This document shows, one piece after another, positions 1-64,000 of a DNA stretch of 64,000 nucleotides. The DNA comes from Candidatus Omnitrophota bacterium (lineage in GTDB: Bacteria > Omnitrophota > Gorgyraeia > JAFGIU01). Positions within the stretch are counted from its first letter, which is position 1. Every line of letters begins with the position of its first letter. Both the position numbers and the translations under genes were made by a program. Where the stretch lies: NCBI GenBank assembly GCA_016929445.1, contig JAFGIU010000041.1, positions 1,929 to 65,928 on the forward strand, read 5' to 3'. A model generated the notes under the pieces. That model made no database searches and was not told the DNA's origin. It saw only the letters and a program-made list of their open reading frames with translations.

Positions 1-59
1 AACGTTGCTGTCGTGGTGGGCGTTGCAGCGGGAAGACCCCGGAGTTTTTCTGCGTTAGA

Positions 60-1313
60 ATGCCCTCGATGAAATTCCTGTTCCGATCCCTGCTTCTGGC
101 CCTGCTGCTCAGCTCCTGCGCGCGGGGCCCCGCAAACACCGGCGCAATTACGCTGCGCTTCATGGATGCCCCCGACATCGGTGGCGCATGGGCGCAGCTG
201 ATTGACCGTTTTGAAGCCGCGCACGCGGATATCCATATCGAACTCATCGAGGGGCCTGCTTCCACCAATGCCCGTGAAGAGATTTACACCGAGGCTTTTC
301 TTTCGGGCGAACCCATCTTTGACTTGGTCTACATGGATATCATCTGGCTGGCCCAATTCGCGCATTCAGGCTGGTTGCGATCTTTGATCCCATATATAGA
401 GGAGGATGCGCTCGAAGAGTTTCTCCCAGGCGATGTTGCGGGCTGCAAATATCAGGATGAGCTTTATGCCGTTCCCATGCGTTCGGACACAAGCGTGCTT
501 TACTATCGCAAGGATTTATTGGAAGAGGCAGGGTTTCCCCCGCCTGCGGGATTGCACGAACTGGTGACCGTGGCCAAAAGTCTTCAGGTTCTTCCTTTTC
601 AGTGGGGGTATGTGTTTCAGGGCGCGCAGGATGAAGGCCTTGTCTGTAATTTCTTCGAGTTGCTCTGGGGTATGGGAGGGGATTTGAATCTGGACGGGGG
701 AGAAATCGTTCTCAATACCCCGGAAGCAGTCGAGGCTCTGCGGTGGCAGCAGAACTTGATTCATTTGCACAAGATCAGTCCGCCAGGGGTCACGAAATAT
801 CATGAGGAAGAAACACGCCACATGTTCCATGAGGGCCGCGCTGTGTTTATGCACAATTGGCCTTATGCCTGGATCCTGGCTCAGAAGCCGGACTCCCCGG
901 TGCGGGGAAAGGTGGGGATTTTGCCGCTGCTGCAGCGGGCGGACAAGGAGAGTCCCCCGGTGCTGGGCGGATGGAGGTTCGGGATCTCTGCCTTGAGCGA
1001 GCACCCGGAAGAGGCCTGGGAGTTTATTCGCTTTGCGACAAGCGCGGAAAGCCAGAAACTTTTTCATTTTGCGAACGGCGCGATTCCCACGCGGCGCGCT
1101 TTATTCGAGGATCCGGAAATCCTGCTCGAGAGCCCGCACTATTCAGCGCTCTATCCGGCCCTCCTGAAGGCGCACGCGCGGCCCATGCACCCGAAGTATG
1201 CGCAGGTTTCTGGTGTGCTCCAGCGGCATTTGCACCGGGCCCTGGTCAGCGGTGAAGACCCGCAGAAAGTCCTCAAGGCTGCGGAGGCTGAATTGCTGTC
1301 CACCCTTGACTAG
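60..1313 (+). CDS. ABC transporter periplasmic solute-binding protein (family 1, carbohydrate-type), lipoprotein
   Basis: 417 aa ORF. N-terminal lipoprotein signal (LLLSSCA). Family-1 SBP-like sequence (GEPIFDLVYMD, NWPYAW). Residue-level similarity to sugar ABC binding proteins recalled from memory. Confidence 0.75.
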   Translation: MPSMKFLFRSLLLALLLSSCARGPANTGAITLRFMDAPDIGGAWAQLIDRFEAAHADIHIELIEGPASTNAREEIYTEAFLSGEPIFDLVYMDIIWLAQFAHSGWLRSLIPYIEEDALEEFLPGDVAGCKYQDELYAVPMRSDTSVLYYRKDLLEEAGFPPPAGLHELVTVAKSLQVLPFQWGYVFQGAQDEGLVCNFFELLWGMGGDLNLDGGEIVLNTPEAVEALRWQQNLIHLHKISPPGVTKYHEEETRHMFHEGRAVFMHNWPYAWILAQKPDSPVRGKVGILPLLQRADKESPPVLGGWRFGISALSEHPEEAWEFIRFATSAESQKLFHFANGAIPTRRALFEDPEILLESPHYSALYPALLKAHARPMHPKYAQVSGVLQRHLHRALVSGEDPQKVLKAAEAELLSTLD

Positions 1314-1342
1314 ATCATTTTGCTAGAATAGCCGCTAAGCCT

Positions 1343-3289
1343 ATGCCCGACTTCAATCACGCCACTGTTGTTTGCTTCGAAAACCGCAAGGCCGAGCGCC
1401 TGGCTGCCCTCGTCCGGGAGCACGGTGGCAATCCTCTCTCCGCGCCGGCCATGCAGGAAATCCGCCTCCAGAAGAACCCCGAGCTCCTGAGTTTCGGAGA
1501 GCGGCTCACGGCCGGGACCATCGACGTTGTCCTGTTTATGAGCGGCGGTGGCGCAGCCCATCTTTTGGACACCCTTTCTGCGATCTACGGAGCAGATGCC
1601 CTTTGCGCAGCTTTAACGAAGACCACTGTTCTGGCGCGCGGCCCAAAATCCGCTGAAGTTCTGAGCGCGGCAGGCCTTAGTGGTTTGCTTGTGGCGCCGG
1701 AGCCCAGTACTTGGCGTGAGGTTCTGGAGGTCCTGGACATGAGCGAGCGCGGCATTGAGTTGGAGGGTAAGTGCGTCGCAGTCCAGGAATCCGGCAGTTC
1801 CAATGCGGCTTTCTTGGCGGAACTTCAGCAACGCGGCGCGCGTGTGGTTCAGGTGCCTATTTATCGTTGGGCTCTTCCGGACGATACGCAGCCGCTCAAG
1901 AATGCGATTCATAGCCTTGCCTCCGGGAAAATTCCCTTTGCGGTCTTTACCAACAGCACGCAGGTGCGTCATGTGATGCGCATCGCCGCGGAGCTGGGAC
2001 TTCAGCCCCAACTCACGGAAGCCTTTCGCAAACACACGGTGGTGGCTTCAATCGGTCCCTCAACCACGGATGTGCTTCAGGAATTGGGGTGGTCTGCGGA
2101 TTGGGAATCGCTCGTGTCGCGCTTGGAGCCCTTGGTCATTGAGCTGGCGCGACATGCGGCCGAGTTGAGGCGCCGGAAGGTGGATCCGGAAGAGGCTGCT
2201 GCCCTTTGGGTGCAGGAGCGTTCGCAGGCCAAGAAAGAATCAGGCCCTGCGAGGAATCGATCCCATTTTCTCTTGGCCTGTTGGGGGGAGCCCACAGAGG
2301 TGACGCCTGTTTGGTTTATGCGCCAGGCCGGGCGCTATATGGAGGAGTACCGCAGGATCCGGGCCAAGGTTCCTTTCCTGCAAATGTGCCGCAATGCGGA
2401 TTTGGTTGCCGAGGTCACGGTTTCAGCGGCCGAGCGCATTGGCGCGGATGCGGCCATTGTGTTCTCCGATATCTTGGTGGTCCTGGAGCCCATGGGTTTG
2501 GGGTTGCGCTACTCGCGCGGCGAAGGGCCGGTGATCGAAGGGCGGATTCGCGGGGCAGAGGATATCCACCGCCTCGGCGAAATCAATGCGCGTGAGAGCC
2601 TGCAATACGTTTTTGACGGAGTGCGGCGGACGCGCGAGGCCTTGGCCGATCATTTGCCGCTCATCGGTTTTTGCGGCGCGCCTTTTACTCTGGCCTCCTA
2701 CATCTTGGAGGGAGGTTCCTCCCGTCAATTTCTCAAGACCAAGCATCTGATGTATACGGATTCCGGGGCCTGGCACGCGCTGATGGGCATTTTGACGCGC
2801 GGGCTCATCCATTATCTCAACGGTCAGATCGAGGCAGGCGCGGACGCAGTTCAGATTTTTGACAGCTGGCTGGGTTGCTTGAGCCCGGAGGATTACCGCG
2901 AGTCTGTGCTGCCTCACACACAGGCGCTTATCCAGGGAGTGCGCGAGGGAGTGCCCGTGATTCATTTTGGAACAGGCACGACTTCAATCCTGGAGGACAT
3001 GCGCCGCGCGGGCGGGCAAGTTATCGGTGTGGACTGGCGTGTGGACCTGGACGCGGCGCGCATCCGCGTGGGTTACGAGCGCTCGGTCCAAGGGAATTTG
3101 GATCCTGCCGTGCTCTGCACGGATTACCCGACCATCCGCCGGCACGTGCGCCGCATTCTGGAGCTCAACGGCGGGCGGCCCGGCCATATCTTTAACCTGG
3201 GACACGGGGTCTTGCCTCAAACACCCGTGGACCATGTTATTGCGGCCATTGACATGGTGCATGAGATGTCATTGCGGGGCGGACGCTAG
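1343..3289 (+). CDS. hemE: Fused uroporphyrinogen-III synthase (HemD, N-terminal ~300 aa) / uroporphyrinogen decarboxylase (HemE, C-terminal ~340 aa)
   Basis: ATG at 1343. The N-terminal half matches the HemD/HEM4 two-lobe pattern. The C-terminal half has the hallmark HemE motifs (PVWFMRQAGRYMEEYR, IGFCGAPFTLASY, VQIFDSWLG). Single uninterrupted 648-aa frame. Confidence 0.85.
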   Translation: MPDFNHATVVCFENRKAERLAALVREHGGNPLSAPAMQEIRLQKNPELLSFGERLTAGTIDVVLFMSGGGAAHLLDTLSAIYGADALCAALTKTTVLARGPKSAEVLSAAGLSGLLVAPEPSTWREVLEVLDMSERGIELEGKCVAVQESGSSNAAFLAELQQRGARVVQVPIYRWALPDDTQPLKNAIHSLASGKIPFAVFTNSTQVRHVMRIAAELGLQPQLTEAFRKHTVVASIGPSTTDVLQELGWSADWESLVSRLEPLVIELARHAAELRRRKVDPEEAAALWVQERSQAKKESGPARNRSHFLLACWGEPTEVTPVWFMRQAGRYMEEYRRIRAKVPFLQMCRNADLVAEVTVSAAERIGADAAIVFSDILVVLEPMGLGLRYSRGEGPVIEGRIRGAEDIHRLGEINARESLQYVFDGVRRTREALADHLPLIGFCGAPFTLASYILEGGSSRQFLKTKHLMYTDSGAWHALMGILTRGLIHYLNGQIEAGADAVQIFDSWLGCLSPEDYRESVLPHTQALIQGVREGVPVIHFGTGTTSILEDMRRAGGQVIGVDWRVDLDAARIRVGYERSVQGNLDPAVLCTDYPTIRRHVRRILELNGGRPGHIFNLGHGVLPQTPVDHVIAAIDMVHEMSLRGGR

Positions 3290-3305
3290 GGAGGAGCGGC
3301 AATCG

Positions 3306-4223
3306 ATGCCCTATGACCACATTCTCCTAATCGGATATGGGGCCCCGGAGCAGCCTGACGACGTGTTGCCTTTTTTAGAGGAGGCCACACGCGGCGTGCG
3401 GGTTTCGCGGGAACGTCTGGAAGAGGTGCGCTCCCATTACGATCTTTTGGGCGGGGCTTCGCCTTACAACGGGGCTTGCTACCGGCTTTGCAACCAACTC
3501 TTCGAGGCGCTCGGCGGGTCTGTTCCTGTTTATGTGGGCATGAAGAACTGGCATCCCTTCTTGAAGGACACGCTGCGCGCTATTGGCGAGGCCGGGGGCA
3601 AACGCGGTTTGGGTCTGGTGTTGGCCCCGCATCGTTCGGAGGCGAGTTTTGACCGCTATGTGCAGGCGGTGAATCAGGCTCAGAAGGATGCCCGACTCCA
3701 GGGGCTTTCCTATACCTACCCGGCGCCCTGGCACGAGGACGCGCGATTCGTGGAGGCCTGGGCTCATCAGGTGCGCATGGAACTCGGCCGCTTGCGCAGC
3801 GAAGCCTTTCCGGAACCTGTTCTTCTCTTTAGCGCGCACTCCATTCCCACGGACATGGCGGAAAAATCAAATTACGCGGCGGAGTTTCGCGCCACAGCCG
3901 GGGCGGTTGCGCAGGCCGCGGGCGTGCGCCCGGATCGCATTGCGCTGGCTTACCAGTCGCGCAGCGGGAACCCCAAACAACCCTGGTTGGAGCCCGATGT
4001 GTTGCAGGCAGCGAAGGCCTTGGCTGATAAGGGAGAGACCTGTGTGCTTACTGTGCCTGTGGGATTTTTGTGTGAGAACGTGGAGATCCTGTATGACTTG
4101 GATACCGAGTTGAGGGAGGAATGTGTGCGTTTGGGTATGCAATATGCACGGGCCGGCACGGTAATGGATCATCCGAAGTTTCTGGAAATGCTCGCTGGAT
4201 ATTTGACACCACAGTCCGGTTAG
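3306..4223 (+). CDS. hemH: Ferrochelatase
   Basis: ATG at 3306 preceded by GGGAGGAG. N-terminus ILLIGYGAPE (ferrochelatase start). ~305 aa, the typical length. The longer ORF 2967.. in the track is an upstream extension overlapping hemE and was rejected. Confidence 0.85.
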   Translation: MPYDHILLIGYGAPEQPDDVLPFLEEATRGVRVSRERLEEVRSHYDLLGGASPYNGACYRLCNQLFEALGGSVPVYVGMKNWHPFLKDTLRAIGEAGGKRGLGLVLAPHRSEASFDRYVQAVNQAQKDARLQGLSYTYPAPWHEDARFVEAWAHQVRMELGRLRSEAFPEPVLLFSAHSIPTDMAEKSNYAAEFRATAGAVAQAAGVRPDRIALAYQSRSGNPKQPWLEPDVLQAAKALADKGETCVLTVPVGFLCENVEILYDLDTELREECVRLGMQYARAGTVMDHPKFLEMLAGYLTPQSG

Positions 4224-4261
4224 CCGCTCACCCTGAGGAGCCGCATAGCGGCCTCTAATCC

Positions 4262-4316
4262 GGGGACAGGTCTCGCCAACCGCTTATACACCAATAAGTT
4301 GTATGAGAACCGTCCC
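4262..4316. repeat. Hairpin repeat family copy A (GGGGAC(A/G)G(T/G)TCTC ... GAGAACCGTCCCC arms, ~30-nt loop)
   Basis: Direct reading. Imperfect 13-bp inverted arms flank a variable loop, between convergent hemH and redoxin genes. Related copies at 8385, 40378 and 45979. Confidence 0.6.
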
Positions 4317-4325
4317 CGTATAGAA

Positions 4326-4907
4326 CTATCCGAAATAATCCGGCTCGTTCCCCGGCTTCCACTTAATATTGCAGCCCATGCTCGGTTTCTGATTTCCGTC
4401 CACAGTCCCGTTGATGACCACGGCGTCCATGGCCGCGCGCAGGTCTTTCCCTGTGACAGGTTTGCCGTTTTCCGGCCGGCTGTCGTCCAATTGTCCCCGG
4501 TAGGTGAGCTTGTGATTTGCGTTAAACAAAAAGAAGTCCGGGGTGCACGCAGCGGTGTAGGCCTTGGCTACTTCCTGGGTTTCGTCATAGAGCAGGGGAA
4601 AGGCGAAACCGAGCTGCTGCGCCATTTTCTTGAGCTTGTCCGGGGAGTCCTCAGGATGCGTGCCCACAAAGTTGGAGCTGATGGCGACAATAGCAACGTC
4701 CTTGTTTGCGTAATCCCTGCCGAGTCGTGCCAGCTCCTTCTGGACATGGACCACATAGGGGCAGTGCTTGCAGATGAACATGACCAAGAGGGCTGCCTTG
4801 TCCTTAGAGTCCTTGAGAGAGACTGTTTTTCCTGTGACCACATCCGGCAGGCTAAAATCCGGTGCCGCTGTGCCCAAAGCCAACATTGTCGATGGTGTGA
4901 GTGCCAC
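4326..4907 (-). CDS. Thioredoxin-fold redoxin (AhpC/TSA / TlpA-like thiol-disulfide oxidoreductase)
   Basis: CKHCPY CxxC motif in a redoxin context. 193 aa. Confidence 0.7.
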   Translation of the reverse strand: MALTPSTMLALGTAAPDFSLPDVVTGKTVSLKDSKDKAALLVMFICKHCPYVVHVQKELARLGRDYANKDVAIVAISSNFVGTHPEDSPDKLKKMAQQLGFAFPLLYDETQEVAKAYTAACTPDFFLFNANHKLTYRGQLDDSRPENGKPVTGKDLRAAMDAVVINGTVDGNQKPSMGCNIKWKPGNEPDYFG

Positions 4908-4938
4908 ATGTATTCCTTCTGTTTCACGAACGTTTCAC

Positions 4939-4977
4939 GGTGCCAGGCACCGGTGCCTGGCACCCGTGCCTGGCACC
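4939..4977. repeat. Palindromic repeat family copy 1 (GGTGCCAGGCACC|GGTGCCTGGCACC; core GGCACCGGTGCC)
   Basis: Perfect 26-bp palindrome plus an extra half-copy, flanked by CGTTTCACGG. It lies in the divergent intergenic region between the redoxin gene and giant-protein paralog P1. Related copies at 40657 and 60934. Confidence 0.7.
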
Positions 4978-5037
4978 ATTGTACTGGGGGGGCTGGATTT
5001 GGAAAGGGGCAGGGGAGAAAAATACTTACAAAAGAGA

Positions 5038-5066
5038 TTGATTAACTATGTGTGTAGTGGTATGCT
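5038..5066 (+). promoter_or_regulatory. Candidate sigma70-like promoter (TTGATT-17-TATGCT) for paralog P1
   Basis: Read from sequence in an AT-rich stretch upstream of ATG 5105. Hexamer matches only, no other support. Confidence 0.25.
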
Positions 5067-7021
5067 TAGACTATTCTGTCCCTCTGAATGTCCTTGGAAA
5101 TAAAATGGAGCCTATTGTGATAAAACAAGTTACACGTGTTGGACTCATTGCATGTCTTCTCTCTGTTGCTTGGGCCTTTGCCCCCACTAACTCGTCTTTT
5201 GGCGCCCCAACCCCCCAACATCTGGCAACCACCCCCACTTTTGGAGCAGAAGAGATCCAGCGCACCTGGAATGCCTGGGCCCTGCAGCCGGAGGTGCTTC
5301 AGAGAATCGCAGAGCTCAGTAAAGAAAGCAGGCAGGCCTTTGATGCCCTGGGCCTGACGGATTTTCGCGACCGTGTGGCCCTGGTTTTGGCGCGTGCAGC
5401 TGTTGAACGCGGAGTCCATACAGAACTTGCCATGCGACCTGAGCGAATCGGTGCACTGGGAGGAATGCTGGGCCGTGAAATTGACGGGGAACTGGCTCCG
5501 TATCTCTCCGCTCTCCTTGATTTGGGAACTCCATCCGAAGATCCAGAGAGGGATAAGCTGATCCAAGCCTGGCAGGAACTCCTCCCATTCCGCGCAGCCG
5601 GCGGTCTCCCCAGTGTTGGTATGGTGATCGGTGGAACGAATGTACGGGCGGGGGCTATGACAGAGACCGCAGTAGTGAGGGTAAAGTCCCGTGCATGGCG
5701 CGATGTCCAAATCAACGAACGCACAGTGGCACACGAACGGGCGAAAATTCAGCGAGACTTCATGTTAGAGGATCTACGCGAAGAACTTAAGCATCTCCTC
5801 GGGGATCTTAGCCTCTCTGCCGCAGACATCGGCAAAATCGGTGTGTCCTGGGCTGCCCCCGGAAGATACGAAGAGGGCCTGGTGTATATGACTCCAAAGA
5901 CTCCAGCCTTCATGCCTGAGCACATGGGGTATTACGTCGTATCAGATCCCTATATTGTCCGGCACACAGATGGGCAAGTGTACTTCGATCTCCGTCGTTG
6001 GCTTCAGGAGACAATTCGCATGGTATTCCCGGGCGCCCCCAAGGTCGAAGTGGAGATCCTGCACGATGGCGCGGCCGCAATCTCGGGAGAATTGCCTTAC
6101 CAAGTCCGCACCGGGGCGCTAAAGGCAGAGTACCTTGATGGTCATGCGGTGTATGGAGGCGTGGTCTGGCCCGGATCTGAAAATGAGCGAGTTATCCAGT
6201 TCGGGATCGGAGAAGTAGGTTTGACCACTTATGCCGCAGAGATGCGCGGCACTCAAACAACGGAAGCCATGCGGTTGGATCCGCAAGTATATTTCGAGGG
6301 TTCAAAGCCCCAAGAGGGCGAGGCGTCCCTGGAACACTGGGTGGGGGGCGTGGCTGTGGCCCGGCGATTTGTCCAGGCCGTTGAGGATTCTGTGAATGGG
6401 AATGAGGCTGCTGTACAAACCTTCTTTGGCACTGATCTAAGCCTTGCCGAGCTGTACAAAGGCTGTTCGAAAAACGGCGATGAGCGCGACGATGAGGTGA
6501 GTGACATGGTCCTCAAAAAATGGGGGCAAGAGCTCAAGACCCAAGGAGAGAATTCGATTGCATGGACGCTCATGGAAGCTGTGGCTGAAGACGAAGGCCG
6601 TGCGCTTGCCTTACTGCTGCATGCATATCCCAAGGGGTACGCGCTGGGTTTGATCAACGGCACGGGCATCGGATGCGGTTTTTACAAGCTGGACAATGCA
6701 GAACTGCCTACTGTTATCACTCTTGTGGGAGGCTTTCATGAGAAGGCTGCCACAAATCTGATCGAAGGAACAGACGATCCCTTTATGGGGCTCTTGTGGG
6801 CTGCCGCCGGAAAATGGCTCCGGGAGTTCGGCGCAACAGAGGCTGAGCAGCAGAATCTGCCTGGAAGGATCATCCGCTCCACCAACAATCCCGGGCTGCG
6901 GGACCTTCAGGCCTTTCTCGCCGAGCGGCCTCCGGTTTTAATCGAAGCAGACATCCCGCCGGCGACTGAGAGTATCCGCATTGAAGTCCGAGTTCAGAGA
7001 GACCTGGACAGCTCGATCTAG
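5048..7021 (+). CDS. Large secreted protein, family paralog P1, with an ASKHA (ROK/glucokinase-like) domain; function unknown
   Basis: Likely true start ATG 5105 (MEPIVIKQ...). Sec signal peptide (AWA-FAP). The ~40-aa N-terminal block after the signal (FGAEEIQ...LQRIAELSKES) is shared with P2 (FGDAEIE...LQRIAELSEAS). The middle carries ASKHA/ROK-like motifs (VGMVIGGTNVRAG, ILHDGAAAISGE, NGTGIGCGF). Confidence 0.65.
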   Translation: MCVVVCLDYSVPLNVLGNKMEPIVIKQVTRVGLIACLLSVAWAFAPTNSSFGAPTPQHLATTPTFGAEEIQRTWNAWALQPEVLQRIAELSKESRQAFDALGLTDFRDRVALVLARAAVERGVHTELAMRPERIGALGGMLGREIDGELAPYLSALLDLGTPSEDPERDKLIQAWQELLPFRAAGGLPSVGMVIGGTNVRAGAMTETAVVRVKSRAWRDVQINERTVAHERAKIQRDFMLEDLREELKHLLGDLSLSAADIGKIGVSWAAPGRYEEGLVYMTPKTPAFMPEHMGYYVVSDPYIVRHTDGQVYFDLRRWLQETIRMVFPGAPKVEVEILHDGAAAISGELPYQVRTGALKAEYLDGHAVYGGVVWPGSENERVIQFGIGEVGLTTYAAEMRGTQTTEAMRLDPQVYFEGSKPQEGEASLEHWVGGVAVARRFVQAVEDSVNGNEAAVQTFFGTDLSLAELYKGCSKNGDERDDEVSDMVLKKWGQELKTQGENSIAWTLMEAVAEDEGRALALLLHAYPKGYALGLINGTGIGCGFYKLDNAELPTVITLVGGFHEKAATNLIEGTDDPFMGLLWAAAGKWLREFGATEAEQQNLPGRIIRSTNNPGLRDLQAFLAERPPVLIEADIPPATESIRIEVRVQRDLDSSI

Positions 7022-7025
7022 ACCG

Positions 7026-8351
7026 CTATTGCGTTGCCGTAAAGAATTTCTTGGTGCCCTTGGCCTCGATGGCGGCGCCGATCCGGTTCAACGCATGCGC
7101 GTAGGCCGCGGTGCGCATATCAATCTGCTTCTCTTCCATAAAACGCCAGATGTTTTCGGTCTCAGCCACCATGCGCTCCTTGAGCAGGCTGTTGACCTTG
7201 TCCTCGGACCAATAGAAGCCTTGCCGGTTTTGCACCCATTCAAAATAGCTCACGGTTACGCCACCGGCATTGGTGAGGATATCCGGCACCACGAGTTTGC
7301 CTTTGTTATTGAGGATTTCATCCGCGGCCGGGGTTGTGGGGCCGTTGGCGACCTCAAAGATGTACTTGGCCTTGATTCGATCGGCATTCTCTGCCGTGAT
7401 CTGGTTCTCCAGGGCCGAGGGCGCCAGGATATCCACGTCCAACTCCAACAGCTCTTCGTTAGTCAAAGTCTGGTGCTCCTCGATATGACACACGGAGCCT
7501 TCACAGTACACGGCCTTGAGTTGTTTTCGTTTTTCCTTGAACCGGCGCACCATGGGAATGTCCAAACCTTGCTCGGCATACACGCCGCCTTTGGAATCAC
7601 TCACCGCAATGATTTTGTAACCTGCTTCGTGCAACAGCTCGGCCAAAATCCCGCCCGCATTTCCAAAACCTTGAATGGCCACGGTCGTGTCTTGCGGCGC
7701 CTTGCCCAACTTAGGCATGATTGCCTCGATCGTGAAGAATGCCCCGCGCGCAGTGGCTGACTCGCGACCCAGGCTGCCGCCCATGGGAATGGGTTTGCCG
7801 GTGATGACTGCAGGTACGTGCTTATGATTAATAATGCCGTATTCATCGAGCATCCAACCCATGATCATCTGATTGGTGTAGACATCGGGCGCGGGGATGT
7901 CGCGGTCCGGGCCGATCATGATATTGACCGCATCAATATAGCCGCGGCTCAGGCGCTCCAGCTCAAAGCGGGAAAGCTCCTTGGGATTGACCCTGATTCC
8001 CCCTTTGCCCCCGCCAAAAGGCAGGTTGAGCGCCGCGCACTTAAAAGTCATCCAAAACGCGAGAGAGGTGACCTCATCCATATTGACGCCCGGATGAAAA
8101 CGGATTCCGCCCTTGGTCGGGCCGAGGGAATCGTCGTATCGCACGCGATATCCCGGAAAGACTTTTAAATCCCCGGTATCCATGCGCACAGGAATTGAAA
8201 CCTTCAATGCGCTCTTCGGATACTTCAATCTTTCAATGGCATCCGGCGGCACGGTCGCATGCGCGAGCGCCTTGACCACGCGTTGGCTAGCTTCCGCAAA
8301 TAGACTTTGCTCCACTCCGGCAGCTCCTTTGCTGATGAAGTCAAGGGACAT
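7026..8351 (-). CDS. gdh: NAD(P)-specific glutamate dehydrogenase
   Basis: GDH signature throughout, including the catalytic-Lys motif GGGKGG and the GFGNAG dinucleotide fold. The ATG at 8351 (MSLDFISKG) is the preferred start. The ORF as given extends to 8399 with a non-ATG start. Confidence 0.9.
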   Translation of the reverse strand: MSLDFISKGAAGVEQSLFAEASQRVVKALAHATVPPDAIERLKYPKSALKVSIPVRMDTGDLKVFPGYRVRYDDSLGPTKGGIRFHPGVNMDEVTSLAFWMTFKCAALNLPFGGGKGGIRVNPKELSRFELERLSRGYIDAVNIMIGPDRDIPAPDVYTNQMIMGWMLDEYGIINHKHVPAVITGKPIPMGGSLGRESATARGAFFTIEAIMPKLGKAPQDTTVAIQGFGNAGGILAELLHEAGYKIIAVSDSKGGVYAEQGLDIPMVRRFKEKRKQLKAVYCEGSVCHIEEHQTLTNEELLELDVDILAPSALENQITAENADRIKAKYIFEVANGPTTPAADEILNNKGKLVVPDILTNAGGVTVSYFEWVQNRQGFYWSEDKVNSLLKERMVAETENIWRFMEEKQIDMRTAAYAHALNRIGAAIEAKGTKKFFTATQ

Positions 8352-8384
8352 ATCTACGAAGGAGATGTGTCCCTCAGGACTTGA

Positions 8385-8439
8385 GGGGACGGTTCTCACA
8401 GAACTGGATGCAGCGAAAAAGGCTAGCGAGAACCGTCCC
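8385..8439. repeat. Hairpin repeat family copy B
   Basis: GGGGACGGTTCTC ... GAGAACCGTCCC arms with a ~29-nt loop, immediately upstream of the gdh start. Confidence 0.6.
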
Positions 8440-8610
8440 TAATCTTGACTCATTCTAACCGCTGAATGCTGAATTCGCATTAGAGTTTGTAACTTATTTG
8501 CAAACAAGTATTTAGAAAGAGGATCTCAAATTCTTGAATGCCGTCCTGAAGCTTATTTAGATGATATACTTTGTTGTAAATATACTAATTGGCACAAGTT
8601 ATACGAAACT

Positions 8611-11600
8611 GTGATGAAGAAAAGAAATCTCTTGCCCGCAACGATTGCTTTTGTAAGCGTGCTTCTCGCTGCGATTCCTTGCGCCAATGCATCAGCCCCC
8701 AAACTCGCGACCATCGCAACCTTTGGCGACGCAGAGATTGAAGCCTTCTGGATCAAGCGCTATAGAATCGACCCCACTCGCCTTCAGCGTATTGCCGAGC
8801 TCAGTGAAGCATCTCCAAGACTTTTCAACACATTGATTGGGAGAAGCAATCCTGGCGCTGCTTGGCTCTCTCTGATGCTTAAGGAGGCTGCGGAAGAGGC
8901 CGGTGCAACTGGAGTGCCCTCCGAGGAAGTGTTACGTTGGATGGAATCGCAACCAGGGCAGCAGGGTTGGTCTCTTCTTGCAGATGCTAAGTCAGTCTTG
9001 GCGCCGTCTGGCAGACGCAAGAGCCTGGAGTCGTTACTCGGCTCGGAAGGGAGCGCTCAGCTTTTGGGTTGGGTGAATCAAACACTTGCAGGACCGATGC
9101 CTGAAGGGTTTCACGATCCCTTCCGGGCGTATCTTGGGAGCGATGTGGTCAACGAAGTCCGGGCCATAAATACGGTGATGAGAGAACTCGGTTATCCCCT
9201 TTCAGATTGGATATTGGAAGAGTGGCGAGAACTACAGAGACTCGGAGAGCAAGTTGCCCTGGCCATCCCCAATATTGAGAACTTGGATGAAGAACAAAGG
9301 ATGCAATATCCGGAGTATGTACGCCTCAAGAGGATGCGGAATTTCTTGGAGCTTTATGTGAACGATTTGTACCAGTTGGAATGGATCATTCGGCACACTC
9401 AGGAGAAAGAAGCTGAGTATTGGCCTGCAGTTTGGGCGACTCTTGAGGTCAGGGCTGGTGTGAGTCGCACGCAGATCCAGGCTTCTGAGAGCGTGATTCG
9501 CGATCTGTTGGTGAACTTACCGTTGGAAGGATCATTGCGTAAACCCTTTATTGGTGAGAGGGAGCAAAAGATCTTGTTGAGGTTGAGCCAAGAATGGGGG
9601 GTGCCATTGGGCAGGCTAGCAGCGCTCATTGAAGAGGAACAACATCGGGGCGAAAAACAGAAGGGCCTTGAATTACTGCAATCTGGTCGTGCTAGCGTCG
9701 ATTACCAGATTGCCATGATGCATGCATTCCAGGAGAACCTGGCTGAGATTCTACACGCACCGATTCAAGCAGGCGAGGTCATTGTCCATAAGATTCCATC
9801 CGGCGAGTCTGTAACCCAACTATTTGCAACTCATGCAACCCAGCCGGAGTACTTGGCATCAATGGCTTTAATGGGGATTATGGGGGAGGCCCCTGCCAGG
9901 AAAATAGCACCGTCCTCTGTTCAGGCCCTCAGCGGTGGGGCGGTGACGACGGGCACTTCTTTCCAAGTCGGCGCAGTGGAAAGAACCTTTGGAAATATTC
10001 CTAATCCCTATGGATTTTACGATCCCCAACACAATTCAATGGCGAAACATGGATATCAATATTTCTTGATGACGAATCCCAGGCCTGGGGGTGAGTACGG
10101 AGTGTTTATTCCTTGGCAGCAAATGTGTGAAGCGCGTAGGGATCGAGACTTGGATATTCAGCTTTACCAAGAGTGGAGTGTCGGGGGTGAGACTTTTAGG
10201 AGAAAGATCGCCGAATTGGGTAGGGTGGGTGCAGAGGAGTGGCGTGACCAAATGATGACACAGCTCACTATCTACAACAGTGACGTGCAACAAAGGATGA
10301 GAGCTCGGGGGGTAAGAGATCTTGAGAGGGCGGTGCAGGCTTGGAGAGAAGAAGGGACGATTGCCACAGGCAGAGATCCGTGGATGATTGAACACCGTGC
10401 TGCGGGGGAGGAGCAGGGAGAGATTACCATTTACCCTCCAGTGGACGGCCTGGATATCGACGCCCAGGGCGGTATGCTGATGGTCCCAGCAGCACAGCTC
10501 GAGGCCTTTCTCCTGGATATCATGCAATTTGCGGCCGAACACGGACTGCCGCTCAATCCTGACAAAGTCCTTCCACGCGTGGTTCCCTATGAAGAGGAAA
10601 ACCTGCAGCTCGCCATGTTGGCTATGGAGCATCGCGATCTGAATGAGGTCAGGGCTTCAGCACGAGATAGAGTCTGGAGAGCGTGGGATGCTCTTACGGG
10701 AGTTAGACCGCGCCTCGAACTCCTCTCCCCAGAAACAGGCCGGGAAGCATTGGAATTGTTTGGCGTAGTTTGTTGTAAAGTAATGGCTGAAAAGTATGGT
10801 GAGTCGCTTGGCCAAGCCGCAGCCACGATTGCAGGAGACCCAGTGACATTTGCGATAATCATCTCTAATGAGGACATTTTATCCGCATTTGTAGAGGCAG
10901 TGAAGAAACGCTTTGGTGCGGAGATCTCGACGGAGGAGGTCTCGAAGGCATTCAAAAAGCTTTGGTTTCATCGAGAGGTACCTACCAATCCGCTGCTGAT
11001 TGCTGCAGAGGGAGATAGGGTTGCGCTGTCAGGGTTTTCTGCCGAGGAAGCCTCGAGACTCTTACAAGCTGCGGTGCTTGCATCCAAGGGAGGAATTTTG
11101 TCAGAGGGGAAGAACAGTGTTGTTGCTGCAAGCGGGGGAGCATCGATCACCTTTTATAGTTCTGGTACTGCTATTGTAGGCTGGCGCTCTGAGGCAAAGC
11201 AATGGATGGCAGGGCAACAGAGGGCATGGGTGCGAGAGGCGCTCACCACAGCCTATGCGTATGACCTTTTTGAAGAGCCCCATTGGGATCCATTCCTGCG
11301 GCAGTACCTACATTTTCTACCTTTAAACCTCTCTGAGGAAGTGGTCGAGCGGTTGCTCGCGAGTGAAAATACAAACAAGGAAGAGGTCTTTACAGCGCCC
11401 GAGGAGCGTGCGATTGCTGAGGCGGCCATCCGGGGCATCGCAGGGTGTCCCTCAGAGGATCTGGATTGGCAAAGCGATCCGGACGGATATGAAGTCGCAG
11501 AGATTAGTCAGCAGCCTGACGTGTTGGGTCGCATCTTTGGTAGTGAACGCATCCAAAGGGCCTGGACAGTTCGTTATGAAGGGCTTCCGCTGTTATTGGC

Positions 11601-13419
11601 GGCGCAGGTGGACGACCGAGCACTGTACACTCGACTTTCTGAATCCCGTCAGGCAGACCGAACATTGCTCCGCTACTTTAGGACAGATCCTTCCGCACGC
11701 ATGTGGGCGGTTCATCCTTATGGTGTTTCGCACATCGGGCCGGGCTCGGGTGCTGTGGATCAGTTGCGCATCCCTGTGCTGCCCGGAGTGTGGCCTGGAG
11801 GCTATGCCAGCTTGTTGCTCGAGGCTGCCCTGCCACTCATTCAGGAGGGGGACGAGGTGGTGGACCTGGGGTGTGGAACTGGGATTATTGGAATTCGTGC
11901 TGCTGAGCAAGGCGCGTTTGTGCAAGCCCTGGACTTAGACCTGATGGCTGTGGAAAACACGCGAGTTGCCGCAGAGATTTCTGGGGTGGCCGATCGCGTT
12001 GTGGCCAAGGTATCTGACGGGTTGGCCGAGGTGCAGGAGCCGGTGGACTTCATTCTTTTTGGTGCCCCATTGGTGCAGCCAGAAGCGGCCGAGGATGACG
12101 CGCGCCACACGGCCACACGGGATGGCGGATTCAATCTGATGCGGTCCGTTATGCAGGATCTTCCGAGAAAACTGAAGCCCGGAGGCTCGCTCATCATGTA
12201 CAACAACGACTTTGTGACAGAAAAGATCCTCAGAGGATTTCTGGGGGGGCATTCTGGTGACTTCCAAATGCGGAGTCGGAAAAGTGAGAGCGGACTGGTT
12301 GTCTGGGTAGTGGAATACCGGCCCGTGTTGTTGCCTTTGGGGCCAGAGGGGCTGCCGGATGCACTACACCTGAATATCCCGGGAACGGGATACAACTCGA
12401 TGGCAATTCCGGAAGTGGCGGAAATATTTCGTTCCTATTTGGATGATCTGGCAGATCCCGAAGGGGCTCTCGCCTTCCAGCTCAAACGAAACCTTGCAGG
12501 TTCGATGGCAGGCTGGCCGACCTTCGAAAATCATTCCGCCTTTTTGAGGCAAATCGGTGGAGAGGTTGGGATGGGTTCAACGGTCTACTATCCATTTGGA
12601 GGCGCCGATCCGTACACACCTTTTGCTATGGATTCTGATGTAGAGGATGTTATCGCTTTTGGTCTGGAAAACTTCGGTTCCCCGGGGGATATTCAAAAGA
12701 TGTTCGGAGACGGCAATTATTACCACAGGGTGGGTGGGTTATTCGGCGGGATTGATTCTCATCTGTCCTTAGTCAATATGCTGCAGCGTCTGGGCTTGAA
12801 CGGCATAGGACCTTTGGCTTTGGCACGTTGTGTCAATTTTTTGGGAGCAGGAATAGAGGGAGTTTACTATTTTGATCTCCAAGAGGACGGCGACTTTAGA
12901 TTTTTGACTGAGGAGGACATGCGCGACCGTCCTGAGCAAGGGTTTAGGAATGCCGTAATTCAGTTTGAAGATCCTCATACAGGAAGGCTCAAAAGGTTCT
13001 GGTATATGCAGGACAATGTCTATGATCAAACATCACCCTTCAGAGCAACCCTTGGAAGGTTGCGTTTCGATACCCTGCTTCTCAAAGGCGCGCTGGACTT
13101 TCTTGAACCCGGTACGGATCCAAGCGATGTGGTGGATGAAAAGGTACTGCAGCAGGCGCGAAGACTGAACGCCAATGTGGTTGCGGATATGAACCAACAG
13201 CATATGAGCCGAGGCATTTGGAGAGTTCGACCCGATAGTATTCCTATTCCATTGGGCGAAATGTTTGGCTACGGCGGTGTGCAGCAAGGCGGAGAAGTCC
13301 ACTATGGGCCCTCAACTATGCTGGTGGAAGGCCCGAGTCGTGCGGATGAGGCGCGGCAGTTGCACCTAGGGACATGGCCTTCGCAGCAGGCAATAGTCGC
13401 TATTGAATCTTCTCTGTAG
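8611..13419 (+). CDS. Giant secreted protein, paralog P2 (1602 aa), with an internal degenerate HemK/PrmC-like SAM methyltransferase domain
   Basis: Signal peptide (ANA-SAP). N-terminal block shared with P1. The MTase domain (~aa 1030-1200) has IPVLPGVWPGG (compare HemK VLIPRPETE) and VDLGCGTGIIG (motif I), but FGAP replaces the NPPY motif IV. The MTase region is shared with P3 (IPVLPGVWPPG ... LDLGCGTGVIG). Preceded by a 170-bp AT-rich region. Confidence 0.8.
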   Translation: MMKKRNLLPATIAFVSVLLAAIPCANASAPKLATIATFGDAEIEAFWIKRYRIDPTRLQRIAELSEASPRLFNTLIGRSNPGAAWLSLMLKEAAEEAGATGVPSEEVLRWMESQPGQQGWSLLADAKSVLAPSGRRKSLESLLGSEGSAQLLGWVNQTLAGPMPEGFHDPFRAYLGSDVVNEVRAINTVMRELGYPLSDWILEEWRELQRLGEQVALAIPNIENLDEEQRMQYPEYVRLKRMRNFLELYVNDLYQLEWIIRHTQEKEAEYWPAVWATLEVRAGVSRTQIQASESVIRDLLVNLPLEGSLRKPFIGEREQKILLRLSQEWGVPLGRLAALIEEEQHRGEKQKGLELLQSGRASVDYQIAMMHAFQENLAEILHAPIQAGEVIVHKIPSGESVTQLFATHATQPEYLASMALMGIMGEAPARKIAPSSVQALSGGAVTTGTSFQVGAVERTFGNIPNPYGFYDPQHNSMAKHGYQYFLMTNPRPGGEYGVFIPWQQMCEARRDRDLDIQLYQEWSVGGETFRRKIAELGRVGAEEWRDQMMTQLTIYNSDVQQRMRARGVRDLERAVQAWREEGTIATGRDPWMIEHRAAGEEQGEITIYPPVDGLDIDAQGGMLMVPAAQLEAFLLDIMQFAAEHGLPLNPDKVLPRVVPYEEENLQLAMLAMEHRDLNEVRASARDRVWRAWDALTGVRPRLELLSPETGREALELFGVVCCKVMAEKYGESLGQAAATIAGDPVTFAIIISNEDILSAFVEAVKKRFGAEISTEEVSKAFKKLWFHREVPTNPLLIAAEGDRVALSGFSAEEASRLLQAAVLASKGGILSEGKNSVVAASGGASITFYSSGTAIVGWRSEAKQWMAGQQRAWVREALTTAYAYDLFEEPHWDPFLRQYLHFLPLNLSEEVVERLLASENTNKEEVFTAPEERAIAEAAIRGIAGCPSEDLDWQSDPDGYEVAEISQQPDVLGRIFGSERIQRAWTVRYEGLPLLLAAQVDDRALYTRLSESRQADRTLLRYFRTDPSARMWAVHPYGVSHIGPGSGAVDQLRIPVLPGVWPGGYASLLLEAALPLIQEGDEVVDLGCGTGIIGIRAAEQGAFVQALDLDLMAVENTRVAAEISGVADRVVAKVSDGLAEVQEPVDFILFGAPLVQPEAAEDDARHTATRDGGFNLMRSVMQDLPRKLKPGGSLIMYNNDFVTEKILRGFLGGHSGDFQMRSRKSESGLVVWVVEYRPVLLPLGPEGLPDALHLNIPGTGYNSMAIPEVAEIFRSYLDDLADPEGALAFQLKRNLAGSMAGWPTFENHSAFLRQIGGEVGMGSTVYYPFGGADPYTPFAMDSDVEDVIAFGLENFGSPGDIQKMFGDGNYYHRVGGLFGGIDSHLSLVNMLQRLGLNGIGPLALARCVNFLGAGIEGVYYFDLQEDGDFRFLTEEDMRDRPEQGFRNAVIQFEDPHTGRLKRFWYMQDNVYDQTSPFRATLGRLRFDTLLLKGALDFLEPGTDPSDVVDEKVLQQARRLNANVVADMNQQHMSRGIWRVRPDSIPIPLGEMFGYGGVQQGGEVHYGPSTMLVEGPSRADEARQLHLGTWPSQQAIVAIESSL

Positions 13420-13426
13420 ACCTGAT

Positions 13427-14143
13427 CTACCACGGCGCCAACTCAAAGAAACTCGAATCCTTCACAGTCTCGCCTTCTCCGGCATTGGCAATGTCCACAA
13501 ACTGCCGGGCCCATTCCTCAATAATGGCTTGGGCCTGCCAGTACCAAGCCAGATTCTTCAAATTCACAAGGGAGGCCTTTTCCTGTTCGCGGTCCGCAAA
13601 GGCGGCCACCACCTCGTTCGTGCGCCCGTCCCTGAGCCGCGCCTCAAAAGCCACCCGGCTCTTGGCGCCCATGCGCAGCAGGCCTCCCGCATAAGGAACG
13701 CCATAACTCAGCGTGTCCAGAAATGCCCGGTTCGGAATGATCTCCACCAAGGCCAGCTCCAGAATGATTGAGTTGCTCTGGGCTTCTTCCACGACCAGGT
13801 ATTTATGATCGCGATCCTGCGCAAAGGCCATCTTAAAGGCTTGGCGCGCGGTCTCGGCTACAAAGGGAATATCCTTTTCCGGGATTTGCCCCTTGCCGAT
13901 CTCCTTGATCCAATCCATTTCCAGTAAATAGCGGGTGTTGACCGGCGCGATATAGATCGTGGAGTAGTTGTCCCAGCTAAAGCCTTCGGCCATCCAGGCT
14001 TTGTGAAAGGGGAAGCGTTCGTCCTCCAGCAGTTGCTCCTCGGACACAAAACCCGCCGAGGGCGCAGGCTTGGCCTTGAAAGAACAAGCGCTCAAACCCA
14101 GACAGAGGAGGATGAAAAGCAGGAAGATACGGGAACGGCACAT
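13427..14143 (-). CDS. Putative lipoprotein of unknown function
   Basis: ATG at 14143. Signal peptide plus lipobox (LGLSAC). ~238 aa. Confidence 0.55.
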   Translation of the reverse strand: MCRSRIFLLFILLCLGLSACSFKAKPAPSAGFVSEEQLLEDERFPFHKAWMAEGFSWDNYSTIYIAPVNTRYLLEMDWIKEIGKGQIPEKDIPFVAETARQAFKMAFAQDRDHKYLVVEEAQSNSIILELALVEIIPNRAFLDTLSYGVPYAGGLLRMGAKSRVAFEARLRDGRTNEVVAAFADREQEKASLVNLKNLAWYWQAQAIIEEWARQFVDIANAGEGETVKDSSFFELAPW

Positions 14144-14234
14144 GCATTCATTATAACCGACTGCGCAAGTTAGGGTAGGGGGTAGACAAAGCATTTATTG
14201 CCTGCCCCTTTCCCTATCGCTTACCATAGTTTCT

Positions 14235-14891
14235 ATGGTGCACTCCAAGGTCCACCGATCCCTTAGCGGACGTTTCTTCGATACCCTGCTTTTTCCTTTG
14301 CGGGCGTTATTTGCGGGTACGGAACCCAAATGGGGGCTTTCCACTCTGCGGGATGAGCGCATGCGCGCTGTTGCGCGGCATTGCAAGGGCCGCGTGCTGG
14401 ACGTGGGCTGTGGTCCGGGGAATCTTTTTATCCGGGACTTCATCGGCCCGGACCAGGGTGTGGGCGTGGATGTCTTTGCTTATGAGGGAGTAGAAAATGT
14501 GGTTGATGACCCTTGCCGCCTGCCCTTCGAGGATGAGTCCTTCGACACCCTGAGCTTGGTGGCGGTTGTGAGCCATATTCCTCAATCCAAACGCGTAGAA
14601 GAGTTTAAGGAATTCGCGCGGGTTCTCAAACCCGGCGGATTGCTGGTGGCCACTGAGGGGGAGCCCGTCACGCAAACCCTGGTGCATCAATGGGCGCATT
14701 TCTATTGCGCCTTGCGCGGCAAAAAGGACATGGACACGGAGCGGGGCATGGAAGAGGACGAGCAATACTGCATGCCCCATAAGGAGCTGCTCAGCTACCT
14801 GAATACTCCGCCCCTTCAGTTTGTCCGGCGCCGGCCTTTTATGTGGGGCCTTAACTGGGTCTTTATCGCGCAGAAGCAGGGCTCCTTTTAG
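14235..14891 (+). CDS. Class I SAM-dependent methyltransferase (Methyltransf_11-like)
   Basis: Motif I VLDVGCGPGN, followed by an acidic motif II and motif III LKPGGLL. Confidence 0.75.
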   Translation: MVHSKVHRSLSGRFFDTLLFPLRALFAGTEPKWGLSTLRDERMRAVARHCKGRVLDVGCGPGNLFIRDFIGPDQGVGVDVFAYEGVENVVDDPCRLPFEDESFDTLSLVAVVSHIPQSKRVEEFKEFARVLKPGGLLVATEGEPVTQTLVHQWAHFYCALRGKKDMDTERGMEEDEQYCMPHKELLSYLNTPPLQFVRRRPFMWGLNWVFIAQKQGSF

Positions 14892-14918
14892 GCGCTTTGC
14901 TGTTACACTGAGTAGGCC

Positions 14919-15689
14919 ATGCCGTACTCTGTCTTTCTCAAAGACGAATCCTTTCCTCTGCCGATCGAGCCGGTGAGCCGGGTTCTGCATCAGGTCCTGG
15001 GCGGGGTGATGCTCGATTACTTTCCGCAGCTTAAACTTCACTACGGGTGGATTGCCAAGGATCTGGATCTTTCTACCGCCGATGCGTTGCTTGCGGCATT
15101 GGAGTCTGCGGGTTTTCCGGCCCTCAAGAAGGAGGATTCGGAGCCCAAGGGCGCGCTTCAACTCTATGCGGTCAAAAAGGCGGAACTGAAGGAGGACTTC
15201 CTTTACGCCCAGATCGGAATCACCGAAGCCCTTACGTCTGTGCCCTGGCACAGTCTATCTATCGTCTCCATCGGGAGTGTGCCTATCACCAAACAGAAAA
15301 GCGTGGTGGGGGAGGCCAAAAAACACAGCATTAATTGGGGAGTGACTGCCCTTACCGGCATTCCCGTGAGCAAAACCAAGACCGTCAAGACAACCCGTTT
15401 TGAAAACGTTTCCGAACAAGGGGTTCTGATTCACCTGATTTTTGCTCAGGAAAAGATCTTGTTGGAGATCCGCCCCACCGCATTCAACTATGCGTATCTG
15501 AAAGAGCGCCTGGCCACCAACTCCCGCGAGAATTTTAAGACCTTGCTTCAGGACCTACAGCGCTTTGCCACCCAGGCCTGCTGGACGCGCGTGTCCCGGA
15601 AATTTCTGGAGACCGGGGAGCTCAAGCCGGACTTCGTGGACGCCAAGGACTTCCTGCGTTACAACTCGTGGATTTTGGAGAAGTCGTGA
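14919..15689 (+). CDS. Hypothetical protein
   Basis: 256-aa ORF in coding-dense context. No motif recognised. Confidence 0.45.
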   Translation: MPYSVFLKDESFPLPIEPVSRVLHQVLGGVMLDYFPQLKLHYGWIAKDLDLSTADALLAALESAGFPALKKEDSEPKGALQLYAVKKAELKEDFLYAQIGITEALTSVPWHSLSIVSIGSVPITKQKSVVGEAKKHSINWGVTALTGIPVSKTKTVKTTRFENVSEQGVLIHLIFAQEKILLEIRPTAFNYAYLKERLATNSRENFKTLLQDLQRFATQACWTRVSRKFLETGELKPDFVDAKDFLRYNSWILEKS

Positions 15690-15753
15690 TTTTGGGGGCC
15701 AAAGATTGCTTCCCCTTTAAAAGGCTCAGGGTCTCAATGAAGGCTGAACGCCC

Positions 15754-18231
15754 TTACTCAAATTTGAGCAGGTACCACGGACTCTGCGTGCCGCTCAAAT
15801 TCAGATCATGGCGCACGCGTCCGGACGCCAGGGAGGGCTCTTCATGGGGCTCGCCTTTTTCGTCGAGCGCATAGACCTGCAGCGAGTAGCGGTCGTGAAT
15901 GAAGAGTTGCAGATCCATGCCGCACAACATCGGTGTGCCGTCTCCCCATAAAAAGTGTTTGTCGCTGCGGCGCTTACTGCCGCGCGCTTGCAGGGGGCCC
16001 ACCGCATACAGAATCAGCTCTTGTGCTTCATCCAAAGGAACTCCGTCCGGGGCAATGAGGGCGCCAACGCCCTGGGAGCGGGTGTGGAACAGGGTCCGGC
16101 GTTTGGGGCTGGGGTTTAGGGCCGGGGCTCCGTAAATAATCGCCGCGCTGGAGTTGCTAAGGCCAATTCCGGTTTCGCTCACGGTCTTCTTCAGTTCCTC
16201 TTTTCCCAGATAAACCAGACTGCCCAAACTGCAGAGCAGGAGCTGTTGCGGGTTCGCCGCGATCTCAAAGTAGTCGTTTACTGCGCTGGCGTATTCATAG
16301 GAGTCAGCGCTATTCGCGAAGTTGTACTGGAATACTGCATCCCATCCGCGCTCTCTGGCGGTGTGGGCCAGGAGTACCGGCGTCTCCCAAGAGAATGTAT
16401 TGGGATAGCAATGATTCCATTCGCTTACGGTGAAGGGTTTGTCGCGGACTTCTTTCTCGATCAATCCGGCGAGCAGCCCCGTCTCCTCGGCCTCGCCCTC
16501 CTTGCCGAAGATGGATTCATTATGGATCCGGAAATCGCTGCGATCCCAGGCTTTGTCCGGGAACTGCGGGTAATCCCAAAATGCCTGGGCATCCACATAG
16601 TCCAGGTCTTCTTGGGTCCTGAGATTTTCCGGCAGAGGGTAGCCGCTGATGCCTGTGACCGGGACTTGAACCCCCGCCTCCACACGCAGAAAGCGCTCCA
16701 TCTCCGTGAAATAGGCCCTTTCCAATTCCAGGTAGAATTCCCGGATGTCCTTTTGCATGAGCTCAGGATAGAAATAAAGCCATGCGTACTTGGGGCGTTT
16801 GAAGTCAAATCGTGTCCTTTGGGCTTCCTTCATCAAAATGGGCAGAGTCGTGACCTTGGAGAGCCGCACATCTTTGATTCGCACCATGGCTTTTTGGGCG
16901 CCGAAGTAGAAGGTGAGTTTGGCGTTGAGGCAGTCGTCCGTGGCCGTAAAGGGAATCTGGTAGATGCGCCAGGCGCGATCCAATTCGCAAGATTGGTCAA
17001 GGCCGAGATGGGTGAGCGGAAAAGTCGCCTGCTGAATTACCGCCTGGATGTTGAGTGTGCGGTCTGCGCTGCCGGTGAATTCCAAGAGGTAGTTTTGCCC
17101 GGCCACAGTGGGAATGCGATTGCGCCGGTACTGAAGGTGCTCGGCTTTTCCGGTAACCAGATCGGCGTGCAGGATGGCCGCGCCGGCTGCGGAGTTGAAA
17201 CGGCAACGGGCATCGGCGTGTTTTTCGACCACCCACAGATGATCTTGCTGAACAATGGCGCGCTCCACAGGTTCCAGACCATCGAGGCCCCAGATAGCAA
17301 TGGCCTCCGCCGGGGTGGGGTATTTTTTCTCCAGCCAACGGTTCCACCGGTCATCCAGCTGCTTCAAGTAGAACTCCGGCAAATAGGCCTTTTCCCACAG
17401 ATTGTCGGGTTCGTTGAGCCGGCCTTGTTGCCAGGCCCGGATCAGGGAACAGTCGTTGACGATTTCGACGAAGGCGACAGCGGGTTCCTCAGAGTAGCGG
17501 CTTTCGGTGTAGGGGTTGTAGTGCGTAAGCAATTGCTTTGCGTAAATTTGTTGGAGCTTGATGAGGTGCGGGTCAAATAGACAGGCAGGCTTTGCTCCGG
17601 GGCCGAGCAGTCCGGCTTGGACAACACCGTCAGCCACCGTGAACCGGCGGTTGGTCAGTAGATTGAATGCGGTGTAGATGCCGCGCCGCTTAAGCAAGTA
17701 AATTAAACGGTCCATCCGGTCGAGCTGTTCCCTGCTGATCAATTGGGTGTTTTTGAGTTGCGGGTCGGTGTAACCGGGGGCACTGTCCTCCAACAAGCCA
17801 TCGGGGGCAAAGGCGCTGTCGATATCGCTGAAGCGGACTGCATTGAAACCGAAAAAAGCGATGCGATCTGCCGCAAACTTGGCCTCTTCCTCCGGAGGGA
17901 ATGCGCCTGAACGGCACAAATTAGTGCCCCAGAAGCGAGCTGGGCTGCCGTTATCAAATTGAAAATCCGCGCCGTTAACCTCGACATAGCCGTGAATACC
18001 GGCCGGCGCATTCAGCACATGCCTCCCGATATTGGCTGGAGAGTCCGGGTCGAGGTTTTTGTCCAGGGTAAAGGCGTACCAGGCCTCGGTGCTTTGAGCA
18101 AAGGCGGGCGGTATGAAGAGAAGAAACAGGGCAATCGTCATCGCAATGACAAAGATTGCTTTCCCTTCGGCAGGCTCAGGGTCGCAATGCCGGATTAGAT
18201 CTGCTCGCGGTGGCCTTGGAGTGATGGTCAT
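15754..18231 (-). CDS. Secreted glycoside hydrolase (TIM-barrel, GH5-like/cellulase superfamily)
   Basis: N-terminal signal/TM (IALFLLFIPPAFAQS). RFWGTNL and NAVRF motifs typical of GH clan A. Its ATG overlaps the stop of the upstream kinase (ATGA coupling). Confidence 0.55.
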   Translation of the reverse strand: MTITPRPPRADLIRHCDPEPAEGKAIFVIAMTIALFLLFIPPAFAQSTEAWYAFTLDKNLDPDSPANIGRHVLNAPAGIHGYVEVNGADFQFDNGSPARFWGTNLCRSGAFPPEEEAKFAADRIAFFGFNAVRFSDIDSAFAPDGLLEDSAPGYTDPQLKNTQLISREQLDRMDRLIYLLKRRGIYTAFNLLTNRRFTVADGVVQAGLLGPGAKPACLFDPHLIKLQQIYAKQLLTHYNPYTESRYSEEPAVAFVEIVNDCSLIRAWQQGRLNEPDNLWEKAYLPEFYLKQLDDRWNRWLEKKYPTPAEAIAIWGLDGLEPVERAIVQQDHLWVVEKHADARCRFNSAAGAAILHADLVTGKAEHLQYRRNRIPTVAGQNYLLEFTGSADRTLNIQAVIQQATFPLTHLGLDQSCELDRAWRIYQIPFTATDDCLNAKLTFYFGAQKAMVRIKDVRLSKVTTLPILMKEAQRTRFDFKRPKYAWLYFYPELMQKDIREFYLELERAYFTEMERFLRVEAGVQVPVTGISGYPLPENLRTQEDLDYVDAQAFWDYPQFPDKAWDRSDFRIHNESIFGKEGEAEETGLLAGLIEKEVRDKPFTVSEWNHCYPNTFSWETPVLLAHTARERGWDAVFQYNFANSADSYEYASAVNDYFEIAANPQQLLLCSLGSLVYLGKEELKKTVSETGIGLSNSSAAIIYGAPALNPSPKRRTLFHTRSQGVGALIAPDGVPLDEAQELILYAVGPLQARGSKRRSDKHFLWGDGTPMLCGMDLQLFIHDRYSLQVYALDEKGEPHEEPSLASGRVRHDLNLSGTQSPWYLLKFE

Positions 18232-19391
18232 GCCTCTGGAGCGGGGATCTTAAGCACGATCTTGGCGAGCACGCCGCCTCCGGGACGGTTGGTCACACTG
18301 ATCGTGCCGTTGTGGGATTCGATAATGTTGCGACTGAGCGTAAGCCCCAGGCCGCTGCCCTGTTTGACCGTGCGTGTGGTGAAAAAGGGATCAAAGATTT
18401 TGGTGATGTCTTTTTCTGAAATTCCCGCACCCGTGTCCTCGATATCAATCACAAAGACTTCTTCGCCCTCGTGGAATTGATCCGGCCGGCGCACGGCGGA
18501 CTTTTCTTGTATACGTTGAAAGACATCTGTGTACGTGGCCACAGTGAGGATCCCTCCATCGGGCATGGCCTGCAAGGCATTGCGGTACACAGAAACCAAA
18601 GCTTGATTGAACTTCTCGTGGTCCAGTGCAATCTTGGGCAGGTTCCTGCCCAGCTTCTTCACGATCTTGATGTTGTTCTTTTTGAATTCCTGATCCATGA
18701 GAAAGAGGGCCTTTTCCACCACCGTGTTGACAGTCTCCTGGTGGGGAGTGCCGCGTTGCGCCCCGGAGAGATTGGAGAGATCCTCGATAATCGTATCCAC
18801 CTGCTTCACAGAGTCTTCGATATTGCGCAGAGCGTCCTGGGTTTTGTCGTCATCCGTGTTGGTGTGTTTGAAGAGAAAGTGTGTGGCTAGCAGAATGCTG
18901 GTAAGAGGGTGCTTGATTTCATCGGCCATACGTTTGGCCAAACGGCCGGAAGATTCGAATTTTTCAGCCTGAATAAGCTGATCCTGCGTGGCCTGGAGCT
19001 CTTGGTGTGTGCGTTGGAGCTGGGCCTTGTCCGCGGCGTGCGTGAGAAGCTCCGTTTGCAAGCGCTCGATTGTAACGTGGAGTTCCCGGGAGGAACGCTC
19101 TATCCTTGAATGGGAAATCAGAAGATCCTGCACAATATCGTGGATCATGTTGCGGCCGAAAAACAGGCCGAGCAGGGCGATAAAGATGCTCAACAAAAAG
19201 TAGAAACCGTCCAGACCGATGAGTGCATTGACGGAAAAGAAGCGGACGGTAATCAGATAAAGACAGATGAGCAAGGGAATGATGCTCATTAGGGCAAATG
19301 CCACGTGGAAACGAGCTAGAGTGGCCTCGGATAAGCTGACCGGTATAGGAGGATTCTTCTCAGTGCTCACGCCCATAGTATACGACGGCAC
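18228..19391 (-). CDS. Sensor histidine kinase (2 TM + HisKA + HATPase_c)
   Basis: H-box AEKFESSGRLAKRMADEIKHPL. G-boxes DTGAGI and GSGLGL. Confidence 0.85.
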   Translation of the reverse strand: MPSYTMGVSTEKNPPIPVSLSEATLARFHVAFALMSIIPLLICLYLITVRFFSVNALIGLDGFYFLLSIFIALLGLFFGRNMIHDIVQDLLISHSRIERSSRELHVTIERLQTELLTHAADKAQLQRTHQELQATQDQLIQAEKFESSGRLAKRMADEIKHPLTSILLATHFLFKHTNTDDDKTQDALRNIEDSVKQVDTIIEDLSNLSGAQRGTPHQETVNTVVEKALFLMDQEFKKNNIKIVKKLGRNLPKIALDHEKFNQALVSVYRNALQAMPDGGILTVATYTDVFQRIQEKSAVRRPDQFHEGEEVFVIDIEDTGAGISEKDITKIFDPFFTTRTVKQGSGLGLTLSRNIIESHNGTISVTNRPGGGVLAKIVLKIPAPEA

Positions 19392-19413
19392 AAGGTGTAA
19401 GCCCAGTGCAGGG

Positions 19414-21507
19414 CTAGCTGAGCTTGAGCGCTGCCAAGGTGCGGGGCGGGAGAGTGTATGGAGTTCCGCAGGGGATCTGCTCCCCGTGTCTTTCAGGAAC
19501 AGAAGTGTGGATCATGGTTGTCCACGAGTGCGGGGCCCGGTAACAGGGCGGGTAGAAAACTTGTTCCGAATGGCCGGCGTTCATCAAGATAAAAAAGGTC
19601 GAGTCCGCGCCCACCAACCACATCCCGATGCATAACAGGTTCGGGGACTGCCAGTCGCTTTGCTTCATCTCCTGGCCGGAAGGTTTCAGCCAGAGCACGT
19701 CTTTGGCACGCAAACCCGGGAGAAATCGGCCGGTGAGGTACTCTGTGCGTCCTAACAGGGGCTCTGTCCGGCGCAGCCGGATAACGTGCTTGGTAAACTC
19801 AAGGAATTCTTGATCCGTTGGACTGAGATCCCAGTTAAGCCAGCTAAGTTCGCTATCTTGGCAATAGGCGTTGTTATTACCGAGCTGCGTGTGCCCGAGT
19901 TCGTCTCCGCCCAGGATCATGGGCGTGCCTATCGAGATCATGAGCGTGGCCATGAAATTGCGCTTATGCTTTTGGCGGCGGGAAACCGTCTCCGGGTCGT
20001 CGGTGGGCCCTTCAACCCCGCAGTTCCAGCTCAGGTTGTGGCTTTCGCCGTCCCGGTTGTTTTCGCCGTTGGCCTCGTTGTGCTTGGAGTTGTAGCTGAC
20101 CAAGTCTTGGAGGGTAAATCCGTCGTGGCAGGTCACAAAGTTGATGCTTGCGCTTGGAGGCCGGCCCTTTGTATCAAATTCCCATCCGCTGCCGCACACA
20201 CGTGAGATGAAGTCAGGGAGTGTTCCGGGCGTGCTTTTCCAATAGTTGCGCACGGCGCTGCGGAACTTATCATTCCATTCAGTCCAGGGCGGCGGGAAGT
20301 TTCCCAATTGATATCCGTCAAATCCGAGGTCCCATGGTTCAGCGATAAGTTTTGTCTTGTTTAGAAGAGGGTCCTCATTGATTTCCCTAAAGAACGCCCC
20401 GTTCATTTCCACGGAGTCTTTGCCGCGCGCCAAGGCAGTGGCTAAATCAAAACGGAAGCCGTCCACGTGCATCTCTCCCACCCAGTAGCGCAGGCTGTCG
20501 AGCACGAGCTGGCGCACCTGCGGGTGGCGCAGATTCAAGGTATTTCCGCAGCCGGAGAAGTTCTGGTAGAAACGCGGGTTGTTTGGTTCCAAACGGTAGT
20601 AGCTGGCATTGTCGATTCCCCGGAAATTGAGGGTGGGGCCGAATTGATTGCCCTCAGCCGTGTGGTTGTAGACCACATCCAGAATCACCTCGATGCCGGC
20701 ATTATGAAAGGACTTGACCATGTTGCGGAATTCATGGATAGCAAGCACCGGATCCTGTGCTGCGGCGTACTCGTAGTGGGGGATGAAGAAGGAGAGGGTG
20801 TTGTAGCCCCAATAATTGGTGGTTCCTTTGTCTTCGAGGTGGCGGTCGTCTGCATGAAGGTGCACGGGCAGCAGTTCGATCGCCGTGATGCCCAATTCTT
20901 GGAGGTGGCGGATCACGGGTTCGCTGGCAAGGCCCGCGTAAGTGCCGCGCAACTCCCTGGGGACTTTGGGGTGCAGGGCGGTCATGCCTTTGACGTGCGT
21001 TTCGTAAATCAGGGTTTTGTCCCAGGGCACCAGCGGAGCCTTGTCCTCGCCCCAATCATAGTGCTCCTCAACGACCATCCCCAGCGGAGCGCAGGCGGCG
21101 CTGTCTTTGCGGTCCATGAAGAGATCGCTGCGGCGTTTGGTAAATCGATAGGAAAAGAGTTCGTCCGACCACTTCAGCGGCCGGCCCAAAGCTTTGGCAT
21201 AAGGATCCAGCAGGACCTTGAAGGGATTGAAACGGTGCCCCTGGCGCGGGGTGTAGGGGCCGTGAATGCGGTAGCCGTAAAGCTGGCCCGGGCCGATTGC
21301 GGGCAAGTAGGCGTGCCAGACTCCCTGGGTGCGTTCTTGCAGAGGCAGGCGATGGGTTTCACGCGCAGCTTCCGGTGAATCAAAGAGGCAGAGTTCCACC
21401 GAAGTCGCGTGTTTGGCAAAGATGGCAAAGTTGGTCCCACTGCCGTCAAAGGTCGCCCCCAAGGGGGTTGCGCGTCCGGTTTCGAGGGTTGGAGCGGATG
21501 TACTCAA
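19414..21507 (-). CDS. glgX: Glycogen debranching enzyme GlgX (isoamylase, GH13)
   Basis: N-terminal PLGATFDGSGTNFAIFAKHATSVELCLF. GH13 catalytic regions (GFRFDLA, EPWD). 697 aa. Confidence 0.9.
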   Translation of the reverse strand: MSTSAPTLETGRATPLGATFDGSGTNFAIFAKHATSVELCLFDSPEAARETHRLPLQERTQGVWHAYLPAIGPGQLYGYRIHGPYTPRQGHRFNPFKVLLDPYAKALGRPLKWSDELFSYRFTKRRSDLFMDRKDSAACAPLGMVVEEHYDWGEDKAPLVPWDKTLIYETHVKGMTALHPKVPRELRGTYAGLASEPVIRHLQELGITAIELLPVHLHADDRHLEDKGTTNYWGYNTLSFFIPHYEYAAAQDPVLAIHEFRNMVKSFHNAGIEVILDVVYNHTAEGNQFGPTLNFRGIDNASYYRLEPNNPRFYQNFSGCGNTLNLRHPQVRQLVLDSLRYWVGEMHVDGFRFDLATALARGKDSVEMNGAFFREINEDPLLNKTKLIAEPWDLGFDGYQLGNFPPPWTEWNDKFRSAVRNYWKSTPGTLPDFISRVCGSGWEFDTKGRPPSASINFVTCHDGFTLQDLVSYNSKHNEANGENNRDGESHNLSWNCGVEGPTDDPETVSRRQKHKRNFMATLMISIGTPMILGGDELGHTQLGNNNAYCQDSELSWLNWDLSPTDQEFLEFTKHVIRLRRTEPLLGRTEYLTGRFLPGLRAKDVLWLKPSGQEMKQSDWQSPNLLCIGMWLVGADSTFFILMNAGHSEQVFYPPCYRAPHSWTTMIHTSVPERHGEQIPCGTPYTLPPRTLAALKLS

Positions 21508-21616
21508 GATGGGTCATTATAGCGGTGCTCAGCTTGATGCTCAACACCGGGGAGGCGTGGCTTGATACGGGTCCTATTTGTAGTAGAATCCCATAGGAGT
21601 ATATAGGGCATTAATT

Positions 21617-22819
21617 ATGGCAAATGAAAAACTTAATCTCCTGTTGGTAGAAGACAGTCCTACTGAGGCGGCTCTAATTCAAGAACGCCTGGAAGAGGCT
21701 TTCTCCGGTAAATTTTTTATTGAGCATCACAGCTTGCTCGTCACTGCCATTGACCGTCTGGGGCGCGGGCACATTGATGTTGTGCTCTTGGACTTGCACT
21801 TGCCCGATAGCCAGGGTCTTTGCACGGTTCAACGCGTGTGCGAATCAGTGCCGCAGGTTCCTGTCGTGGTTCTCACGGGCTTGGACGATGATTCGGCCGG
21901 GGTTCAGGCGGTTCGCTTCGGGGCCCAGGACTATCTTGTGAAGGGGCATTTTTCCGGAAGTGAGATTTTGCGGGTCCTGCGTTATGCAATTGAACGCCAC
22001 AAGATTCTTGAAAAACTCAAGTCCACTCAGCTGCAACTAGTTGAATCAGCAAAGTTTGAGTCTGTGGGCCGCTTGGCTCAAGGCGTGGCGCACGAGGTCA
22101 AGAATCCCCTAGCCATTCTCCTTGTCGGAGTTGAGTACCTGGCTGAAAAGATCCCGGGGGACAAGGATCTGCTCGGAATCCTGGAAAATATGGACCGGGC
22201 GATCAGGCGGGCCGACAAGATCATCAACGGTCTGGTGGACCTCTCTGTGGAGCGGGAACTGCGCTTTGAGGTGGATGACCTCAACATTGTGGTTGAACAC
22301 GTGCTGCTGTTGCTGACGCATGATTTGGCGCGCGCGCAGATCACAGTCATTCCCAGACTAGTTGAGGGCCTTCCTCCTGTGCTGGTGAACCGGGGCCGTC
22401 TGGAGCAGGTATTTATCAGTATTTTCCTCAACAGTATTTACGCAATGGCGGATGGTGGTGTGCTCAAGATCAAGACAGCTGTCCGGGAAGTCCGTGAGTT
22501 GGACAAGGAAGTGGGTTCGAAAGTTCCGGAGCGCCTGGCGGCTGACCAAAAAGTGGTTGTGGTGGAAATCGAAGACTCCGGCCCCGGGATCGGCGCAGAG
22601 GAAATGGAAAAGGTTTTTGACCCCTTCTTCACAACCAAACCCACGGGCCAGGGACCCGGACTGGGGCTGTCGGTGGCACGCAAGATTATGGAACTCCACA
22701 AAGGGATTATTTACCTAGCCAACCGGCCAGAGGGTGGTGTGCGCGCCACCCTGATCTTTGAGCCTGCTGCACGCCAGGAGCAGGGATCTCGCGCAGGCAC
22801 GCAACGACGTCCTACGTAG
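21617..22819 (+). CDS. Hybrid response-regulator receiver / histidine kinase
   Basis: N-terminal REC domain (LLVEDSPTEAAL ... VVLLDLHLPD). Then H-box SAKFESVGRLAQGVAHEVKNPL and HATPase_c (DSGPGIG, GPGLGLS). Confidence 0.85.
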   Translation: MANEKLNLLLVEDSPTEAALIQERLEEAFSGKFFIEHHSLLVTAIDRLGRGHIDVVLLDLHLPDSQGLCTVQRVCESVPQVPVVVLTGLDDDSAGVQAVRFGAQDYLVKGHFSGSEILRVLRYAIERHKILEKLKSTQLQLVESAKFESVGRLAQGVAHEVKNPLAILLVGVEYLAEKIPGDKDLLGILENMDRAIRRADKIINGLVDLSVERELRFEVDDLNIVVEHVLLLLTHDLARAQITVIPRLVEGLPPVLVNRGRLEQVFISIFLNSIYAMADGGVLKIKTAVREVRELDKEVGSKVPERLAADQKVVVVEIEDSGPGIGAEEMEKVFDPFFTTKPTGQGPGLGLSVARKIMELHKGIIYLANRPEGGVRATLIFEPAARQEQGSRAGTQRRPT

Positions 22820-22836
22820 GGATTCACTGGAACTGT

Positions 22837-24693
22837 ATGCTCGAGCAAATCCTAAGCCCGTCCTCTTATTCCTCTTCCGCCTTTGCTCTTGCCCCCGCTT
22901 TTGTCGGTCTCTACGTCCTCTGTGTTGCATTCGCCACACTGGTGCACGAGCGATTTTCCAAGATTAGCCTAACCTATGCCTTGTCCTGCGCAGGTGTTGC
23001 CGTTTGGTATTCCTCTATGTCGATGAATTACATGGCAAACAGCCATGAGTTGAACGCGTGGTGGATCAAAACCGGACTCCTGTTTTTTTGTATGACTCCA
23101 TCCATGATTATCGACACGAGCGCGGGAATTATCCGCAGGACACGACAATTCCGCACGTTGTTGCGGGTTAGCCATGCCCTTTCCTTTATTTACTTTGTGA
23201 CTATCCTGCTCGGACTCGGATTCTACACGGGCATTCATCACTATGAATGGGGCCACTATCCGGTATACGGCTTGGTCGGATGGTCCTTTGTCTTGTTTTT
23301 TGCCGGGGCAGTGCTTTTTAATCTGTGGTGCTTCAGAAAGTCCAGTAATGAATCGGATTCGCCTTTGCACAAAAAGAGATTGCGGGCTTTTGCGATCGCC
23401 TATGCTGTTTGTTACTTAGGTGCTTGGGACTTTCTGCCAGTCTTTGGAGTTGACGCTTATCCTTACGGCCCCGTTCCGGTGGGCGCCGGGTTTACCCTGA
23501 TGGCCTTTGCCATATGGCAGTATCGCTTGGTGGCGATCACACCGTCTCTTGCAGCTAAACACATCATTAAGACAATGCCGGAAGCGCTATTTGTTTTTGA
23601 TAACGAGGGGATTCTGAGCATCGTCAACCAATCCGGATGCGATTTGCTAGGCCGGCAAGAAACTGATCTTGTCGAGAAATCAATTGTCCGGATTGATGAT
23701 TCGGTGTTGACCCCTAAGTTTGTGCAGGAACTGATCGAGCTTGGAAATGTCAAAGATATGGAAATAGTACACCAGGGGAGGGAGGGTCAACGCTGGCTCA
23801 GCCTTTCTTCCCAAACGATGACCTCCGCGGACGGCAATTTGGAGGGCCTGGTGATTGTGGCGCGTGACATTACTGAGCGCAAAAGTGTTGAGAACGGGAT
23901 CTTGCTTGCGCGAACGGAACTGGCTAATACCCAGCTCCAAATAGCCAGGATGGAGAAGCTCCAGTCTATGGGACGTTTGGTTGCGGGCGTGGCTCATGAA
24001 GTCCTGAACCCTCTCACCACCATCAAATTGGGGGCGGAGGTTTTACGCGGAAGGCTTGTGCGAAACGAGGATCTGCATCCCATTGCGCAGGATATTCTGG
24101 ATGCCGGTGTGCGCGCGGAGGAGGTCTTGAAAAGGCTGATAAAGTTTTCCACCAGTTCGGAATTTAAGTTGCAGGAATGCAGCTTGAACCGCATCGTGGA
24201 GTCCGCTCTCCTGGTTCTGGAGCCCGAGATCAAGATCAGGCAGGTGAAGTTGGAATTGAATTTGGCTTCGGGCTTGCCGGCACTCCAATTGGATGCAGGG
24301 AAGATCGAACAGGCATTGGTCAATGTATTGTCGAACGCGATTCAGGCGGCACCCATTCGCGGTTCGTTGAAGGTTTCGTCCAAATTTCTCAACTCTTGCC
24401 GTTTCGACAACAGTGATGCGAATAACCGTCAGGCGGACCGGCTGCGCACGGGCGATAGTGTGATTGCGGTCGATATCGAGGACAACGGGCCGGGTATCTC
24501 GGAATCTCTCCTTGGCAATGTATTCGATCCCTTTTACACAACCAAACCCACGGGCAAGGCGATGGGTCTGGGGCTTACCGTGGCGCAGAAGATCGTGGAG
24601 TTGCACGGCGGGACCATTCATTTGCGGAATCGCAAAGAGGGAGGTGTTTGCGCTACTGTGTGTCTGAAGGTGTCTGACCCGGTACCGCATTAG
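22837..24693 (+). CDS. Membrane sensor histidine kinase (multi-TM sensor + PAS + HisKA + HATPase_c)
   Basis: ~7 hydrophobic segments at the N-terminus. PAS-like region. H-box KLQSMGRLVAGVAHEVLNPL. DNGPGIS and GLGLTV. Confidence 0.85.
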   Translation: MLEQILSPSSYSSSAFALAPAFVGLYVLCVAFATLVHERFSKISLTYALSCAGVAVWYSSMSMNYMANSHELNAWWIKTGLLFFCMTPSMIIDTSAGIIRRTRQFRTLLRVSHALSFIYFVTILLGLGFYTGIHHYEWGHYPVYGLVGWSFVLFFAGAVLFNLWCFRKSSNESDSPLHKKRLRAFAIAYAVCYLGAWDFLPVFGVDAYPYGPVPVGAGFTLMAFAIWQYRLVAITPSLAAKHIIKTMPEALFVFDNEGILSIVNQSGCDLLGRQETDLVEKSIVRIDDSVLTPKFVQELIELGNVKDMEIVHQGREGQRWLSLSSQTMTSADGNLEGLVIVARDITERKSVENGILLARTELANTQLQIARMEKLQSMGRLVAGVAHEVLNPLTTIKLGAEVLRGRLVRNEDLHPIAQDILDAGVRAEEVLKRLIKFSTSSEFKLQECSLNRIVESALLVLEPEIKIRQVKLELNLASGLPALQLDAGKIEQALVNVLSNAIQAAPIRGSLKVSSKFLNSCRFDNSDANNRQADRLRTGDSVIAVDIEDNGPGISESLLGNVFDPFYTTKPTGKAMGLGLTVAQKIVELHGGTIHLRNRKEGGVCATVCLKVSDPVPH

Positions 24694-25438
24694 CGATTTC
24701 CGCGCAGGTTAAGAACTGCCGTCCTTGAGCGCGCAGCTGCTTAACCCACTCTGTAAAAAATGCCTTCTGGCTGGGGCCGCAACGCCGGTAGTAGTACTGC
24801 TTCTTCCATCCGGCCACATTCAACCCTTCCACCGGACACCCGGCTAAATCGAAACAATGAGCATAGCAGACCACCGTTTCCAGGCCCCGGGTTGTGTGAG
24901 CGGCCGCTGCTAAAGCAGCAGGTCCCATTCCCATCAGCGCGGAACTCGAATAGGGCATGCCGCGCGCCATGAGTCGCGTGACCGGCACCCGGACCAGCTT
25001 AGGAGTTGCGGGGTCGATATGAGGCGGGACCCGCGAAAGCAGCGAAGAATCGTAATCGAAAAACTTTTCAACTTCGGAGAGGATCAGAGGGTTTGTCTGA
25101 AGGCTCATCGCGCGAAAACCCTTAATCTCAATGCCCTCCCGGTCAAAAGCTGCCTTGGACTCCTCAATGATTCCCGGGATGCCGGAGGGCTCGAGCTGCG
25201 TGAGACACTGCTTGTTCCCTTTGTCCATTTCGGAGTGGTGCGCGCCGTGACTGGCGATCTCATGCGGGGATTCCCTTAGCGCGCGGATCACATCCGGATT
25301 TCGCTCCAGTACCGAAGTTGTGCAAAAGAAAGTAGCCCGGATCCCGAGTTCCCCCAGCAGATCGAGAAATGCGTGGACCCCTTCCGGCGCAGCTTCAAAG
25401 GTGTGTTCGACATCAATGCTGAGGACGGCTTTTAGCAT
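24653..25438 (-). CDS. Polysaccharide deacetylase (NodB homology) family protein
   Basis: LSIDVE start and HGxxH motif (SHGAHH) typical of NodB/CE4. 261 aa. Confidence 0.7.
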   Translation of the reverse strand: MLKAVLSIDVEHTFEAAPEGVHAFLDLLGELGIRATFFCTTSVLERNPDVIRALRESPHEIASHGAHHSEMDKGNKQCLTQLEPSGIPGIIEESKAAFDREGIEIKGFRAMSLQTNPLILSEVEKFFDYDSSLLSRVPPHIDPATPKLVRVPVTRLMARGMPYSSSALMGMGPAALAAAAHTTRGLETVVCYAHCFDLAGCPVEGLNVAGWKKQYYYRRCGPSQKAFFTEWVKQLRAQGRQFLTCAEIANAVPGQTPSDTQ

Positions 25439-26169
25439 CAGGCTCGTTTATCTGCGGACACGATGAAGGTATCGGCCCACAAGGTGTTCCAAAGTCCGGT
25501 GAAGTGTTCCCAAATCAGATACGGCCGGTCGTGGGCGTGGCTGTACTCGAAACGGATACCCAAAACGTCCAGGTATTCTGGAAGCTCTCTTGCGCTGCTA
25601 AAAGGGACAATGATGTAAAGGTTCCGGCCGGTCAGAGAGTTGATCGTGAATCCTGTTTGCTCCAATAGCGTCTTCAGGCTTGCGGCTGAGAAGAAACGCA
25701 GGTGCTCGGAGTGCTGCACCTCCGAGCAGGTTTTCCCCAATAGATGCAAAAGGCGGTAAGCAATGTGCGCGCTATTGGGGGTGGTGAGCAGCAGCCGGCC
25801 GCCCGGCTTCAGCACGCGGCGGATTTCCGTGAGCAGCGCAGTGGGATTCGCCACATGTTCGAGCAGCTCCGTGCACCAAACGAGATCAAACTCGGCATCG
25901 GAAAGAGGCAAAGCTTCTTCAAGATTCGCTGTTTGTCCCTCAATGCCGCGCTCCCGGAGTTTTTGGATTGCATTGGAGCTGATATCAATACCGTAGACCT
26001 CGTGACCCATTTCTTTAAGCCGCGAAGCCATCACACCCGAGCCGCACCCCAAATCCAGCGCCCGGCCCGGCTTCAGCCCGCGCGCTTGCTCCAGAGCCCT
26101 CAGCTTATAGCTGTGCAGGACCTCTTCACCCGAAGCATACTTTTGTTGGTAATATTCGACATTCGGCAT
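25438..26169 (-). CDS. Class I SAM-dependent methyltransferase
   Basis: Motif I ALDLGCGSGV, motif LKPGGRLLLTTPN. Confidence 0.8.
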   Translation of the reverse strand: MPNVEYYQQKYASGEEVLHSYKLRALEQARGLKPGRALDLGCGSGVMASRLKEMGHEVYGIDISSNAIQKLRERGIEGQTANLEEALPLSDAEFDLVWCTELLEHVANPTALLTEIRRVLKPGGRLLLTTPNSAHIAYRLLHLLGKTCSEVQHSEHLRFFSAASLKTLLEQTGFTINSLTGRNLYIIVPFSSARELPEYLDVLGIRFEYSHAHDRPYLIWEHFTGLWNTLWADTFIVSADKRA

Positions 26170-27204
26170 TTAGCGGAACCAGGTTCGGAGCATAACCCAT
26201 CCGAAACCCAGAGGGTACCGTAGGCCCGGCGGTTTCTTGCTCATTCCGTTCTCCCGGTTGGCCACGGTGACAGGAACTTCCTTGTACCTCAGCCCCTTTC
26301 TGCGGGATTCAATCAAGATTTCCGGGGCGCTAAACCGGGATTCTTTCAGATTAAGGCGCATCAGATCTTGGGCGCGGATCGCGCGAAAGCCGTTGGTGAC
26401 ATCGGACACGCGCCTGCCGGTGAGTACGCTGGCCACTTTGGAAAAAAAGACAATGCCCGCGTGCCTTCCCGAGCCTTTTCCTTCGTACTCCCCCAGAAAA
26501 CGGGAACCCACCACCAAATCCGCCTCATCATTGAGCACAGGCAAGACCAGGCGCTCAACCTCTTCCGGCTGGTGTTGGCCGTCCGCGTCCATGGTGACGA
26601 TAACATCTGCTCCGTGCTCCAAAGCAATTTCAAATCCGGCGCGCAGCGCATCTCCCTGCCCACGGTTGATAATCAAGCTCGTCACAGGGTGGGCTGCATC
26701 GCGGCAAAGGGTATGCGTGTTGTCAGTGGCGCCGTCCACCACAACAATGGGTTTGACTTCACTGCTTCCGATCGTAGTGGGGAGGCGGCTGAGGACCCCT
26801 TGGATGGTGTCGCTTTCGTTAAAGGCGGGGATGACGACTGCGGTTAGAGTTCCGCCTGCTTTAATTCCGGAATGGGCTTGGGCAAATTCCGCGCGGGCCA
26901 AAGTCCGCACCAGATCGGACAGATGGCGCTGAGAGGCGCGCACTTGGTCCACCAAATAGAGCACGAGGAGGAAAAGAATGCCGTTCGCGACCACCACCAG
27001 AGTGAGCCAGCGGATCTGCATATTGAGGGAGCGGCGAACGAAGTCCAGAAGAGAGGGGAACGCGCTGGTCGCGATAATGGTGAGGGCAACAGCCCAGAAC
27101 ACAGCCAGATCCAGCCGCCTCAGGCTGCCGGAACGGAAGCGGCGATAAGTGAAAAAGGCCAGCCAAAGGCCGACCAGTATTCCTAAAATTTGGATATTTC
27201 TCAT
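26170..27204 (-). CDS. GT2 polyprenyl-phosphate glycosyltransferase (ArnC/DPM1/GtrB-like) with N-terminal membrane helices
   Basis: ATG at 27204 (MRNIQILGIL). GT2 motifs VVIPAFNESD and TMDADGQHQPEE (DxD). Three N-terminal TM helices. Confidence 0.8.
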   Translation of the reverse strand: MRNIQILGILVGLWLAFFTYRRFRSGSLRRLDLAVFWAVALTIIATSAFPSLLDFVRRSLNMQIRWLTLVVVANGILFLLVLYLVDQVRASQRHLSDLVRTLARAEFAQAHSGIKAGGTLTAVVIPAFNESDTIQGVLSRLPTTIGSSEVKPIVVVDGATDNTHTLCRDAAHPVTSLIINRGQGDALRAGFEIALEHGADVIVTMDADGQHQPEEVERLVLPVLNDEADLVVGSRFLGEYEGKGSGRHAGIVFFSKVASVLTGRRVSDVTNGFRAIRAQDLMRLNLKESRFSAPEILIESRRKGLRYKEVPVTVANRENGMSKKPPGLRYPLGFGWVMLRTWFR

Positions 27205-27205
27205 G

Positions 27206-28138
27206 TTAAGTACTCTTGGTTCGCTGCAGATAAAGGGTGCCCAAAGCCCCCCACACCCCAACGACAATCCATTGTATCACATGGCTTCCTACGGCCAGAA
27301 AGGCGGGGTTGGGCAGGCCCTCGCCCAAGCGGAGTCCCAGAAAGACGCTGGCTTCCCAAGTGCCGAGCCCTCCGGCGGTCTGCACTGTCTTTGAAAGCGA
27401 GAGAAAAACATAGATGAGGAGCAAGGAGGCGAGGCTGGGTGTGTGACCGACGGATTGCAGCAGGAAACTCAAGAAGACCAGGCGAACAATCTGTATGAGG
27501 AAACTGGCTGCGATCAATTTGAGATAGAGGCGGCGTTCGTGGAGCTTCCGGAGTTCAAAGGCCGTGTTGCGCAGCCAGCCGACCAGTTTCTTATGGAAGC
27601 GGGGTCCCTTCCCTTCATGGGCGCGCGGCTGGAGATTCTTGCGGCTCAGAATCTCCAGGCTGAGAACAAAGGCCCCGGTGCCGATCCATCCGATGGCCAC
27701 AGCCCAAGTGAGCTCCGTGTAATAGGGGAGGATGCTCTGGGGCCGCAGCGCCCAGAATCCGGTCAAGAAAAGCATGAGTGCGAGCGTGTCTCCCACATAG
27801 GTAAAGACAAAAGCGGATCCGGACTCCGCGAGGGACAGCTTGAGATAGTTGCGAGCCATATATAGAAATGAGGCGGATCCCGAGTGGCTGGGCAGGATGT
27901 GATACCAGACCGTGAAGATGCACAGAATGGCCGTGAGCATACCCAGTTCCCGAATTTGAAGCAGCCACGCCGTGATCCAGGCAGAGCCCATGTTGATTAG
28001 GAAAAAGAGACTCAGCGCGACCAGAAGGGGCCCTAAGTGAAAGGCCTTTTTTACCCCGGCCCACTCTTCAAAGGGGACTTGCAGCAAGACAAAAACGAAG
28101 AGACACAGAGGAATTAAGCCGCGCAGAAAAGTTTTCAT
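27206..28138 (-). CDS. Flippase-like membrane protein (lysylphosphatidylglycerol-synthase TM-region / UPF0104 family)
   Basis: ~8 TM segments. Family recalled as frequently adjacent to GT2 enzymes. Stop abuts the GT2 start. Confidence 0.6.
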   Translation of the reverse strand: MKTFLRGLIPLCLFVFVLLQVPFEEWAGVKKAFHLGPLLVALSLFFLINMGSAWITAWLLQIRELGMLTAILCIFTVWYHILPSHSGSASFLYMARNYLKLSLAESGSAFVFTYVGDTLALMLFLTGFWALRPQSILPYYTELTWAVAIGWIGTGAFVLSLEILSRKNLQPRAHEGKGPRFHKKLVGWLRNTAFELRKLHERRLYLKLIAASFLIQIVRLVFLSFLLQSVGHTPSLASLLLIYVFLSLSKTVQTAGGLGTWEASVFLGLRLGEGLPNPAFLAVGSHVIQWIVVGVWGALGTLYLQRTKST

Positions 28139-29199
28139 CGAAGCAGCGTTCTTCTGATGTGCCGGCCCATCCTCTCAAGCAAGGGCCTGGGCATGTTTTG
28201 AAAGAAGGCTGCCCCGATGCGCAACTGCGGGTGTTCCTGAGAAAGCGGGGGAATGGCCCGGATCTCATCGCGGATCAGATCCCATCCCAAATCCCATCTT
28301 AAACTTTCCTCCACACCCCATTTCTCTTTGAAGCGGCGCTGCCCGCTGTATTTCATAGGACCGAAATCCACGGCATCCAAGCCCATTTGGTGGGCCAGCT
28401 CAATGGCTTGCCAGTGGGCCAGATCATTGCATCGGTACTCCAGCCCTTCCTTTTTGGAGAGGGTGAAAAGAAGCTCCATCTGGTTTGCGGTGTATCCGGC
28501 CAGGAGCAGGGCGAGAACCGTGTCCTTATGGAATACTTGGATAAGAAGCAGATGGGTCTGGTCCAAGCTGAACCAAGTTTCGAAATAGGGTCTGGGATGA
28601 GGCGGAGTGCCGAAGCGTTTCATTCCTCCCAGATAGAAGGAGTAGAAAAGATCTGTGTTGGCCCTTGTGGGAGGAGCGGTGCGAACGTGCAAGCCGGAAC
28701 GTTCGGCCTTATTGAGGGCCTTCTTCAAAGAATAATGAAGCTCGGACTGGATCTCGACCAACTCTCTCAGGGGAAGTCTTGCATAAGGATAGGCTGCCGC
28801 CAGGGGCATGCTGTTCTCCAAGCCTTCGATTAAAGGCATCCCGATGAAACGAACGGATTTGAGTTCCAGTTTGCGCATTTCTTCAAGCAGGCAATGGCGC
28901 GCCCACATATCCCACCGGCGTGAGGATCCTGCGCTGCCGACGGGGAGCAGCAAACCGGGACGGGCGCAAAACGGAAGCCCTACAGCTTTAGCCTTTTGGG
29001 GATGGCGAACGATGGCCAGCTGGCACTCTTCTCCGGTACTGCAGCAGGTGCTCAAATAATGAGTGGCCAAACCATAAGTGTCTTCGAGCACATGGGCCAT
29101 GATGGGTTGGTGGAAGACAGATCCATCAGGATGAGTGAGAGCCGCACTCTGGACCCGCGTATTGGCAATGGAGTACTTTGGTCCGGGTCTCTTGAACAT
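28135..29199 (-). CDS. FemAB-family / GNAT-fold acyl(aminoacyl)transferase
   Basis: Preferred start ATG 29199 (MFKRPGPKY), giving ~354 aa. Overall pattern resembles FemAB-like (exopolysaccharide-locus type) proteins. Weak motif-level support only. Confidence 0.5.
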   Translation of the reverse strand: MFKRPGPKYSIANTRVQSAALTHPDGSVFHQPIMAHVLEDTYGLATHYLSTCCSTGEECQLAIVRHPQKAKAVGLPFCARPGLLLPVGSAGSSRRWDMWARHCLLEEMRKLELKSVRFIGMPLIEGLENSMPLAAAYPYARLPLRELVEIQSELHYSLKKALNKAERSGLHVRTAPPTRANTDLFYSFYLGGMKRFGTPPHPRPYFETWFSLDQTHLLLIQVFHKDTVLALLLAGYTANQMELLFTLSKKEGLEYRCNDLAHWQAIELAHQMGLDAVDFGPMKYSGQRRFKEKWGVEESLRWDLGWDLIRDEIRAIPPLSQEHPQLRIGAAFFQNMPRPLLERMGRHIRRTLLR

Positions 29200-29227
29200 G
29201 GACCGTATTTTAGCATAGGATAAGCCT

Positions 29228-30478
29228 ATGAAATCCCGGACGAAAACAATTGTAGCAGTAGTAGTTGTGTTCCTTTTTGCCTGGGGTATCCGCTCTGTCT
29301 TCAATATTCTATTCCCGGCAAAGGGTGCGCTGGATACCCCCTGGTACACAGAGGGGGCGCAGATTCTGCTGCAGCCCGGCGGATTTATGCGGCTTGTGGA
29401 TATGGGATATGGGTATTATCTGGGACGGATGACCCATATTGGCTTTATCGCGGTATGTCAGCTGCTGTTCGGATTGCCGGCAACGGTACCGATGGTTCAG
29501 ATTCAGGCTTTCTTGAGCGCGGTCACCGTGCTCATCCTCTATTTCTCGGCCAGGCGCTTCGCTTCGAAAGAATCCGCTTTGGGCGCGATGATTCTCGCTG
29601 CGGCGCACATGCCCTTTGCGTTTTGGGCAGGGTACATCTTATCTGAGACAGTGTTCCTCCTATTTGTGGCGATTTGGGCCTTCTTTGCTATCCGGCTGGC
29701 CCAGGAGTGGAAGTGGACGAATCTTGCGGGCTTTCTCGGCTTTGCCCTGGTGTGTGTTTTTACCCGGCCCAATGCCTTGGGATATGCGGTCTTAGCCGCA
29801 GTATGGGTGCTTTGGGTCTGGGTGAGGAACTCTATTCAGAGAGGCTCCCGGGCTCATACCTGGCTGAAGCTCACCGTTGTCGCACTGAGCCTTTGTTATT
29901 TTTGGACCGTCTGGTTTACCTTCGAAAATATTAATCGCCCGGAAGAAGAACGCTGGAGCGGTTTCAGCTATATCATGAAGGATTACAATTCGAGGAATGA
30001 GAATTTCAAAGAGTGGTCCAAGCCGGAATGGGGTTGGTTGGTTTATACGGAGTATCGCAACTATGTGGTCCACGACATGGACGACAATGCCGAAAAGCTG
30101 CGAGTGCAGTTGCGGAAGGCCTGGATGTATTGGAAACCCTGGCGGGAATGGTTTTCACTTAAGCATAACGTATATAACACGTTCTACATGGTCCTGGCCG
30201 GCGGGCTGGGTGTCTTGGGGCTGGTGTTTCTCTCGCGCAAGCGCCCTGCATTTAGAGACTTTGTTTTGCTTGTGTTTCTTTACCATACGAGTATCGCTGT
30301 TGTAGACAGTCCGGGAGCAGACGGGCGCTACCGTTTGCCTTGTGAGTATTTGTTGCTTTTGGTGTCCGCCGGGGGTCTTGAGTGGTTGCGTTACTTTTGG
30401 AACAGTAAAGCAAAAGAGGGTACAACAAGGCGGGATAAAGGGAGTCTGCAAGATGAGGCGGGTATGCGCAGCGGATAG
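29228..30478 (+). CDS. GT-C fold membrane glycosyltransferase (ArnT/PMT-like, GT39/GT83-type)
   Basis: ~11 TM segments. The first extracytoplasmic loop has LDTPWYTEGAQILLQ, resembling the ArnT/PMT D-E-x-R-Y-A-E-I-A motif. Divergently adjacent to the GT2/flippase operon. Confidence 0.55.
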   Translation: MKSRTKTIVAVVVVFLFAWGIRSVFNILFPAKGALDTPWYTEGAQILLQPGGFMRLVDMGYGYYLGRMTHIGFIAVCQLLFGLPATVPMVQIQAFLSAVTVLILYFSARRFASKESALGAMILAAAHMPFAFWAGYILSETVFLLFVAIWAFFAIRLAQEWKWTNLAGFLGFALVCVFTRPNALGYAVLAAVWVLWVWVRNSIQRGSRAHTWLKLTVVALSLCYFWTVWFTFENINRPEEERWSGFSYIMKDYNSRNENFKEWSKPEWGWLVYTEYRNYVVHDMDDNAEKLRVQLRKAWMYWKPWREWFSLKHNVYNTFYMVLAGGLGVLGLVFLSRKRPAFRDFVLLVFLYHTSIAVVDSPGADGRYRLPCEYLLLLVSAGGLEWLRYFWNSKAKEGTTRRDKGSLQDEAGMRSG

Positions 30479-31074
30479 TAGACCCCGAGACTTTCCTTTG
30501 CGGCCAATCCGGCCTGATTTCCGAGAGCTAGAATTTCTTCAAACCGGTATTGACGGGGCCGCATGCCATTGGCTGCGGCGGGTCTCTTCATTAACTGGAC
30601 TCCGCGGCGGATCCAGCTCTGTGCATTAAGACAGGCCACAAAGAAGGTGCCGCCTGGCCGTAGCACTCGTCGGGCTTCGGCAAAAAGAGTCTGAGGCTGC
30701 TCCAAGAGTCCGATGACTCCGTGACATAACACGAGATCAAATGTTTGAGAGTCAAAAGGAAGGCTTCCAGCAGATCCCAAGGCCACCCTCAGGCCCTTTT
30801 GCACAGCGAGCTTGGCCATTTCCGGGCTGATGTCGATTCCATAAACGATATTGTTTTCAAGCAGGGGCCGGACAAAAAGCCCAGAGCCGCAACCGATCTC
30901 CAAAACGGCTTGCTTGCGGACTTTTCCAATAAGTCTGAACCATTGTTGGCAGGCAACATAGCTTCCCGCATCACGATAGTCGTTGGCCTCAGGCGTGTCG
31001 CCCAAGCGGTTTGCCTGCGAGTCGTAATGAGTTTTCCACGAGGCACTTGGAGATTTAACTGATGTTGGCATCAT
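30391..31074 (-). CDS. Class I SAM-dependent methyltransferase
   Basis: Motif I VLEIGCGSGLF, LRPGGTFFV. Its 3' end overlaps the GT-C gene convergently by 88 nt. Confidence 0.7.
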   Translation of the reverse strand: MMPTSVKSPSASWKTHYDSQANRLGDTPEANDYRDAGSYVACQQWFRLIGKVRKQAVLEIGCGSGLFVRPLLENNIVYGIDISPEMAKLAVQKGLRVALGSAGSLPFDSQTFDLVLCHGVIGLLEQPQTLFAEARRVLRPGGTFFVACLNAQSWIRRGVQLMKRPAAANGMRPRQYRFEEILALGNQAGLAAKESLGVYYPLRIPASSCRLPLSRLVVPSFALLFQK

Positions 31075-31144
31075 TGGTTAGCTTCCTGGACAATGAACAT
31101 TCCCCATTGTACAGTAAACATATTCTGCAAGGGAGGGACTGTTT

Positions 31145-31759
31145 TTGGGCCGGATGGAAATACTCTTTCGATTTCCCGGGTTATACCGGTTCAAACGCGC
31201 AATGACGCGTTTGTTTGCGGTTCGGAGCGGATGGGATCCCAGAGCTTACCTGGAGCAGGGACTGGTCCTGGATCTGGGATGCGGGCCGGATGAGTCAGAC
31301 ACGGATCTCTCTGGCATCAAACGGGTTGGGATTGATGTTTCCGTTCCCTTCCTCCGCGCGGCCAAGTGTTCCAGTCCTTCCGGATATTTTGTGAGGGCCA
31401 GCGCCGAGAAACTTCCCTTTGTGGACGGCGCGTTTCAGGCGACTTTTGTAAGCTGTGTTCTGCATCATATTCCGGTGGACACCCGCTTGATCATAGAAGA
31501 AATCCGCCGGGTGACGCGAGAGCATCTTGTGCTGGTGGAACCTCTGCAGTCTGAGAGAGGGTTTCCCAGATGGGTCAAGACCCTCTGGTGGCGCATGACG
31601 GACGGAGGGTGTGCGTATCTGCCTGAATCCGAGTGGAATGAGTTGTTGGCGGGTTGGGACCAGGTGCAGCGCATCGAAGAAGGCAGGCTGTTTAAGAACA
31701 CCTTCAGGTTTATTGGATCACGAACGAAAGACCCGGCATTCGAAGGGAGCGCACAATGA
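31145..31759 (+). CDS. Class I SAM-dependent methyltransferase
   Basis: Motif I VLDLGCGPD, followed by an acidic motif. Confidence 0.7.
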   Translation: MGRMEILFRFPGLYRFKRAMTRLFAVRSGWDPRAYLEQGLVLDLGCGPDESDTDLSGIKRVGIDVSVPFLRAAKCSSPSGYFVRASAEKLPFVDGAFQATFVSCVLHHIPVDTRLIIEEIRRVTREHLVLVEPLQSERGFPRWVKTLWWRMTDGGCAYLPESEWNELLAGWDQVQRIEEGRLFKNTFRFIGSRTKDPAFEGSAQ

Positions 31760-32964
31760 AGATTATGATTGCAGGAGTGGACGGATACTTGGGGTGGGCC
31801 TTGGCGCAGCATTTGACCATGCGCGGACATGAGGTGAGCGGTTTTGATACTTATGCAAGACGGGATTGGGTCGCGGAAGTGGGTTCGCAATCGGCCACTC
31901 CGATTGTGCGCATGACCGAACGCTTGGCTGCGTTCAGGCGGGAGTACGGAGTCAATCTTCAGTTCCGGCGTCTCGATATTATGGATTACAATGCGCTCGC
32001 TTTGTTTCTGCGATCCGTGCAACCCGATGCGATCGTGCACCTGGCGGAGATGCCTTCGGCGCCTTATAGCATGATGGATGCGCACCACGCGGTTTACACC
32101 CAGTCGAACAATGTCTTGGGCACTCTGAATCTGCTCTTCGCCATCCACGAACATTGTCCAAATGCCCATCTTGTCAAACTGGGGACCATGGGAGAGTACG
32201 GAACGCCGAATATTGATATCCCTGAGGGCTTTTTTGAAATTGAGTACCGCGGCCGCAAGGCCACGTTGCCTTTCCCGCGCCAGGCCGGCAGCTGGTATCA
32301 CCAGAGCAAGGTGCACGACTCGCACAATGTCGCCTTTGCGTGCAAGATCTGGGGCCTGCGTTCCACGGATATCATGCAGGGTGTGGTTTTCGGCACGCGC
32401 ATTGAGAATCAGCCCGAAGACGAGAGGCTTCTCACCCGGTTTGATTTTGACCAGAGCTTTGGCACCGCGATTAACCGGTACTGCGCGCAAGCCGTTATCG
32501 GGGAGCCCCTGTCGGTTTTTGGCGCCGGGGGCCAGAGCCGTGGATTTTTGCCGCTCAAGGATTCCATGCAGTGCATCAGCTGCATTATTGAGAATCCCGC
32601 GCAGAAAGGCGAATACCGCGTCCTCAATCAGTTCGACAAGGTGTTTGATGTGACCGAGCTTGCTGAAAAAGTGCAGCAGATCGGAAAGTGCGTGGGCCTG
32701 AAGGTGGAAGTCAATCATATCGAGAACCCTCGTATGGAAGCGGAGTCGCATTACTACAATCCGGACCGGGAAGGTTTGCTTCGGCTCGGGTATAAGCCAA
32801 CCGAAGATATTGACTCTGAGATAGAGAACATGTTAGAAGATTTAATGCAGTATCGTGAACGTATCGAGGCCAGAGCAGAGGCTTTGATTCCCGATATCCG
32901 CTGGGACGGTACGATACGCAAGTCCGAGGTGATTCAACCCAAGACGGTGACTAGCGCAAAGTGA
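31756..32964 (+). CDS. sqdB: UDP-sulfoquinovose synthase
   Basis: Near-identity at hallmark SQD1/SqdB positions. GVDGYLGW (GxDGYxGW Rossmann). HLAEMPSAPYSMMDAHHAVYTQSNNVLGTLN. LVKLGTMGEYGTPNIDIPEG. YHQSKVHDSHN catalytic Y-x3-K block, identical to plant SQD1 YHLSKVHDSHN. ~400 aa, including the SQD1-specific insertion. Confidence 0.9.
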   Translation: MKIMIAGVDGYLGWALAQHLTMRGHEVSGFDTYARRDWVAEVGSQSATPIVRMTERLAAFRREYGVNLQFRRLDIMDYNALALFLRSVQPDAIVHLAEMPSAPYSMMDAHHAVYTQSNNVLGTLNLLFAIHEHCPNAHLVKLGTMGEYGTPNIDIPEGFFEIEYRGRKATLPFPRQAGSWYHQSKVHDSHNVAFACKIWGLRSTDIMQGVVFGTRIENQPEDERLLTRFDFDQSFGTAINRYCAQAVIGEPLSVFGAGGQSRGFLPLKDSMQCISCIIENPAQKGEYRVLNQFDKVFDVTELAEKVQQIGKCVGLKVEVNHIENPRMEAESHYYNPDREGLLRLGYKPTEDIDSEIENMLEDLMQYRERIEARAEALIPDIRWDGTIRKSEVIQPKTVTSAK

Positions 32965-33875
32965 AAGTCTTAATTACCGGTGGATGCGGATTCATCGGTT
33001 CCAATCTCATTGACTACCTGCTTCCCAGGGGATACGAGCTCTCTATCCTCGACAATCTCAGCTCCGCAAGCGACGAATACGCGCGCGCCCAAAATGTCCC
33101 TGTCCAAGCCGGCGATATCCTGGATGACAATGCACTGAGTCAGAGCCTGGCCAATGTGGAATCGGTCGTGCATTTGGCCGCGCTGACCAGTGTGCCCGAT
33201 TCTATGGCGGATCCGTTGAGTAATTTCCGTGTCAATGTGGAAGGGACGTGGAAGGTGCTGGAAGCCTGCCGCACAGCCGGGGTGACACGCTTTGTTTTTG
33301 CCAGTTCCAACGCGGCCGTGGGGGAGCAGGAACCCCCGATCCGGGAGGACATTTTGCCGGCGCCCAAATCGCCTTACGGCGCGAGCAAGCTCATGGGAGA
33401 GGCGCTGGTCAGGAGCTATGCCGAGGCCTACGGGATCCAGGCCCTTTCCCTGCGTTTTGCCAATGTGTTCGGGCCCCATGCGGAGACCAAGGGAGCGGTT
33501 GTCGCGGCTTTTCAACGCAGTATTAAGCAGGGTAAACAGCTCACTATCTACGGGGACGGGGAACAGACCCGCGATTTTGTGCACGCTGCAGATATTGCGC
33601 AGGCCATCGAATTGGGCTTACAGAAGGGCGGCCACGGGCAGGTGTATCAGATTGCCAGCGGGAAAGAGACCTCCATTTTGGAACTGGCCATGAAGATTCT
33701 GAACCTGCACGGCAAAAACTACAAAGAAGGGGTGTGTTTTGCAGAGGCCCGGCCGGGAGATATTCTGCGCAATTACTCGGATATCGGCAGGGCAAGCGCG
33801 GAATTAGGATATGAGCCCAAAGAAGACCTCTGGTCCTTCCTAGAAGAATCCAAGATGCAGCCGAGCGGCTTCTGA
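32961..33875 (+). CDS. NAD-dependent epimerase/dehydratase (UDP-glucose 4-epimerase-like SDR)
   Basis: GGCGFIGSNL Rossmann motif, YGASK catalytic motif. 304 aa. Its start overlaps the sqdB stop. Confidence 0.85.
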   Translation: MKVLITGGCGFIGSNLIDYLLPRGYELSILDNLSSASDEYARAQNVPVQAGDILDDNALSQSLANVESVVHLAALTSVPDSMADPLSNFRVNVEGTWKVLEACRTAGVTRFVFASSNAAVGEQEPPIREDILPAPKSPYGASKLMGEALVRSYAEAYGIQALSLRFANVFGPHAETKGAVVAAFQRSIKQGKQLTIYGDGEQTRDFVHAADIAQAIELGLQKGGHGQVYQIASGKETSILELAMKILNLHGKNYKEGVCFAEARPGDILRNYSDIGRASAELGYEPKEDLWSFLEESKMQPSGF

Positions 33876-34151
33876 CATCATATTTTTGTCCCAGGGCGGT
33901 TCCCATACAAGTTCAACACGAGCTACGGCCACTCCCTCCACTCTCTCTGCAGCGCGCTGGACCGCAGGCGGGATGCTCTGTGCTTCGGGACAGGCCGGGG
34001 AAGTGAGGGTCATCCTGATGTCGACCTCACCCTCATCGTTGATCTCCAATCCGTAGATCAGACCCAATTCATAAATATCAATCGGAATCTCGGGATCGTA
34101 AACAGTCTTTAAAGCTTGCACAATATGGTCTTTGAGTTGTTCCTTATCCAT
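33840..34151 (-). CDS. sufT: SUF system Fe-S assembly protein SufT (DUF59/MIP18 family)
   Basis: DPEIPIDIYELGLIY motif and conserved Cys (TLTSPACP). 103 aa. Confidence 0.8.
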   Translation of the reverse strand: MDKEQLKDHIVQALKTVYDPEIPIDIYELGLIYGLEINDEGEVDIRMTLTSPACPEAQSIPPAVQRAAERVEGVAVARVELVWEPPWDKNMMSEAARLHLGFF

Positions 34152-34173
34152 TAGACTATCTCTCTAAAGGTTC

Positions 34174-34617
34174 TCATTCGGTTGAAACCGGGTCTTCTTG
34201 ATTCTCGAGGGCTGCCCGCAGCGTGTGCCAGGCGAGAGTGGCGCATTTGACGCGGGACGGAAATTCCCGAACCCCTCCGAAGACTGCGAGTTTTCCCAGG
34301 TTCTCGCTGATCTCGGCATTGCCCGTAACCACGTTGTGAAATGTCTCAAAAAGTGTTGCAGCCTCCTCCACGGACTTGCCTTTGAGGAGTGTGGTCATTA
34401 AGGAAGAAGACGCAGTGGAGATGGCGCAGCCTGAGCCTTCGAACTTGATATCCTCGATTATCCCGTCCTTTACCAAGAGATAGACCGTGATCTTATCCCC
34501 GCACAGGGGGTTGTCTCCGTGTGCGCAGTGATTGGCCTTGTCTATCTTGCCGAAATTCCGGGGCTTCTTGTTGTGGTCCAGGATGACTTCCTGGTAGAGA
34601 TCGCGCAGACCGGACAT
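34174..34617 (-). CDS. sufU: SufU/NifU-like Fe-S cluster scaffold (SUF system)
   Basis: Conserved Cys triad (NPLCGD, GSGCAISTAS, VKCATLAW). 147 aa. Confidence 0.85.
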   Translation of the reverse strand: MSGLRDLYQEVILDHNKKPRNFGKIDKANHCAHGDNPLCGDKITVYLLVKDGIIEDIKFEGSGCAISTASSSLMTTLLKGKSVEEAATLFETFHNVVTGNAEISENLGKLAVFGGVREFPSRVKCATLAWHTLRAALENQEDPVSTE

Positions 34618-35840
34618 TAGGCAAAAACCTCGCTGACCTTCTGAATTCCCCGAACCAGGGCATCGATTTCTTGAACCGTGTTGTAGAGTCCGAAAGAGGC
34701 GCGGGCCGAGGCCGGAATGCCGTAATGATCCATTACGGGTTGAGTGCAGTGGTGCCCGCTTCGAATGGCAATCCCTTCCTGGTCGAGAATCGTCCCCACA
34801 TCATGGGCGTGGGCCCCCTCAATGACAAAGGAAAGGACGCCGGCTTTTTGTTCGGCCGTCCCGATCAAACGCACACCCTTTAAAGCACTGATACGGGCCG
34901 TGGCATGCTGAAGGAGCTCGGATTCATGTGCGGCAATGGCTTCCAGACCCAGGCTCTTCAGATAATCAACGGCTGCGCCCAGACCGATACTGCCCGCAAT
35001 ATTCGGTGTTCCGGCCTCGAACTTGTAGGGCAGATCGTTGTATGTGGTTTTTTCAAAAGACACCGAGCGGATCATGTCTCCTCCGCCTTGGTAGGGCGGG
35101 AGTCTATCCAGCCATTCGGTCTTGGCATAGAGCACGCCGATTCCCGTGGGGCCGTAAAGTTTGTGTCCGGAAAGCACAAAAAAGTCACAGTCGAGTTCCC
35201 GGACGTTGACCCTAAAATGGGGAGCGGATTGCGCACCGTCAATCAGCACGGGGATGCCGCGGGCATGGGCTCGTTGAATAATTTCTTCAATAGGATTAAT
35301 GGTGCCCAGGGAATTAGATAGGTGCACCACAGAAACCAGCTTGGTCTTCTCGTTCAAGGCCTTATCGAACTCATCCAAGAGGAGTGTACCGCTTTGGTCA
35401 AAGGGGACTATCCGCAGCTTGACGCCGGTCTCATCGCGCAAAATCTGCCAGGGCACGATGTTGGAGTGGTGTTCCATTTCGGTGATGAGTATTTCATCCC
35501 CGGGGCGGAGTAAGGAGCGGCCCAGGCTGTGGGCCACAAGGTTGATGGCCTCTGTGGCGCCGCGCACAAACACGATTTCATGCGCGTGTTGTGCGCCGAG
35601 AAAGTCTTGAACTTTCTGCCGCGAAGTCTCGTAGGAGGCTGTGGCACGCTCGCTCAAAGTGTGTACGCCGCGATGAATATTGGCGTTGTCTTGGGTGTAG
35701 TAGTTCTCCAGGGCATCAAGGACCTGACGGGGCTTTTGGGTGGTGGCGGCGTTGTCCAGGTACACGAGCGGGTGGCCGTGCACTTGTTGGTGCAATATGG
35801 GGAAGTCCCGGCGGATTTGTGCAATATTCAAGGCGTTCAT
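34617..35840 (-). CDS. sufS: Cysteine desulfurase SufS (class V aminotransferase, group II)
   Basis: PLP-lysine region SGHKLYGPTGIGVLY. Active-site loop RSGHHC. 407 aa. Confidence 0.9.
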   Translation of the reverse strand: MNALNIAQIRRDFPILHQQVHGHPLVYLDNAATTQKPRQVLDALENYYTQDNANIHRGVHTLSERATASYETSRQKVQDFLGAQHAHEIVFVRGATEAINLVAHSLGRSLLRPGDEILITEMEHHSNIVPWQILRDETGVKLRIVPFDQSGTLLLDEFDKALNEKTKLVSVVHLSNSLGTINPIEEIIQRAHARGIPVLIDGAQSAPHFRVNVRELDCDFFVLSGHKLYGPTGIGVLYAKTEWLDRLPPYQGGGDMIRSVSFEKTTYNDLPYKFEAGTPNIAGSIGLGAAVDYLKSLGLEAIAAHESELLQHATARISALKGVRLIGTAEQKAGVLSFVIEGAHAHDVGTILDQEGIAIRSGHHCTQPVMDHYGIPASARASFGLYNTVQEIDALVRGIQKVSEVFA

Positions 35841-37186
35841 CCGACGCTTTCAAAAATACGGGCACTGGGCATGCAGCGGGGCAGTGTCTTCCAGTGCAGG
35901 TGATCGGCCAGCAGCGGGATCTGGACCCGCTCCAGCAACTCAGAAGCAAACGCGAGAGTCAGAATATGGCGTGCAGCGTTCGCTCCCACTCCGCGAGAGC
36001 GCAGATAAAACAGCGCGTCTTCATCCAATTGGCCCACTGTGGCGCCGTGCGAACACTTCACATCATTCGCGTAAATCTCCAGCTCCGGCTTGGTATCGAT
36101 CTGCGCGTCCTCCGAGAGCAGCAGGTTGCGGTTTTCCTGGCGTGCATCCGTTCCCTGGGAATCAGGTCTTACCATGACCTTGCCGTTAAAAACAGCGCGC
36201 GACTTGCCGTTCAAAATGCCTTTGTAAAATTCGTGGCTGGTGCACCGCGGACTGATATGGTCTATGAGCGTGTGGTTGTCTAAATGTTGTGTGCCACGCG
36301 AGCTATACAGACCGTATAAAGAACATTTGGCGCCCTCTTCCGTTAATCGCACGTTTAGATCTGTGCGGGCGAGAGCGGATCCTGTACAAAAATTATGAGA
36401 TACGTAGTTTGAGTTCGAGGCTTGCTTCACCTCAATAAGGTTTGTGTGATAGGCGGTAACGCTCTCTTCTTGCAGGAGGTAGTGCTCAATTGAGGAATTG
36501 TCGTCCAAGACGAGCTCGCACACACAATTGGCCCAATAGTGTGAATCCAAACCATCCACATGATATTGGATGAGCGAGGCCTCGGAGCCCGGGCTGGCTA
36601 CCACCAGGACGCGCGGAAAGGTGACGAGCATATCTTTTTTACCGCCGGAAGCAAAAACGATTTGGATGGGTTCGTGCACAATGGTGCCGGGTGCGATGTG
36701 GACAAAGGCGCCATCCGTCCAAAAGGCGGTGTTGAGCGCAACCAGGGCATTTCCTTGGCAAGGCGCGACGTGCGTCATGTAATTATCCACAGCGACCGGG
36801 CTGTTTTTGAAGGCAATGGAAAGAGGGCAGACTGTTACACCAGGCGGTAGTTCGTTCAGCCGGGACTGTGCCGCGTTGAAGACTCCGTTGATAAAGACCA
36901 GACGGTGGCCCGGGAGTTCCGCTGCTGTCTTGTCCTGCAGATCGCTTAGGTCAAAGCCCTCTTGGTCTAAGGTTGCCGCGGGGATAAAGGGGGTGTGTGC
37001 CAGTGCGGCGAGGTTGGTATATTTCCAATTCTCCTCCCGGATCGTGGGGAAGCCCAGTCCGGCAAAATGCTCAATAGCCGCCTTACGCAGCGGACGGGCC
37101 CAATCCGGCGAGATTTCCATGAGATGGGATTCCATCTGTGCAAAGTGCTCGGTGTAGCGATCCTGTGCGTCGAGTTTATTGATCAT
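35837..37186 (-). CDS. sufD: Fe-S cluster assembly protein SufD
   Basis: C-terminal SufB/D beta-helix motifs (CSHGATVGQLDEDALFYLRSRG). 449 aa, between sufC and sufS. Confidence 0.85.
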   Translation of the reverse strand: MINKLDAQDRYTEHFAQMESHLMEISPDWARPLRKAAIEHFAGLGFPTIREENWKYTNLAALAHTPFIPAATLDQEGFDLSDLQDKTAAELPGHRLVFINGVFNAAQSRLNELPPGVTVCPLSIAFKNSPVAVDNYMTHVAPCQGNALVALNTAFWTDGAFVHIAPGTIVHEPIQIVFASGGKKDMLVTFPRVLVVASPGSEASLIQYHVDGLDSHYWANCVCELVLDDNSSIEHYLLQEESVTAYHTNLIEVKQASNSNYVSHNFCTGSALARTDLNVRLTEEGAKCSLYGLYSSRGTQHLDNHTLIDHISPRCTSHEFYKGILNGKSRAVFNGKVMVRPDSQGTDARQENRNLLLSEDAQIDTKPELEIYANDVKCSHGATVGQLDEDALFYLRSRGVGANAARHILTLAFASELLERVQIPLLADHLHWKTLPRCMPSARIFESVG

Positions 37187-37944
37187 GAGTTGACGTTTGC
37201 CGCTTCTTCTTCGATCCAGGCATAGCCCTTTTCTTCAAGCTCCATGGCCAGTTCTTTGCCGCCTGACTTCACAATCCTGCCGTGATACAAAACATGCACG
37301 AAATCAGGCACCAGATAGTTGAGCAGGCGCTGGTAGTGTGTGATGACGAGCACGCTATGGGCCGCGCTCCGCAAACGATTGACTCCATTGGCCACCACGC
37401 GCAAGGCATCGATATCCAGACCGGAGTCGGTTTCGTCCAAAATGGCGAGCTTGGGTTCCAGGACCGCCATCTGAAAAATTTCGTTGCGTTTCTTCTCACC
37501 CCCGGAAAATCCGCAGTTTACGGGCCGGTTGAGGAAGCCCTCGTCCAGATTCACCCACTTGATCTTTTCTTTGACCAGGGCCAGAAAATCCATGGCGTCC
37601 ATCTCTTCTTCACCGCGATGCTTGTGTAACGCATTGACTGCGGCCTTGAGAAAATAGGTGTTGCTCACACCGGCAATTTCCGTGGGGTACTGAAAGGCGA
37701 GGAAGAGGCCGGCGCGGGCGCGTTCCTCCGGGGCCATGGATAAGAGATCTTTTCCCTCAAAAAGGACCCGGCCTTGGGTTACTTCATAAGCACTGCGGCC
37801 GGCCAGAACATTGGACAGGGTGCTTTTTCCGGAACCGTTCGGGCCCATGATGCAATGCACCTCGCCCGGGCCAATCTTCAGGTCAATGCCGCGTAATATT
37901 TGATTTCCATCGATGGATGCGTTTAGGTTCTTAATTTCCAGCAT
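37183..37944 (-). CDS. sufC: Fe-S cluster assembly ATPase SufC
   Basis: ATG at 37944 (MLEIKNL). Walker A GPNGSGKST, ABC signature FSGGEKKR, Walker B ILDETDSGLD. Confidence 0.9.
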   Translation of the reverse strand: MLEIKNLNASIDGNQILRGIDLKIGPGEVHCIMGPNGSGKSTLSNVLAGRSAYEVTQGRVLFEGKDLLSMAPEERARAGLFLAFQYPTEIAGVSNTYFLKAAVNALHKHRGEEEMDAMDFLALVKEKIKWVNLDEGFLNRPVNCGFSGGEKKRNEIFQMAVLEPKLAILDETDSGLDIDALRVVANGVNRLRSAAHSVLVITHYQRLLNYLVPDFVHVLYHGRIVKSGGKELAMELEEKGYAWIEEEAANVNS

Positions 37945-38000
37945 GGTGTTCTCCATAATCGTTGCTAAAAGAGACTCCGTCATCGCGATGACGCTACGCG

Positions 38001-39485
38001 TCACCCAACACTCCCTTCCAAACTCAAATTCAATAGGTTCTGAGCTTCTACAGCGAACTCCATAGGCAGCTCGCTAAATACCTCTTTGCAAAATCCGTTT
38101 ACAATAAGCGAGACCGCGTCTTCCTCCGAGATTCCGCGCTGCATGCAGTAGAAGAGCTGGTCTTCCCCGATTTTGGAGGTTGAGGCCTCGTGTTCAAGTT
38201 TTGCGGAAGTATTGCGCACCTCAATATACGGAAAGGTATGCGCTCCGCAGAGATCTCCCATGAGCAAGGAGTCACACTGCGAGTAGTTACGGGCGTTTTG
38301 CGCTCCCTTTTGAATTTTAACCAGGCCGCGATAGGAATTCTGCGCGTGGCCGGCGCTGATGCCTTTGGAAATAATCGTGCTCTTGGTATTCTTGCCCACA
38401 TGAATCATCTTGGACCCCGTGTCCGCTTGCTGGTAGTTGTTCGTGACCGCCACACTGTAGAATTCACCCACAGAGTTGTCCCCCAAGAGAACGCAGCTGG
38501 GATACTTCCAGGTAATCGCGGATCCGGTTTCCACCTGGGTCCAAGAAATCTTTGAGTTTACACCGCGGCAGGCTCCGCGCTTGGTCACGAAGTTATAGAT
38601 ACCGCCTTTGCCCTCTTTGTCGCCCGGATACCAGTTTTGAACGGTGGAGTACTTGATTTGCGCGTTGTCCATGGCGACCAACTCAACCACGGCCGCGTGG
38701 AGTTGGTTCTCGTCGCGCCGGGGGGCGGTGCAGCCTTCCAGGTAACTTACATACGAGCCCTCTTCCGCGATGATCAGCGTGCGTTCGAACTGGCCGGTTT
38801 CCGCCGCGTTGATGCGGAAATAAGTGGAAAGCTCCATGGGGCAGCGCACGCCTTTGGGGATATAGCAAAAGGAACCATCGGTGAAAACGGCGGAGTTGAG
38901 TGCGGCAAAAAAATTGTCCGTGTAAGGAACAACAGACCCCAGGTATTTTTGCACGAGTTCCGGGTGTTCGTTCACAGCCTCGGAAAAAGAAGAGAAAAGG
39001 ATGCCTTTTGCAGCCAAGGTTTGCTTGAAAGTTGTGCCCACGGAAACACTGTCAAAGATTGCGTCCACAGCAATAGCCGATTGCTGTGTTGCAGGGCTGT
39101 CATCCGCGCCCTCGACTCCGGCCAGGCGCTTTTGCTCCTTCAAAGAAATCCCCAGCTTATCGAAGGTCTCTTTAATCTCCGGGTCCAGTTCCTCCAGGCT
39201 TTTGAGCTTCTTCTTCTTCTTCATAGGGGCGGAATAATAGCGGATATCCTGATAGTCGATCGGATCGTAATGGATATGTGGCCAGGCAGGTTCTTTGAGT
39301 GTGAGCCAATGGCGAAAGGCCTTGAGCCGCCATTCCAACAAGAATTCCGGCTCCTTCTTTTTGGAGCTGATCAGGCGAATGACATCCTCGTTCAAACCCT
39401 TGGCCAGAGTGTCGGATTCCACATCCGTGACAAAGCCGTACTTGTAATCCTGTTCCGTGAGTTTGTGGAGGGGATCAGAGATCAT
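38001..39485 (-). CDS. sufB: Fe-S cluster assembly protein SufB
   Basis: Canonical SufB sequence ([43 protein letters not shown]). 494 aa. Confidence 0.9.
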
Positions 39486-39493
39486 GAGGTTGC

Positions 39494-39934
39494 CTATGCT
39501 TTCTTACAGTCGCAGAGCATGGAGGCCGGTGCGACCATTTCGGCCAGAGATACGTTAGTGAGTGCCGAAGAGATGAGTTGGTTGATAATTTGCCAATGCT
39601 GGCCTACCGGGCAAAGCGCTTCGTGATTGCAGTCGCGGTTGCTTGCATCGTCACTGCATTGCGTGATGGCAATGGGACCCTCCAAGGCCACGATGATATC
39701 GGCCAGGCTGATGTCCCGGGGCTTGCGCGCCAGTTCATAGCCGCCCTTGACCCCGCGATGGGAGATCAGCAATCCCTCGCGCGTCAGGCGTTTGAGCACC
39801 TTGCCCACAGTGGCCTCAGGCAGTTGGGTAAACTGCACCAGGTCGCGGGCTGTGAAGGTGCTTTGTCCGCTGTTTGAGGCACAGCGGACCATGAGGATGA
39901 TACCGTAGTCAGCCAATTTGCTCATTCGCAGCAT
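39494..39934 (-). CDS. Rrf2-family transcriptional regulator (IscR/SufR-like), probable repressor of the SUF operon
   Basis: Rrf2 wHTH N-terminus ([13 protein letters not shown] ... [39 protein letters not shown]). Three Cys (C-x6-C-x?-C region), consistent with [Fe-S] sensing. First gene of the suf operon. Confidence 0.85.
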
Positions 39935-39977
39935 AGTAGGGGATTCCTCTAAAAGGTGATGGAGCTCATAAATAGGA

Positions 39978-39997
39978 CTAAACTAGTACTAGTTTAG
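39978..39997. promoter_or_regulatory. Candidate Rrf2 operator: perfect 20-bp palindrome CTAAACTAGTACTAGTTTAG, with flanking GGACTAAA / TTTAGTCC half-sites
   Basis: Read directly. 44 bp upstream of the rrf2 start. The GGACTAAA half-site recurs inverted at 40023-40030. Confidence 0.5.
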
Positions 39998-40126
39998 CGC
40001 GCCTGGAGCGAATGTCAACCGGTTTAGTCCCAATTTGAGAAGGAGTTGTGTGTGGTAGGATGAGGATTCTTGGGTGTCAGTTTGAGCATCATGGTTTTTA
40101 GAATCGATTACCGTTAGGAGGAGCGA

Positions 40127-40372
40127 GTGTTGGGAAATATGAAGCACATGATGAAGATGGCGAAGGCAATGCAGAAGTTGATGAAAGACAAGGACTTCCA
40201 GGCCATGATGGCCAACCCCAAGGTTCAGGAATTGATGGCGGATCCGGAGTTCAAGCAGATCGCGGAGAGCCGGCAGTTCGACAAACTTTCCACTCACCCC
40301 AAGCTGTCGGCACTGGTCCAGGATCCCGGCTTTCAGAAGCTGGCCTTGGAACTCCAGGGCAAACTCCGCTAA
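40127..40372 (+). CDS. Small soluble protein with two STI1/DP-like repeats; function unknown
   Basis: GTG at 40127, 7 nt after AGGAGG (40115-40120). Internal repeat NPKVQELMADPEFKQIAE / HPKLSALVQDPGFQKLAL. No signal peptide. Resemblance to STI1 repeats is by eye only. Confidence 0.45.
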   Translation: MLGNMKHMMKMAKAMQKLMKDKDFQAMMANPKVQELMADPEFKQIAESRQFDKLSTHPKLSALVQDPGFQKLALELQGKLR

Positions 40373-40377
40373 ATCCC

Positions 40378-40433
40378 GGGGACGGTTCTTGATTACCCCT
40401 TTCATCACGGCAGCTTACGCGAGAACCGTCCCC
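40378..40433. repeat. Hairpin repeat family copy C
   Basis: GGGGACGGTTCTT ... GAGAACCGTCCCC, beginning 6 nt after the stop of the small ORF. Confidence 0.6.
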
Positions 40434-40481
40434 TACAACCCGTAGTTATTAAAACTTTCACAATAATTGAAATAAGTCGGT

Positions 40482-43400
40482 TTGGATGCTAGACTTGAGC
40501 TTATGCATCCTTTTCGCTCCCACCCTCCTTTGAAGTCATTTAAGCCCCGCGGTTTTTGGGCCCTTCGGGGCTGGGCTGTCATGCGGCCAGTGGCCCTGCT
40601 GATTGCCCAAGTCTTCTTCTTTTCCAGCGTGGATTGCGCATGGACCTCTGACCTCGGTGCCAGGCACCGGTGTCAGGCACCGGTGTCAGGCACCGGTGTC
40701 AGGCACCAAAACTTGGCAGTGCGGGCCAGGTATGAAGGCGAGGTTGCCGCGGCAATGGACGCATGGCTGGTTGCTCCGGGAGTCAAGGAGCGTGTGCTTA
40801 TGCTGCCCACCGAGAGCCGTGCGCAACTGCTCGGCCTGGTTGGGGCTGAGCAGGAAGCATTTCTTCACAACAGAATGGTGGAGTTGGCCCTGGAGGACGG
40901 GCAGGCTGAGCTGGTGGCAGGGATGGCACAAAAGGCGCTTGAGCGCCTGGATTCTTCCGGGCCCAGAGGCTGGCCTCATCCGGCATTGGCGGAGAGTTCT
41001 GCAGCGCTCCGGGCGCTTTTGGAGCAAGACCCCTCTGCATACGAGCGTTTGCTGGCTCTGGAGGAGGAACGCTACGAGCGCACCTATCCGTACTCTGATT
41101 CAGTACTGGAAGACCTTCCTAATTTCCGCCGTCATCTCAATCACAAGCTCGCACTGTTGATGGTGGTGGAAGAGGTGGAGACAGTTCGATGGTTATTGGA
41201 TAAAGGGCTCCTTCAAGAACACGAGATTAACTCTTTTCTGAGTGTGCGACGCTTATTGCTTTCTCTGGTGATGACTCCCCAACCGGAACCCGAAAATGAC
41301 AGTGAGTATTGGCAGGTCCCGAATATTCAGGATCACCTGGGGCGGATGGGAAGCATGCTGTTGGTTTTGCTGTACGAAAACCGGGATCGCTTTGAGATTT
41401 CTTCCGACGAGATCTTGGAAGTCTACTTCACAGCCCTTACCCACGACTGGGGGGATTATTACACGGAGTCCAGCGATCTAATTGTGGTTAAGGAGGTTGC
41501 CCGGCAACTGGGCATTGACAGTTCGGCCGAGAAGTACCTTCGAGGCGGATTTCCGCAATTGTTGGAGGACCTCAACTTGGCGGTTGATGAGCGCGGGAAT
41601 GAAGTCGATCCCGCATGGATGACCCGCTACAATGCGGTTCAGCCCCGGTTCGATTTGTTGGTGACTCGCAGTAGCGCCAAGAATCCGCTGGATCATCATT
41701 CCAAAGGCCGCTACGAAGAGTTCCTGTTGAGGGAGGATGTGCGGGCGCTTTTGGAGCCGTTGAGTTTCCGGGGTCGTGCCGTGACCCGGATGCTGGACGA
41801 CTTCCGGTATCTGACGCACCACCACGCTTCCCAGGAGCTGGAGTTCGATCTGTCCCCAGAGTCTCATCGAGGCCCGCGCCTCGCAGAGGCACAGAAGCCC
41901 GCAGCGCAGGACATTCCCCGTCGCGTCCAATATTGGGAAGGTATCTCCCTGACCGGGGATCAGAAGGGCGTGTTGGCATTGCTTCAGGCCGCGGATATGT
42001 ATCAGAAGCGTCTCAATGCCGCCAACAACATGTGGTTCTATCTGAACAGTGTTCGAGCCTTCCGTCCCGCGGACGTAAAGGACTATGTGATGGCCTTTCC
42101 ATTTGCAAGGCCCATCGCCTCCAGCATAAGAAAGGTCGCGGATAGCGGCGATCCGCTCTTCTCCGGCGCGGCGGTGCGGAGTATGGGCTATGTAACGGAG
42201 TTGCCGGACACAGGAACGGGAGCTGCGGAAGAAGACCGGCCCGGCGCCAACACGGCATCGCGGGCAGGTGAAGTAGGCCACAGCACAATGAACCGGGTGG
42301 CCTTTATGAGCGACAAGTACCAGGCGTGGCGGGCGGGTGAGGGCGTGGAGGAGGGGGCCTTGCTGCGTGAGGCGCTTCCCTTGCCGGAGGATCTGCAAGG
42401 GTCTTGGGGCGGGTTTATGGCCGATCTGCAACAGCGCTTTGATGCGGTGGACGAGAGCGGGGCGCCTCTGATCCTGGACGGGATCGAGCTCCCGGCCTCC
42501 CAATCCCCGGCCGGCGGAATGCTGCGCGCCCCGCCCCTGCAGATTCCGCTCTCCGCTCTTCTCAACGGACAAGCCCGCATTGCCTCCGGCCTTCCCACCG
42601 GCGAAATGATCCACATCAAAGACACGTCCATCGTGCTTTTGGACACCGAAGAAGACTTCCTGGCGGCCGAGCTGCACGAGGATCTGGAGAGTGTGTCCGT
42701 GCAATTCGCGCATGCGGGCCGCGGGTTGCATGGCGAGCCGGGGCGGGAGCAGCGGCTGGTGGTGTATTTGTCCAAGGCCATGGTTGAGAAGGCGCTCCAC
42801 CGTGCGGAGGGCTATGCGCCGGAACACTTGATGGCCCTGATCGCCGAGGAGATGGCCGAGGAAGTGCGGCGCAGGCAGGCGGAGATGCTTTCGGCACAAT
42901 TGGGGCTCGGAGGGGCGGCCGCGGTGGCCCTGGAGCAACGCATTGTGGACGCAACGGACGCGCAGTTAACCAAAGCGGGCGGGGCGTTGGAAGGTGTTTT
43001 TACAGATCGCGATACGTATGCCCAGCTTGGAGATCGCAGAGAGCACCTCGTACAGTCCCTTGAGGGATTGGATACGGGCGTGCTTGCAAGATTGCGGCAG
43101 ACGGCTCCGGACAAGCTGGCGGAGTTCTTCCGCTATCGCGAGGCCCTGTTGGGGCCGAATCCTCCGCTCGACTGGCGCAATCTTCCGGCTAATGGGGCGC
43201 TCGATCTGTATGAATCCCATATTGCCGACGTGCTCGCATTGGAAATGGTGATTCAGGGATACAACCTGCACAAGGGACGGGTCGTATTTTCGATCGCCGA
43301 CTGGTTGGGTGCGGGCGCAGAGATCGCGGCGCGCGGTTCTTTTGATTTTGAAATCCGAGTAAAGCTGCCCGAACTGAATGGGGCGCCCTCGGAAATGAAG

Positions 43401-45917
43401 AGGCTTCTGCAAACGGAAATCAAGCATTTGGTCTTCTACCTCAAGCGGCACGCGGCCGGATATGCGTCCTCCAGCGAATTGGCCGCGGCAGAGAACGGCT
43501 ACTCAGACGGAGACGCCTTTGACTCTCTTGTTTTGGAAGAGATCCCGGATCATCTGGATGACATCCTTATGGGCCGGTCCACCTTTGCCTGGAAGGCGAG
43601 GCAAAGCAGAGAACGGGTAGGAGGGACCAGAAGAGCGAGTGTGGATAGATCCGCGAATGCGCATCCCTACGCAAAGCTTATAGTGGGCCGGATTTTGCCG
43701 GAGATGTTGCAGCGCTGGGGCGTGGATATTCAAGCCGAACCGGAGATTGGAGAAATCCTGGTGGAATTCGCCACCTGGTTTGTGGCCGAGGAGGAGCTGC
43801 GGCCGTATGGGGATTTGAGCGATCAGAGAACGTTGTCTCACAAGTTCATTTCGCGAATCCAGGCAATGGAGTCGGCGGACGCGCTTTACGCGGCCGTGGA
43901 TCGTCATTTGCAGCGGGCTGAAGCGCGGGCGCTTTTTCCGGATGCGGCACGCATGTTGAATCGGCGCAGGAGGGAGTTGATGCAGTGGAGAGATGCGCAA
44001 AGCGCGTATGAGGACGATTATTTGGAGCGCGCCAACGTGGGCTCCAGACAGCGCGGCTCGGTTTGGAGGCCTTGGGACTTCACGCGGGAAGAAAGCCAAC
44101 TCATTGCCGAGGCGTGTCTGCGTGGGGCCACGGGAGAAGGGGCCCCGGAGCTGGACTGGCAGCGCAGTGGGCGGCTGTATTGGGAAGCGCCGATCGGGAT
44201 CGATCCGTTTGTTCAGAAGCGCCTGTTTTCCGGCTCACAGGTCCAGCGCGCCTTTGCCGTTAAGGATTCTCAAGGTCTGCTGGCCGCGGTGGCCGCCACG
44301 CCGGAGGGATTCAAATACCTGCTGTTGACGGGCGGCGAGGGTGCGGTGGACCGGATGGACCGGTATATAAACCAGAAAGGCGGAGCCTCTCAGTGGAATC
44401 AGGTGGAAGAGGTCAGGCAGGGCTTCCTAAACGACGAGTTCGGAATAGAACGCACGAGCATCCCGGTTCTCCCTGGGGTATGGCCTCCGGGAGTGTCCGA
44501 TCCGCTCGCTTTGATCGCGCAACAGCGGATCAGGCCGGGCTCCACGGTCTTGGATCTGGGATGCGGGACCGGAGTGATCGGCAGTGTGTTGCCGGAGTGT
44601 TATGTGATCATGTCCGATATCGATCCGATGGGGGCCAGTAATGGAGAGATTTCCGCGAAATTGTGCGGAGCAGTGAGCGGGGTGGAGTCCATCCGCATGG
44701 ACGGGCTGCGCGGATTTAACAGAAAGGTGGATTGGATTGTTCTTGCCGCCCCGAGGCCGGTCCATGCGGCCGGTGCGGCGGAAGCGGCCACGGCAACACA
44801 GGATCCCGGAGGCCGCCTGTTGAACGAAGCGCTGCGGGAATTACCGCGGGTTCTGAACGCCCCGGGAGGCCTGCTGCTGATGGTGAGCAATGAGGTGGCT
44901 GTTCAAAGGAGGGTCCGGGAGATGCACGGGGAGGCTTTTTGGGTGGAGGTGGTGGACAGGGACCTCTACCAGCAGGTGGTTGCGGTCCAATGGAATATGG
45001 ATTTTTATCGCGAGCAGGCTGCGGTGCCCGGGGCCACGGAGGATTCTGCAGCGGGTCCTGCAGTCGTCACCGGCGACCTGGACCTTCTGATAGAGATTCT
45101 TTCAGAGACTCTGCCGGGATCAAACTTCCAACAATTTAACGGAGTGCCTTACTCGGTGACGCGGCTGCAAACCGGAGAGTGGCGGTTGACGATTCATAAG
45201 GGCGCCGAAGGATTTGAGGAATTGATGCCGCGGGGCAAAGACGGAGTCATCTATGATGACCCGGAAAGGATCGCCGAAAGCGTCAAAGCGAAGGCATTGG
45301 GTTTGCTGGGCGTTTACGAGGCCTCCCTGCCGGAAGCGCATGAATTTGGCGGGCCGTTGCTGGTGGTCGGCCCCGGGCCGACTCTGGGAGAGGTGGATGC
45401 GCTTGTGTCCCATTTTCAGGCTCTGGATAGCGGGAGTGTGGATGTGATGGAAGTGTCGAACCGGAACGTACTGTCTTTGCTGAGAAGACTCCAGGAAATT
45501 GAAGCGGAAGGCGGGGAGAATGAAGCTTTGCTGCACAGAGTGGGAACAATCCACCACGCCCGCTTCGGGCAAAATGCGGGCCTGCTGGAAGAGGCGCGCT
45601 ATGGGTTTGTCTATGCGTTCGGCTCCGTGGACAGGGATCTGGCCGTCACCGTGGCCGGAGGGCCGGCCAATCAGCAAGAGGCGGTGGCTGTGCTGGAGGC
45701 GCAGTGGCGCGAGCTGTGGCGCATTCTCCAAGCCGGGGGATTGGGGCTGGGGCACTTTGAGTCCGAGGGGCCGGGCATGCGCTCCTTTTACACAGGGCGC
45801 GAGGCGTGGCGCCGCTTCCAAACCTTGGGGAATCCACGCTTTGACAGGGCTCTGGACTGGGTTCACAAGCCTGAAGAACTGGCCGTTGCCGCAGCAGCCC
45901 TGGAATCCTCCATCTAG
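40482..45917 (+). CDS. Giant protein paralog P3 (up to 1811 aa) with a degenerate HemK-like SAM methyltransferase domain; start uncertain
   Basis: The MTase region (~aa 1330-1480) has IPVLPGVWPPG and VLDLGCGTGVIG, but LAAPRP replaces NPPY, and is shared with P2. Possible starts: 40482; 40581 (MRPVALLIAQVFFFSSVDCA, signal-like, which would place the palindromic repeat in-frame); or 40755 (MDAWLV, which places the repeat upstream). AT-rich 5' flank. Confidence 0.75.
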   Translation: MDARLELMHPFRSHPPLKSFKPRGFWALRGWAVMRPVALLIAQVFFFSSVDCAWTSDLGARHRCQAPVSGTGVRHQNLAVRARYEGEVAAAMDAWLVAPGVKERVLMLPTESRAQLLGLVGAEQEAFLHNRMVELALEDGQAELVAGMAQKALERLDSSGPRGWPHPALAESSAALRALLEQDPSAYERLLALEEERYERTYPYSDSVLEDLPNFRRHLNHKLALLMVVEEVETVRWLLDKGLLQEHEINSFLSVRRLLLSLVMTPQPEPENDSEYWQVPNIQDHLGRMGSMLLVLLYENRDRFEISSDEILEVYFTALTHDWGDYYTESSDLIVVKEVARQLGIDSSAEKYLRGGFPQLLEDLNLAVDERGNEVDPAWMTRYNAVQPRFDLLVTRSSAKNPLDHHSKGRYEEFLLREDVRALLEPLSFRGRAVTRMLDDFRYLTHHHASQELEFDLSPESHRGPRLAEAQKPAAQDIPRRVQYWEGISLTGDQKGVLALLQAADMYQKRLNAANNMWFYLNSVRAFRPADVKDYVMAFPFARPIASSIRKVADSGDPLFSGAAVRSMGYVTELPDTGTGAAEEDRPGANTASRAGEVGHSTMNRVAFMSDKYQAWRAGEGVEEGALLREALPLPEDLQGSWGGFMADLQQRFDAVDESGAPLILDGIELPASQSPAGGMLRAPPLQIPLSALLNGQARIASGLPTGEMIHIKDTSIVLLDTEEDFLAAELHEDLESVSVQFAHAGRGLHGEPGREQRLVVYLSKAMVEKALHRAEGYAPEHLMALIAEEMAEEVRRRQAEMLSAQLGLGGAAAVALEQRIVDATDAQLTKAGGALEGVFTDRDTYAQLGDRREHLVQSLEGLDTGVLARLRQTAPDKLAEFFRYREALLGPNPPLDWRNLPANGALDLYESHIADVLALEMVIQGYNLHKGRVVFSIADWLGAGAEIAARGSFDFEIRVKLPELNGAPSEMKRLLQTEIKHLVFYLKRHAAGYASSSELAAAENGYSDGDAFDSLVLEEIPDHLDDILMGRSTFAWKARQSRERVGGTRRASVDRSANAHPYAKLIVGRILPEMLQRWGVDIQAEPEIGEILVEFATWFVAEEELRPYGDLSDQRTLSHKFISRIQAMESADALYAAVDRHLQRAEARALFPDAARMLNRRRRELMQWRDAQSAYEDDYLERANVGSRQRGSVWRPWDFTREESQLIAEACLRGATGEGAPELDWQRSGRLYWEAPIGIDPFVQKRLFSGSQVQRAFAVKDSQGLLAAVAATPEGFKYLLLTGGEGAVDRMDRYINQKGGASQWNQVEEVRQGFLNDEFGIERTSIPVLPGVWPPGVSDPLALIAQQRIRPGSTVLDLGCGTGVIGSVLPECYVIMSDIDPMGASNGEISAKLCGAVSGVESIRMDGLRGFNRKVDWIVLAAPRPVHAAGAAEAATATQDPGGRLLNEALRELPRVLNAPGGLLLMVSNEVAVQRRVREMHGEAFWVEVVDRDLYQQVVAVQWNMDFYREQAAVPGATEDSAAGPAVVTGDLDLLIEILSETLPGSNFQQFNGVPYSVTRLQTGEWRLTIHKGAEGFEELMPRGKDGVIYDDPERIAESVKAKALGLLGVYEASLPEAHEFGGPLLVVGPGPTLGEVDALVSHFQALDSGSVDVMEVSNRNVLSLLRRLQEIEAEGGENEALLHRVGTIHHARFGQNAGLLEEARYGFVYAFGSVDRDLAVTVAGGPANQQEAVAVLEAQWRELWRILQAGGLGLGHFESEGPGMRSFYTGREAWRRFQTLGNPRFDRALDWVHKPEELAVAAAALESSI
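40657..40707. repeat. Palindromic repeat family copy 2 (GGTGCCAGGCACC followed by 3 tandem GGTGTCAGGCACC units)
   Basis: Direct reading. Same GGCACCGGTG core as copies 1 and 3. Lies at or just inside the 5' end of P3. Confidence 0.7.
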
Positions 45918-45978
45918 AAACTTTCACCCTTGCCGTCCCACCCTGTTTCGCTATACTAATTCATTCTGTCCTCATTCA

Positions 45979-46033
45979 GGGACAGGTCTCGCCATCTCAT
46001 TGCCGGCCAGTGGGTTACGCGAGACCCGTCCCC
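45979..46033. repeat. Hairpin repeat family copy D (variant arms GGGACAGGTCTCGC / GCGAGACCCGTCCCC)
   Basis: Between the P3 stop and bcp. A partial extra GGGGACGG follows at 46054. Confidence 0.55.
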
Positions 46034-46123
46034 TCCGCAGGAATTGGGGAATGGGGACGGACCTTACATAACTCACTGTGCTGTAAAGAGTAATTGAGAC
46101 CAGTCCCTAAAAAGGAGAATTTA

Positions 46124-46603
46124 ATGACTGAACTCACACCTCTCAAGGAAGGCGACAAGGCGCCGGCCTTCAATGTGCCTTCCACTCTCGGCAAGAAGAT
46201 CGCGCTCAAGGATTTCAAGGGCTCTCAGCGAGTGGTTCTCTATTTCTATCCCAAAGACGACACCCCGGGTTGCACGGTGGAAGCCTGCGGGTTCCGGGAT
46301 AAGTTTGACGAAATTGAAGAACTCAACGCGATGATTTTGGGCGTGAGCCCGGACAGCATCGAGAAGCACGACAAGTTCATCGACAAGCACGAGCTGCCCT
46401 TCGTTCTCTTGTCCGATGAAGACCACAGTCTTTGCGAGGCCTATGGCGTGTGGGTCGAGAAGAACAATTACGGCAAAAAGTACATGGGTGTGCAGCGCGC
46501 GACCTTCATCATTGATACGGACGGCAAGATCGGGAAGATCTATCCCAGAGTCAAGGCCGAGGGGCACAATGATGAGGTGATTGAGTGGTTGAAGAAGAAC
46601 TGA
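46124..46603 (+). CDS. bcp: Peroxiredoxin Bcp (thiol peroxidase, AhpC/TSA family)
   Basis: ATG 46124 after AAAGGAG. Catalytic motif FYPKDDTPGCT. ~159 aa. Confidence 0.9.
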   Translation: MTELTPLKEGDKAPAFNVPSTLGKKIALKDFKGSQRVVLYFYPKDDTPGCTVEACGFRDKFDEIEELNAMILGVSPDSIEKHDKFIDKHELPFVLLSDEDHSLCEAYGVWVEKNNYGKKYMGVQRATFIIDTDGKIGKIYPRVKAEGHNDEVIEWLKKN

Positions 46604-46658
46604 GAATTGTCAGCCACGGAATTCCCGAATTCCGTAAATCCGCTACAATAGGGGGACT

Positions 46659-47714
46659 ATGAGCTTGGCTGGCGCTATCACAAAACTTCGTGAGTATGCT
46701 TCGGATTCCGCGGCGATCCTACGGGGGGAATCCTGTGGCGTCTTGAATGTCTCCTTTAATGAGCAGTCCTGCAATCTAAACTGCCGGGTCTGTGGTTTTA
46801 GCGCCAAAGAAGTGCGGAGCACCTACGGCACGGCCTCTGCCATGGATTCGGAAACTTTCGAGCACCTGGTTGCCGCAGTGCCGAATCGTTCGGATTTCTG
46901 GTTTGATATTTCTGCGATTGCGGAAACTCTACAGTTCGATCATCTGGAAGAGTTCATTGCCCGCCTCAAAAGCCGTAAACCTCAGGTCAACACAATCATC
47001 TCCACGAACGGGACCCTTTTGACGCCGGAACGGTGCCAGGCCCTTGTGAGCTCTGGGCTGGATTTTGTCCAGTTCTCTCTTTTTGCCCCAGACCCTGAGG
47101 GCTACGCCTTTATCACCCAAACCAAGGTCCCTTTTGAAAAAGTGGTCAATAATCTGCTCATGCTCTCAGAGGCGCGCGGTGAGTCCAAAAAGCCGGGCCT
47201 TGAAGTCTTCATTTATGACACCTTAGATTTTAGAGACCGAGCCGTGCCTTTTATTCAAAAGTACCGGGATAAGGTGGATGAGATCTATTTCCGCAAGCTT
47301 TATGATACGGCGGGTATGACCCAACACGGTCTTAATCCGGAGCAAACGCCGGAACGCTATCCCTGCGGAATGCTTTGGTATAGCGGTGCTGTCAGGAGCA
47401 CGGGCGATTTCCTCATGTGTTATCCGATTCAATGGAAGGACCGGAAGCACAAAATAGCCAATGTGCGCACTCACAGCCTGAAAGAATACTGGAGGAGCTT
47501 AGAGCCGTATCGCATCATGCATCTTGAGGGAAGGTGGAGCGAAATCCCGGCGTGCAAAGAATGTGATGCCTGGAGCATGACGCCCTCCGTCTTCTCAAAG
47601 CGCAAAGACGGGAGCTTCCATATTCCTTGGCAGCGCAGGGCGGCGGCGAAAATAGTAAACGGGATCAAGGCCTTGTTTAGAACAAAGCCTTTTGTGCGCA
47701 TGCATCGGTCGTGA
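46659..47714 (+). CDS. Radical SAM enzyme with C-terminal SPASM/twitch-like Cys-rich domain
   Basis: CNLNCRVC (CX3CX2C) near the N-terminus. C-terminal cysteines (YPCGMLW, CYPIQW, CKECDAW). 351 aa. Confidence 0.8.
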   Translation: MSLAGAITKLREYASDSAAILRGESCGVLNVSFNEQSCNLNCRVCGFSAKEVRSTYGTASAMDSETFEHLVAAVPNRSDFWFDISAIAETLQFDHLEEFIARLKSRKPQVNTIISTNGTLLTPERCQALVSSGLDFVQFSLFAPDPEGYAFITQTKVPFEKVVNNLLMLSEARGESKKPGLEVFIYDTLDFRDRAVPFIQKYRDKVDEIYFRKLYDTAGMTQHGLNPEQTPERYPCGMLWYSGAVRSTGDFLMCYPIQWKDRKHKIANVRTHSLKEYWRSLEPYRIMHLEGRWSEIPACKECDAWSMTPSVFSKRKDGSFHIPWQRRAAAKIVNGIKALFRTKPFVRMHRS

Positions 47715-48586
47715 TTCAATCCAAGACTTCTCCTATCCCTGAATGGGTTTTGGCCGTACTGAGGGCGCCGGGTCCGGGTGCTTCCTCGCTTCGATTGGAG
47801 GAGGAATCCTTGGTCTGTGCGTCCTCGGGCAGGAAGTATCCTCTTCATCCCATCCCCAATTTCATGAAGGAGCCGGAAACGGCAAGTGCAGGTATCTTGC
47901 CGCTAAATGCAGAGGCCCTGTCTAGAAAGTGGAAAGCCGTCAGGGCCAAGCCTTGGATCGGGGATGCTGCAGTAGAGGCTTTGCCTGCGGGGCGGATAGT
48001 GCTTTCTGTGGGAGAGGGCTATGGAGAATTTGCGTTGCGGATTGCTCAGCGGCGTCCTGATCTTTGCGTGATAGGGACGGAAATTGCAGTGGATCGCATT
48101 TCACATGCGATTGCCTTGCGTGACCGACTGGGTCTGAAGAACGCGTGGTTTTGTTTGGCCAGCGCAGGAAGCTTGCCCTTTGCAGCCGGAAGTTTCGAAT
48201 TCGGTTATGCACGCGGACTTTTGCAGATCCTTCCGGATCCTCTCTCGGCAGTGGCCGAACTCAAACGTGTGATCGGCAAACGGCTCTTGGTGGACCAACT
48301 GGGCAATCATCCTTATGACTTGATCTGGTTTTGGTTGCTCCAGCGTTATGAGAATCTGCGTGCGCACCTGCAGGGCCGCCTTCCCAATACCCGGATTTGG
48401 GGAGACATTGCACAGACCCGAGAGTTGGGCGGAATATGGCGCTCCGTAACATATTACAAACAGTGGTTTAGAGGATGCAGAGAGGTCAAGCTTTTGACCA
48501 ACTACCTTTTTGTTTGGGAGACTGGTACGCACCATCCTTTCTGGGGACGCTTCGGCTATTCCGGTGCTTTGGATGTTCACTTTTAG
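47711..48586 (+). CDS. SAM-dependent methyltransferase with degenerate N-terminal Trm112-like segment; paralog of the C-terminal domain of the flippase fusion at 51956-54040
   Basis: GTG start overlapping the rSAM stop (GTGA). N-terminus LVCASSGRKYPLHPIPNFM resembles a Trm112 zinc-ribbon lacking its Cys. VLSVGEGYGEFALRIA ... LLVDQLGNHPYDLIWFWLLQ ... YLFVWETGTHHPFWGRFGYSGALDVHF aligns residue-for-residue with the end of the 720-aa flippase ORF. Confidence 0.65.
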   Translation: MIQSKTSPIPEWVLAVLRAPGPGASSLRLEEESLVCASSGRKYPLHPIPNFMKEPETASAGILPLNAEALSRKWKAVRAKPWIGDAAVEALPAGRIVLSVGEGYGEFALRIAQRRPDLCVIGTEIAVDRISHAIALRDRLGLKNAWFCLASAGSLPFAAGSFEFGYARGLLQILPDPLSAVAELKRVIGKRLLVDQLGNHPYDLIWFWLLQRYENLRAHLQGRLPNTRIWGDIAQTRELGGIWRSVTYYKQWFRGCREVKLLTNYLFVWETGTHHPFWGRFGYSGALDVHF

Positions 48587-48598
48587 GCGCAGGGGATC

Positions 48599-49273
48599 AT
48601 GGCTTCAAAAACTAAGCAGCTCAGACTTGCTTTCTTGGTATCGGGCAACGGCGGATTGATGCGTTTTGTGATTGAGGCTTGCCGCGCGCGCCGGATTCCC
48701 GCCGAAGTGAGCCTGGTTCTGTCCGATCGGGAGTGCGGCGCAGTGGCGCAGGCGCGCGAGTGCGGGATTGAAACTCATGTAGTGGAAGCCGGTGCAGGCG
48801 AGGGATCCCGGGAAGTCTCTGTCAAAATGGACGCTATCCTCCGCCCGCATGAGATTGATTTGGTGTGTTTGTCCTACAACCGCCTGGTCTTTCCGCCCTT
48901 GTTGGCTCGTTTTCAGGGCCGCATGATCAACACCCACCCCAGCCTCTTACCCAGCTTCAAGGGATTTACCGCGCTCGAGGACACTATCCACAGCGGAGCG
49001 CGGGTTGCCGGCTGCACCATCCATCTCTGCACAGAGGATCCGGACGGAGGCCCCATTATCATCCAGTCGGCAATCACGACAAAACCGGGTATGAGTCCCG
49101 GGGATCTTGGGGCAATGCTCTTTGAGTATCAACGCGTGAATTTGTGCCAGGTGATTCAGTGGTTTGCGGAGGACCGGATTCGGGAAGTGAATCAAAAGGT
49201 GAGTGTGCTCGGGGCCCGGTATGGCGCATTGCCCACCAATCCCGCCTGTGAGATTGATCTCCCGGCACCCTAA
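48599..49273 (+). CDS. Formyltransferase-family protein (PurN / sugar N-formyltransferase-like)
   Basis: ATG 48599 after AGGGGA. N10-formyl-THF transferase catalytic motif INTHPSLLPSFKG, and Asp in CTIHLCTEDPDGGPII. 224 aa. Confidence 0.7.
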   Translation: MASKTKQLRLAFLVSGNGGLMRFVIEACRARRIPAEVSLVLSDRECGAVAQARECGIETHVVEAGAGEGSREVSVKMDAILRPHEIDLVCLSYNRLVFPPLLARFQGRMINTHPSLLPSFKGFTALEDTIHSGARVAGCTIHLCTEDPDGGPIIIQSAITTKPGMSPGDLGAMLFEYQRVNLCQVIQWFAEDRIREVNQKVSVLGARYGALPTNPACEIDLPAP

Positions 49274-49294
49274 ATCCGTTACAATGATAAGACC

Positions 49295-51223
49295 ATGAGC
49301 CTAAGCGATCAGACCTTTATTTGTTTCAGCTCCATTGACTGGGACTTTGTGTGGCAGGGCCACCAGGAGATCATGTCCGATCTGGCGGCCAAGGGAAACC
49401 GCGTTCTCTTTGTGGAGAATACTGGGGTTCGAAGTCCTAAACTGAAGGATTTCAGCCGGTTAAGGAGCCGTATCCGCAACTGGGCCCGGGGCTTCGGCGG
49501 GATCCGCCAGGAGCAGGACCGGCTCTGGATCTACTCGCCCCTGGTTTTGCCTTTTCCTTATTCGCGCCTGGCCCGTTGGATTAATCGCAAGCTCATCCTC
49601 CGCAACTTGGAGCGCTTTTCCCGCGCCGAGAATTTTCACAATTCCATCCTCTGGACTTTTCTGCCCACAGACTTGGTCCGGGATATTTCGGACCGCCTGG
49701 ATCATAAATTACTTGTTTACTATTGCATTGATAAATTTACCGAAAGTTCCAAGGAGGCCTTTGAACGCGTGGCTGAGCCTGAAAAACGCATGTTGCAGCG
49801 CGCTGATCTTGTGTTTGTGACTTCCACGGCTTTGGGCAAGTATTGTGAACAGTATGCCAAGGAGGTGCACAAGTTTCCCTTTGGTGTGCATCTGGAGCGT
49901 TTTGTGGCGCAATCCAAGCAACAGGAAAAGGCCCCGTCCGAAGCCCGGGAACTTTCCACCACGACGAAGGTGGCTGGCTATGTGGGCGGTTTGCACCAAT
50001 GGATGGACTTGGATCTTCTGTCCGAGGTCATTGAGGCCCAGCCGGATGTGCGCTTTGTATTTGTGGGGCCGGTCCAAACAGATGTCTCAATGTTGAAGAA
50101 ATATCCTAATGTGCGTCTTCTGGGCATGAAACCGCATGAAGAACTTCCGCACTATATTTCGACTTTTGATGTCGGGCTCATTCCGTACCGCCGCACTTCC
50201 TATACGGAAAATGTGTATCCTACTAAGCTCAATGAGTACCTGGCCCTGGGTGTGCCGGTGGTGGGGACGAATATTCCGGAACTGGTGGATTTCGAAAGGC
50301 AAGCGCCGGATCTGATCCGCGTGGCCTCGGACGCGAAGCAGTTTGGACAGTATGTGAACGCCGCGATTCAGGACGGCGATGCAAAACTGCGGGAGAGGCG
50401 CGTTTCTGCGGCCATGCAAAACACATGGCCCGTGAGGATCGAGAAGATGACGGAGCTTATTGAGAAGAAGATGCAGGAGAAACAGGAGTACGATCCACTC
50501 CGGTGGAAGGCGCGTATGCGGCGGATTTACCTCCGCTCGCGTTTGAAAGTTGCCTTAATTGCGGGAGCGTTCCTGCTGGCATTCGGCATATTTCAGAGTC
50601 CCGCCGCGATTCGTTGGGCCGGGGCGCCTTTGGTTATTGCCGGCACGCCTCAGGTAAGTGATGTGATTGTGATTATCGGGGGCGGTGTGGGGGAAGGCGG
50701 ACGCCCCGGTGCCAATACCTATGAGCGCGCAAGGTTTGGCGCGGAGCTCTACGCTCAGGGGTTTGCGCCGGCTGTGTTGCTCTCTTCGGGTTATCAATAC
50801 GTGGTCAAGGAGACGGATGAAATGGCCGCGATTCTGGAGCAGAACGGGGTTCCCGCACAAGCCGTCCGGATTAATCGCCAAGCCATGAACCTGGAAGACA
50901 ATATTCGGCGGCTTGCTCCGGTTCTGGAGCAGTCCGGGGTGGAATCAGTCATATTGGTGAATTCGGGCTATGCAATGGCGCGCACCCGGTATTTTGTGCA
51001 GCATTACTGGTCCGGGGTTCAGGTGAGCTATGTGCCGAAGACCACGTCACTCTTTTTTGATCCGGAGGTCGGCAGTCGCGGCGAACAGTGGAAGGCCTTG
51101 TGGCACGAGTATGCGGGGTTGATCTATTACAGGCTTCGCGGATTTGAGGCGAGGAATTCCGAAACAGTCGGCGTCCAGACTTCCCGCGTCTTGATCCACT
51201 CCAGCAGCCGCTCCAGGAGTTGA
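49295..51223 (+). CDS. Fusion: GT4-type (GT-B) glycosyltransferase + TM helix + DUF218/YdcF(ElyC/SanA)-like domain
   Basis: N-terminal 400 aa has GT-B features (EELPHYISTFDVGLIPY ... PTKLNEYLALGVPVVGT, the E-x7-E region). C-terminal VIVIIGGGVGEGGRPGANTYERARFGAELYAQGFAPAVLLSSG matches the DUF218 core. 642 aa. Confidence 0.65.
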   Translation: MSLSDQTFICFSSIDWDFVWQGHQEIMSDLAAKGNRVLFVENTGVRSPKLKDFSRLRSRIRNWARGFGGIRQEQDRLWIYSPLVLPFPYSRLARWINRKLILRNLERFSRAENFHNSILWTFLPTDLVRDISDRLDHKLLVYYCIDKFTESSKEAFERVAEPEKRMLQRADLVFVTSTALGKYCEQYAKEVHKFPFGVHLERFVAQSKQQEKAPSEARELSTTTKVAGYVGGLHQWMDLDLLSEVIEAQPDVRFVFVGPVQTDVSMLKKYPNVRLLGMKPHEELPHYISTFDVGLIPYRRTSYTENVYPTKLNEYLALGVPVVGTNIPELVDFERQAPDLIRVASDAKQFGQYVNAAIQDGDAKLRERRVSAAMQNTWPVRIEKMTELIEKKMQEKQEYDPLRWKARMRRIYLRSRLKVALIAGAFLLAFGIFQSPAAIRWAGAPLVIAGTPQVSDVIVIIGGGVGEGGRPGANTYERARFGAELYAQGFAPAVLLSSGYQYVVKETDEMAAILEQNGVPAQAVRINRQAMNLEDNIRRLAPVLEQSGVESVILVNSGYAMARTRYFVQHYWSGVQVSYVPKTTSLFFDPEVGSRGEQWKALWHEYAGLIYYRLRGFEARNSETVGVQTSRVLIHSSSRSRS

Positions 51224-51984
51224 TTGGCCCCGGCATTCTCGGGGTGCAATAGGATTGTCAGTAATCTTTGATTGGCGTAGGCTTCCTCTAAAGACTGTTC
51301 CCATTCAAACCATAGAGAATCAACAGCGTCGGGGCTGTGCCCCCCGGCTTCCAGATAACCATCCCAGAGATCCGCCGGAATCCTCAAAAGGGCGCTGGCG
51401 GGATCGGGCTTCAGAAGGCTCAGATCCGCCAGGGCCCCGGCCTCCTTCAGGGCCTTATCCGTCAGCCCGGGTTTGAATTTCATGCAATGGCTTCGATTGC
51501 AGGCGAGTTTCGGCACGCGCTGCTTCAGGCTTTCCCACTCCGCCTTGATTGCCGCCGGGTTCTCATGCGCGCCGGTCGAAAGGTGCAAACCGATCTCGAA
51601 TCCGGATGCTTGAAGCTCCTCCCAAAAAGCGGATAAACGTTGCCCGGACCGGAATCGTGTCTTCTCTCCGTACCAGCCGTCGCGAAGCCTGCGATGGGTT
51701 CGCAGTGGAGAAAAGAAAAAGTATGTCGCGTGGACTTGATATTCCTTTTCCAGGACAAAGGCTTGGTAAATGCGCTCAGCCAGAGGAGGCGCATCCCAGA
51801 ATCTGCGCAGAAGTGCCCAGGGGATGCGGGCCGGCGCCTTGAGTCCTTGTTCTTTCCAGGATTCGGGAAATGTCCGGAGCAAGTGCCGGAGGTGATCGCT
51901 GTCCCACCGGTGCAGCGCATCGACGTCATGCGTGATCAGCACAGTGCATTTGGAATCAGTACCAGACTTCAATGGCTCCGGCAT
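51127..51984 (-). CDS. Polysaccharide deacetylase-like (CE4/NodB-related) protein
   Basis: VLITHDVDA start motif and His-rich segments. Overlaps the 3' end of the GT4-DUF218 gene by 97 nt convergently (see findings). Confidence 0.5.
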   Translation of the reverse strand: MPEPLKSGTDSKCTVLITHDVDALHRWDSDHLRHLLRTFPESWKEQGLKAPARIPWALLRRFWDAPPLAERIYQAFVLEKEYQVHATYFFFSPLRTHRRLRDGWYGEKTRFRSGQRLSAFWEELQASGFEIGLHLSTGAHENPAAIKAEWESLKQRVPKLACNRSHCMKFKPGLTDKALKEAGALADLSLLKPDPASALLRIPADLWDGYLEAGGHSPDAVDSLWFEWEQSLEEAYANQRLLTILLHPENAGANQLLERLLEWIKTREVWTPTVSEFLASNPRSL

Positions 51985-54040
51985 AACCCATCCATCCTAA
52001 TAGAGGCTTGTGTCTTGCTGTTTCCCAGATAAAGAGGCAGTTCGCATGAACTTGTTTTTGGCGCGCATCCTGAAACCATTGGAGGTACCGGTGCAAGGGC
52101 CAGTACGTGCCTTTTGCCTGTTGGTTGTGCAGCACATCCTGCCAAATATCCCGGTTGGGACTGCGCCTTTGCAAGAAGGCGCGCACGTACTCCCATTGCT
52201 GCAGCAGCCAGAACCAGACTGCAAAGAAGGGCCTGTTGGTGATTTGATCCACAAACAGGCGTTGCGTTCCGATGCGCCGGATTTCATCCAGTCCGGCCTG
52301 AGGATTTTGAAGAATGTGAAGCACGCCCCGGGCAATGACCACAGTGAAACTCTCAGACCGGAAGGGAAGCCGCGTGATATCCGCATTGCAGAAGACGAGG
52401 TTTGTCAGAGCCTTGTCTTGGGCCAAACGGTTGCCGTGCCTAACGCGCTCCAGATCCAAATCTGTTCCCACAAAACTCAGGTAAGGATGGGTCTGCGCAA
52501 GCCGCACCAAGAGTTCTCCGTAACCTTCGCCCACACTGAGAATTCGCGTGCCTGCGGGGAGCGAGCTCACAAAGCAGTCCCCCACCCAAGCGTTTTGGTG
52601 AAAGTGGATAGTTGCGGAAGCGTCTTCGGTCTCTTTTCCCATCATACGTTTCCAGGTGCCTTGAGGCAGAATTCCCAGGCCCCGCAAGAGCAGAAGATAA
52701 AAACAAAATCCCAACAGTTTGAATCCCAACCCGCTCCCGTAGCTTAGCAGCAGGGCGAGCCCGATTACAGCGAGGGATGAGGGAAGAAGGATGCGGAGTC
52801 CGTGTTGTAGCGGGTGGATCTTTTTGCTCACCCAGAGCATGCCTATGAAGATCAACACGCAAGCCAGGAGATAGGCCATCGCGGCTCCTGCCGCGCCCCA
52901 GCGGGAGATAGCCCCCACTGCAAGCAGTATGGCAGCGCCGTAGGAGATCGCGTAAATCCAAATCCGGTGGTAGGTCTGTTCTTTAACTGCCATGCCGCCG
53001 GAGACAATCCAATCTCCGAGAAAAAAGACCCAGGCGGCAATCAACAGCAAGGCTGCAGGCGTATGGGCGGCTGCGTAAGGAGTCCCCCCCGCCAAAGCGA
53101 TGAGGTCGCGGAGAAAAATGAGCATGCCCCCCAAAACCAGAAGGACGATTCCGTTGAGCTCTCTGACCGGACCTGCAACGGAATCAGAGGCTTTGGGCTG
53201 CCGGGCAAAGAGCCAGGGAAGCCAGGCTTTGCCTGCTCCGGTGATGGTTAAAGTGAGCAGGGATTGGGCCCGCTCTGCAAAGCCGTACCATCCCATGGCT
53301 GTGGCCGAAGCAAAGCGCGCCAAAAAGAGCCGGATGAAAAGGCCGAAGCCATATTGAATGAGTGTGGTGGCGGTGAACGGGCCTCCGAAGCGGATATATC
53401 TGAGTGGTGATCCCACTAAAACCCCCAAGCGGATGAACGGCGCCAGCCTTGGAAAGGCAATGAGTGAAGAGATGACTGAGGCCAGGAGCAATGCCGCTAA
53501 ATAGCCTTCGAGCCCCCATTTGAGAAGCAGCACAAAAATCAGGACGCCCAAAAGTGTCAGAGCGGCTTGCGCAATGAGAAGAACGGCATGGGCCTTCGGT
53601 TGCTTTACGGTGACGGTAACCTGCACAAAGGCTTCCATGACTGCTGTGGGAATAACTGCCAGGGCAACCAGCCAGATCGCCCCTGCACTGATGCGGAGTC
53701 CGGAAATGCTCTGGGCCAGGGGGGCAAGTGCCAGAAGAAGAAGCGTGGAAACCAGCCCCGCAAGGATCTGGACGCTAATGCCCCCGCCCAGGATGCGCTT
53801 TCGCAGATTTTCGTCCTCGGTGTCAAAATAGAATTTGCAGGTGCTTTGAAAAATGTTGAAGTTCACAAGGGCCGTGAGGAACCATTGGGCGGTCCGGAGC
53901 AAATCCGCCAATCCGAAGTGAGCCACGCTGATGTTCCGCACCACCATCACAATCGCGACAAGATTGATGAATTGTGCGAGACCGCCTGCAACGGAATAGC
54001 TGAGCATTAAATTGGATAAAGACTTGGTCTGGGTCTTCAT
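51956..54040 (-). CDS. Fusion: polysaccharide flippase (MOP/Wzx-like, ~12-14 TM) + C-terminal SAM methyltransferase-like domain
   Basis: Preferred start ATG 54040 (MKTQTKSLSN). Long hydrophobic N-terminal ~470 aa typical of Wzx/MATE-like polysaccharide biosynthesis proteins. The C-terminal 230 aa is paralogous to the 47711 MTase (ILSVGEGYGELLVRLA ... WFWLLQQWEY ... FIWETARHKPLLGWMGYAGAIEVWY). Confidence 0.65.
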   Translation of the reverse strand: MKTQTKSLSNLMLSYSVAGGLAQFINLVAIVMVVRNISVAHFGLADLLRTAQWFLTALVNFNIFQSTCKFYFDTEDENLRKRILGGGISVQILAGLVSTLLLLALAPLAQSISGLRISAGAIWLVALAVIPTAVMEAFVQVTVTVKQPKAHAVLLIAQAALTLLGVLIFVLLLKWGLEGYLAALLLASVISSLIAFPRLAPFIRLGVLVGSPLRYIRFGGPFTATTLIQYGFGLFIRLFLARFASATAMGWYGFAERAQSLLTLTITGAGKAWLPWLFARQPKASDSVAGPVRELNGIVLLVLGGMLIFLRDLIALAGGTPYAAAHTPAALLLIAAWVFFLGDWIVSGGMAVKEQTYHRIWIYAISYGAAILLAVGAISRWGAAGAAMAYLLACVLIFIGMLWVSKKIHPLQHGLRILLPSSLAVIGLALLLSYGSGLGFKLLGFCFYLLLLRGLGILPQGTWKRMMGKETEDASATIHFHQNAWVGDCFVSSLPAGTRILSVGEGYGELLVRLAQTHPYLSFVGTDLDLERVRHGNRLAQDKALTNLVFCNADITRLPFRSESFTVVIARGVLHILQNPQAGLDEIRRIGTQRLFVDQITNRPFFAVWFWLLQQWEYVRAFLQRRSPNRDIWQDVLHNQQAKGTYWPLHRYLQWFQDARQKQVHANCLFIWETARHKPLLGWMGYAGAIEVWY

Positions 54041-55209
54041 GATTTTTCCAAAAGCCGGTTGTAGTGGTTCATGTATCTGTTGAAGAGCTTCGGGCCCTGA
54101 AGATACTTCATTACCCATTCCCTGGACCGGGCGCCCAAGATCTTAAGCGTCTGAGGATCCTCTGTGTGTTCTATGAGCGCGGCCAGGATCTCCTTTTCAG
54201 TGCTTACCTGGATAACGGGCGGAGCCTCCTCAAATAATTCCGGGATATGCTTTAGATTCATGAACACGGGGCGCTCGCAGGCCCATGTCTCCGAAGCGAT
54301 TGTCCCGTAGTCCTCCATCACAAATTGGTCGAAGACCGCATGACAAAGATTGTAATACTTGACGAGTTCATGACGGGACATCCGGGGTAACCACTGCACA
54401 TGGTCCCCGATACCCAGCTCGCGAACCAGAGCGCGGCTGTGCTCCAGATCCGGGCCGTGGGCAATCGCAAGCAGCCGAGCCTTCTTTTGAGTCTTTTTCA
54501 GGAACTGCGCCCATGCCCGAAAAAGCCGGTGGTTACCCTTTCTTTCCCAAGGGCCGGTTTGATCTGTCCAGGCCTGGCGCGTGGGGTGAAAAAATATCCA
54601 ATCCGCATTGTATTCTGCGCGGGCCCGGGCAACGGCCTCCGGATCCAGAGGGTGAAATCGCCCCACATCCAGAAAGAGGGGGATAAAGGCGGTCCTTTTC
54701 AGCTGGAGTTGTTCGGCCGCGCGTTTTCCGAAATTGCTGTTGAGCAGCACGAGGTCCATGTCCCTCAATCCCTGTCTTTGGCGGAAGGCCAAATACCGGC
54801 GGACCGGGTTGTCCTTCATGAACGGGAAGACATTGAGATCCCCGCCATAAGTATGAAAAACAGAGGGGCGGCCGGTCTTCCGGGCCCAAATGGGGCCATA
54901 GTAAAAAGTGTGAACCAGATCGCAGTCACCCAGGGTTTTCACAAAACTGCGGTCTCCCAAGCCGAATCGCTTCAGTCTTAGGGATGGGACTTTCCGAATC
55001 CAATCCGGGTAAGCGCCTTCGAGTTCAGGATCCTCTTGCTCCGGGCGCCAGAGGCAATCGGCTTCCAAAATCAGACGCGCATCCAGACCTCCGGCCCGCA
55101 GGCCTTTGGCAAGAGAGTATGCGTTGTTGCAGACATTCCCGTAAATGTTGATCTTGGGTGTGGGAGGAAGTGCGGCCAAGGGGATCAGCTCCGTACGGTA
55201 AGGGTCCAT
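54037..55209 (-). CDS. GT4-type (GT-B) glycosyltransferase
   Basis: 390 aa. C-terminal half has GT-B donor-binding features (HELVKYYNLCHAVFDQFVMEDYGTIASETWACERPVF). Contiguous with the flippase gene. Confidence 0.6.
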   Translation of the reverse strand: MDPYRTELIPLAALPPTPKINIYGNVCNNAYSLAKGLRAGGLDARLILEADCLWRPEQEDPELEGAYPDWIRKVPSLRLKRFGLGDRSFVKTLGDCDLVHTFYYGPIWARKTGRPSVFHTYGGDLNVFPFMKDNPVRRYLAFRQRQGLRDMDLVLLNSNFGKRAAEQLQLKRTAFIPLFLDVGRFHPLDPEAVARARAEYNADWIFFHPTRQAWTDQTGPWERKGNHRLFRAWAQFLKKTQKKARLLAIAHGPDLEHSRALVRELGIGDHVQWLPRMSRHELVKYYNLCHAVFDQFVMEDYGTIASETWACERPVFMNLKHIPELFEEAPPVIQVSTEKEILAALIEHTEDPQTLKILGARSREWVMKYLQGPKLFNRYMNHYNRLLEKS

Positions 55210-55823
55210 TCATAAAGTGGGTAGTCGTGGAGCAGATTCACTTCTTTCCCAAAATTCTTTTTGCAGTAGTCGAAGAAGAACATCGGGTCCGCATAGTAAA
55301 GATGATCCTTGCGATAGTCCACATAGATGCTTAACGCGTTAAACGCGAAGCCTTTGACTGAGAATTCTGCAAGATTCTTGAGCGTCTTGAGTATGTATGC
55401 GGTCCAGGCCTTTTCGCTCTGCTCCAATCGCACATTGAAGATACCGCAGGCAAAGGAATAGTCCGCTTCTTGGGTGAGATGGTCACTCAACTGGAACTCT
55501 ACCTTGGGGTTGCAGATTTGGTGGTTTGCGGCATCCAACATCGGATAGCTGATTTCATAACCATAATATTTTTTTAGTTTGATGGAGGTGCTCTTTTCGA
55601 TGTGTCTGTAAAGTGCTCCATAGCCACAACCCAGATCGTTAACGCTGACTTTACCGGAAGAGGGTTGCACGACCGTGAGCAGTTTATCAAAGCGCAGGAC
55701 ATGGGACTTGGGATCCTTCCAGCCCACGCCTGCGGATCGGGTTCCGTGCTCTTGCAGACTTTCTGTGTAGAGATCGGCGATGGGAGTCAGTTTTGAATCA
55801 GGAGAAGACTTTTTTGGGCTCAT
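55185..55823 (-). CDS. Class I SAM-dependent methyltransferase
   Basis: Preferred start ATG 55823 (MSPKKSS). Motif I VNDLGCGYGAL. Confidence 0.65.
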   Translation of the reverse strand: MSPKKSSPDSKLTPIADLYTESLQEHGTRSAGVGWKDPKSHVLRFDKLLTVVQPSSGKVSVNDLGCGYGALYRHIEKSTSIKLKKYYGYEISYPMLDAANHQICNPKVEFQLSDHLTQEADYSFACGIFNVRLEQSEKAWTAYILKTLKNLAEFSVKGFAFNALSIYVDYRKDHLYYADPMFFFDYCKKNFGKEVNLLHDYPLYEWTLTVRS

Positions 55824-56853
55824 GAGGAGCAGCTCCTTGGTAGAGTTCGGAATAGGGCAAGACATAAAATCCGGGATAAGCTTTTTGCAGTGTACCGGGA
55901 CTTTGTTTGCGGAGTTTCGCATTATTCACTTGGACATAATAAGTATAGGGATAGTCCGAAGCAGCCCATTTTGTCTTGAAGCGATAAAGAGGCTCCTGAC
56001 TCTCCCAAGTCCCTCCCCAGTTCCAGTATTGATAGCCCGATGCGGCAGCCGCTGTCATGGCCTTAGCCAGAATTGCGGAAAGAGGCTGTAAGTTGCGGTG
56101 CTCGGTCAAGCTCACAGGGGTGTAGTACTCCACTGTGGTGCCGGAGTAAAAAAGAAGAAGAGCAGCGATCGGTTTTCCCTGGAGACGTGCTACATAAATA
56201 TTGTAGTCCTTCTCTGCTTCAAAATGTTTGGGGAAGATGTCGAAGAACTTGCGAGGTTTGGCCAAGCCTCCGATCTCCTGCATGTGGGAGAAATGCGCAG
56301 AGGCCAGGAAACCGGTCGCTGTATTGTCCACGATCACCTCAATATCCGCTGCTTGCGCCTTGCGCACATTCCGGCGCGCAGAGGATGCGATACGCGCGAG
56401 CAGGAAATCTTCTGAATGATCCTCCGGCGAGAGAACCGTGATTTGTCCGGTGCGGGTGTCTGTGCAGTTATGCCGGAGGCCTTTGTGGGGATCGGGGCAC
56501 AGAGGTGAAGAAATCAGTGTGGATGAGGCAACTTGAGGCGCGGAAACCACCTCATTGTACGCGGCAATCAGGGATTGGGCCGCTTCTGCGGATTGGGCCA
56601 AGAGGCCGCCGTTGCTGCCGTAAAAGGGGAGGGAGTTCCAAACCTCGCCCAGGGGGCCGGGCGTTTTCATCAAAGGGAGCACTCCGAGGATTTCGTTATC
56701 CTCCAAAGCCAGCAGATAGTGCGAAGCGCAACCCAGCAGCTCTTCGAGAAAATCCCTGAACTTGAGCGAGTGGTATAGAAGCGCACCGGGATAGGCGCGG
56801 GCAAAGGCCTCATACTGAGGCTGTTTGGATGTGTTGAGAACTTCGATTTTCAT
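55798..56853 (-). CDS. FemAB-family / GNAT-fold transferase (exopolysaccharide-locus type)
   Basis: ATG 56853 (MKIEVLNT). ~351 aa. Overall similarity to the other FemAB-like ORF at 28135 (both end with a W/Y-rich K-W-G/A block). Confidence 0.5.
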   Translation of the reverse strand: MKIEVLNTSKQPQYEAFARAYPGALLYHSLKFRDFLEELLGCASHYLLALEDNEILGVLPLMKTPGPLGEVWNSLPFYGSNGGLLAQSAEAAQSLIAAYNEVVSAPQVASSTLISSPLCPDPHKGLRHNCTDTRTGQITVLSPEDHSEDFLLARIASSARRNVRKAQAADIEVIVDNTATGFLASAHFSHMQEIGGLAKPRKFFDIFPKHFEAEKDYNIYVARLQGKPIAALLLFYSGTTVEYYTPVSLTEHRNLQPLSAILAKAMTAAAASGYQYWNWGGTWESQEPLYRFKTKWAASDYPYTYYVQVNNAKLRKQSPGTLQKAYPGFYVLPYSELYQGAAPHEPKKVFS

Positions 56854-58747
56854 TAGAGTTTCTTTTTGAGCCGGGGCCCAGATTCTGTTGGCACCATTCT
56901 TCCACACACAGCAAAGACCAAATCAGGAGGCGGCGGTTGACCTTTTCCTCCAAGTGCTCCCGGATCAGACAGTGGACTGCTTTGCGGTCCATAAAGTCAT
57001 AGATCAGGGCATTCTTCGTGAGCAGTTGCCGGCGTACAAATTCCAGGCTTTCGCCGCGGAACCAGCTGGCATCGGGTCCGCTGAATCCCTGCTTGGGTGC
57101 CTGGGATATCTCTGCAGGGAGATGGCGCTCCATGACGCGTCGCAGCAAGAGTTTTCCGTTGTGAGTCCGGGAGTAATACTTGGCGGACTTGGGTCCGGGT
57201 TCGTTTTCGTCGATCCGGAAAGAATCCCGCAGTTTACCGAGCTTGAGCCGGACCGGGAGGGCTATGGCAAAGTCCACAAGGTCGTTGTCCAGGAAAGGCA
57301 CACGCGTTTCCAGCCCGTGCGCCATGCTCAGTTTGTCCTCGATGTTGAGAAGCGCATGCAAAAAAGTCTTGGCCTCCAAGTAAAAGGACTGATTGATGTA
57401 ATCCTCGGGCGATCTGAGTTGGTTGGGATGTTGTTTGAGCACATCTCTGAAGATGTCGCGCGTCCACACCCCCTTGACTTGGGGCCAAACAGGGCTAAAG
57501 ACTTTTTTGATGACCTGGTTGGGAATGAGCCGCTGCCAGTAGAGGTAGTAGTGGTCCACGAATTCTTCGAAATTCGAACTGGAGGCAGCGCTGTAGTAGC
57601 GCCAAGGATAGCCTCCGAAAAGTTCGTCTCCTCCGGTTCCCGCAAGCACCACTTTCACAAAGCGGGCCGCCAACTTGGCCACGCAGTAGTTGGGGTAAGA
57701 TTGGCCGACCCGGGGTTCGCCCAAGTGACGCATGATCTTCGGCAAAACTCTTTCCATATCGCCGGCCTTGAGGATCATCTCATAGTGCTCTGTCTGAAAG
57801 CGGTAAGACATCCGCTCCGCCTTGTCCCGTTCGTCAAAACCGAGTTCGAGCCCGGAGGCCGAATGCAGGTCAAAGCCGGCGGTGAAGGTCTTGATATTGG
57901 GGAGTTCCTTTGCCGCGACGGCGGTGATAGACCCGCTATCCATGCCTCCGCTCAGATAAGCGCCGACCTCGACGTCACTCACCAGTTGGCGTTTCACTGC
58001 CTGGCGAAAAAGCCGGTCAAGCTCTTCGGAGTACTCGGCCTCGCTCCGGACTTGAGCGGGTTCGACAAAACGGTAGTCCCAGTAGCGATGAACGGAGAGT
58101 TCCTGCGAGTTCTCCGCCAGCCGGGCATAAGACCCTGCGGGCAAGAGATGCACTCCTTTATAGAGAGTGCGATCCGTAAAAAAATTCTGAAAGGTGAAGT
58201 ATTCCAAAAGTCCTTCCATATCCGGGGACATTTCGAATGCGGGGTTTGCCAGGATGGCCTGGACCTCAGAGCCAATGAGGAGAGTCTTTCCGCAAAAGGC
58301 ATAGTACAACGGTTTAATTCCGTAACGGTCCCTGCAGATCAGCAGTTCGCGTTGGCGCGAATCCCAAAAGGCGAGTGCAAACATGCCGTTAAAACGTGAT
58401 AGCGCGTCAATTCCCCATTCCATCAGCGCGTAAAGAGCGACTTCCGTATCTCCGCTTGAGCGGAAGCGGTAGCCCAAGGATTCGAGTTCGGTGCGGAGCT
58501 CTCGAAAGTTGTAGATTTCTCCATTATAAGAAAGGGTGTAGCGGCTGTCCGGGCTTTGCATGGGCTGATGCGAGTTTGGCGTGGGGTCGAGAACCGCAAG
58601 GCGGCGGTGGCCAAGACCGAGGTTGTTGTCAATGTGCTGCCCCTGGCCGTCCGGGCCGCGATGCGCCAGGGCCTCCGTCATTTGTTGCAGTGCATTCCGG
58701 GAGACGGGTTTGCCTGAGCGGTTGAAGATGCCGGCAATCCCGCACAC
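56810..58747 (-). CDS. asnB: Asparagine synthase (glutamine-hydrolysing) family amidotransferase
   Basis: N-terminal MCGIAGIF (Ntn Cys2). PP-loop AYLSGGMDSGSIT. 645 aa. Located in a glycan locus, so probably a sugar-amidating paralog. Confidence 0.9.
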   Translation of the reverse strand: MCGIAGIFNRSGKPVSRNALQQMTEALAHRGPDGQGQHIDNNLGLGHRRLAVLDPTPNSHQPMQSPDSRYTLSYNGEIYNFRELRTELESLGYRFRSSGDTEVALYALMEWGIDALSRFNGMFALAFWDSRQRELLICRDRYGIKPLYYAFCGKTLLIGSEVQAILANPAFEMSPDMEGLLEYFTFQNFFTDRTLYKGVHLLPAGSYARLAENSQELSVHRYWDYRFVEPAQVRSEAEYSEELDRLFRQAVKRQLVSDVEVGAYLSGGMDSGSITAVAAKELPNIKTFTAGFDLHSASGLELGFDERDKAERMSYRFQTEHYEMILKAGDMERVLPKIMRHLGEPRVGQSYPNYCVAKLAARFVKVVLAGTGGDELFGGYPWRYYSAASSSNFEEFVDHYYLYWQRLIPNQVIKKVFSPVWPQVKGVWTRDIFRDVLKQHPNQLRSPEDYINQSFYLEAKTFLHALLNIEDKLSMAHGLETRVPFLDNDLVDFAIALPVRLKLGKLRDSFRIDENEPGPKSAKYYSRTHNGKLLLRRVMERHLPAEISQAPKQGFSGPDASWFRGESLEFVRRQLLTKNALIYDFMDRKAVHCLIREHLEEKVNRRLLIWSLLCVEEWCQQNLGPGSKRNSNENRSSQHIQTASV

Positions 58748-58748
58748 G

Positions 58749-59906
58749 TCAATCCGCTCCGTTGGACAACTTTGTCAACGTTTCCACAATGTATCCGAAA
58801 TCGCCGGCCTGCATCCGGTTGTGTAAAGGAAGCGCAAGGGTTTGCTGCGCGCATCGCAGTGCATTGGGGTAGTCTTCCGGATTGAAATGCAACTGATTGC
58901 GATAGTACCCGAGATCAGGAACGCATTGGGTGCCGGGGCGGGTGCTGATGCCGCGCTCTTGGAGTTTGGCCATGAGTTCGTTCCGGCTAAAAGGAGCATG
59001 GGTTTCGTTCACCGTGCAGATAAAGGATTGCCAGGCATGCCCGCAATCAGCGGGAATGCGGGGAGGCTCAAGCCAGGGGATAGCCCGGAGTTCCTCTATA
59101 TAGTAGGCAGCCCAGCGCGCTCGATCCTGAATCATGGTGTCGAGCTTTTCGAGTTGTACAAGCCCGACAGCGCCTTGAAGATCCGTCATCCGGTAGTTGA
59201 ATCCCAATAAGTTGAAGTCCGGCAGCAAATAAGGCTGCGGCCCTTGGTGGCGCTGCTCTTCCGAGATTTCGGCTCCGTGATTGCGGAGCTTGGCCACGCA
59301 TTCGGCGAGCGCCTTATCATTCGTCGTGACCATGCCTCCCTCGCCGGTGGTAATCGACTTGCGCGGATGAAATGAAAACGCGGCGGCAGTTCCCAAACCC
59401 CCTGCGGGCCGGCCCTTGTAAGTGCTGCCCGTAGCGCAGGCCGCATCTTCCACCAAGGGAATACCTTGCGCGGCCTCAGCGATCGCATTCATGTCAGCGC
59501 AGAGACCGAAAAGATGGACCGGAATAATGGCTCTGGTCTTTGGGGTGATTGCTGCACTCAAAGACTTGGGGTCCAGGTTAAATGTATGAGGATCAATATC
59601 CACGAATACGGGCTTTGCTCCGCAGTAGAGCACGGCGTTGGAGGTTGCAACCCAGGTAAACGCGGGGACAATGACTTCATCCCCGGGGCCGATTTCCAGG
59701 GAGGCGAGGATCAAATGCAGGGCGGTGGTGCAGCTGCTTGCGGCGAGTCCGTAGCGCACATGGTGGCGCGAAGCGAAGGCCTGTTCAAACGCGGCGACTT
59801 TAGGGCCCTGGGTGATCCATCCCGACATCAAGGGTTCTTTGAGAGCCTGCCACTCTTCTTCGCCGGTGCAGGGTTGGGAAATTTGAATCGAGCGCAATTT
59901 ATTCAA
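58749..59906 (-). CDS. DegT/DnrJ/EryC1/StrS-family PLP-dependent sugar aminotransferase
   Basis: Characteristic N-terminus (PCTGEEEWQALKEPLMSGWITQGPKVAAFEQAFA) and PLP-Lys region (SFHPRKSITTGEGG). Confidence 0.9.
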   Translation of the reverse strand: MNKLRSIQISQPCTGEEEWQALKEPLMSGWITQGPKVAAFEQAFASRHHVRYGLAASSCTTALHLILASLEIGPGDEVIVPAFTWVATSNAVLYCGAKPVFVDIDPHTFNLDPKSLSAAITPKTRAIIPVHLFGLCADMNAIAEAAQGIPLVEDAACATGSTYKGRPAGGLGTAAAFSFHPRKSITTGEGGMVTTNDKALAECVAKLRNHGAEISEEQRHQGPQPYLLPDFNLLGFNYRMTDLQGAVGLVQLEKLDTMIQDRARWAAYYIEELRAIPWLEPPRIPADCGHAWQSFICTVNETHAPFSRNELMAKLQERGISTRPGTQCVPDLGYYRNQLHFNPEDYPNALRCAQQTLALPLHNRMQAGDFGYIVETLTKLSNGAD

Positions 59907-60916
59907 AGGGCCGCTCCTACTTTGTCCTTGTTACGCCATTCCACAAGCCGTTCAAGCCCTTGCTTGAGTCCGACCGATGCAGTGAACCCGAGTTCTTTTT
60001 GAGCCTTTTGCGGACACCCCACGCGGTTTTTTACAAAAGTCGGTCCGGCGGCCTCATACACAATCTTCTGCTTGGATCCCGTGATTTGCAGAAGCAGTTC
60101 AGCCAGTTCTTTGAGCGTGGTTTTCTTGCCCGTTCCTACGTTGTAAAAGGAATCCACGGTCTCGGACTTCATTGCGCAAAGGTTGGCCGCGGCACAATCC
60201 TGCACAGCCACAAAATCATAGGCCTGAGACCCGTCCCCGTAAAGAATAGGCGGCAGTCCCTCGTCCAAGCGATCCAGAATCCGCATGATCACCGAAACAT
60301 AAGCGCCGTTATAATCCTGTCGCGGGCCAAACACGTTCATATAGCGCAGTCCCACATAGTCGAAGGCTGAGTCTGTTTTTTTGTAGCGATGATAGAGGGC
60401 GCGGGCCATGGCCTCGCCCGCAATCTTGGTGGCTCCGTAAAACGTGCGGTTGTTGAAAGGATGCCCCTCGGTCATGGGTTCGGCAACCGCGTCTCCGTAT
60501 ACAGAGGCGGATGAAGAATAGACAAGTCTTTTGACGGAATTCCTGGCGCAAGCCTCCAGCACGTTGAAGGTCCCTCTGATATTGACGTCAAAGGCGCTGC
60601 GGGGGTATTCCTCACAGTGCAGTAGCCAAAGCGCGGCAAAATGGAAGACGCCGTCCATCCGTTTCATGGCCGCATCCAAGAGCTCCGGGTGCAAAATGTC
60701 CCCGCCGTGCTCAAAGATCCGGGTGCGCGGGTCTTTGAGCGCTTGGCTGAGATTTTCTTTGGAGCCGCGGGCGAAGTTATCAAACACGCAGACTTCTTCC
60801 ACATCCTCTTGGAGGAGTTGGTCTACGGTGTGGGAACCGATCAATCCGGCTCCTCCGATCACCAAAAATCGCTTTCCTTTTAGATCCATGGATTCGTCCC
60901 TGTCAGGCATGTCCAA
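59903..60916 (-). CDS. NAD-dependent sugar-nucleotide epimerase/dehydratase (SDR; WbpP/UDP-GlcNAc-epimerase-like)
   Basis: GGAGLIGSH Rossmann motif, SSSASVYG, YGATK. ATGA overlap with the degT start. Confidence 0.85.
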   Translation of the reverse strand: MDMPDRDESMDLKGKRFLVIGGAGLIGSHTVDQLLQEDVEEVCVFDNFARGSKENLSQALKDPRTRIFEHGGDILHPELLDAAMKRMDGVFHFAALWLLHCEEYPRSAFDVNIRGTFNVLEACARNSVKRLVYSSSASVYGDAVAEPMTEGHPFNNRTFYGATKIAGEAMARALYHRYKKTDSAFDYVGLRYMNVFGPRQDYNGAYVSVIMRILDRLDEGLPPILYGDGSQAYDFVAVQDCAAANLCAMKSETVDSFYNVGTGKKTTLKELAELLLQITGSKQKIVYEAAGPTFVKNRVGCPQKAQKELGFTASVGLKQGLERLVEWRNKDKVGAAL

Positions 60917-60933
60917 ATGCTTGTAGTCTAGCA

Positions 60934-60980
60934 GGTGTCAGGCACCGGTGCCAGGCACCGGTGCCTGACACCGTGAAACG
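60934..60980. repeat. Palindromic repeat family copy 3 (GGTGTCAGGCACC|GGTGCCAGGCACC|GGTGCCTGACACC, then GTGAAACG)
   Basis: Direct reading. Reverse-oriented relative to copy 1, including the CGTTTCAC flank. Sits 18 nt upstream of the epimerase start, at the head of the 10-gene glycan operon. Confidence 0.7.
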
Positions 60981-60983
60981 GGC

Positions 60984-61223
60984 TCAGAAGAGGTTCACGA
61001 ACAGGGCAAAGAGGGCGCCGGTCAGGGCGCCGTCGGCCAGGGCCCACAGGGATCCAAGCAGCAGGCCCCGGAAGGAGGGCCCAAAGCCCCGATAGATCCG
61101 CGAGAGGAGGCGTACCAGCTCCACGCCGGTGCCCCTTCGGGCCATGAGGCCCATCAAAAAGATGCACGATGACCAGGCCACGCCCACACTCAGGGCGCAG
61201 CGGGCCACATCCAAACGATGCAA
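60984..61223 (-). CDS. Possible small membrane protein (79 aa)
   Basis: Two hydrophobic stretches. Intergenic position between the large hypothetical gene and the palindrome. No other support. Confidence 0.3.
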   Translation of the reverse strand: MHRLDVARCALSVGVAWSSCIFLMGLMARRGTGVELVRLLSRIYRGFGPSFRGLLLGSLWALADGALTGALFALFVNLF

Positions 61224-61409
61224 GCGAACACACTCCTTTCAGCTTCCTTGAACTATCATAGCCCACTGGTTCCCGCAAGAGGAATATCAGATGCGCGCCG
61301 AAGCCAATGCCCGCCGCCTTTTCCTGGCGAGTATTCTCTACTTACCTGTGCTGTTGTGTGTGATGGTGTTGGATCGCGGGGGTCACGTCTAGAGAAGAAC
61401 AGCGCGACC

Positions 61410-63905
61410 TTATAACGCAGATTCAAGGTCCAAGGCACTGTCTGCGTCCTGCTGAAGAGCCGGCACAACCATCAAGGCCCGGTCGGACCGGGCTGCGAGA
61501 GGATCGTAATCCTGCATCTGCGTTTCCTTGAAATTTGCCATGGCATGGCCCCAAGCAAATAGATTGTCCCAGAGTTCCTCATAGATGGGCTCAGCTACGT
61601 CCCACGTCTCTGCAGTTCTTGCATCCGCTAGGATAGAGAACAGTTGCCGTAGTCCGCTTTCGAAAACCTGCAAGATTTCGGATTTGGGCGCTTCATAGAG
61701 CGTGACCGTATCTTGGTGGTTCCCTTGCAACCCCAATTCTTCGGGAGTGAAAGAGGCGGGAGAATCGTAAAATACCAGATGCACATCTGTAGAGGGATTT
61801 GTGATGGCCCATGGATTTTGCCGCCACTCCTGCGCTTCCGTCCAGAGAACCTTCAGGGCCTGAGAAAAGAGGTCCGGATACTCATGTGTACGCATGTAGG
61901 ACAGTGTTGTGAGTGAGTCCTGTGTGGCTGACCGGTAGAGTTGAGTAGCATTGTCGCCGTCAGAGAGATCCGCTGTCCTGAGATCGCCGGTATACATTCG
62001 TTGGTATTGATCGCCCAAGTGGTCTATTAGCACCTTTAGACTGAGTCCGGAAAGCTCTTCCAAGTGATCGAATTCGTCTGCCCGAGAATCGCCGAACCTC
62101 CCAGAAAGGGTCCAAAGGATGCGATGGCGGCGTTCGAGTTCCTTCCACTCCTCTTTGAATTGTTCGATCAACCCGTGCGCTGTTTGGGCGTTTTGGTCAA
62201 ATAGCATCCTGCGCTGGATATTTTGCGCTCTGCGCTGTCTCAGAGCCGCGGTATTCTCCTGCTCCAAGGCATAGACAACGGCAAGATCCCTGCCGAGTTC
62301 TTCGAAGTCAAGGTCCTCAAAGGCACCGGCAGTTTCTTGATCTGCTTCGTTTAGCAGCGCTATGTGCATTTCCCATCTGTCCCAGATCTCGGCGGCTGTC
62401 TCGTTTAGACGCGGGTCTACGACCCCAAGGGGAAGGGCACTCCACCGCTGGAAAAAGAAGCCGAGGATCTTCAACTGGTTTCTGGCTGATGCTCTTCCGG
62501 ATCTGTGGATTCCGGAAGGATTTTCCTGCATGCCCAGGCGTTCGAAGACCGTATTCCGGAATCGCTGAAGCTCCTGAAGCGCGTCAGGAATGGAGGGGTT
62601 ATCGCCCGGTGCTCCAATTCGGAGCAGATCAGAAAGAAACATTGAAGCCATCCCGGCTGGGAAGTATTCACTCCCCATTGATTGCCGATCGTATTGATCT
62701 CCTTCCCGGATGTTTTGCGCTCTCCTTCTGAAATACTCCAGGCGTGTTGTGAGGTCCAGCCATGTTCCGATTTCATAGTCCGGTAAAGGAACGAGTAGGA
62801 ACTGTGTACCGGTGTACCCGCCGCAAAATTCGGTGAACTCGTCTATTTCGCGTTTGAGCCGCGCCACTTCAGCCTCGGCACCGGCCAACCGGGTTTCAAA
62901 ACGGGCAAGGCTCAGTTCCCGGTCCAGGTTCTGCATCTGGCGTATCACTCGGACGGAGTGGACTGTACCGGGGTCGGCCTCTAATTCGGATTGGATGTCC
63001 CTGTATTGACCCACAAGGTCTTCCCTCATGCGATTGAGATACTCGGGAGGCCAGGTGTCATCCGTGAATTGGGCAATTTGTTGCCGGAGTTCATGGAGTG
63101 CCACGAATCGCGCCTCAAGTTGCGCCAGCCAGGTTTGGAGATAGGAGCCTGTTCGAGTGGCTCTGTCGAGCGATTGGACACTGCGGGCGATGTCTTCCAG
63201 GTCTGTGCGTCCTTGATCCGGAGGAGCATTTCCTCTCCCGATTTGGTCTTCCAGCGAATTGATATTCTGTATTAGCTCTCTCAGTTGGGGATCGATGCTG
63301 CTTCGGCCGTCCTGATCCAATACCCGCCGGTTCTGCATATCATCTACTTGCGGGCGCACTGCATCCTGCAGGAACGCTGCCAGCTCGGATTGCAACGGAT
63401 GCGGGACAAATACCCTGAGGGGCAGGTAGTTGTGCGGGTCTAAATTGCCCAAAGCGAAAAGGGCGTCCCGGATGTTGTAGATGCCGGGTAGAATATGACG
63501 CAGGTGGCCAGGAGCCAAATACGTTAAGACAAGCGTATCTGCCAGGATATCCGCCCGCACTGTTCTGTCATTACCTTCCACAGACTGCACTTGAATGCCG
63601 TCCAAGTTCTTGATTCTTGACTGCCAAAAGTCCATCTGCGGGTTTTCCGGTGCCTCCTCGCTGTAGCGGAAGAATAGCAGCAAGGCATTTCTGAGAGTCT
63701 GTCGCACTTCGGCTTCTGAAAGCCTGTTGTTCCCTAAGAAGACATCGGGCAATTCCGCCCGTGCAGCCAGACGCTCCGCGTACAGGATAGGAGCCAGGCG
63801 CAGTGCGCCCTGATTGAGTGGGGCCAAATAGTCCGGATGGATATCCAGAAGAAGGTGGGCATACAAGGCTTCCAGATCTTCACCGTCCAGCTCCGGAGCC
63901 AACAA
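61410..63905 (-). CDS. Large hypothetical protein (>=831 aa; may extend past the window edge), coiled-coil rich
   Basis: Long ORF with coding-like composition and repeated QELxR / LxxLE heptad-like segments. No recognisable catalytic motif. Upstream of the glycan operon on the same strand. Confidence 0.55.
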   Translation of the reverse strand: MLAPELDGEDLEALYAHLLLDIHPDYLAPLNQGALRLAPILYAERLAARAELPDVFLGNNRLSEAEVRQTLRNALLLFFRYSEEAPENPQMDFWQSRIKNLDGIQVQSVEGNDRTVRADILADTLVLTYLAPGHLRHILPGIYNIRDALFALGNLDPHNYLPLRVFVPHPLQSELAAFLQDAVRPQVDDMQNRRVLDQDGRSSIDPQLRELIQNINSLEDQIGRGNAPPDQGRTDLEDIARSVQSLDRATRTGSYLQTWLAQLEARFVALHELRQQIAQFTDDTWPPEYLNRMREDLVGQYRDIQSELEADPGTVHSVRVIRQMQNLDRELSLARFETRLAGAEAEVARLKREIDEFTEFCGGYTGTQFLLVPLPDYEIGTWLDLTTRLEYFRRRAQNIREGDQYDRQSMGSEYFPAGMASMFLSDLLRIGAPGDNPSIPDALQELQRFRNTVFERLGMQENPSGIHRSGRASARNQLKILGFFFQRWSALPLGVVDPRLNETAAEIWDRWEMHIALLNEADQETAGAFEDLDFEELGRDLAVVYALEQENTAALRQRRAQNIQRRMLFDQNAQTAHGLIEQFKEEWKELERRHRILWTLSGRFGDSRADEFDHLEELSGLSLKVLIDHLGDQYQRMYTGDLRTADLSDGDNATQLYRSATQDSLTTLSYMRTHEYPDLFSQALKVLWTEAQEWRQNPWAITNPSTDVHLVFYDSPASFTPEELGLQGNHQDTVTLYEAPKSEILQVFESGLRQLFSILADARTAETWDVAEPIYEELWDNLFAWGHAMANFKETQMQDYDPLAARSDRALMVVPALQQDADSALDLESAL

Positions 63906-64000
63906 CTCTGTGAGTTCGTGAAAGACTGTTCGGCAAAAGCGTTCCGGTGTGATTTCCTCGAGCTGGCCGGGCCGGGTTTCAGAGGGCCATTGCCGGTTGA

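Follow-up and report, generated by a model that had tools for sequence, protein, structure and literature searches.

The large open reading frame P3, located in the 64,000-nucleotide stretch of DNA analysed here (the window), is a real coding gene of an uncultured Omnitrophota bacterium and is restricted to its lineage. In our opinion, it is probable that translation of this gene starts at the ATG at position 40581, that its product is exported or tethered to the membrane and carries an altered methyltransferase module, and that an array of REP-like palindromes is situated inside its reading frame. With this start, the preferred coding sequence occupies positions 40581..45917 of the + strand and consists of 1778 aa and a stop codon. 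At its N-terminus P3 would have a signal peptide or signal anchor of the Sec type, from which its export or membrane tethering is predicted; this would match P1 and P2, two further proteins encoded in the window, as well as most of the long Omnitrophota proteins. The array, a putative copy of a dispersed REP-like hairpin, would be in frame 25 codons past the start and would encode an 18-residue linker joining the signal peptide to the mature protein. The mRNA of P3 would thus carry a hairpin of -47 kcal/mol early in its coding region, and a slip of one or two units of the array would frameshift the gene.

The reading frame was found as the earlier note had described it, on the + strand at 40482..45917, with 1811 codons counted from the TTG at 40482; all the peptides quoted there were found at their places, and the ATG at 40755 is indeed in frame. 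The TTG at 40482 is without any support as a start of P3, and the size of 1811 aa depends on it, and the public record of the protein (MBN1586500.1) begins with the ATG at 40503 and comprises 1804 aa. In codon log-odds, frame 0 was the best of the six frames in 17 out of 17 segments of 100 codons each across P3. No relatives of P3 were found in GTDB species genomes, and neither P3 nor the module that it shares with P2 has a relative among JGI metagenome contigs. A word search through 5.8 billion proteins returned P3 itself as the sole match, as did an exhaustive HMMER search of P3 residues 1-1200 against 1.84 billion cluster representatives. Look-ups of the exact products of P3 and two neighbouring genes gave no record, and P3 has no match in PHROGs. 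Word-indexed searches with sub-fragments of P3 were also without a match, but they missed its own protein as well and are weak negatives. As there is no orthologue in any collection searched, the choice of start codon relied on internal evidence, and the whole case rests on one sequence. About 1500 residues of P3 outside the methyltransferase domain match nothing, which leaves ~85% of the protein without assignment; Pfam and PDB sequence searches with these parts gave no result, and the C-terminal 288 aa gave a structure model too poor for use (pLDDT 38.5). Nothing was found by Rfam and tRNA scans of the 64-kb window.

It had been claimed earlier that P3 shares a degenerate methyltransferase core with P2 and is otherwise unrelated to it, and both statements agree with BLASTP, which gave one significant block of 288 aa with 34% identity and E 8e-33, every other local alignment having E >0.01. 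The shared module corresponds to P3 residues 1167-1450 (44079..44930, + strand, by BLASTP) and consists of ~125 aa of family-specific sequence followed by a class I SAM methyltransferase-like core at 44460..44885 of the + strand. On the same strand, this core includes the motif X-like IPVLPGVWPPG (44460-44492), motif I LDLGCGTGVIG (44550-44582), whose GxGxG SAM loop is intact and invariant between P2 and P3, and the altered motif IV WIVLAAPRP (44733-44759). Asn or Asp of motif IV positions the target amino nitrogen in the closest relatives of this core, methyltransferases of the GenN, HemK/PrmC, PrmA and RsmC type. The reported alteration of this motif is real: Ala takes the place of Asn/Asp in P3 (LAAPRP), as Gly does in P2 (FGAPLV), and a profile alignment to solved methyltransferases places GenN IVFNSP, P2 ILFGAP and P3 IVLAAP at one position. 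Neither (N/D)PP(Y/F/W) nor the N-S-P of GenN is present in P2 or P3.

The assignment of the fold is based on several comparisons. Pfam MTS (PF05175) was matched with 26.2 bits by P3 and 43.3 bits by P2 at a cut-off of 23; a PDB profile search with the core gave GenN (E 5e-7) and then PrmA and HemK; the PADLOC mad2 profile (PDLC04134) was matched with E 2.8e-11 by P3 and 1.1e-17 by P2. An AlphaFold2 model of the module has a low mean pLDDT of 51.6; its core blocks reach 61-88, its strands and helices follow one another as expected, and top Foldseek matches of this model are all class I methyltransferases (E ~3e-8, TM ~0.4). Scores remained far below every equivalog cut-off of NCBIfam, including those of the HemK2/MTQ2 and PRK14968 protein methyltransferases: P3 reached 33.8 against 243 for NF011530 and 16.9 against 87 for TIGR00537, and P2 reached 54.8 against 162 for NF011529. 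By these profile and model comparisons, the end of the module probably adopts the fold of class I SAM methyltransferases, with the SAM-binding loop kept and the motif IV Asn/Asp lost. We infer that the module of P3 would bind SAM without N-methylation or would act on another atom.

P3 belongs to a group of proteins encoded in the window that have a C-terminal tail [DE]-S-[SA]-[IL] in common. P1 (5105..7021, + strand, 638 aa) has a signal peptide and ends with DLDSSI; P2 (8614..13419, + strand, 1601 aa, MBN1586473.1) has the same module as P3, a signal peptide and the tail AIESSL; the tail of P3 is ALESSI-COOH (45897..45914, + strand); and P4 (61410..63998, - strand, at least 862 aa), whose N-terminus probably lies past the end of the window, ends with DLESAL. 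No known domains were found in P1 and P4. Neighbouring genes are assigned by Pfam to Suf, Rrf2, AhpC and radical SAM and are housekeeping ones, and no transposase was present among the large open reading frames scanned in these 64 kb of one contig.

Translation of P3 starts most likely at the ATG 40581, as judged from features of the reading frame, and the annotated ATG 40503 is a less likely start. Two alternatives had been proposed in the earlier note, namely a start at 40581 with the repeat array in frame and a start at 40755 with the array upstream of the gene; a signal-peptide test, codon usage and the paralogues favour the former and disfavour the latter. The N-terminus encoded from 40581 (40581-40640, + strand, MRPVALLIAQVFFFSSVDCA) resembles a signal peptide, with a codon score of +0.22 and a hydrophobic-core score of 2.35, compared with 2.36 in P1 and 2.64 in P2, both of which have a clear signal peptide at the N-terminus. 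A basic n-region with Arg2 precedes an uncharged hydrophobic core of at least 12 residues in MRPVALLIAQVFFFSSV, and the mean hydropathy of this core is 2.35. Of the window's 1806 ATGs, 0.8% pass this simple test, 40581 among them, and spurious passes among non-start ATGs amount to ~0.3-0.6%; each passing ATG with an open reading frame of >200 aa behind it may well be a true start or lie in a membrane segment. A candidate cleavage site read from the sequence, VDCA/W (cut before W), has Ala at -1 but an unfavourable Asp at -3, and the segment may be an uncleaved anchor.

Codon usage on both sides of the array is close to that of genes. Scores of +0.22 for 40581-40655 and +0.24 for 40710-40754 (15 codons), at a coding mean of 0.29, were reached by just 5.6-7.6% of stop-free non-coding segments (7.5% for +0.24), with a non-coding null that leaves out two unlisted Suf genes at 33840-34617. 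The score of the segment 40503-40580 is -0.04, which corresponds to the 3rd percentile of coding segments and makes this extension of the annotated protein doubtful. A promoter-like site, identified by consensus match only, is located at 40467..40495 of the + strand, upstream of both start candidates; it consists of TTGAAA, 17 nt and TAGACT, with TG before the second hexamer. The ATG of the public annotation (40503..40505, + strand) lies 7 nt past the -10-like box, a spacing typical of leaderless mRNAs. The sequence TGCTAGACT occurs twice in the window, both times 7-8 nt before a start codon.

A common N-terminal motif is present in P1 and P2, and a direct comparison of N-termini was tried as a further argument for coding upstream of 40755. 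The match between P1 and P3 (QHLATT...ESR and QNLAVR...ESR) had a BLAST E of just 0.19, and a P1/P2 N-terminal profile matched P3 with E = 6, being 13th among six-frame segments and not significant. The support given by the paralogues is therefore that of a shared architecture, not of alignable sequence upstream of 40755.

The array itself is formed by a 13-bp palindrome, GGTGYCWGGCACC, which is present in 4.1 tandem copies at 40655-40707, in 3.1 copies at 4938-4977 and in 3.1 copies at 60934-60973. In P3 (40655..40707, + strand), one unit GGTGCCAGGCACC is followed by three identical units GGTGTCAGGCACC. The pattern GGCACCGGTG has 9 matches in the window against 0.13 expected, a count reached in 0 of 100 shuffles, and the repeat-unit pattern has 20 matches against 0.33 expected, with three arrays in 64 kb. 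In the frame of P3, the array reads GARHRCQAPVSGTGVRHQ (40656-40709, 18 residues), corresponding to codons 25-43 if translation starts at ATG 40581. Its RNA folds into a hairpin of -47.1 kcal/mol (z -5.1), and the opposite strand into one of -45.1; the hairpins of the three arrays have -47.1, -36.1 and -41.3 kcal/mol with z of -3.5 to -6.6, and opposite strands fold about equally. The idea that G-U wobble makes the RNA pairing of T-variant units strand-specific was discarded, both strands folding alike, and a sigma-54 promoter suggested by TGGCAC in the unit was rejected, the GG-to-GC spacing of the array, read from the sequence, differing from that of -24/-12 elements. A literature search for the repeat sequence gave only unrelated primer and construct matches.

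The other two arrays are intergenic, as had been claimed. That at 4938..4977, with 3 units, has P1 on one side and the divergent AhpC/TSA-like gene (4326-4907, - strand) on the other, and on the - strand it comes directly after a TACAAT box. That at 60934..60973, with 3 units forming a perfect 39-nt palindrome, begins 10 nt past the stop of a small - strand open reading frame and adjoins the TGCTAGACT box of an epimerase gene. Identical arrays were found in five MAGs of unrelated phyla, many per genome and intergenic, often between convergent gene ends and flanked by A/T runs like terminators. Altogether, the placement was intergenic in 2 of 2 other copies in the window and in 11 examined loci of two proteobacterial MAGs, so that by precedent the copy in P3 should be non-coding.

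This precedent is the first argument for the best of the rival explanations, according to which translation starts at the ATG 40755 (40755..40757, + strand) or at the ATG 40800 (+ strand), the array belongs to a 5' untranslated leader of ~250 nt and the signal-like extension has arisen by chance; the array would then be an RNA hairpin, for example, a stabiliser or a processing barrier, like the other two untranslated copies. In agreement with such a leader, the codon score of the array is -0.36, that is, non-coding-like in every frame, the clearest coding signal of P3 begins at ~40752, and the array at 4938-4977, following the TACAAT box, may be where the AhpC-like mRNA begins. Across 40476-40755, only the frame of P3 is open, but stop-free runs occur in 21% of 58-codon and 11% of 91-codon segments of non-coding frames, so the open frame counts as weak evidence. 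There is GAGG 11 nt upstream of 40755 and AAGGAG 9 nt upstream of 40800, and the ATG 40581 is without an upstream ribosome-binding motif, as are the starts of P1 and P2. A check of ribosome-binding motifs, to which the earlier note had pointed as a means of choosing the start, does not help the downstream codons: about 38 pairs of such a motif and an ATG exist in the window, almost all of them intragenic and 7 more of them inside P3, so the motifs at 40755 and 40800 are not distinctive and represent no more than chance. Further points against this explanation are that an in-frame ATG resembling the start of a signal peptide should occur at just ~0.3-0.8% of ATGs, that both the signal segment and the 15 codons between the array and 40755 are coding-like, and that with a start at 40755 P3 would be the sole member of its family without a signal peptide, which P1 and P2 possess. 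We consider a downstream start unlikely. It is highly probable, on the codon and signal-peptide evidence, that the array in P3 lies in coding sequence, where it would be translated as the 18-residue linker, and most probably it represents a dispersed palindrome of the REP-like kind that this linker tolerates, not a dedicated regulatory site. The identity of three of its units suggests a tolerated insertion followed by local expansion.

The earlier note had supposed that an in-frame array could make the N-terminus of P3 vary with copy number. This does not follow from a 13-nt unit, as the frame is lost whenever one or two copies are added or removed; copies must be gained or lost in threes for an in-frame change, and the removal of three units leaves the frame intact. 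The expectation to be put in its place is that of an on/off change of the phase-variation type. Such a switch, in which slipped-strand mispairing of the 13-nt units toggles exported P3 and a restart at 40755 or 40800 might yield a form without the signal peptide, is in our view improbable. It would be consistent with a unit length that is not a multiple of three, with the position in the 5' coding region immediately after the signal peptide, with the frameshift caused by one- or two-unit changes and preservation of the frame on loss of three, and with three consecutive identical units, which indicate recent local amplification. There is also an analogy with Neisseria opa, where CTCTT repeats in the region encoding the signal peptide serve translational phase variation. 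On the other hand, known contingency loci usually have longer arrays than the ~4 copies present here, and the element is not specific to the P3 locus, since it is present between genes elsewhere and in other phyla.

Slightly more doubtful still is a combined proposal that the array is a mobile cross-phylum REP-like element co-opted as a slippage-prone export switch and, at the same time, that P1-P4 constitute a new family of Omnitrophota exoproteins recognised or sorted through the [DE]-S-[SA]-[IL] tail. According to it, the gain or loss of one unit would abolish P3 export or cause translation to begin at an internal codon instead, giving a cytoplasmic form. The weakest explanation, and a very improbable one, is the shared cis-element of the earlier note, an operator- or iteron-like protein-binding site co-regulating the AhpC-like gene, P3 and the epimerase gene: the units are all perfectly or almost perfectly palindromic, which would suit a DNA-binding protein acting as a dimer, and each of the three arrays is at most ~160 nt from a promoter-like box, but it is a poor fit to arrays placed differently at each gene (after a -10-like box, ~160 nt downstream of a promoter and probably in coding sequence, or in a -35 region), to genes without an evident functional link, to identical arrays in unrelated phyla at convergent gene ends with terminator-like A/T runs and to a 13-bp period, with which successive sites do not face the same side of the DNA helix.

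Another dispersed hairpin flanks the gene. The sequence GGGGACGGTTCT ... AGAACCGTCCCC at 40378..40433 of the + strand, just past the stop of a small STI1-like open reading frame, folds as RNA with -26.8 kcal/mol (z -4.7) and has kin at 4263-4317, 8385-8439 and 45978-46033; the corresponding pattern has 8 matches against 1.05 expected. The copy at 45978..46033 (+ strand) is located just past the stop of P3 and folds with -32.6 kcal/mol (z -4.4). The hairpin upstream of P3 is probably a terminator-like or REP-like element.

Several points make P3 worthy of attention, none of them being established. If the array is translated, a REP-type palindromic element would be tolerated within a reading frame, which is rare, and from its site right after an export signal it could make ribosomes pause or turn the gene on and off by slippage. 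By the evidence of codon usage, the public record would start P3 26 codons too early, and the label 'methyltransferase' masks a protein that is 85% unassigned and has an altered catalytic motif. The tail common to four otherwise unrelated orphan proteins may point to a signal for sorting or recognition in the phylum Omnitrophota, which has hardly been studied by experiment.

Comparison with known systems shows that P3 has the same predicted fold class and the same order of motifs as the MTS/HemK-PrmC/PrmA/RsmC/GenN group (PF05175; PDB 5U4T, 1UFK, 1NV8, 2PJD). The likeness includes IPVLPGVWPPG as the GVF/GVW-type motif preceding the core, the GxGxG loop in LDLGCGTG, an acidic residue past strand 2 and a proline-containing motif IV past strand 4. 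The differences consist in Ala (P3) or Gly (P2) in motif IV instead of NSP in GenN and NPPY in HemK, in scores far below the NCBIfam equivalog cut-offs and in the embedding of the domain of P3 in an apparently exported protein of ~1800 aa. The best-scoring profile for the methyltransferase core of P3 and P2 is that of Mad2 from the MADS anti-phage system (PDLC04134); however, just its positions 281-423 of 492 were matched, the neighbours are not mad genes, and P2 has a signal peptide, as P3 is predicted to have. With this partial match and these housekeeping neighbours, P3 does not qualify as a Mad2 of MADS.

Among long Omnitrophota proteins, 94% have a signal peptide or a transmembrane helix, and methyltransferase domains are common (10.64898/2026.06.07.730766; 10.1101/2023.11.21.568195). 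P3 is similar to them in its phylum, predicted N-terminal signal peptide, domain-free stretches and embedded methyltransferase-type domain, although no similarity of P3 to these proteins was detected by word search and HMMER. The giant Omnitrophota proteins of the Archaeovorin/dockerin type differ from it in size, comprising 10,000 to >100,000 residues with many tiled enzyme domains, whereas P3 has 1,778 residues and one recognisable domain.

As in phase variation of the Neisseria opa type, the unit length of the repeat is not divisible by three, and if the start is 40581, the tandem units would occupy the 5' part of a gene whose product is predicted to be exported; P3 differs in that its array has ~4 units, is palindromic and not locus-specific, and is known from one sequence. 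The closest likeness of the array is to REP/BIME elements, as these are also short GC-rich palindromes that form stable hairpins and are dispersed, clustered in tandem and usually intergenic, in transcribed untranslated regions. In contrast to them, the unit is just 13 bp long and strictly head-to-tail in tandem, the copy in P3 is probably in a reading frame, and the same 13-nt unit is present in several phyla, whereas classical REPs are species-specific.

The P3 open reading frame (40482-45917, + strand) comprises 1811 codons open from a TTG. It is a real gene written in the codon dialect of its host, because in a codon-usage model with 36 housekeeping genes of the window as training set its frame scored positive, and best of the six frames, in 17 of 17 consecutive 100-codon windows. 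In the public record it is MBN1586500.1, 'MAG: methyltransferase [Candidatus Omnitrophica bacterium]', of 1804 aa, on an 83,996-bp contig, and the annotated start is therefore ATG 40503. The observation made in the earlier note as a whole, namely the open reading frame, the module shared with another large protein and the repeat at the 5' end, was confirmed, and all P3 peptides quoted there were found in place. Ala, Glu, Arg and Gly are abundant in the protein, Lys and Ile are scarce and Cys amounts to 0.3%. The distal two-thirds of the gene (42-46 kb) have a G+C content of 0.605 and a GC skew of 0.14-0.17 against window averages of about 0.55 and 0.06. Housekeeping genes surround P3: upstream, a complete Suf cluster with an Rrf2 regulator on the - strand, including short DUF59/SufT-like and SufU/IscU-like genes (33840-34151 and 34174-34617), and then, on the + strand, a small STI1-like ORF; downstream, genes of an AhpC-type peroxiredoxin, a radical SAM protein, a methyltransferase and a formyltransferase.

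The repeat consists of 13-bp palindromic units, GGTGYCWGGCACC, which follow one another strictly head to tail. The window contains 20 unit matches against 0.33 expected, and no solitary units were found in it outside three arrays. In each of these, both strands are predicted to form strong hairpins. The P3 array (40655-40707, 4.1 copies; -47.1 kcal/mol, z -5.1) consists of one C-variant unit and three T-variant units, and local amplification is suggested by the identity of the latter three. Both other arrays, of 3.1 copies each, do lie between genes, as had been noted, and their settings differ. The array at 4938-4977 separates a divergent AhpC-like gene from the gene of P1, another large orphan protein, and on the - strand immediately follows a TACAAT box; that at 60934-60973 begins 10 nt past the stop of a small ORF and adjoins the TGCTAGACT box of an epimerase gene. 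These two share a flank, GTGAAACG, with TTCGTGAA/TTCACGAA nearby (4921-4938, 60973-61000), which the P3 array lacks.

Where translation of P3 begins had been left between a start at 40581, with the repeat in frame, and one at 40755, with the repeat in the 5' UTR. Since no orthologue of P3 was found in any collection searched, the start was judged from internal evidence. In the peptide that starts at ATG 40581, Arg2 precedes an uncharged hydrophobic core of 14 residues; the simple signal score of this peptide is level with those of P1 and P2, which open with unmistakable signal peptides, and is reached by 0.8% of all 1806 ATGs of the window. Of the signal-like ATGs (score at least 2.0), 12 open onto an ORF longer than 200 aa, and each of these is plausible as a true start or as a membrane segment; spurious cases amount to about 0.3-0.6% per ATG. 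To either side of the array the codon scores are coding-like, +0.22 for 40581-40655 and +0.24 for 40710-40754 (coding mean 0.29); of the non-coding windows free of stops, only 5.6-7.6% score as high. At 40467-40495 there is a promoter-like TTGAAA-17-TAGACT, extended by a TG, and among long Omnitrophota proteins the share with a signal peptide or a transmembrane helix is 94% (10.64898/2026.06.07.730766). All this favours a start at 40581 or further upstream. Against it count the intergenic position of every other array copy that could be placed, the non-coding codon score of the P3 array itself, the frequency with which open frames of this length arise by chance, Asp at position -3 of the putative cleavage site, and the weak, non-significant alignment of P3 to the N-terminal motif of P1 and P2. 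On balance, translation of the P3 array appears likely.

Ribosome-binding-like motifs before 40755 and 40800 were uninformative as evidence for a start; the window holds about 38 pairings of such a motif with an ATG, nearly all intragenic. Such motifs occur at a minority of genes only. A -10-like TANNNT hexamer stands 5-10 nt before 7 of 39 gene starts (14235, 14919, 21507 on the - strand, 29228, 46659, 49295 and 60916 on the - strand) against 4.4% of all ATGs, a pattern pointing to frequent leaderless or near-leaderless mRNAs in the source organism. The annotated start, ATG 40503, also has this leaderless geometry, lying 7 nt downstream of a -10-like box. However, the 26 codons added by starting at 40503 rank at the 3rd percentile among coding windows, and we therefore prefer 40581, which would have a 5' leader of about 78 nt.

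With a start at 40581, the array would be translated as GARHRCQAPVSGTGVRHQ, which would link the signal peptide to the mature protein. The in-frame alternative is thus favoured, but the consequence attached to it, an N-terminus varying with copy number, needs correction: since the unit is 13 nt long, the frame shifts when one or two units are gained or lost, which would mostly switch the gene off, and is kept when three are removed. This layout resembles that of Neisseria opa genes, which undergo translational phase variation; nevertheless, with only four units and an element not confined to the P3 locus, such a switch is very improbable here. The simplest account would be that a REP-like element was inserted, or expanded, within a tolerant linker. 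Speculatively, its hairpin might cause ribosomes to pause about 25-42 codons into the message.

Two adjacent units were found at 25 loci (L001-L025) among 185,579 GTDB species genomes, against about 0.004 expected by our own estimate. The loci are concentrated in five unrelated MAGs, each with many tandem arrays of the identical palindrome: Gaiellales BP_430, Actinomycetota BR1F70218_bin_207, an uncultured Actinomycetes MAG, Proteobacteria casp150-mb.100 and Gammaproteobacteria KW1-S15_96. None of the arrays examined in the two proteobacterial MAGs lies inside a long ORF and several separate genes that converge; in the one of the two whose label says no more than 'Proteobacteria', most are edged by runs of A and T, like bidirectional terminators. 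Because the arrays recur in five unrelated MAGs, and between genes in these two, the element behaves, to judge by its distribution, as a dispersed REP-type hairpin and not as a P3-specific site. Flanks similar to those of the two intergenic arrays (CACGGTTCATGAC, GTCACGAACCGTGAC) accompany Gaiellales arrays (L005, L006, L013, L015). The same 13-bp unit recurs across phyla. The window also contains a second intergenic hairpin element of about 55 nt, GGGGACGGTTCTC...GAGAACCGTCCCC (-27 to -33 kcal/mol), copies of which bracket P3 on either side (40378-40433 and 45978-46033), precede the gene of P2 (8385-8439) and occur at 4263-4317.

P3 belongs to a genome-specific set of probably exported proteins with a common C-terminal tail, since endings of the form [DE]-S-[SA]-[IL] are restricted, among real genes of the window, to four orphans: P1 (5105-7021; DLDSSI, 7001-7018), P2 (AIESSL, 13399-13416), P3 (ALESSI, 45897-45914) and P4 (- strand, 61410 to beyond 63998; DLESAL, 61413-61430). 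From background residue frequencies we estimate that about 0.008 such endings would be expected among about 47 genes. Outside the methyltransferase core none of the four has a Pfam or NCBIfam match. Directly after their signal peptides, P1 (5222-5350) and P2 (8704-8835) share LAT..TFG..EI...W....P..LQRIAELS (48% identity over 44 aa, E 4e-6), and P3 and P4 show weak additional similarity over the last ~70 residues. The tail has the S/T-x-hydrophobic-COOH form of class I PDZ ligands, noted here as a lead only, and could for this reason be a sorting or recognition signal.

P2 (8614-13419, MBN1586473.1) and P3 align significantly over a single block of 288 aa (34% identity, E 8e-33), and all their other local alignments have E > 0.01; the two proteins thus have a single module in common, as the earlier note proposed. 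Its final ~170 residues are a class I SAM methyltransferase domain according to Pfam, NCBIfam, PADLOC and a profile search of solved structures. The Pfam MTS model gives 26.2 bits for P3 and 43.3 for P2 (cut-off 23), and a P2+P3 profile finds the gentamicin N-methyltransferase GenN (5U4T, E 5e-7), followed by PrmA and HemK. The nearest NCBIfam models, PRK14968 and HemK2/MTQ2, score far under their cut-offs. An AlphaFold2 model built from the two sequences has a low overall pLDDT (51.6), with 61-88 in the core and the expected order of strands and helices; the Foldseek matches of this low-confidence model are class I methyltransferases without exception. Motif I is unaltered (LDLGCGTG), and motif IV reads ILFGAP in P2 and IVLAAP in P3 against IVFNSP in GenN and NPPY in HemK-type enzymes. 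As read from these motifs, the residue positioning the target amino nitrogen is absent from both paralogues and the SAM loop is retained, so that the term 'degenerate' is apt in this specific sense.

Summarizing, P3 combines an orphan protein, apparently exported and of a kind frequent in Omnitrophota, with a methyltransferase-like domain without a key catalytic residue and an unusual, probably intragenic REP-like array, in what seems, from a single sequence, to be no new kind of system. The best profile overall for the cores of P3 (44460-44885, E 2.8e-11) and P2 (11770-12200, E 1.1e-17), outscoring all Pfam and NCBIfam models, is PADLOC mad2. No other defence genes were found near P2 or P3, and the match is limited to the core; the two proteins thus resemble Mad2, the methyltransferase of the MADS anti-phage system, in its methyltransferase core alone.
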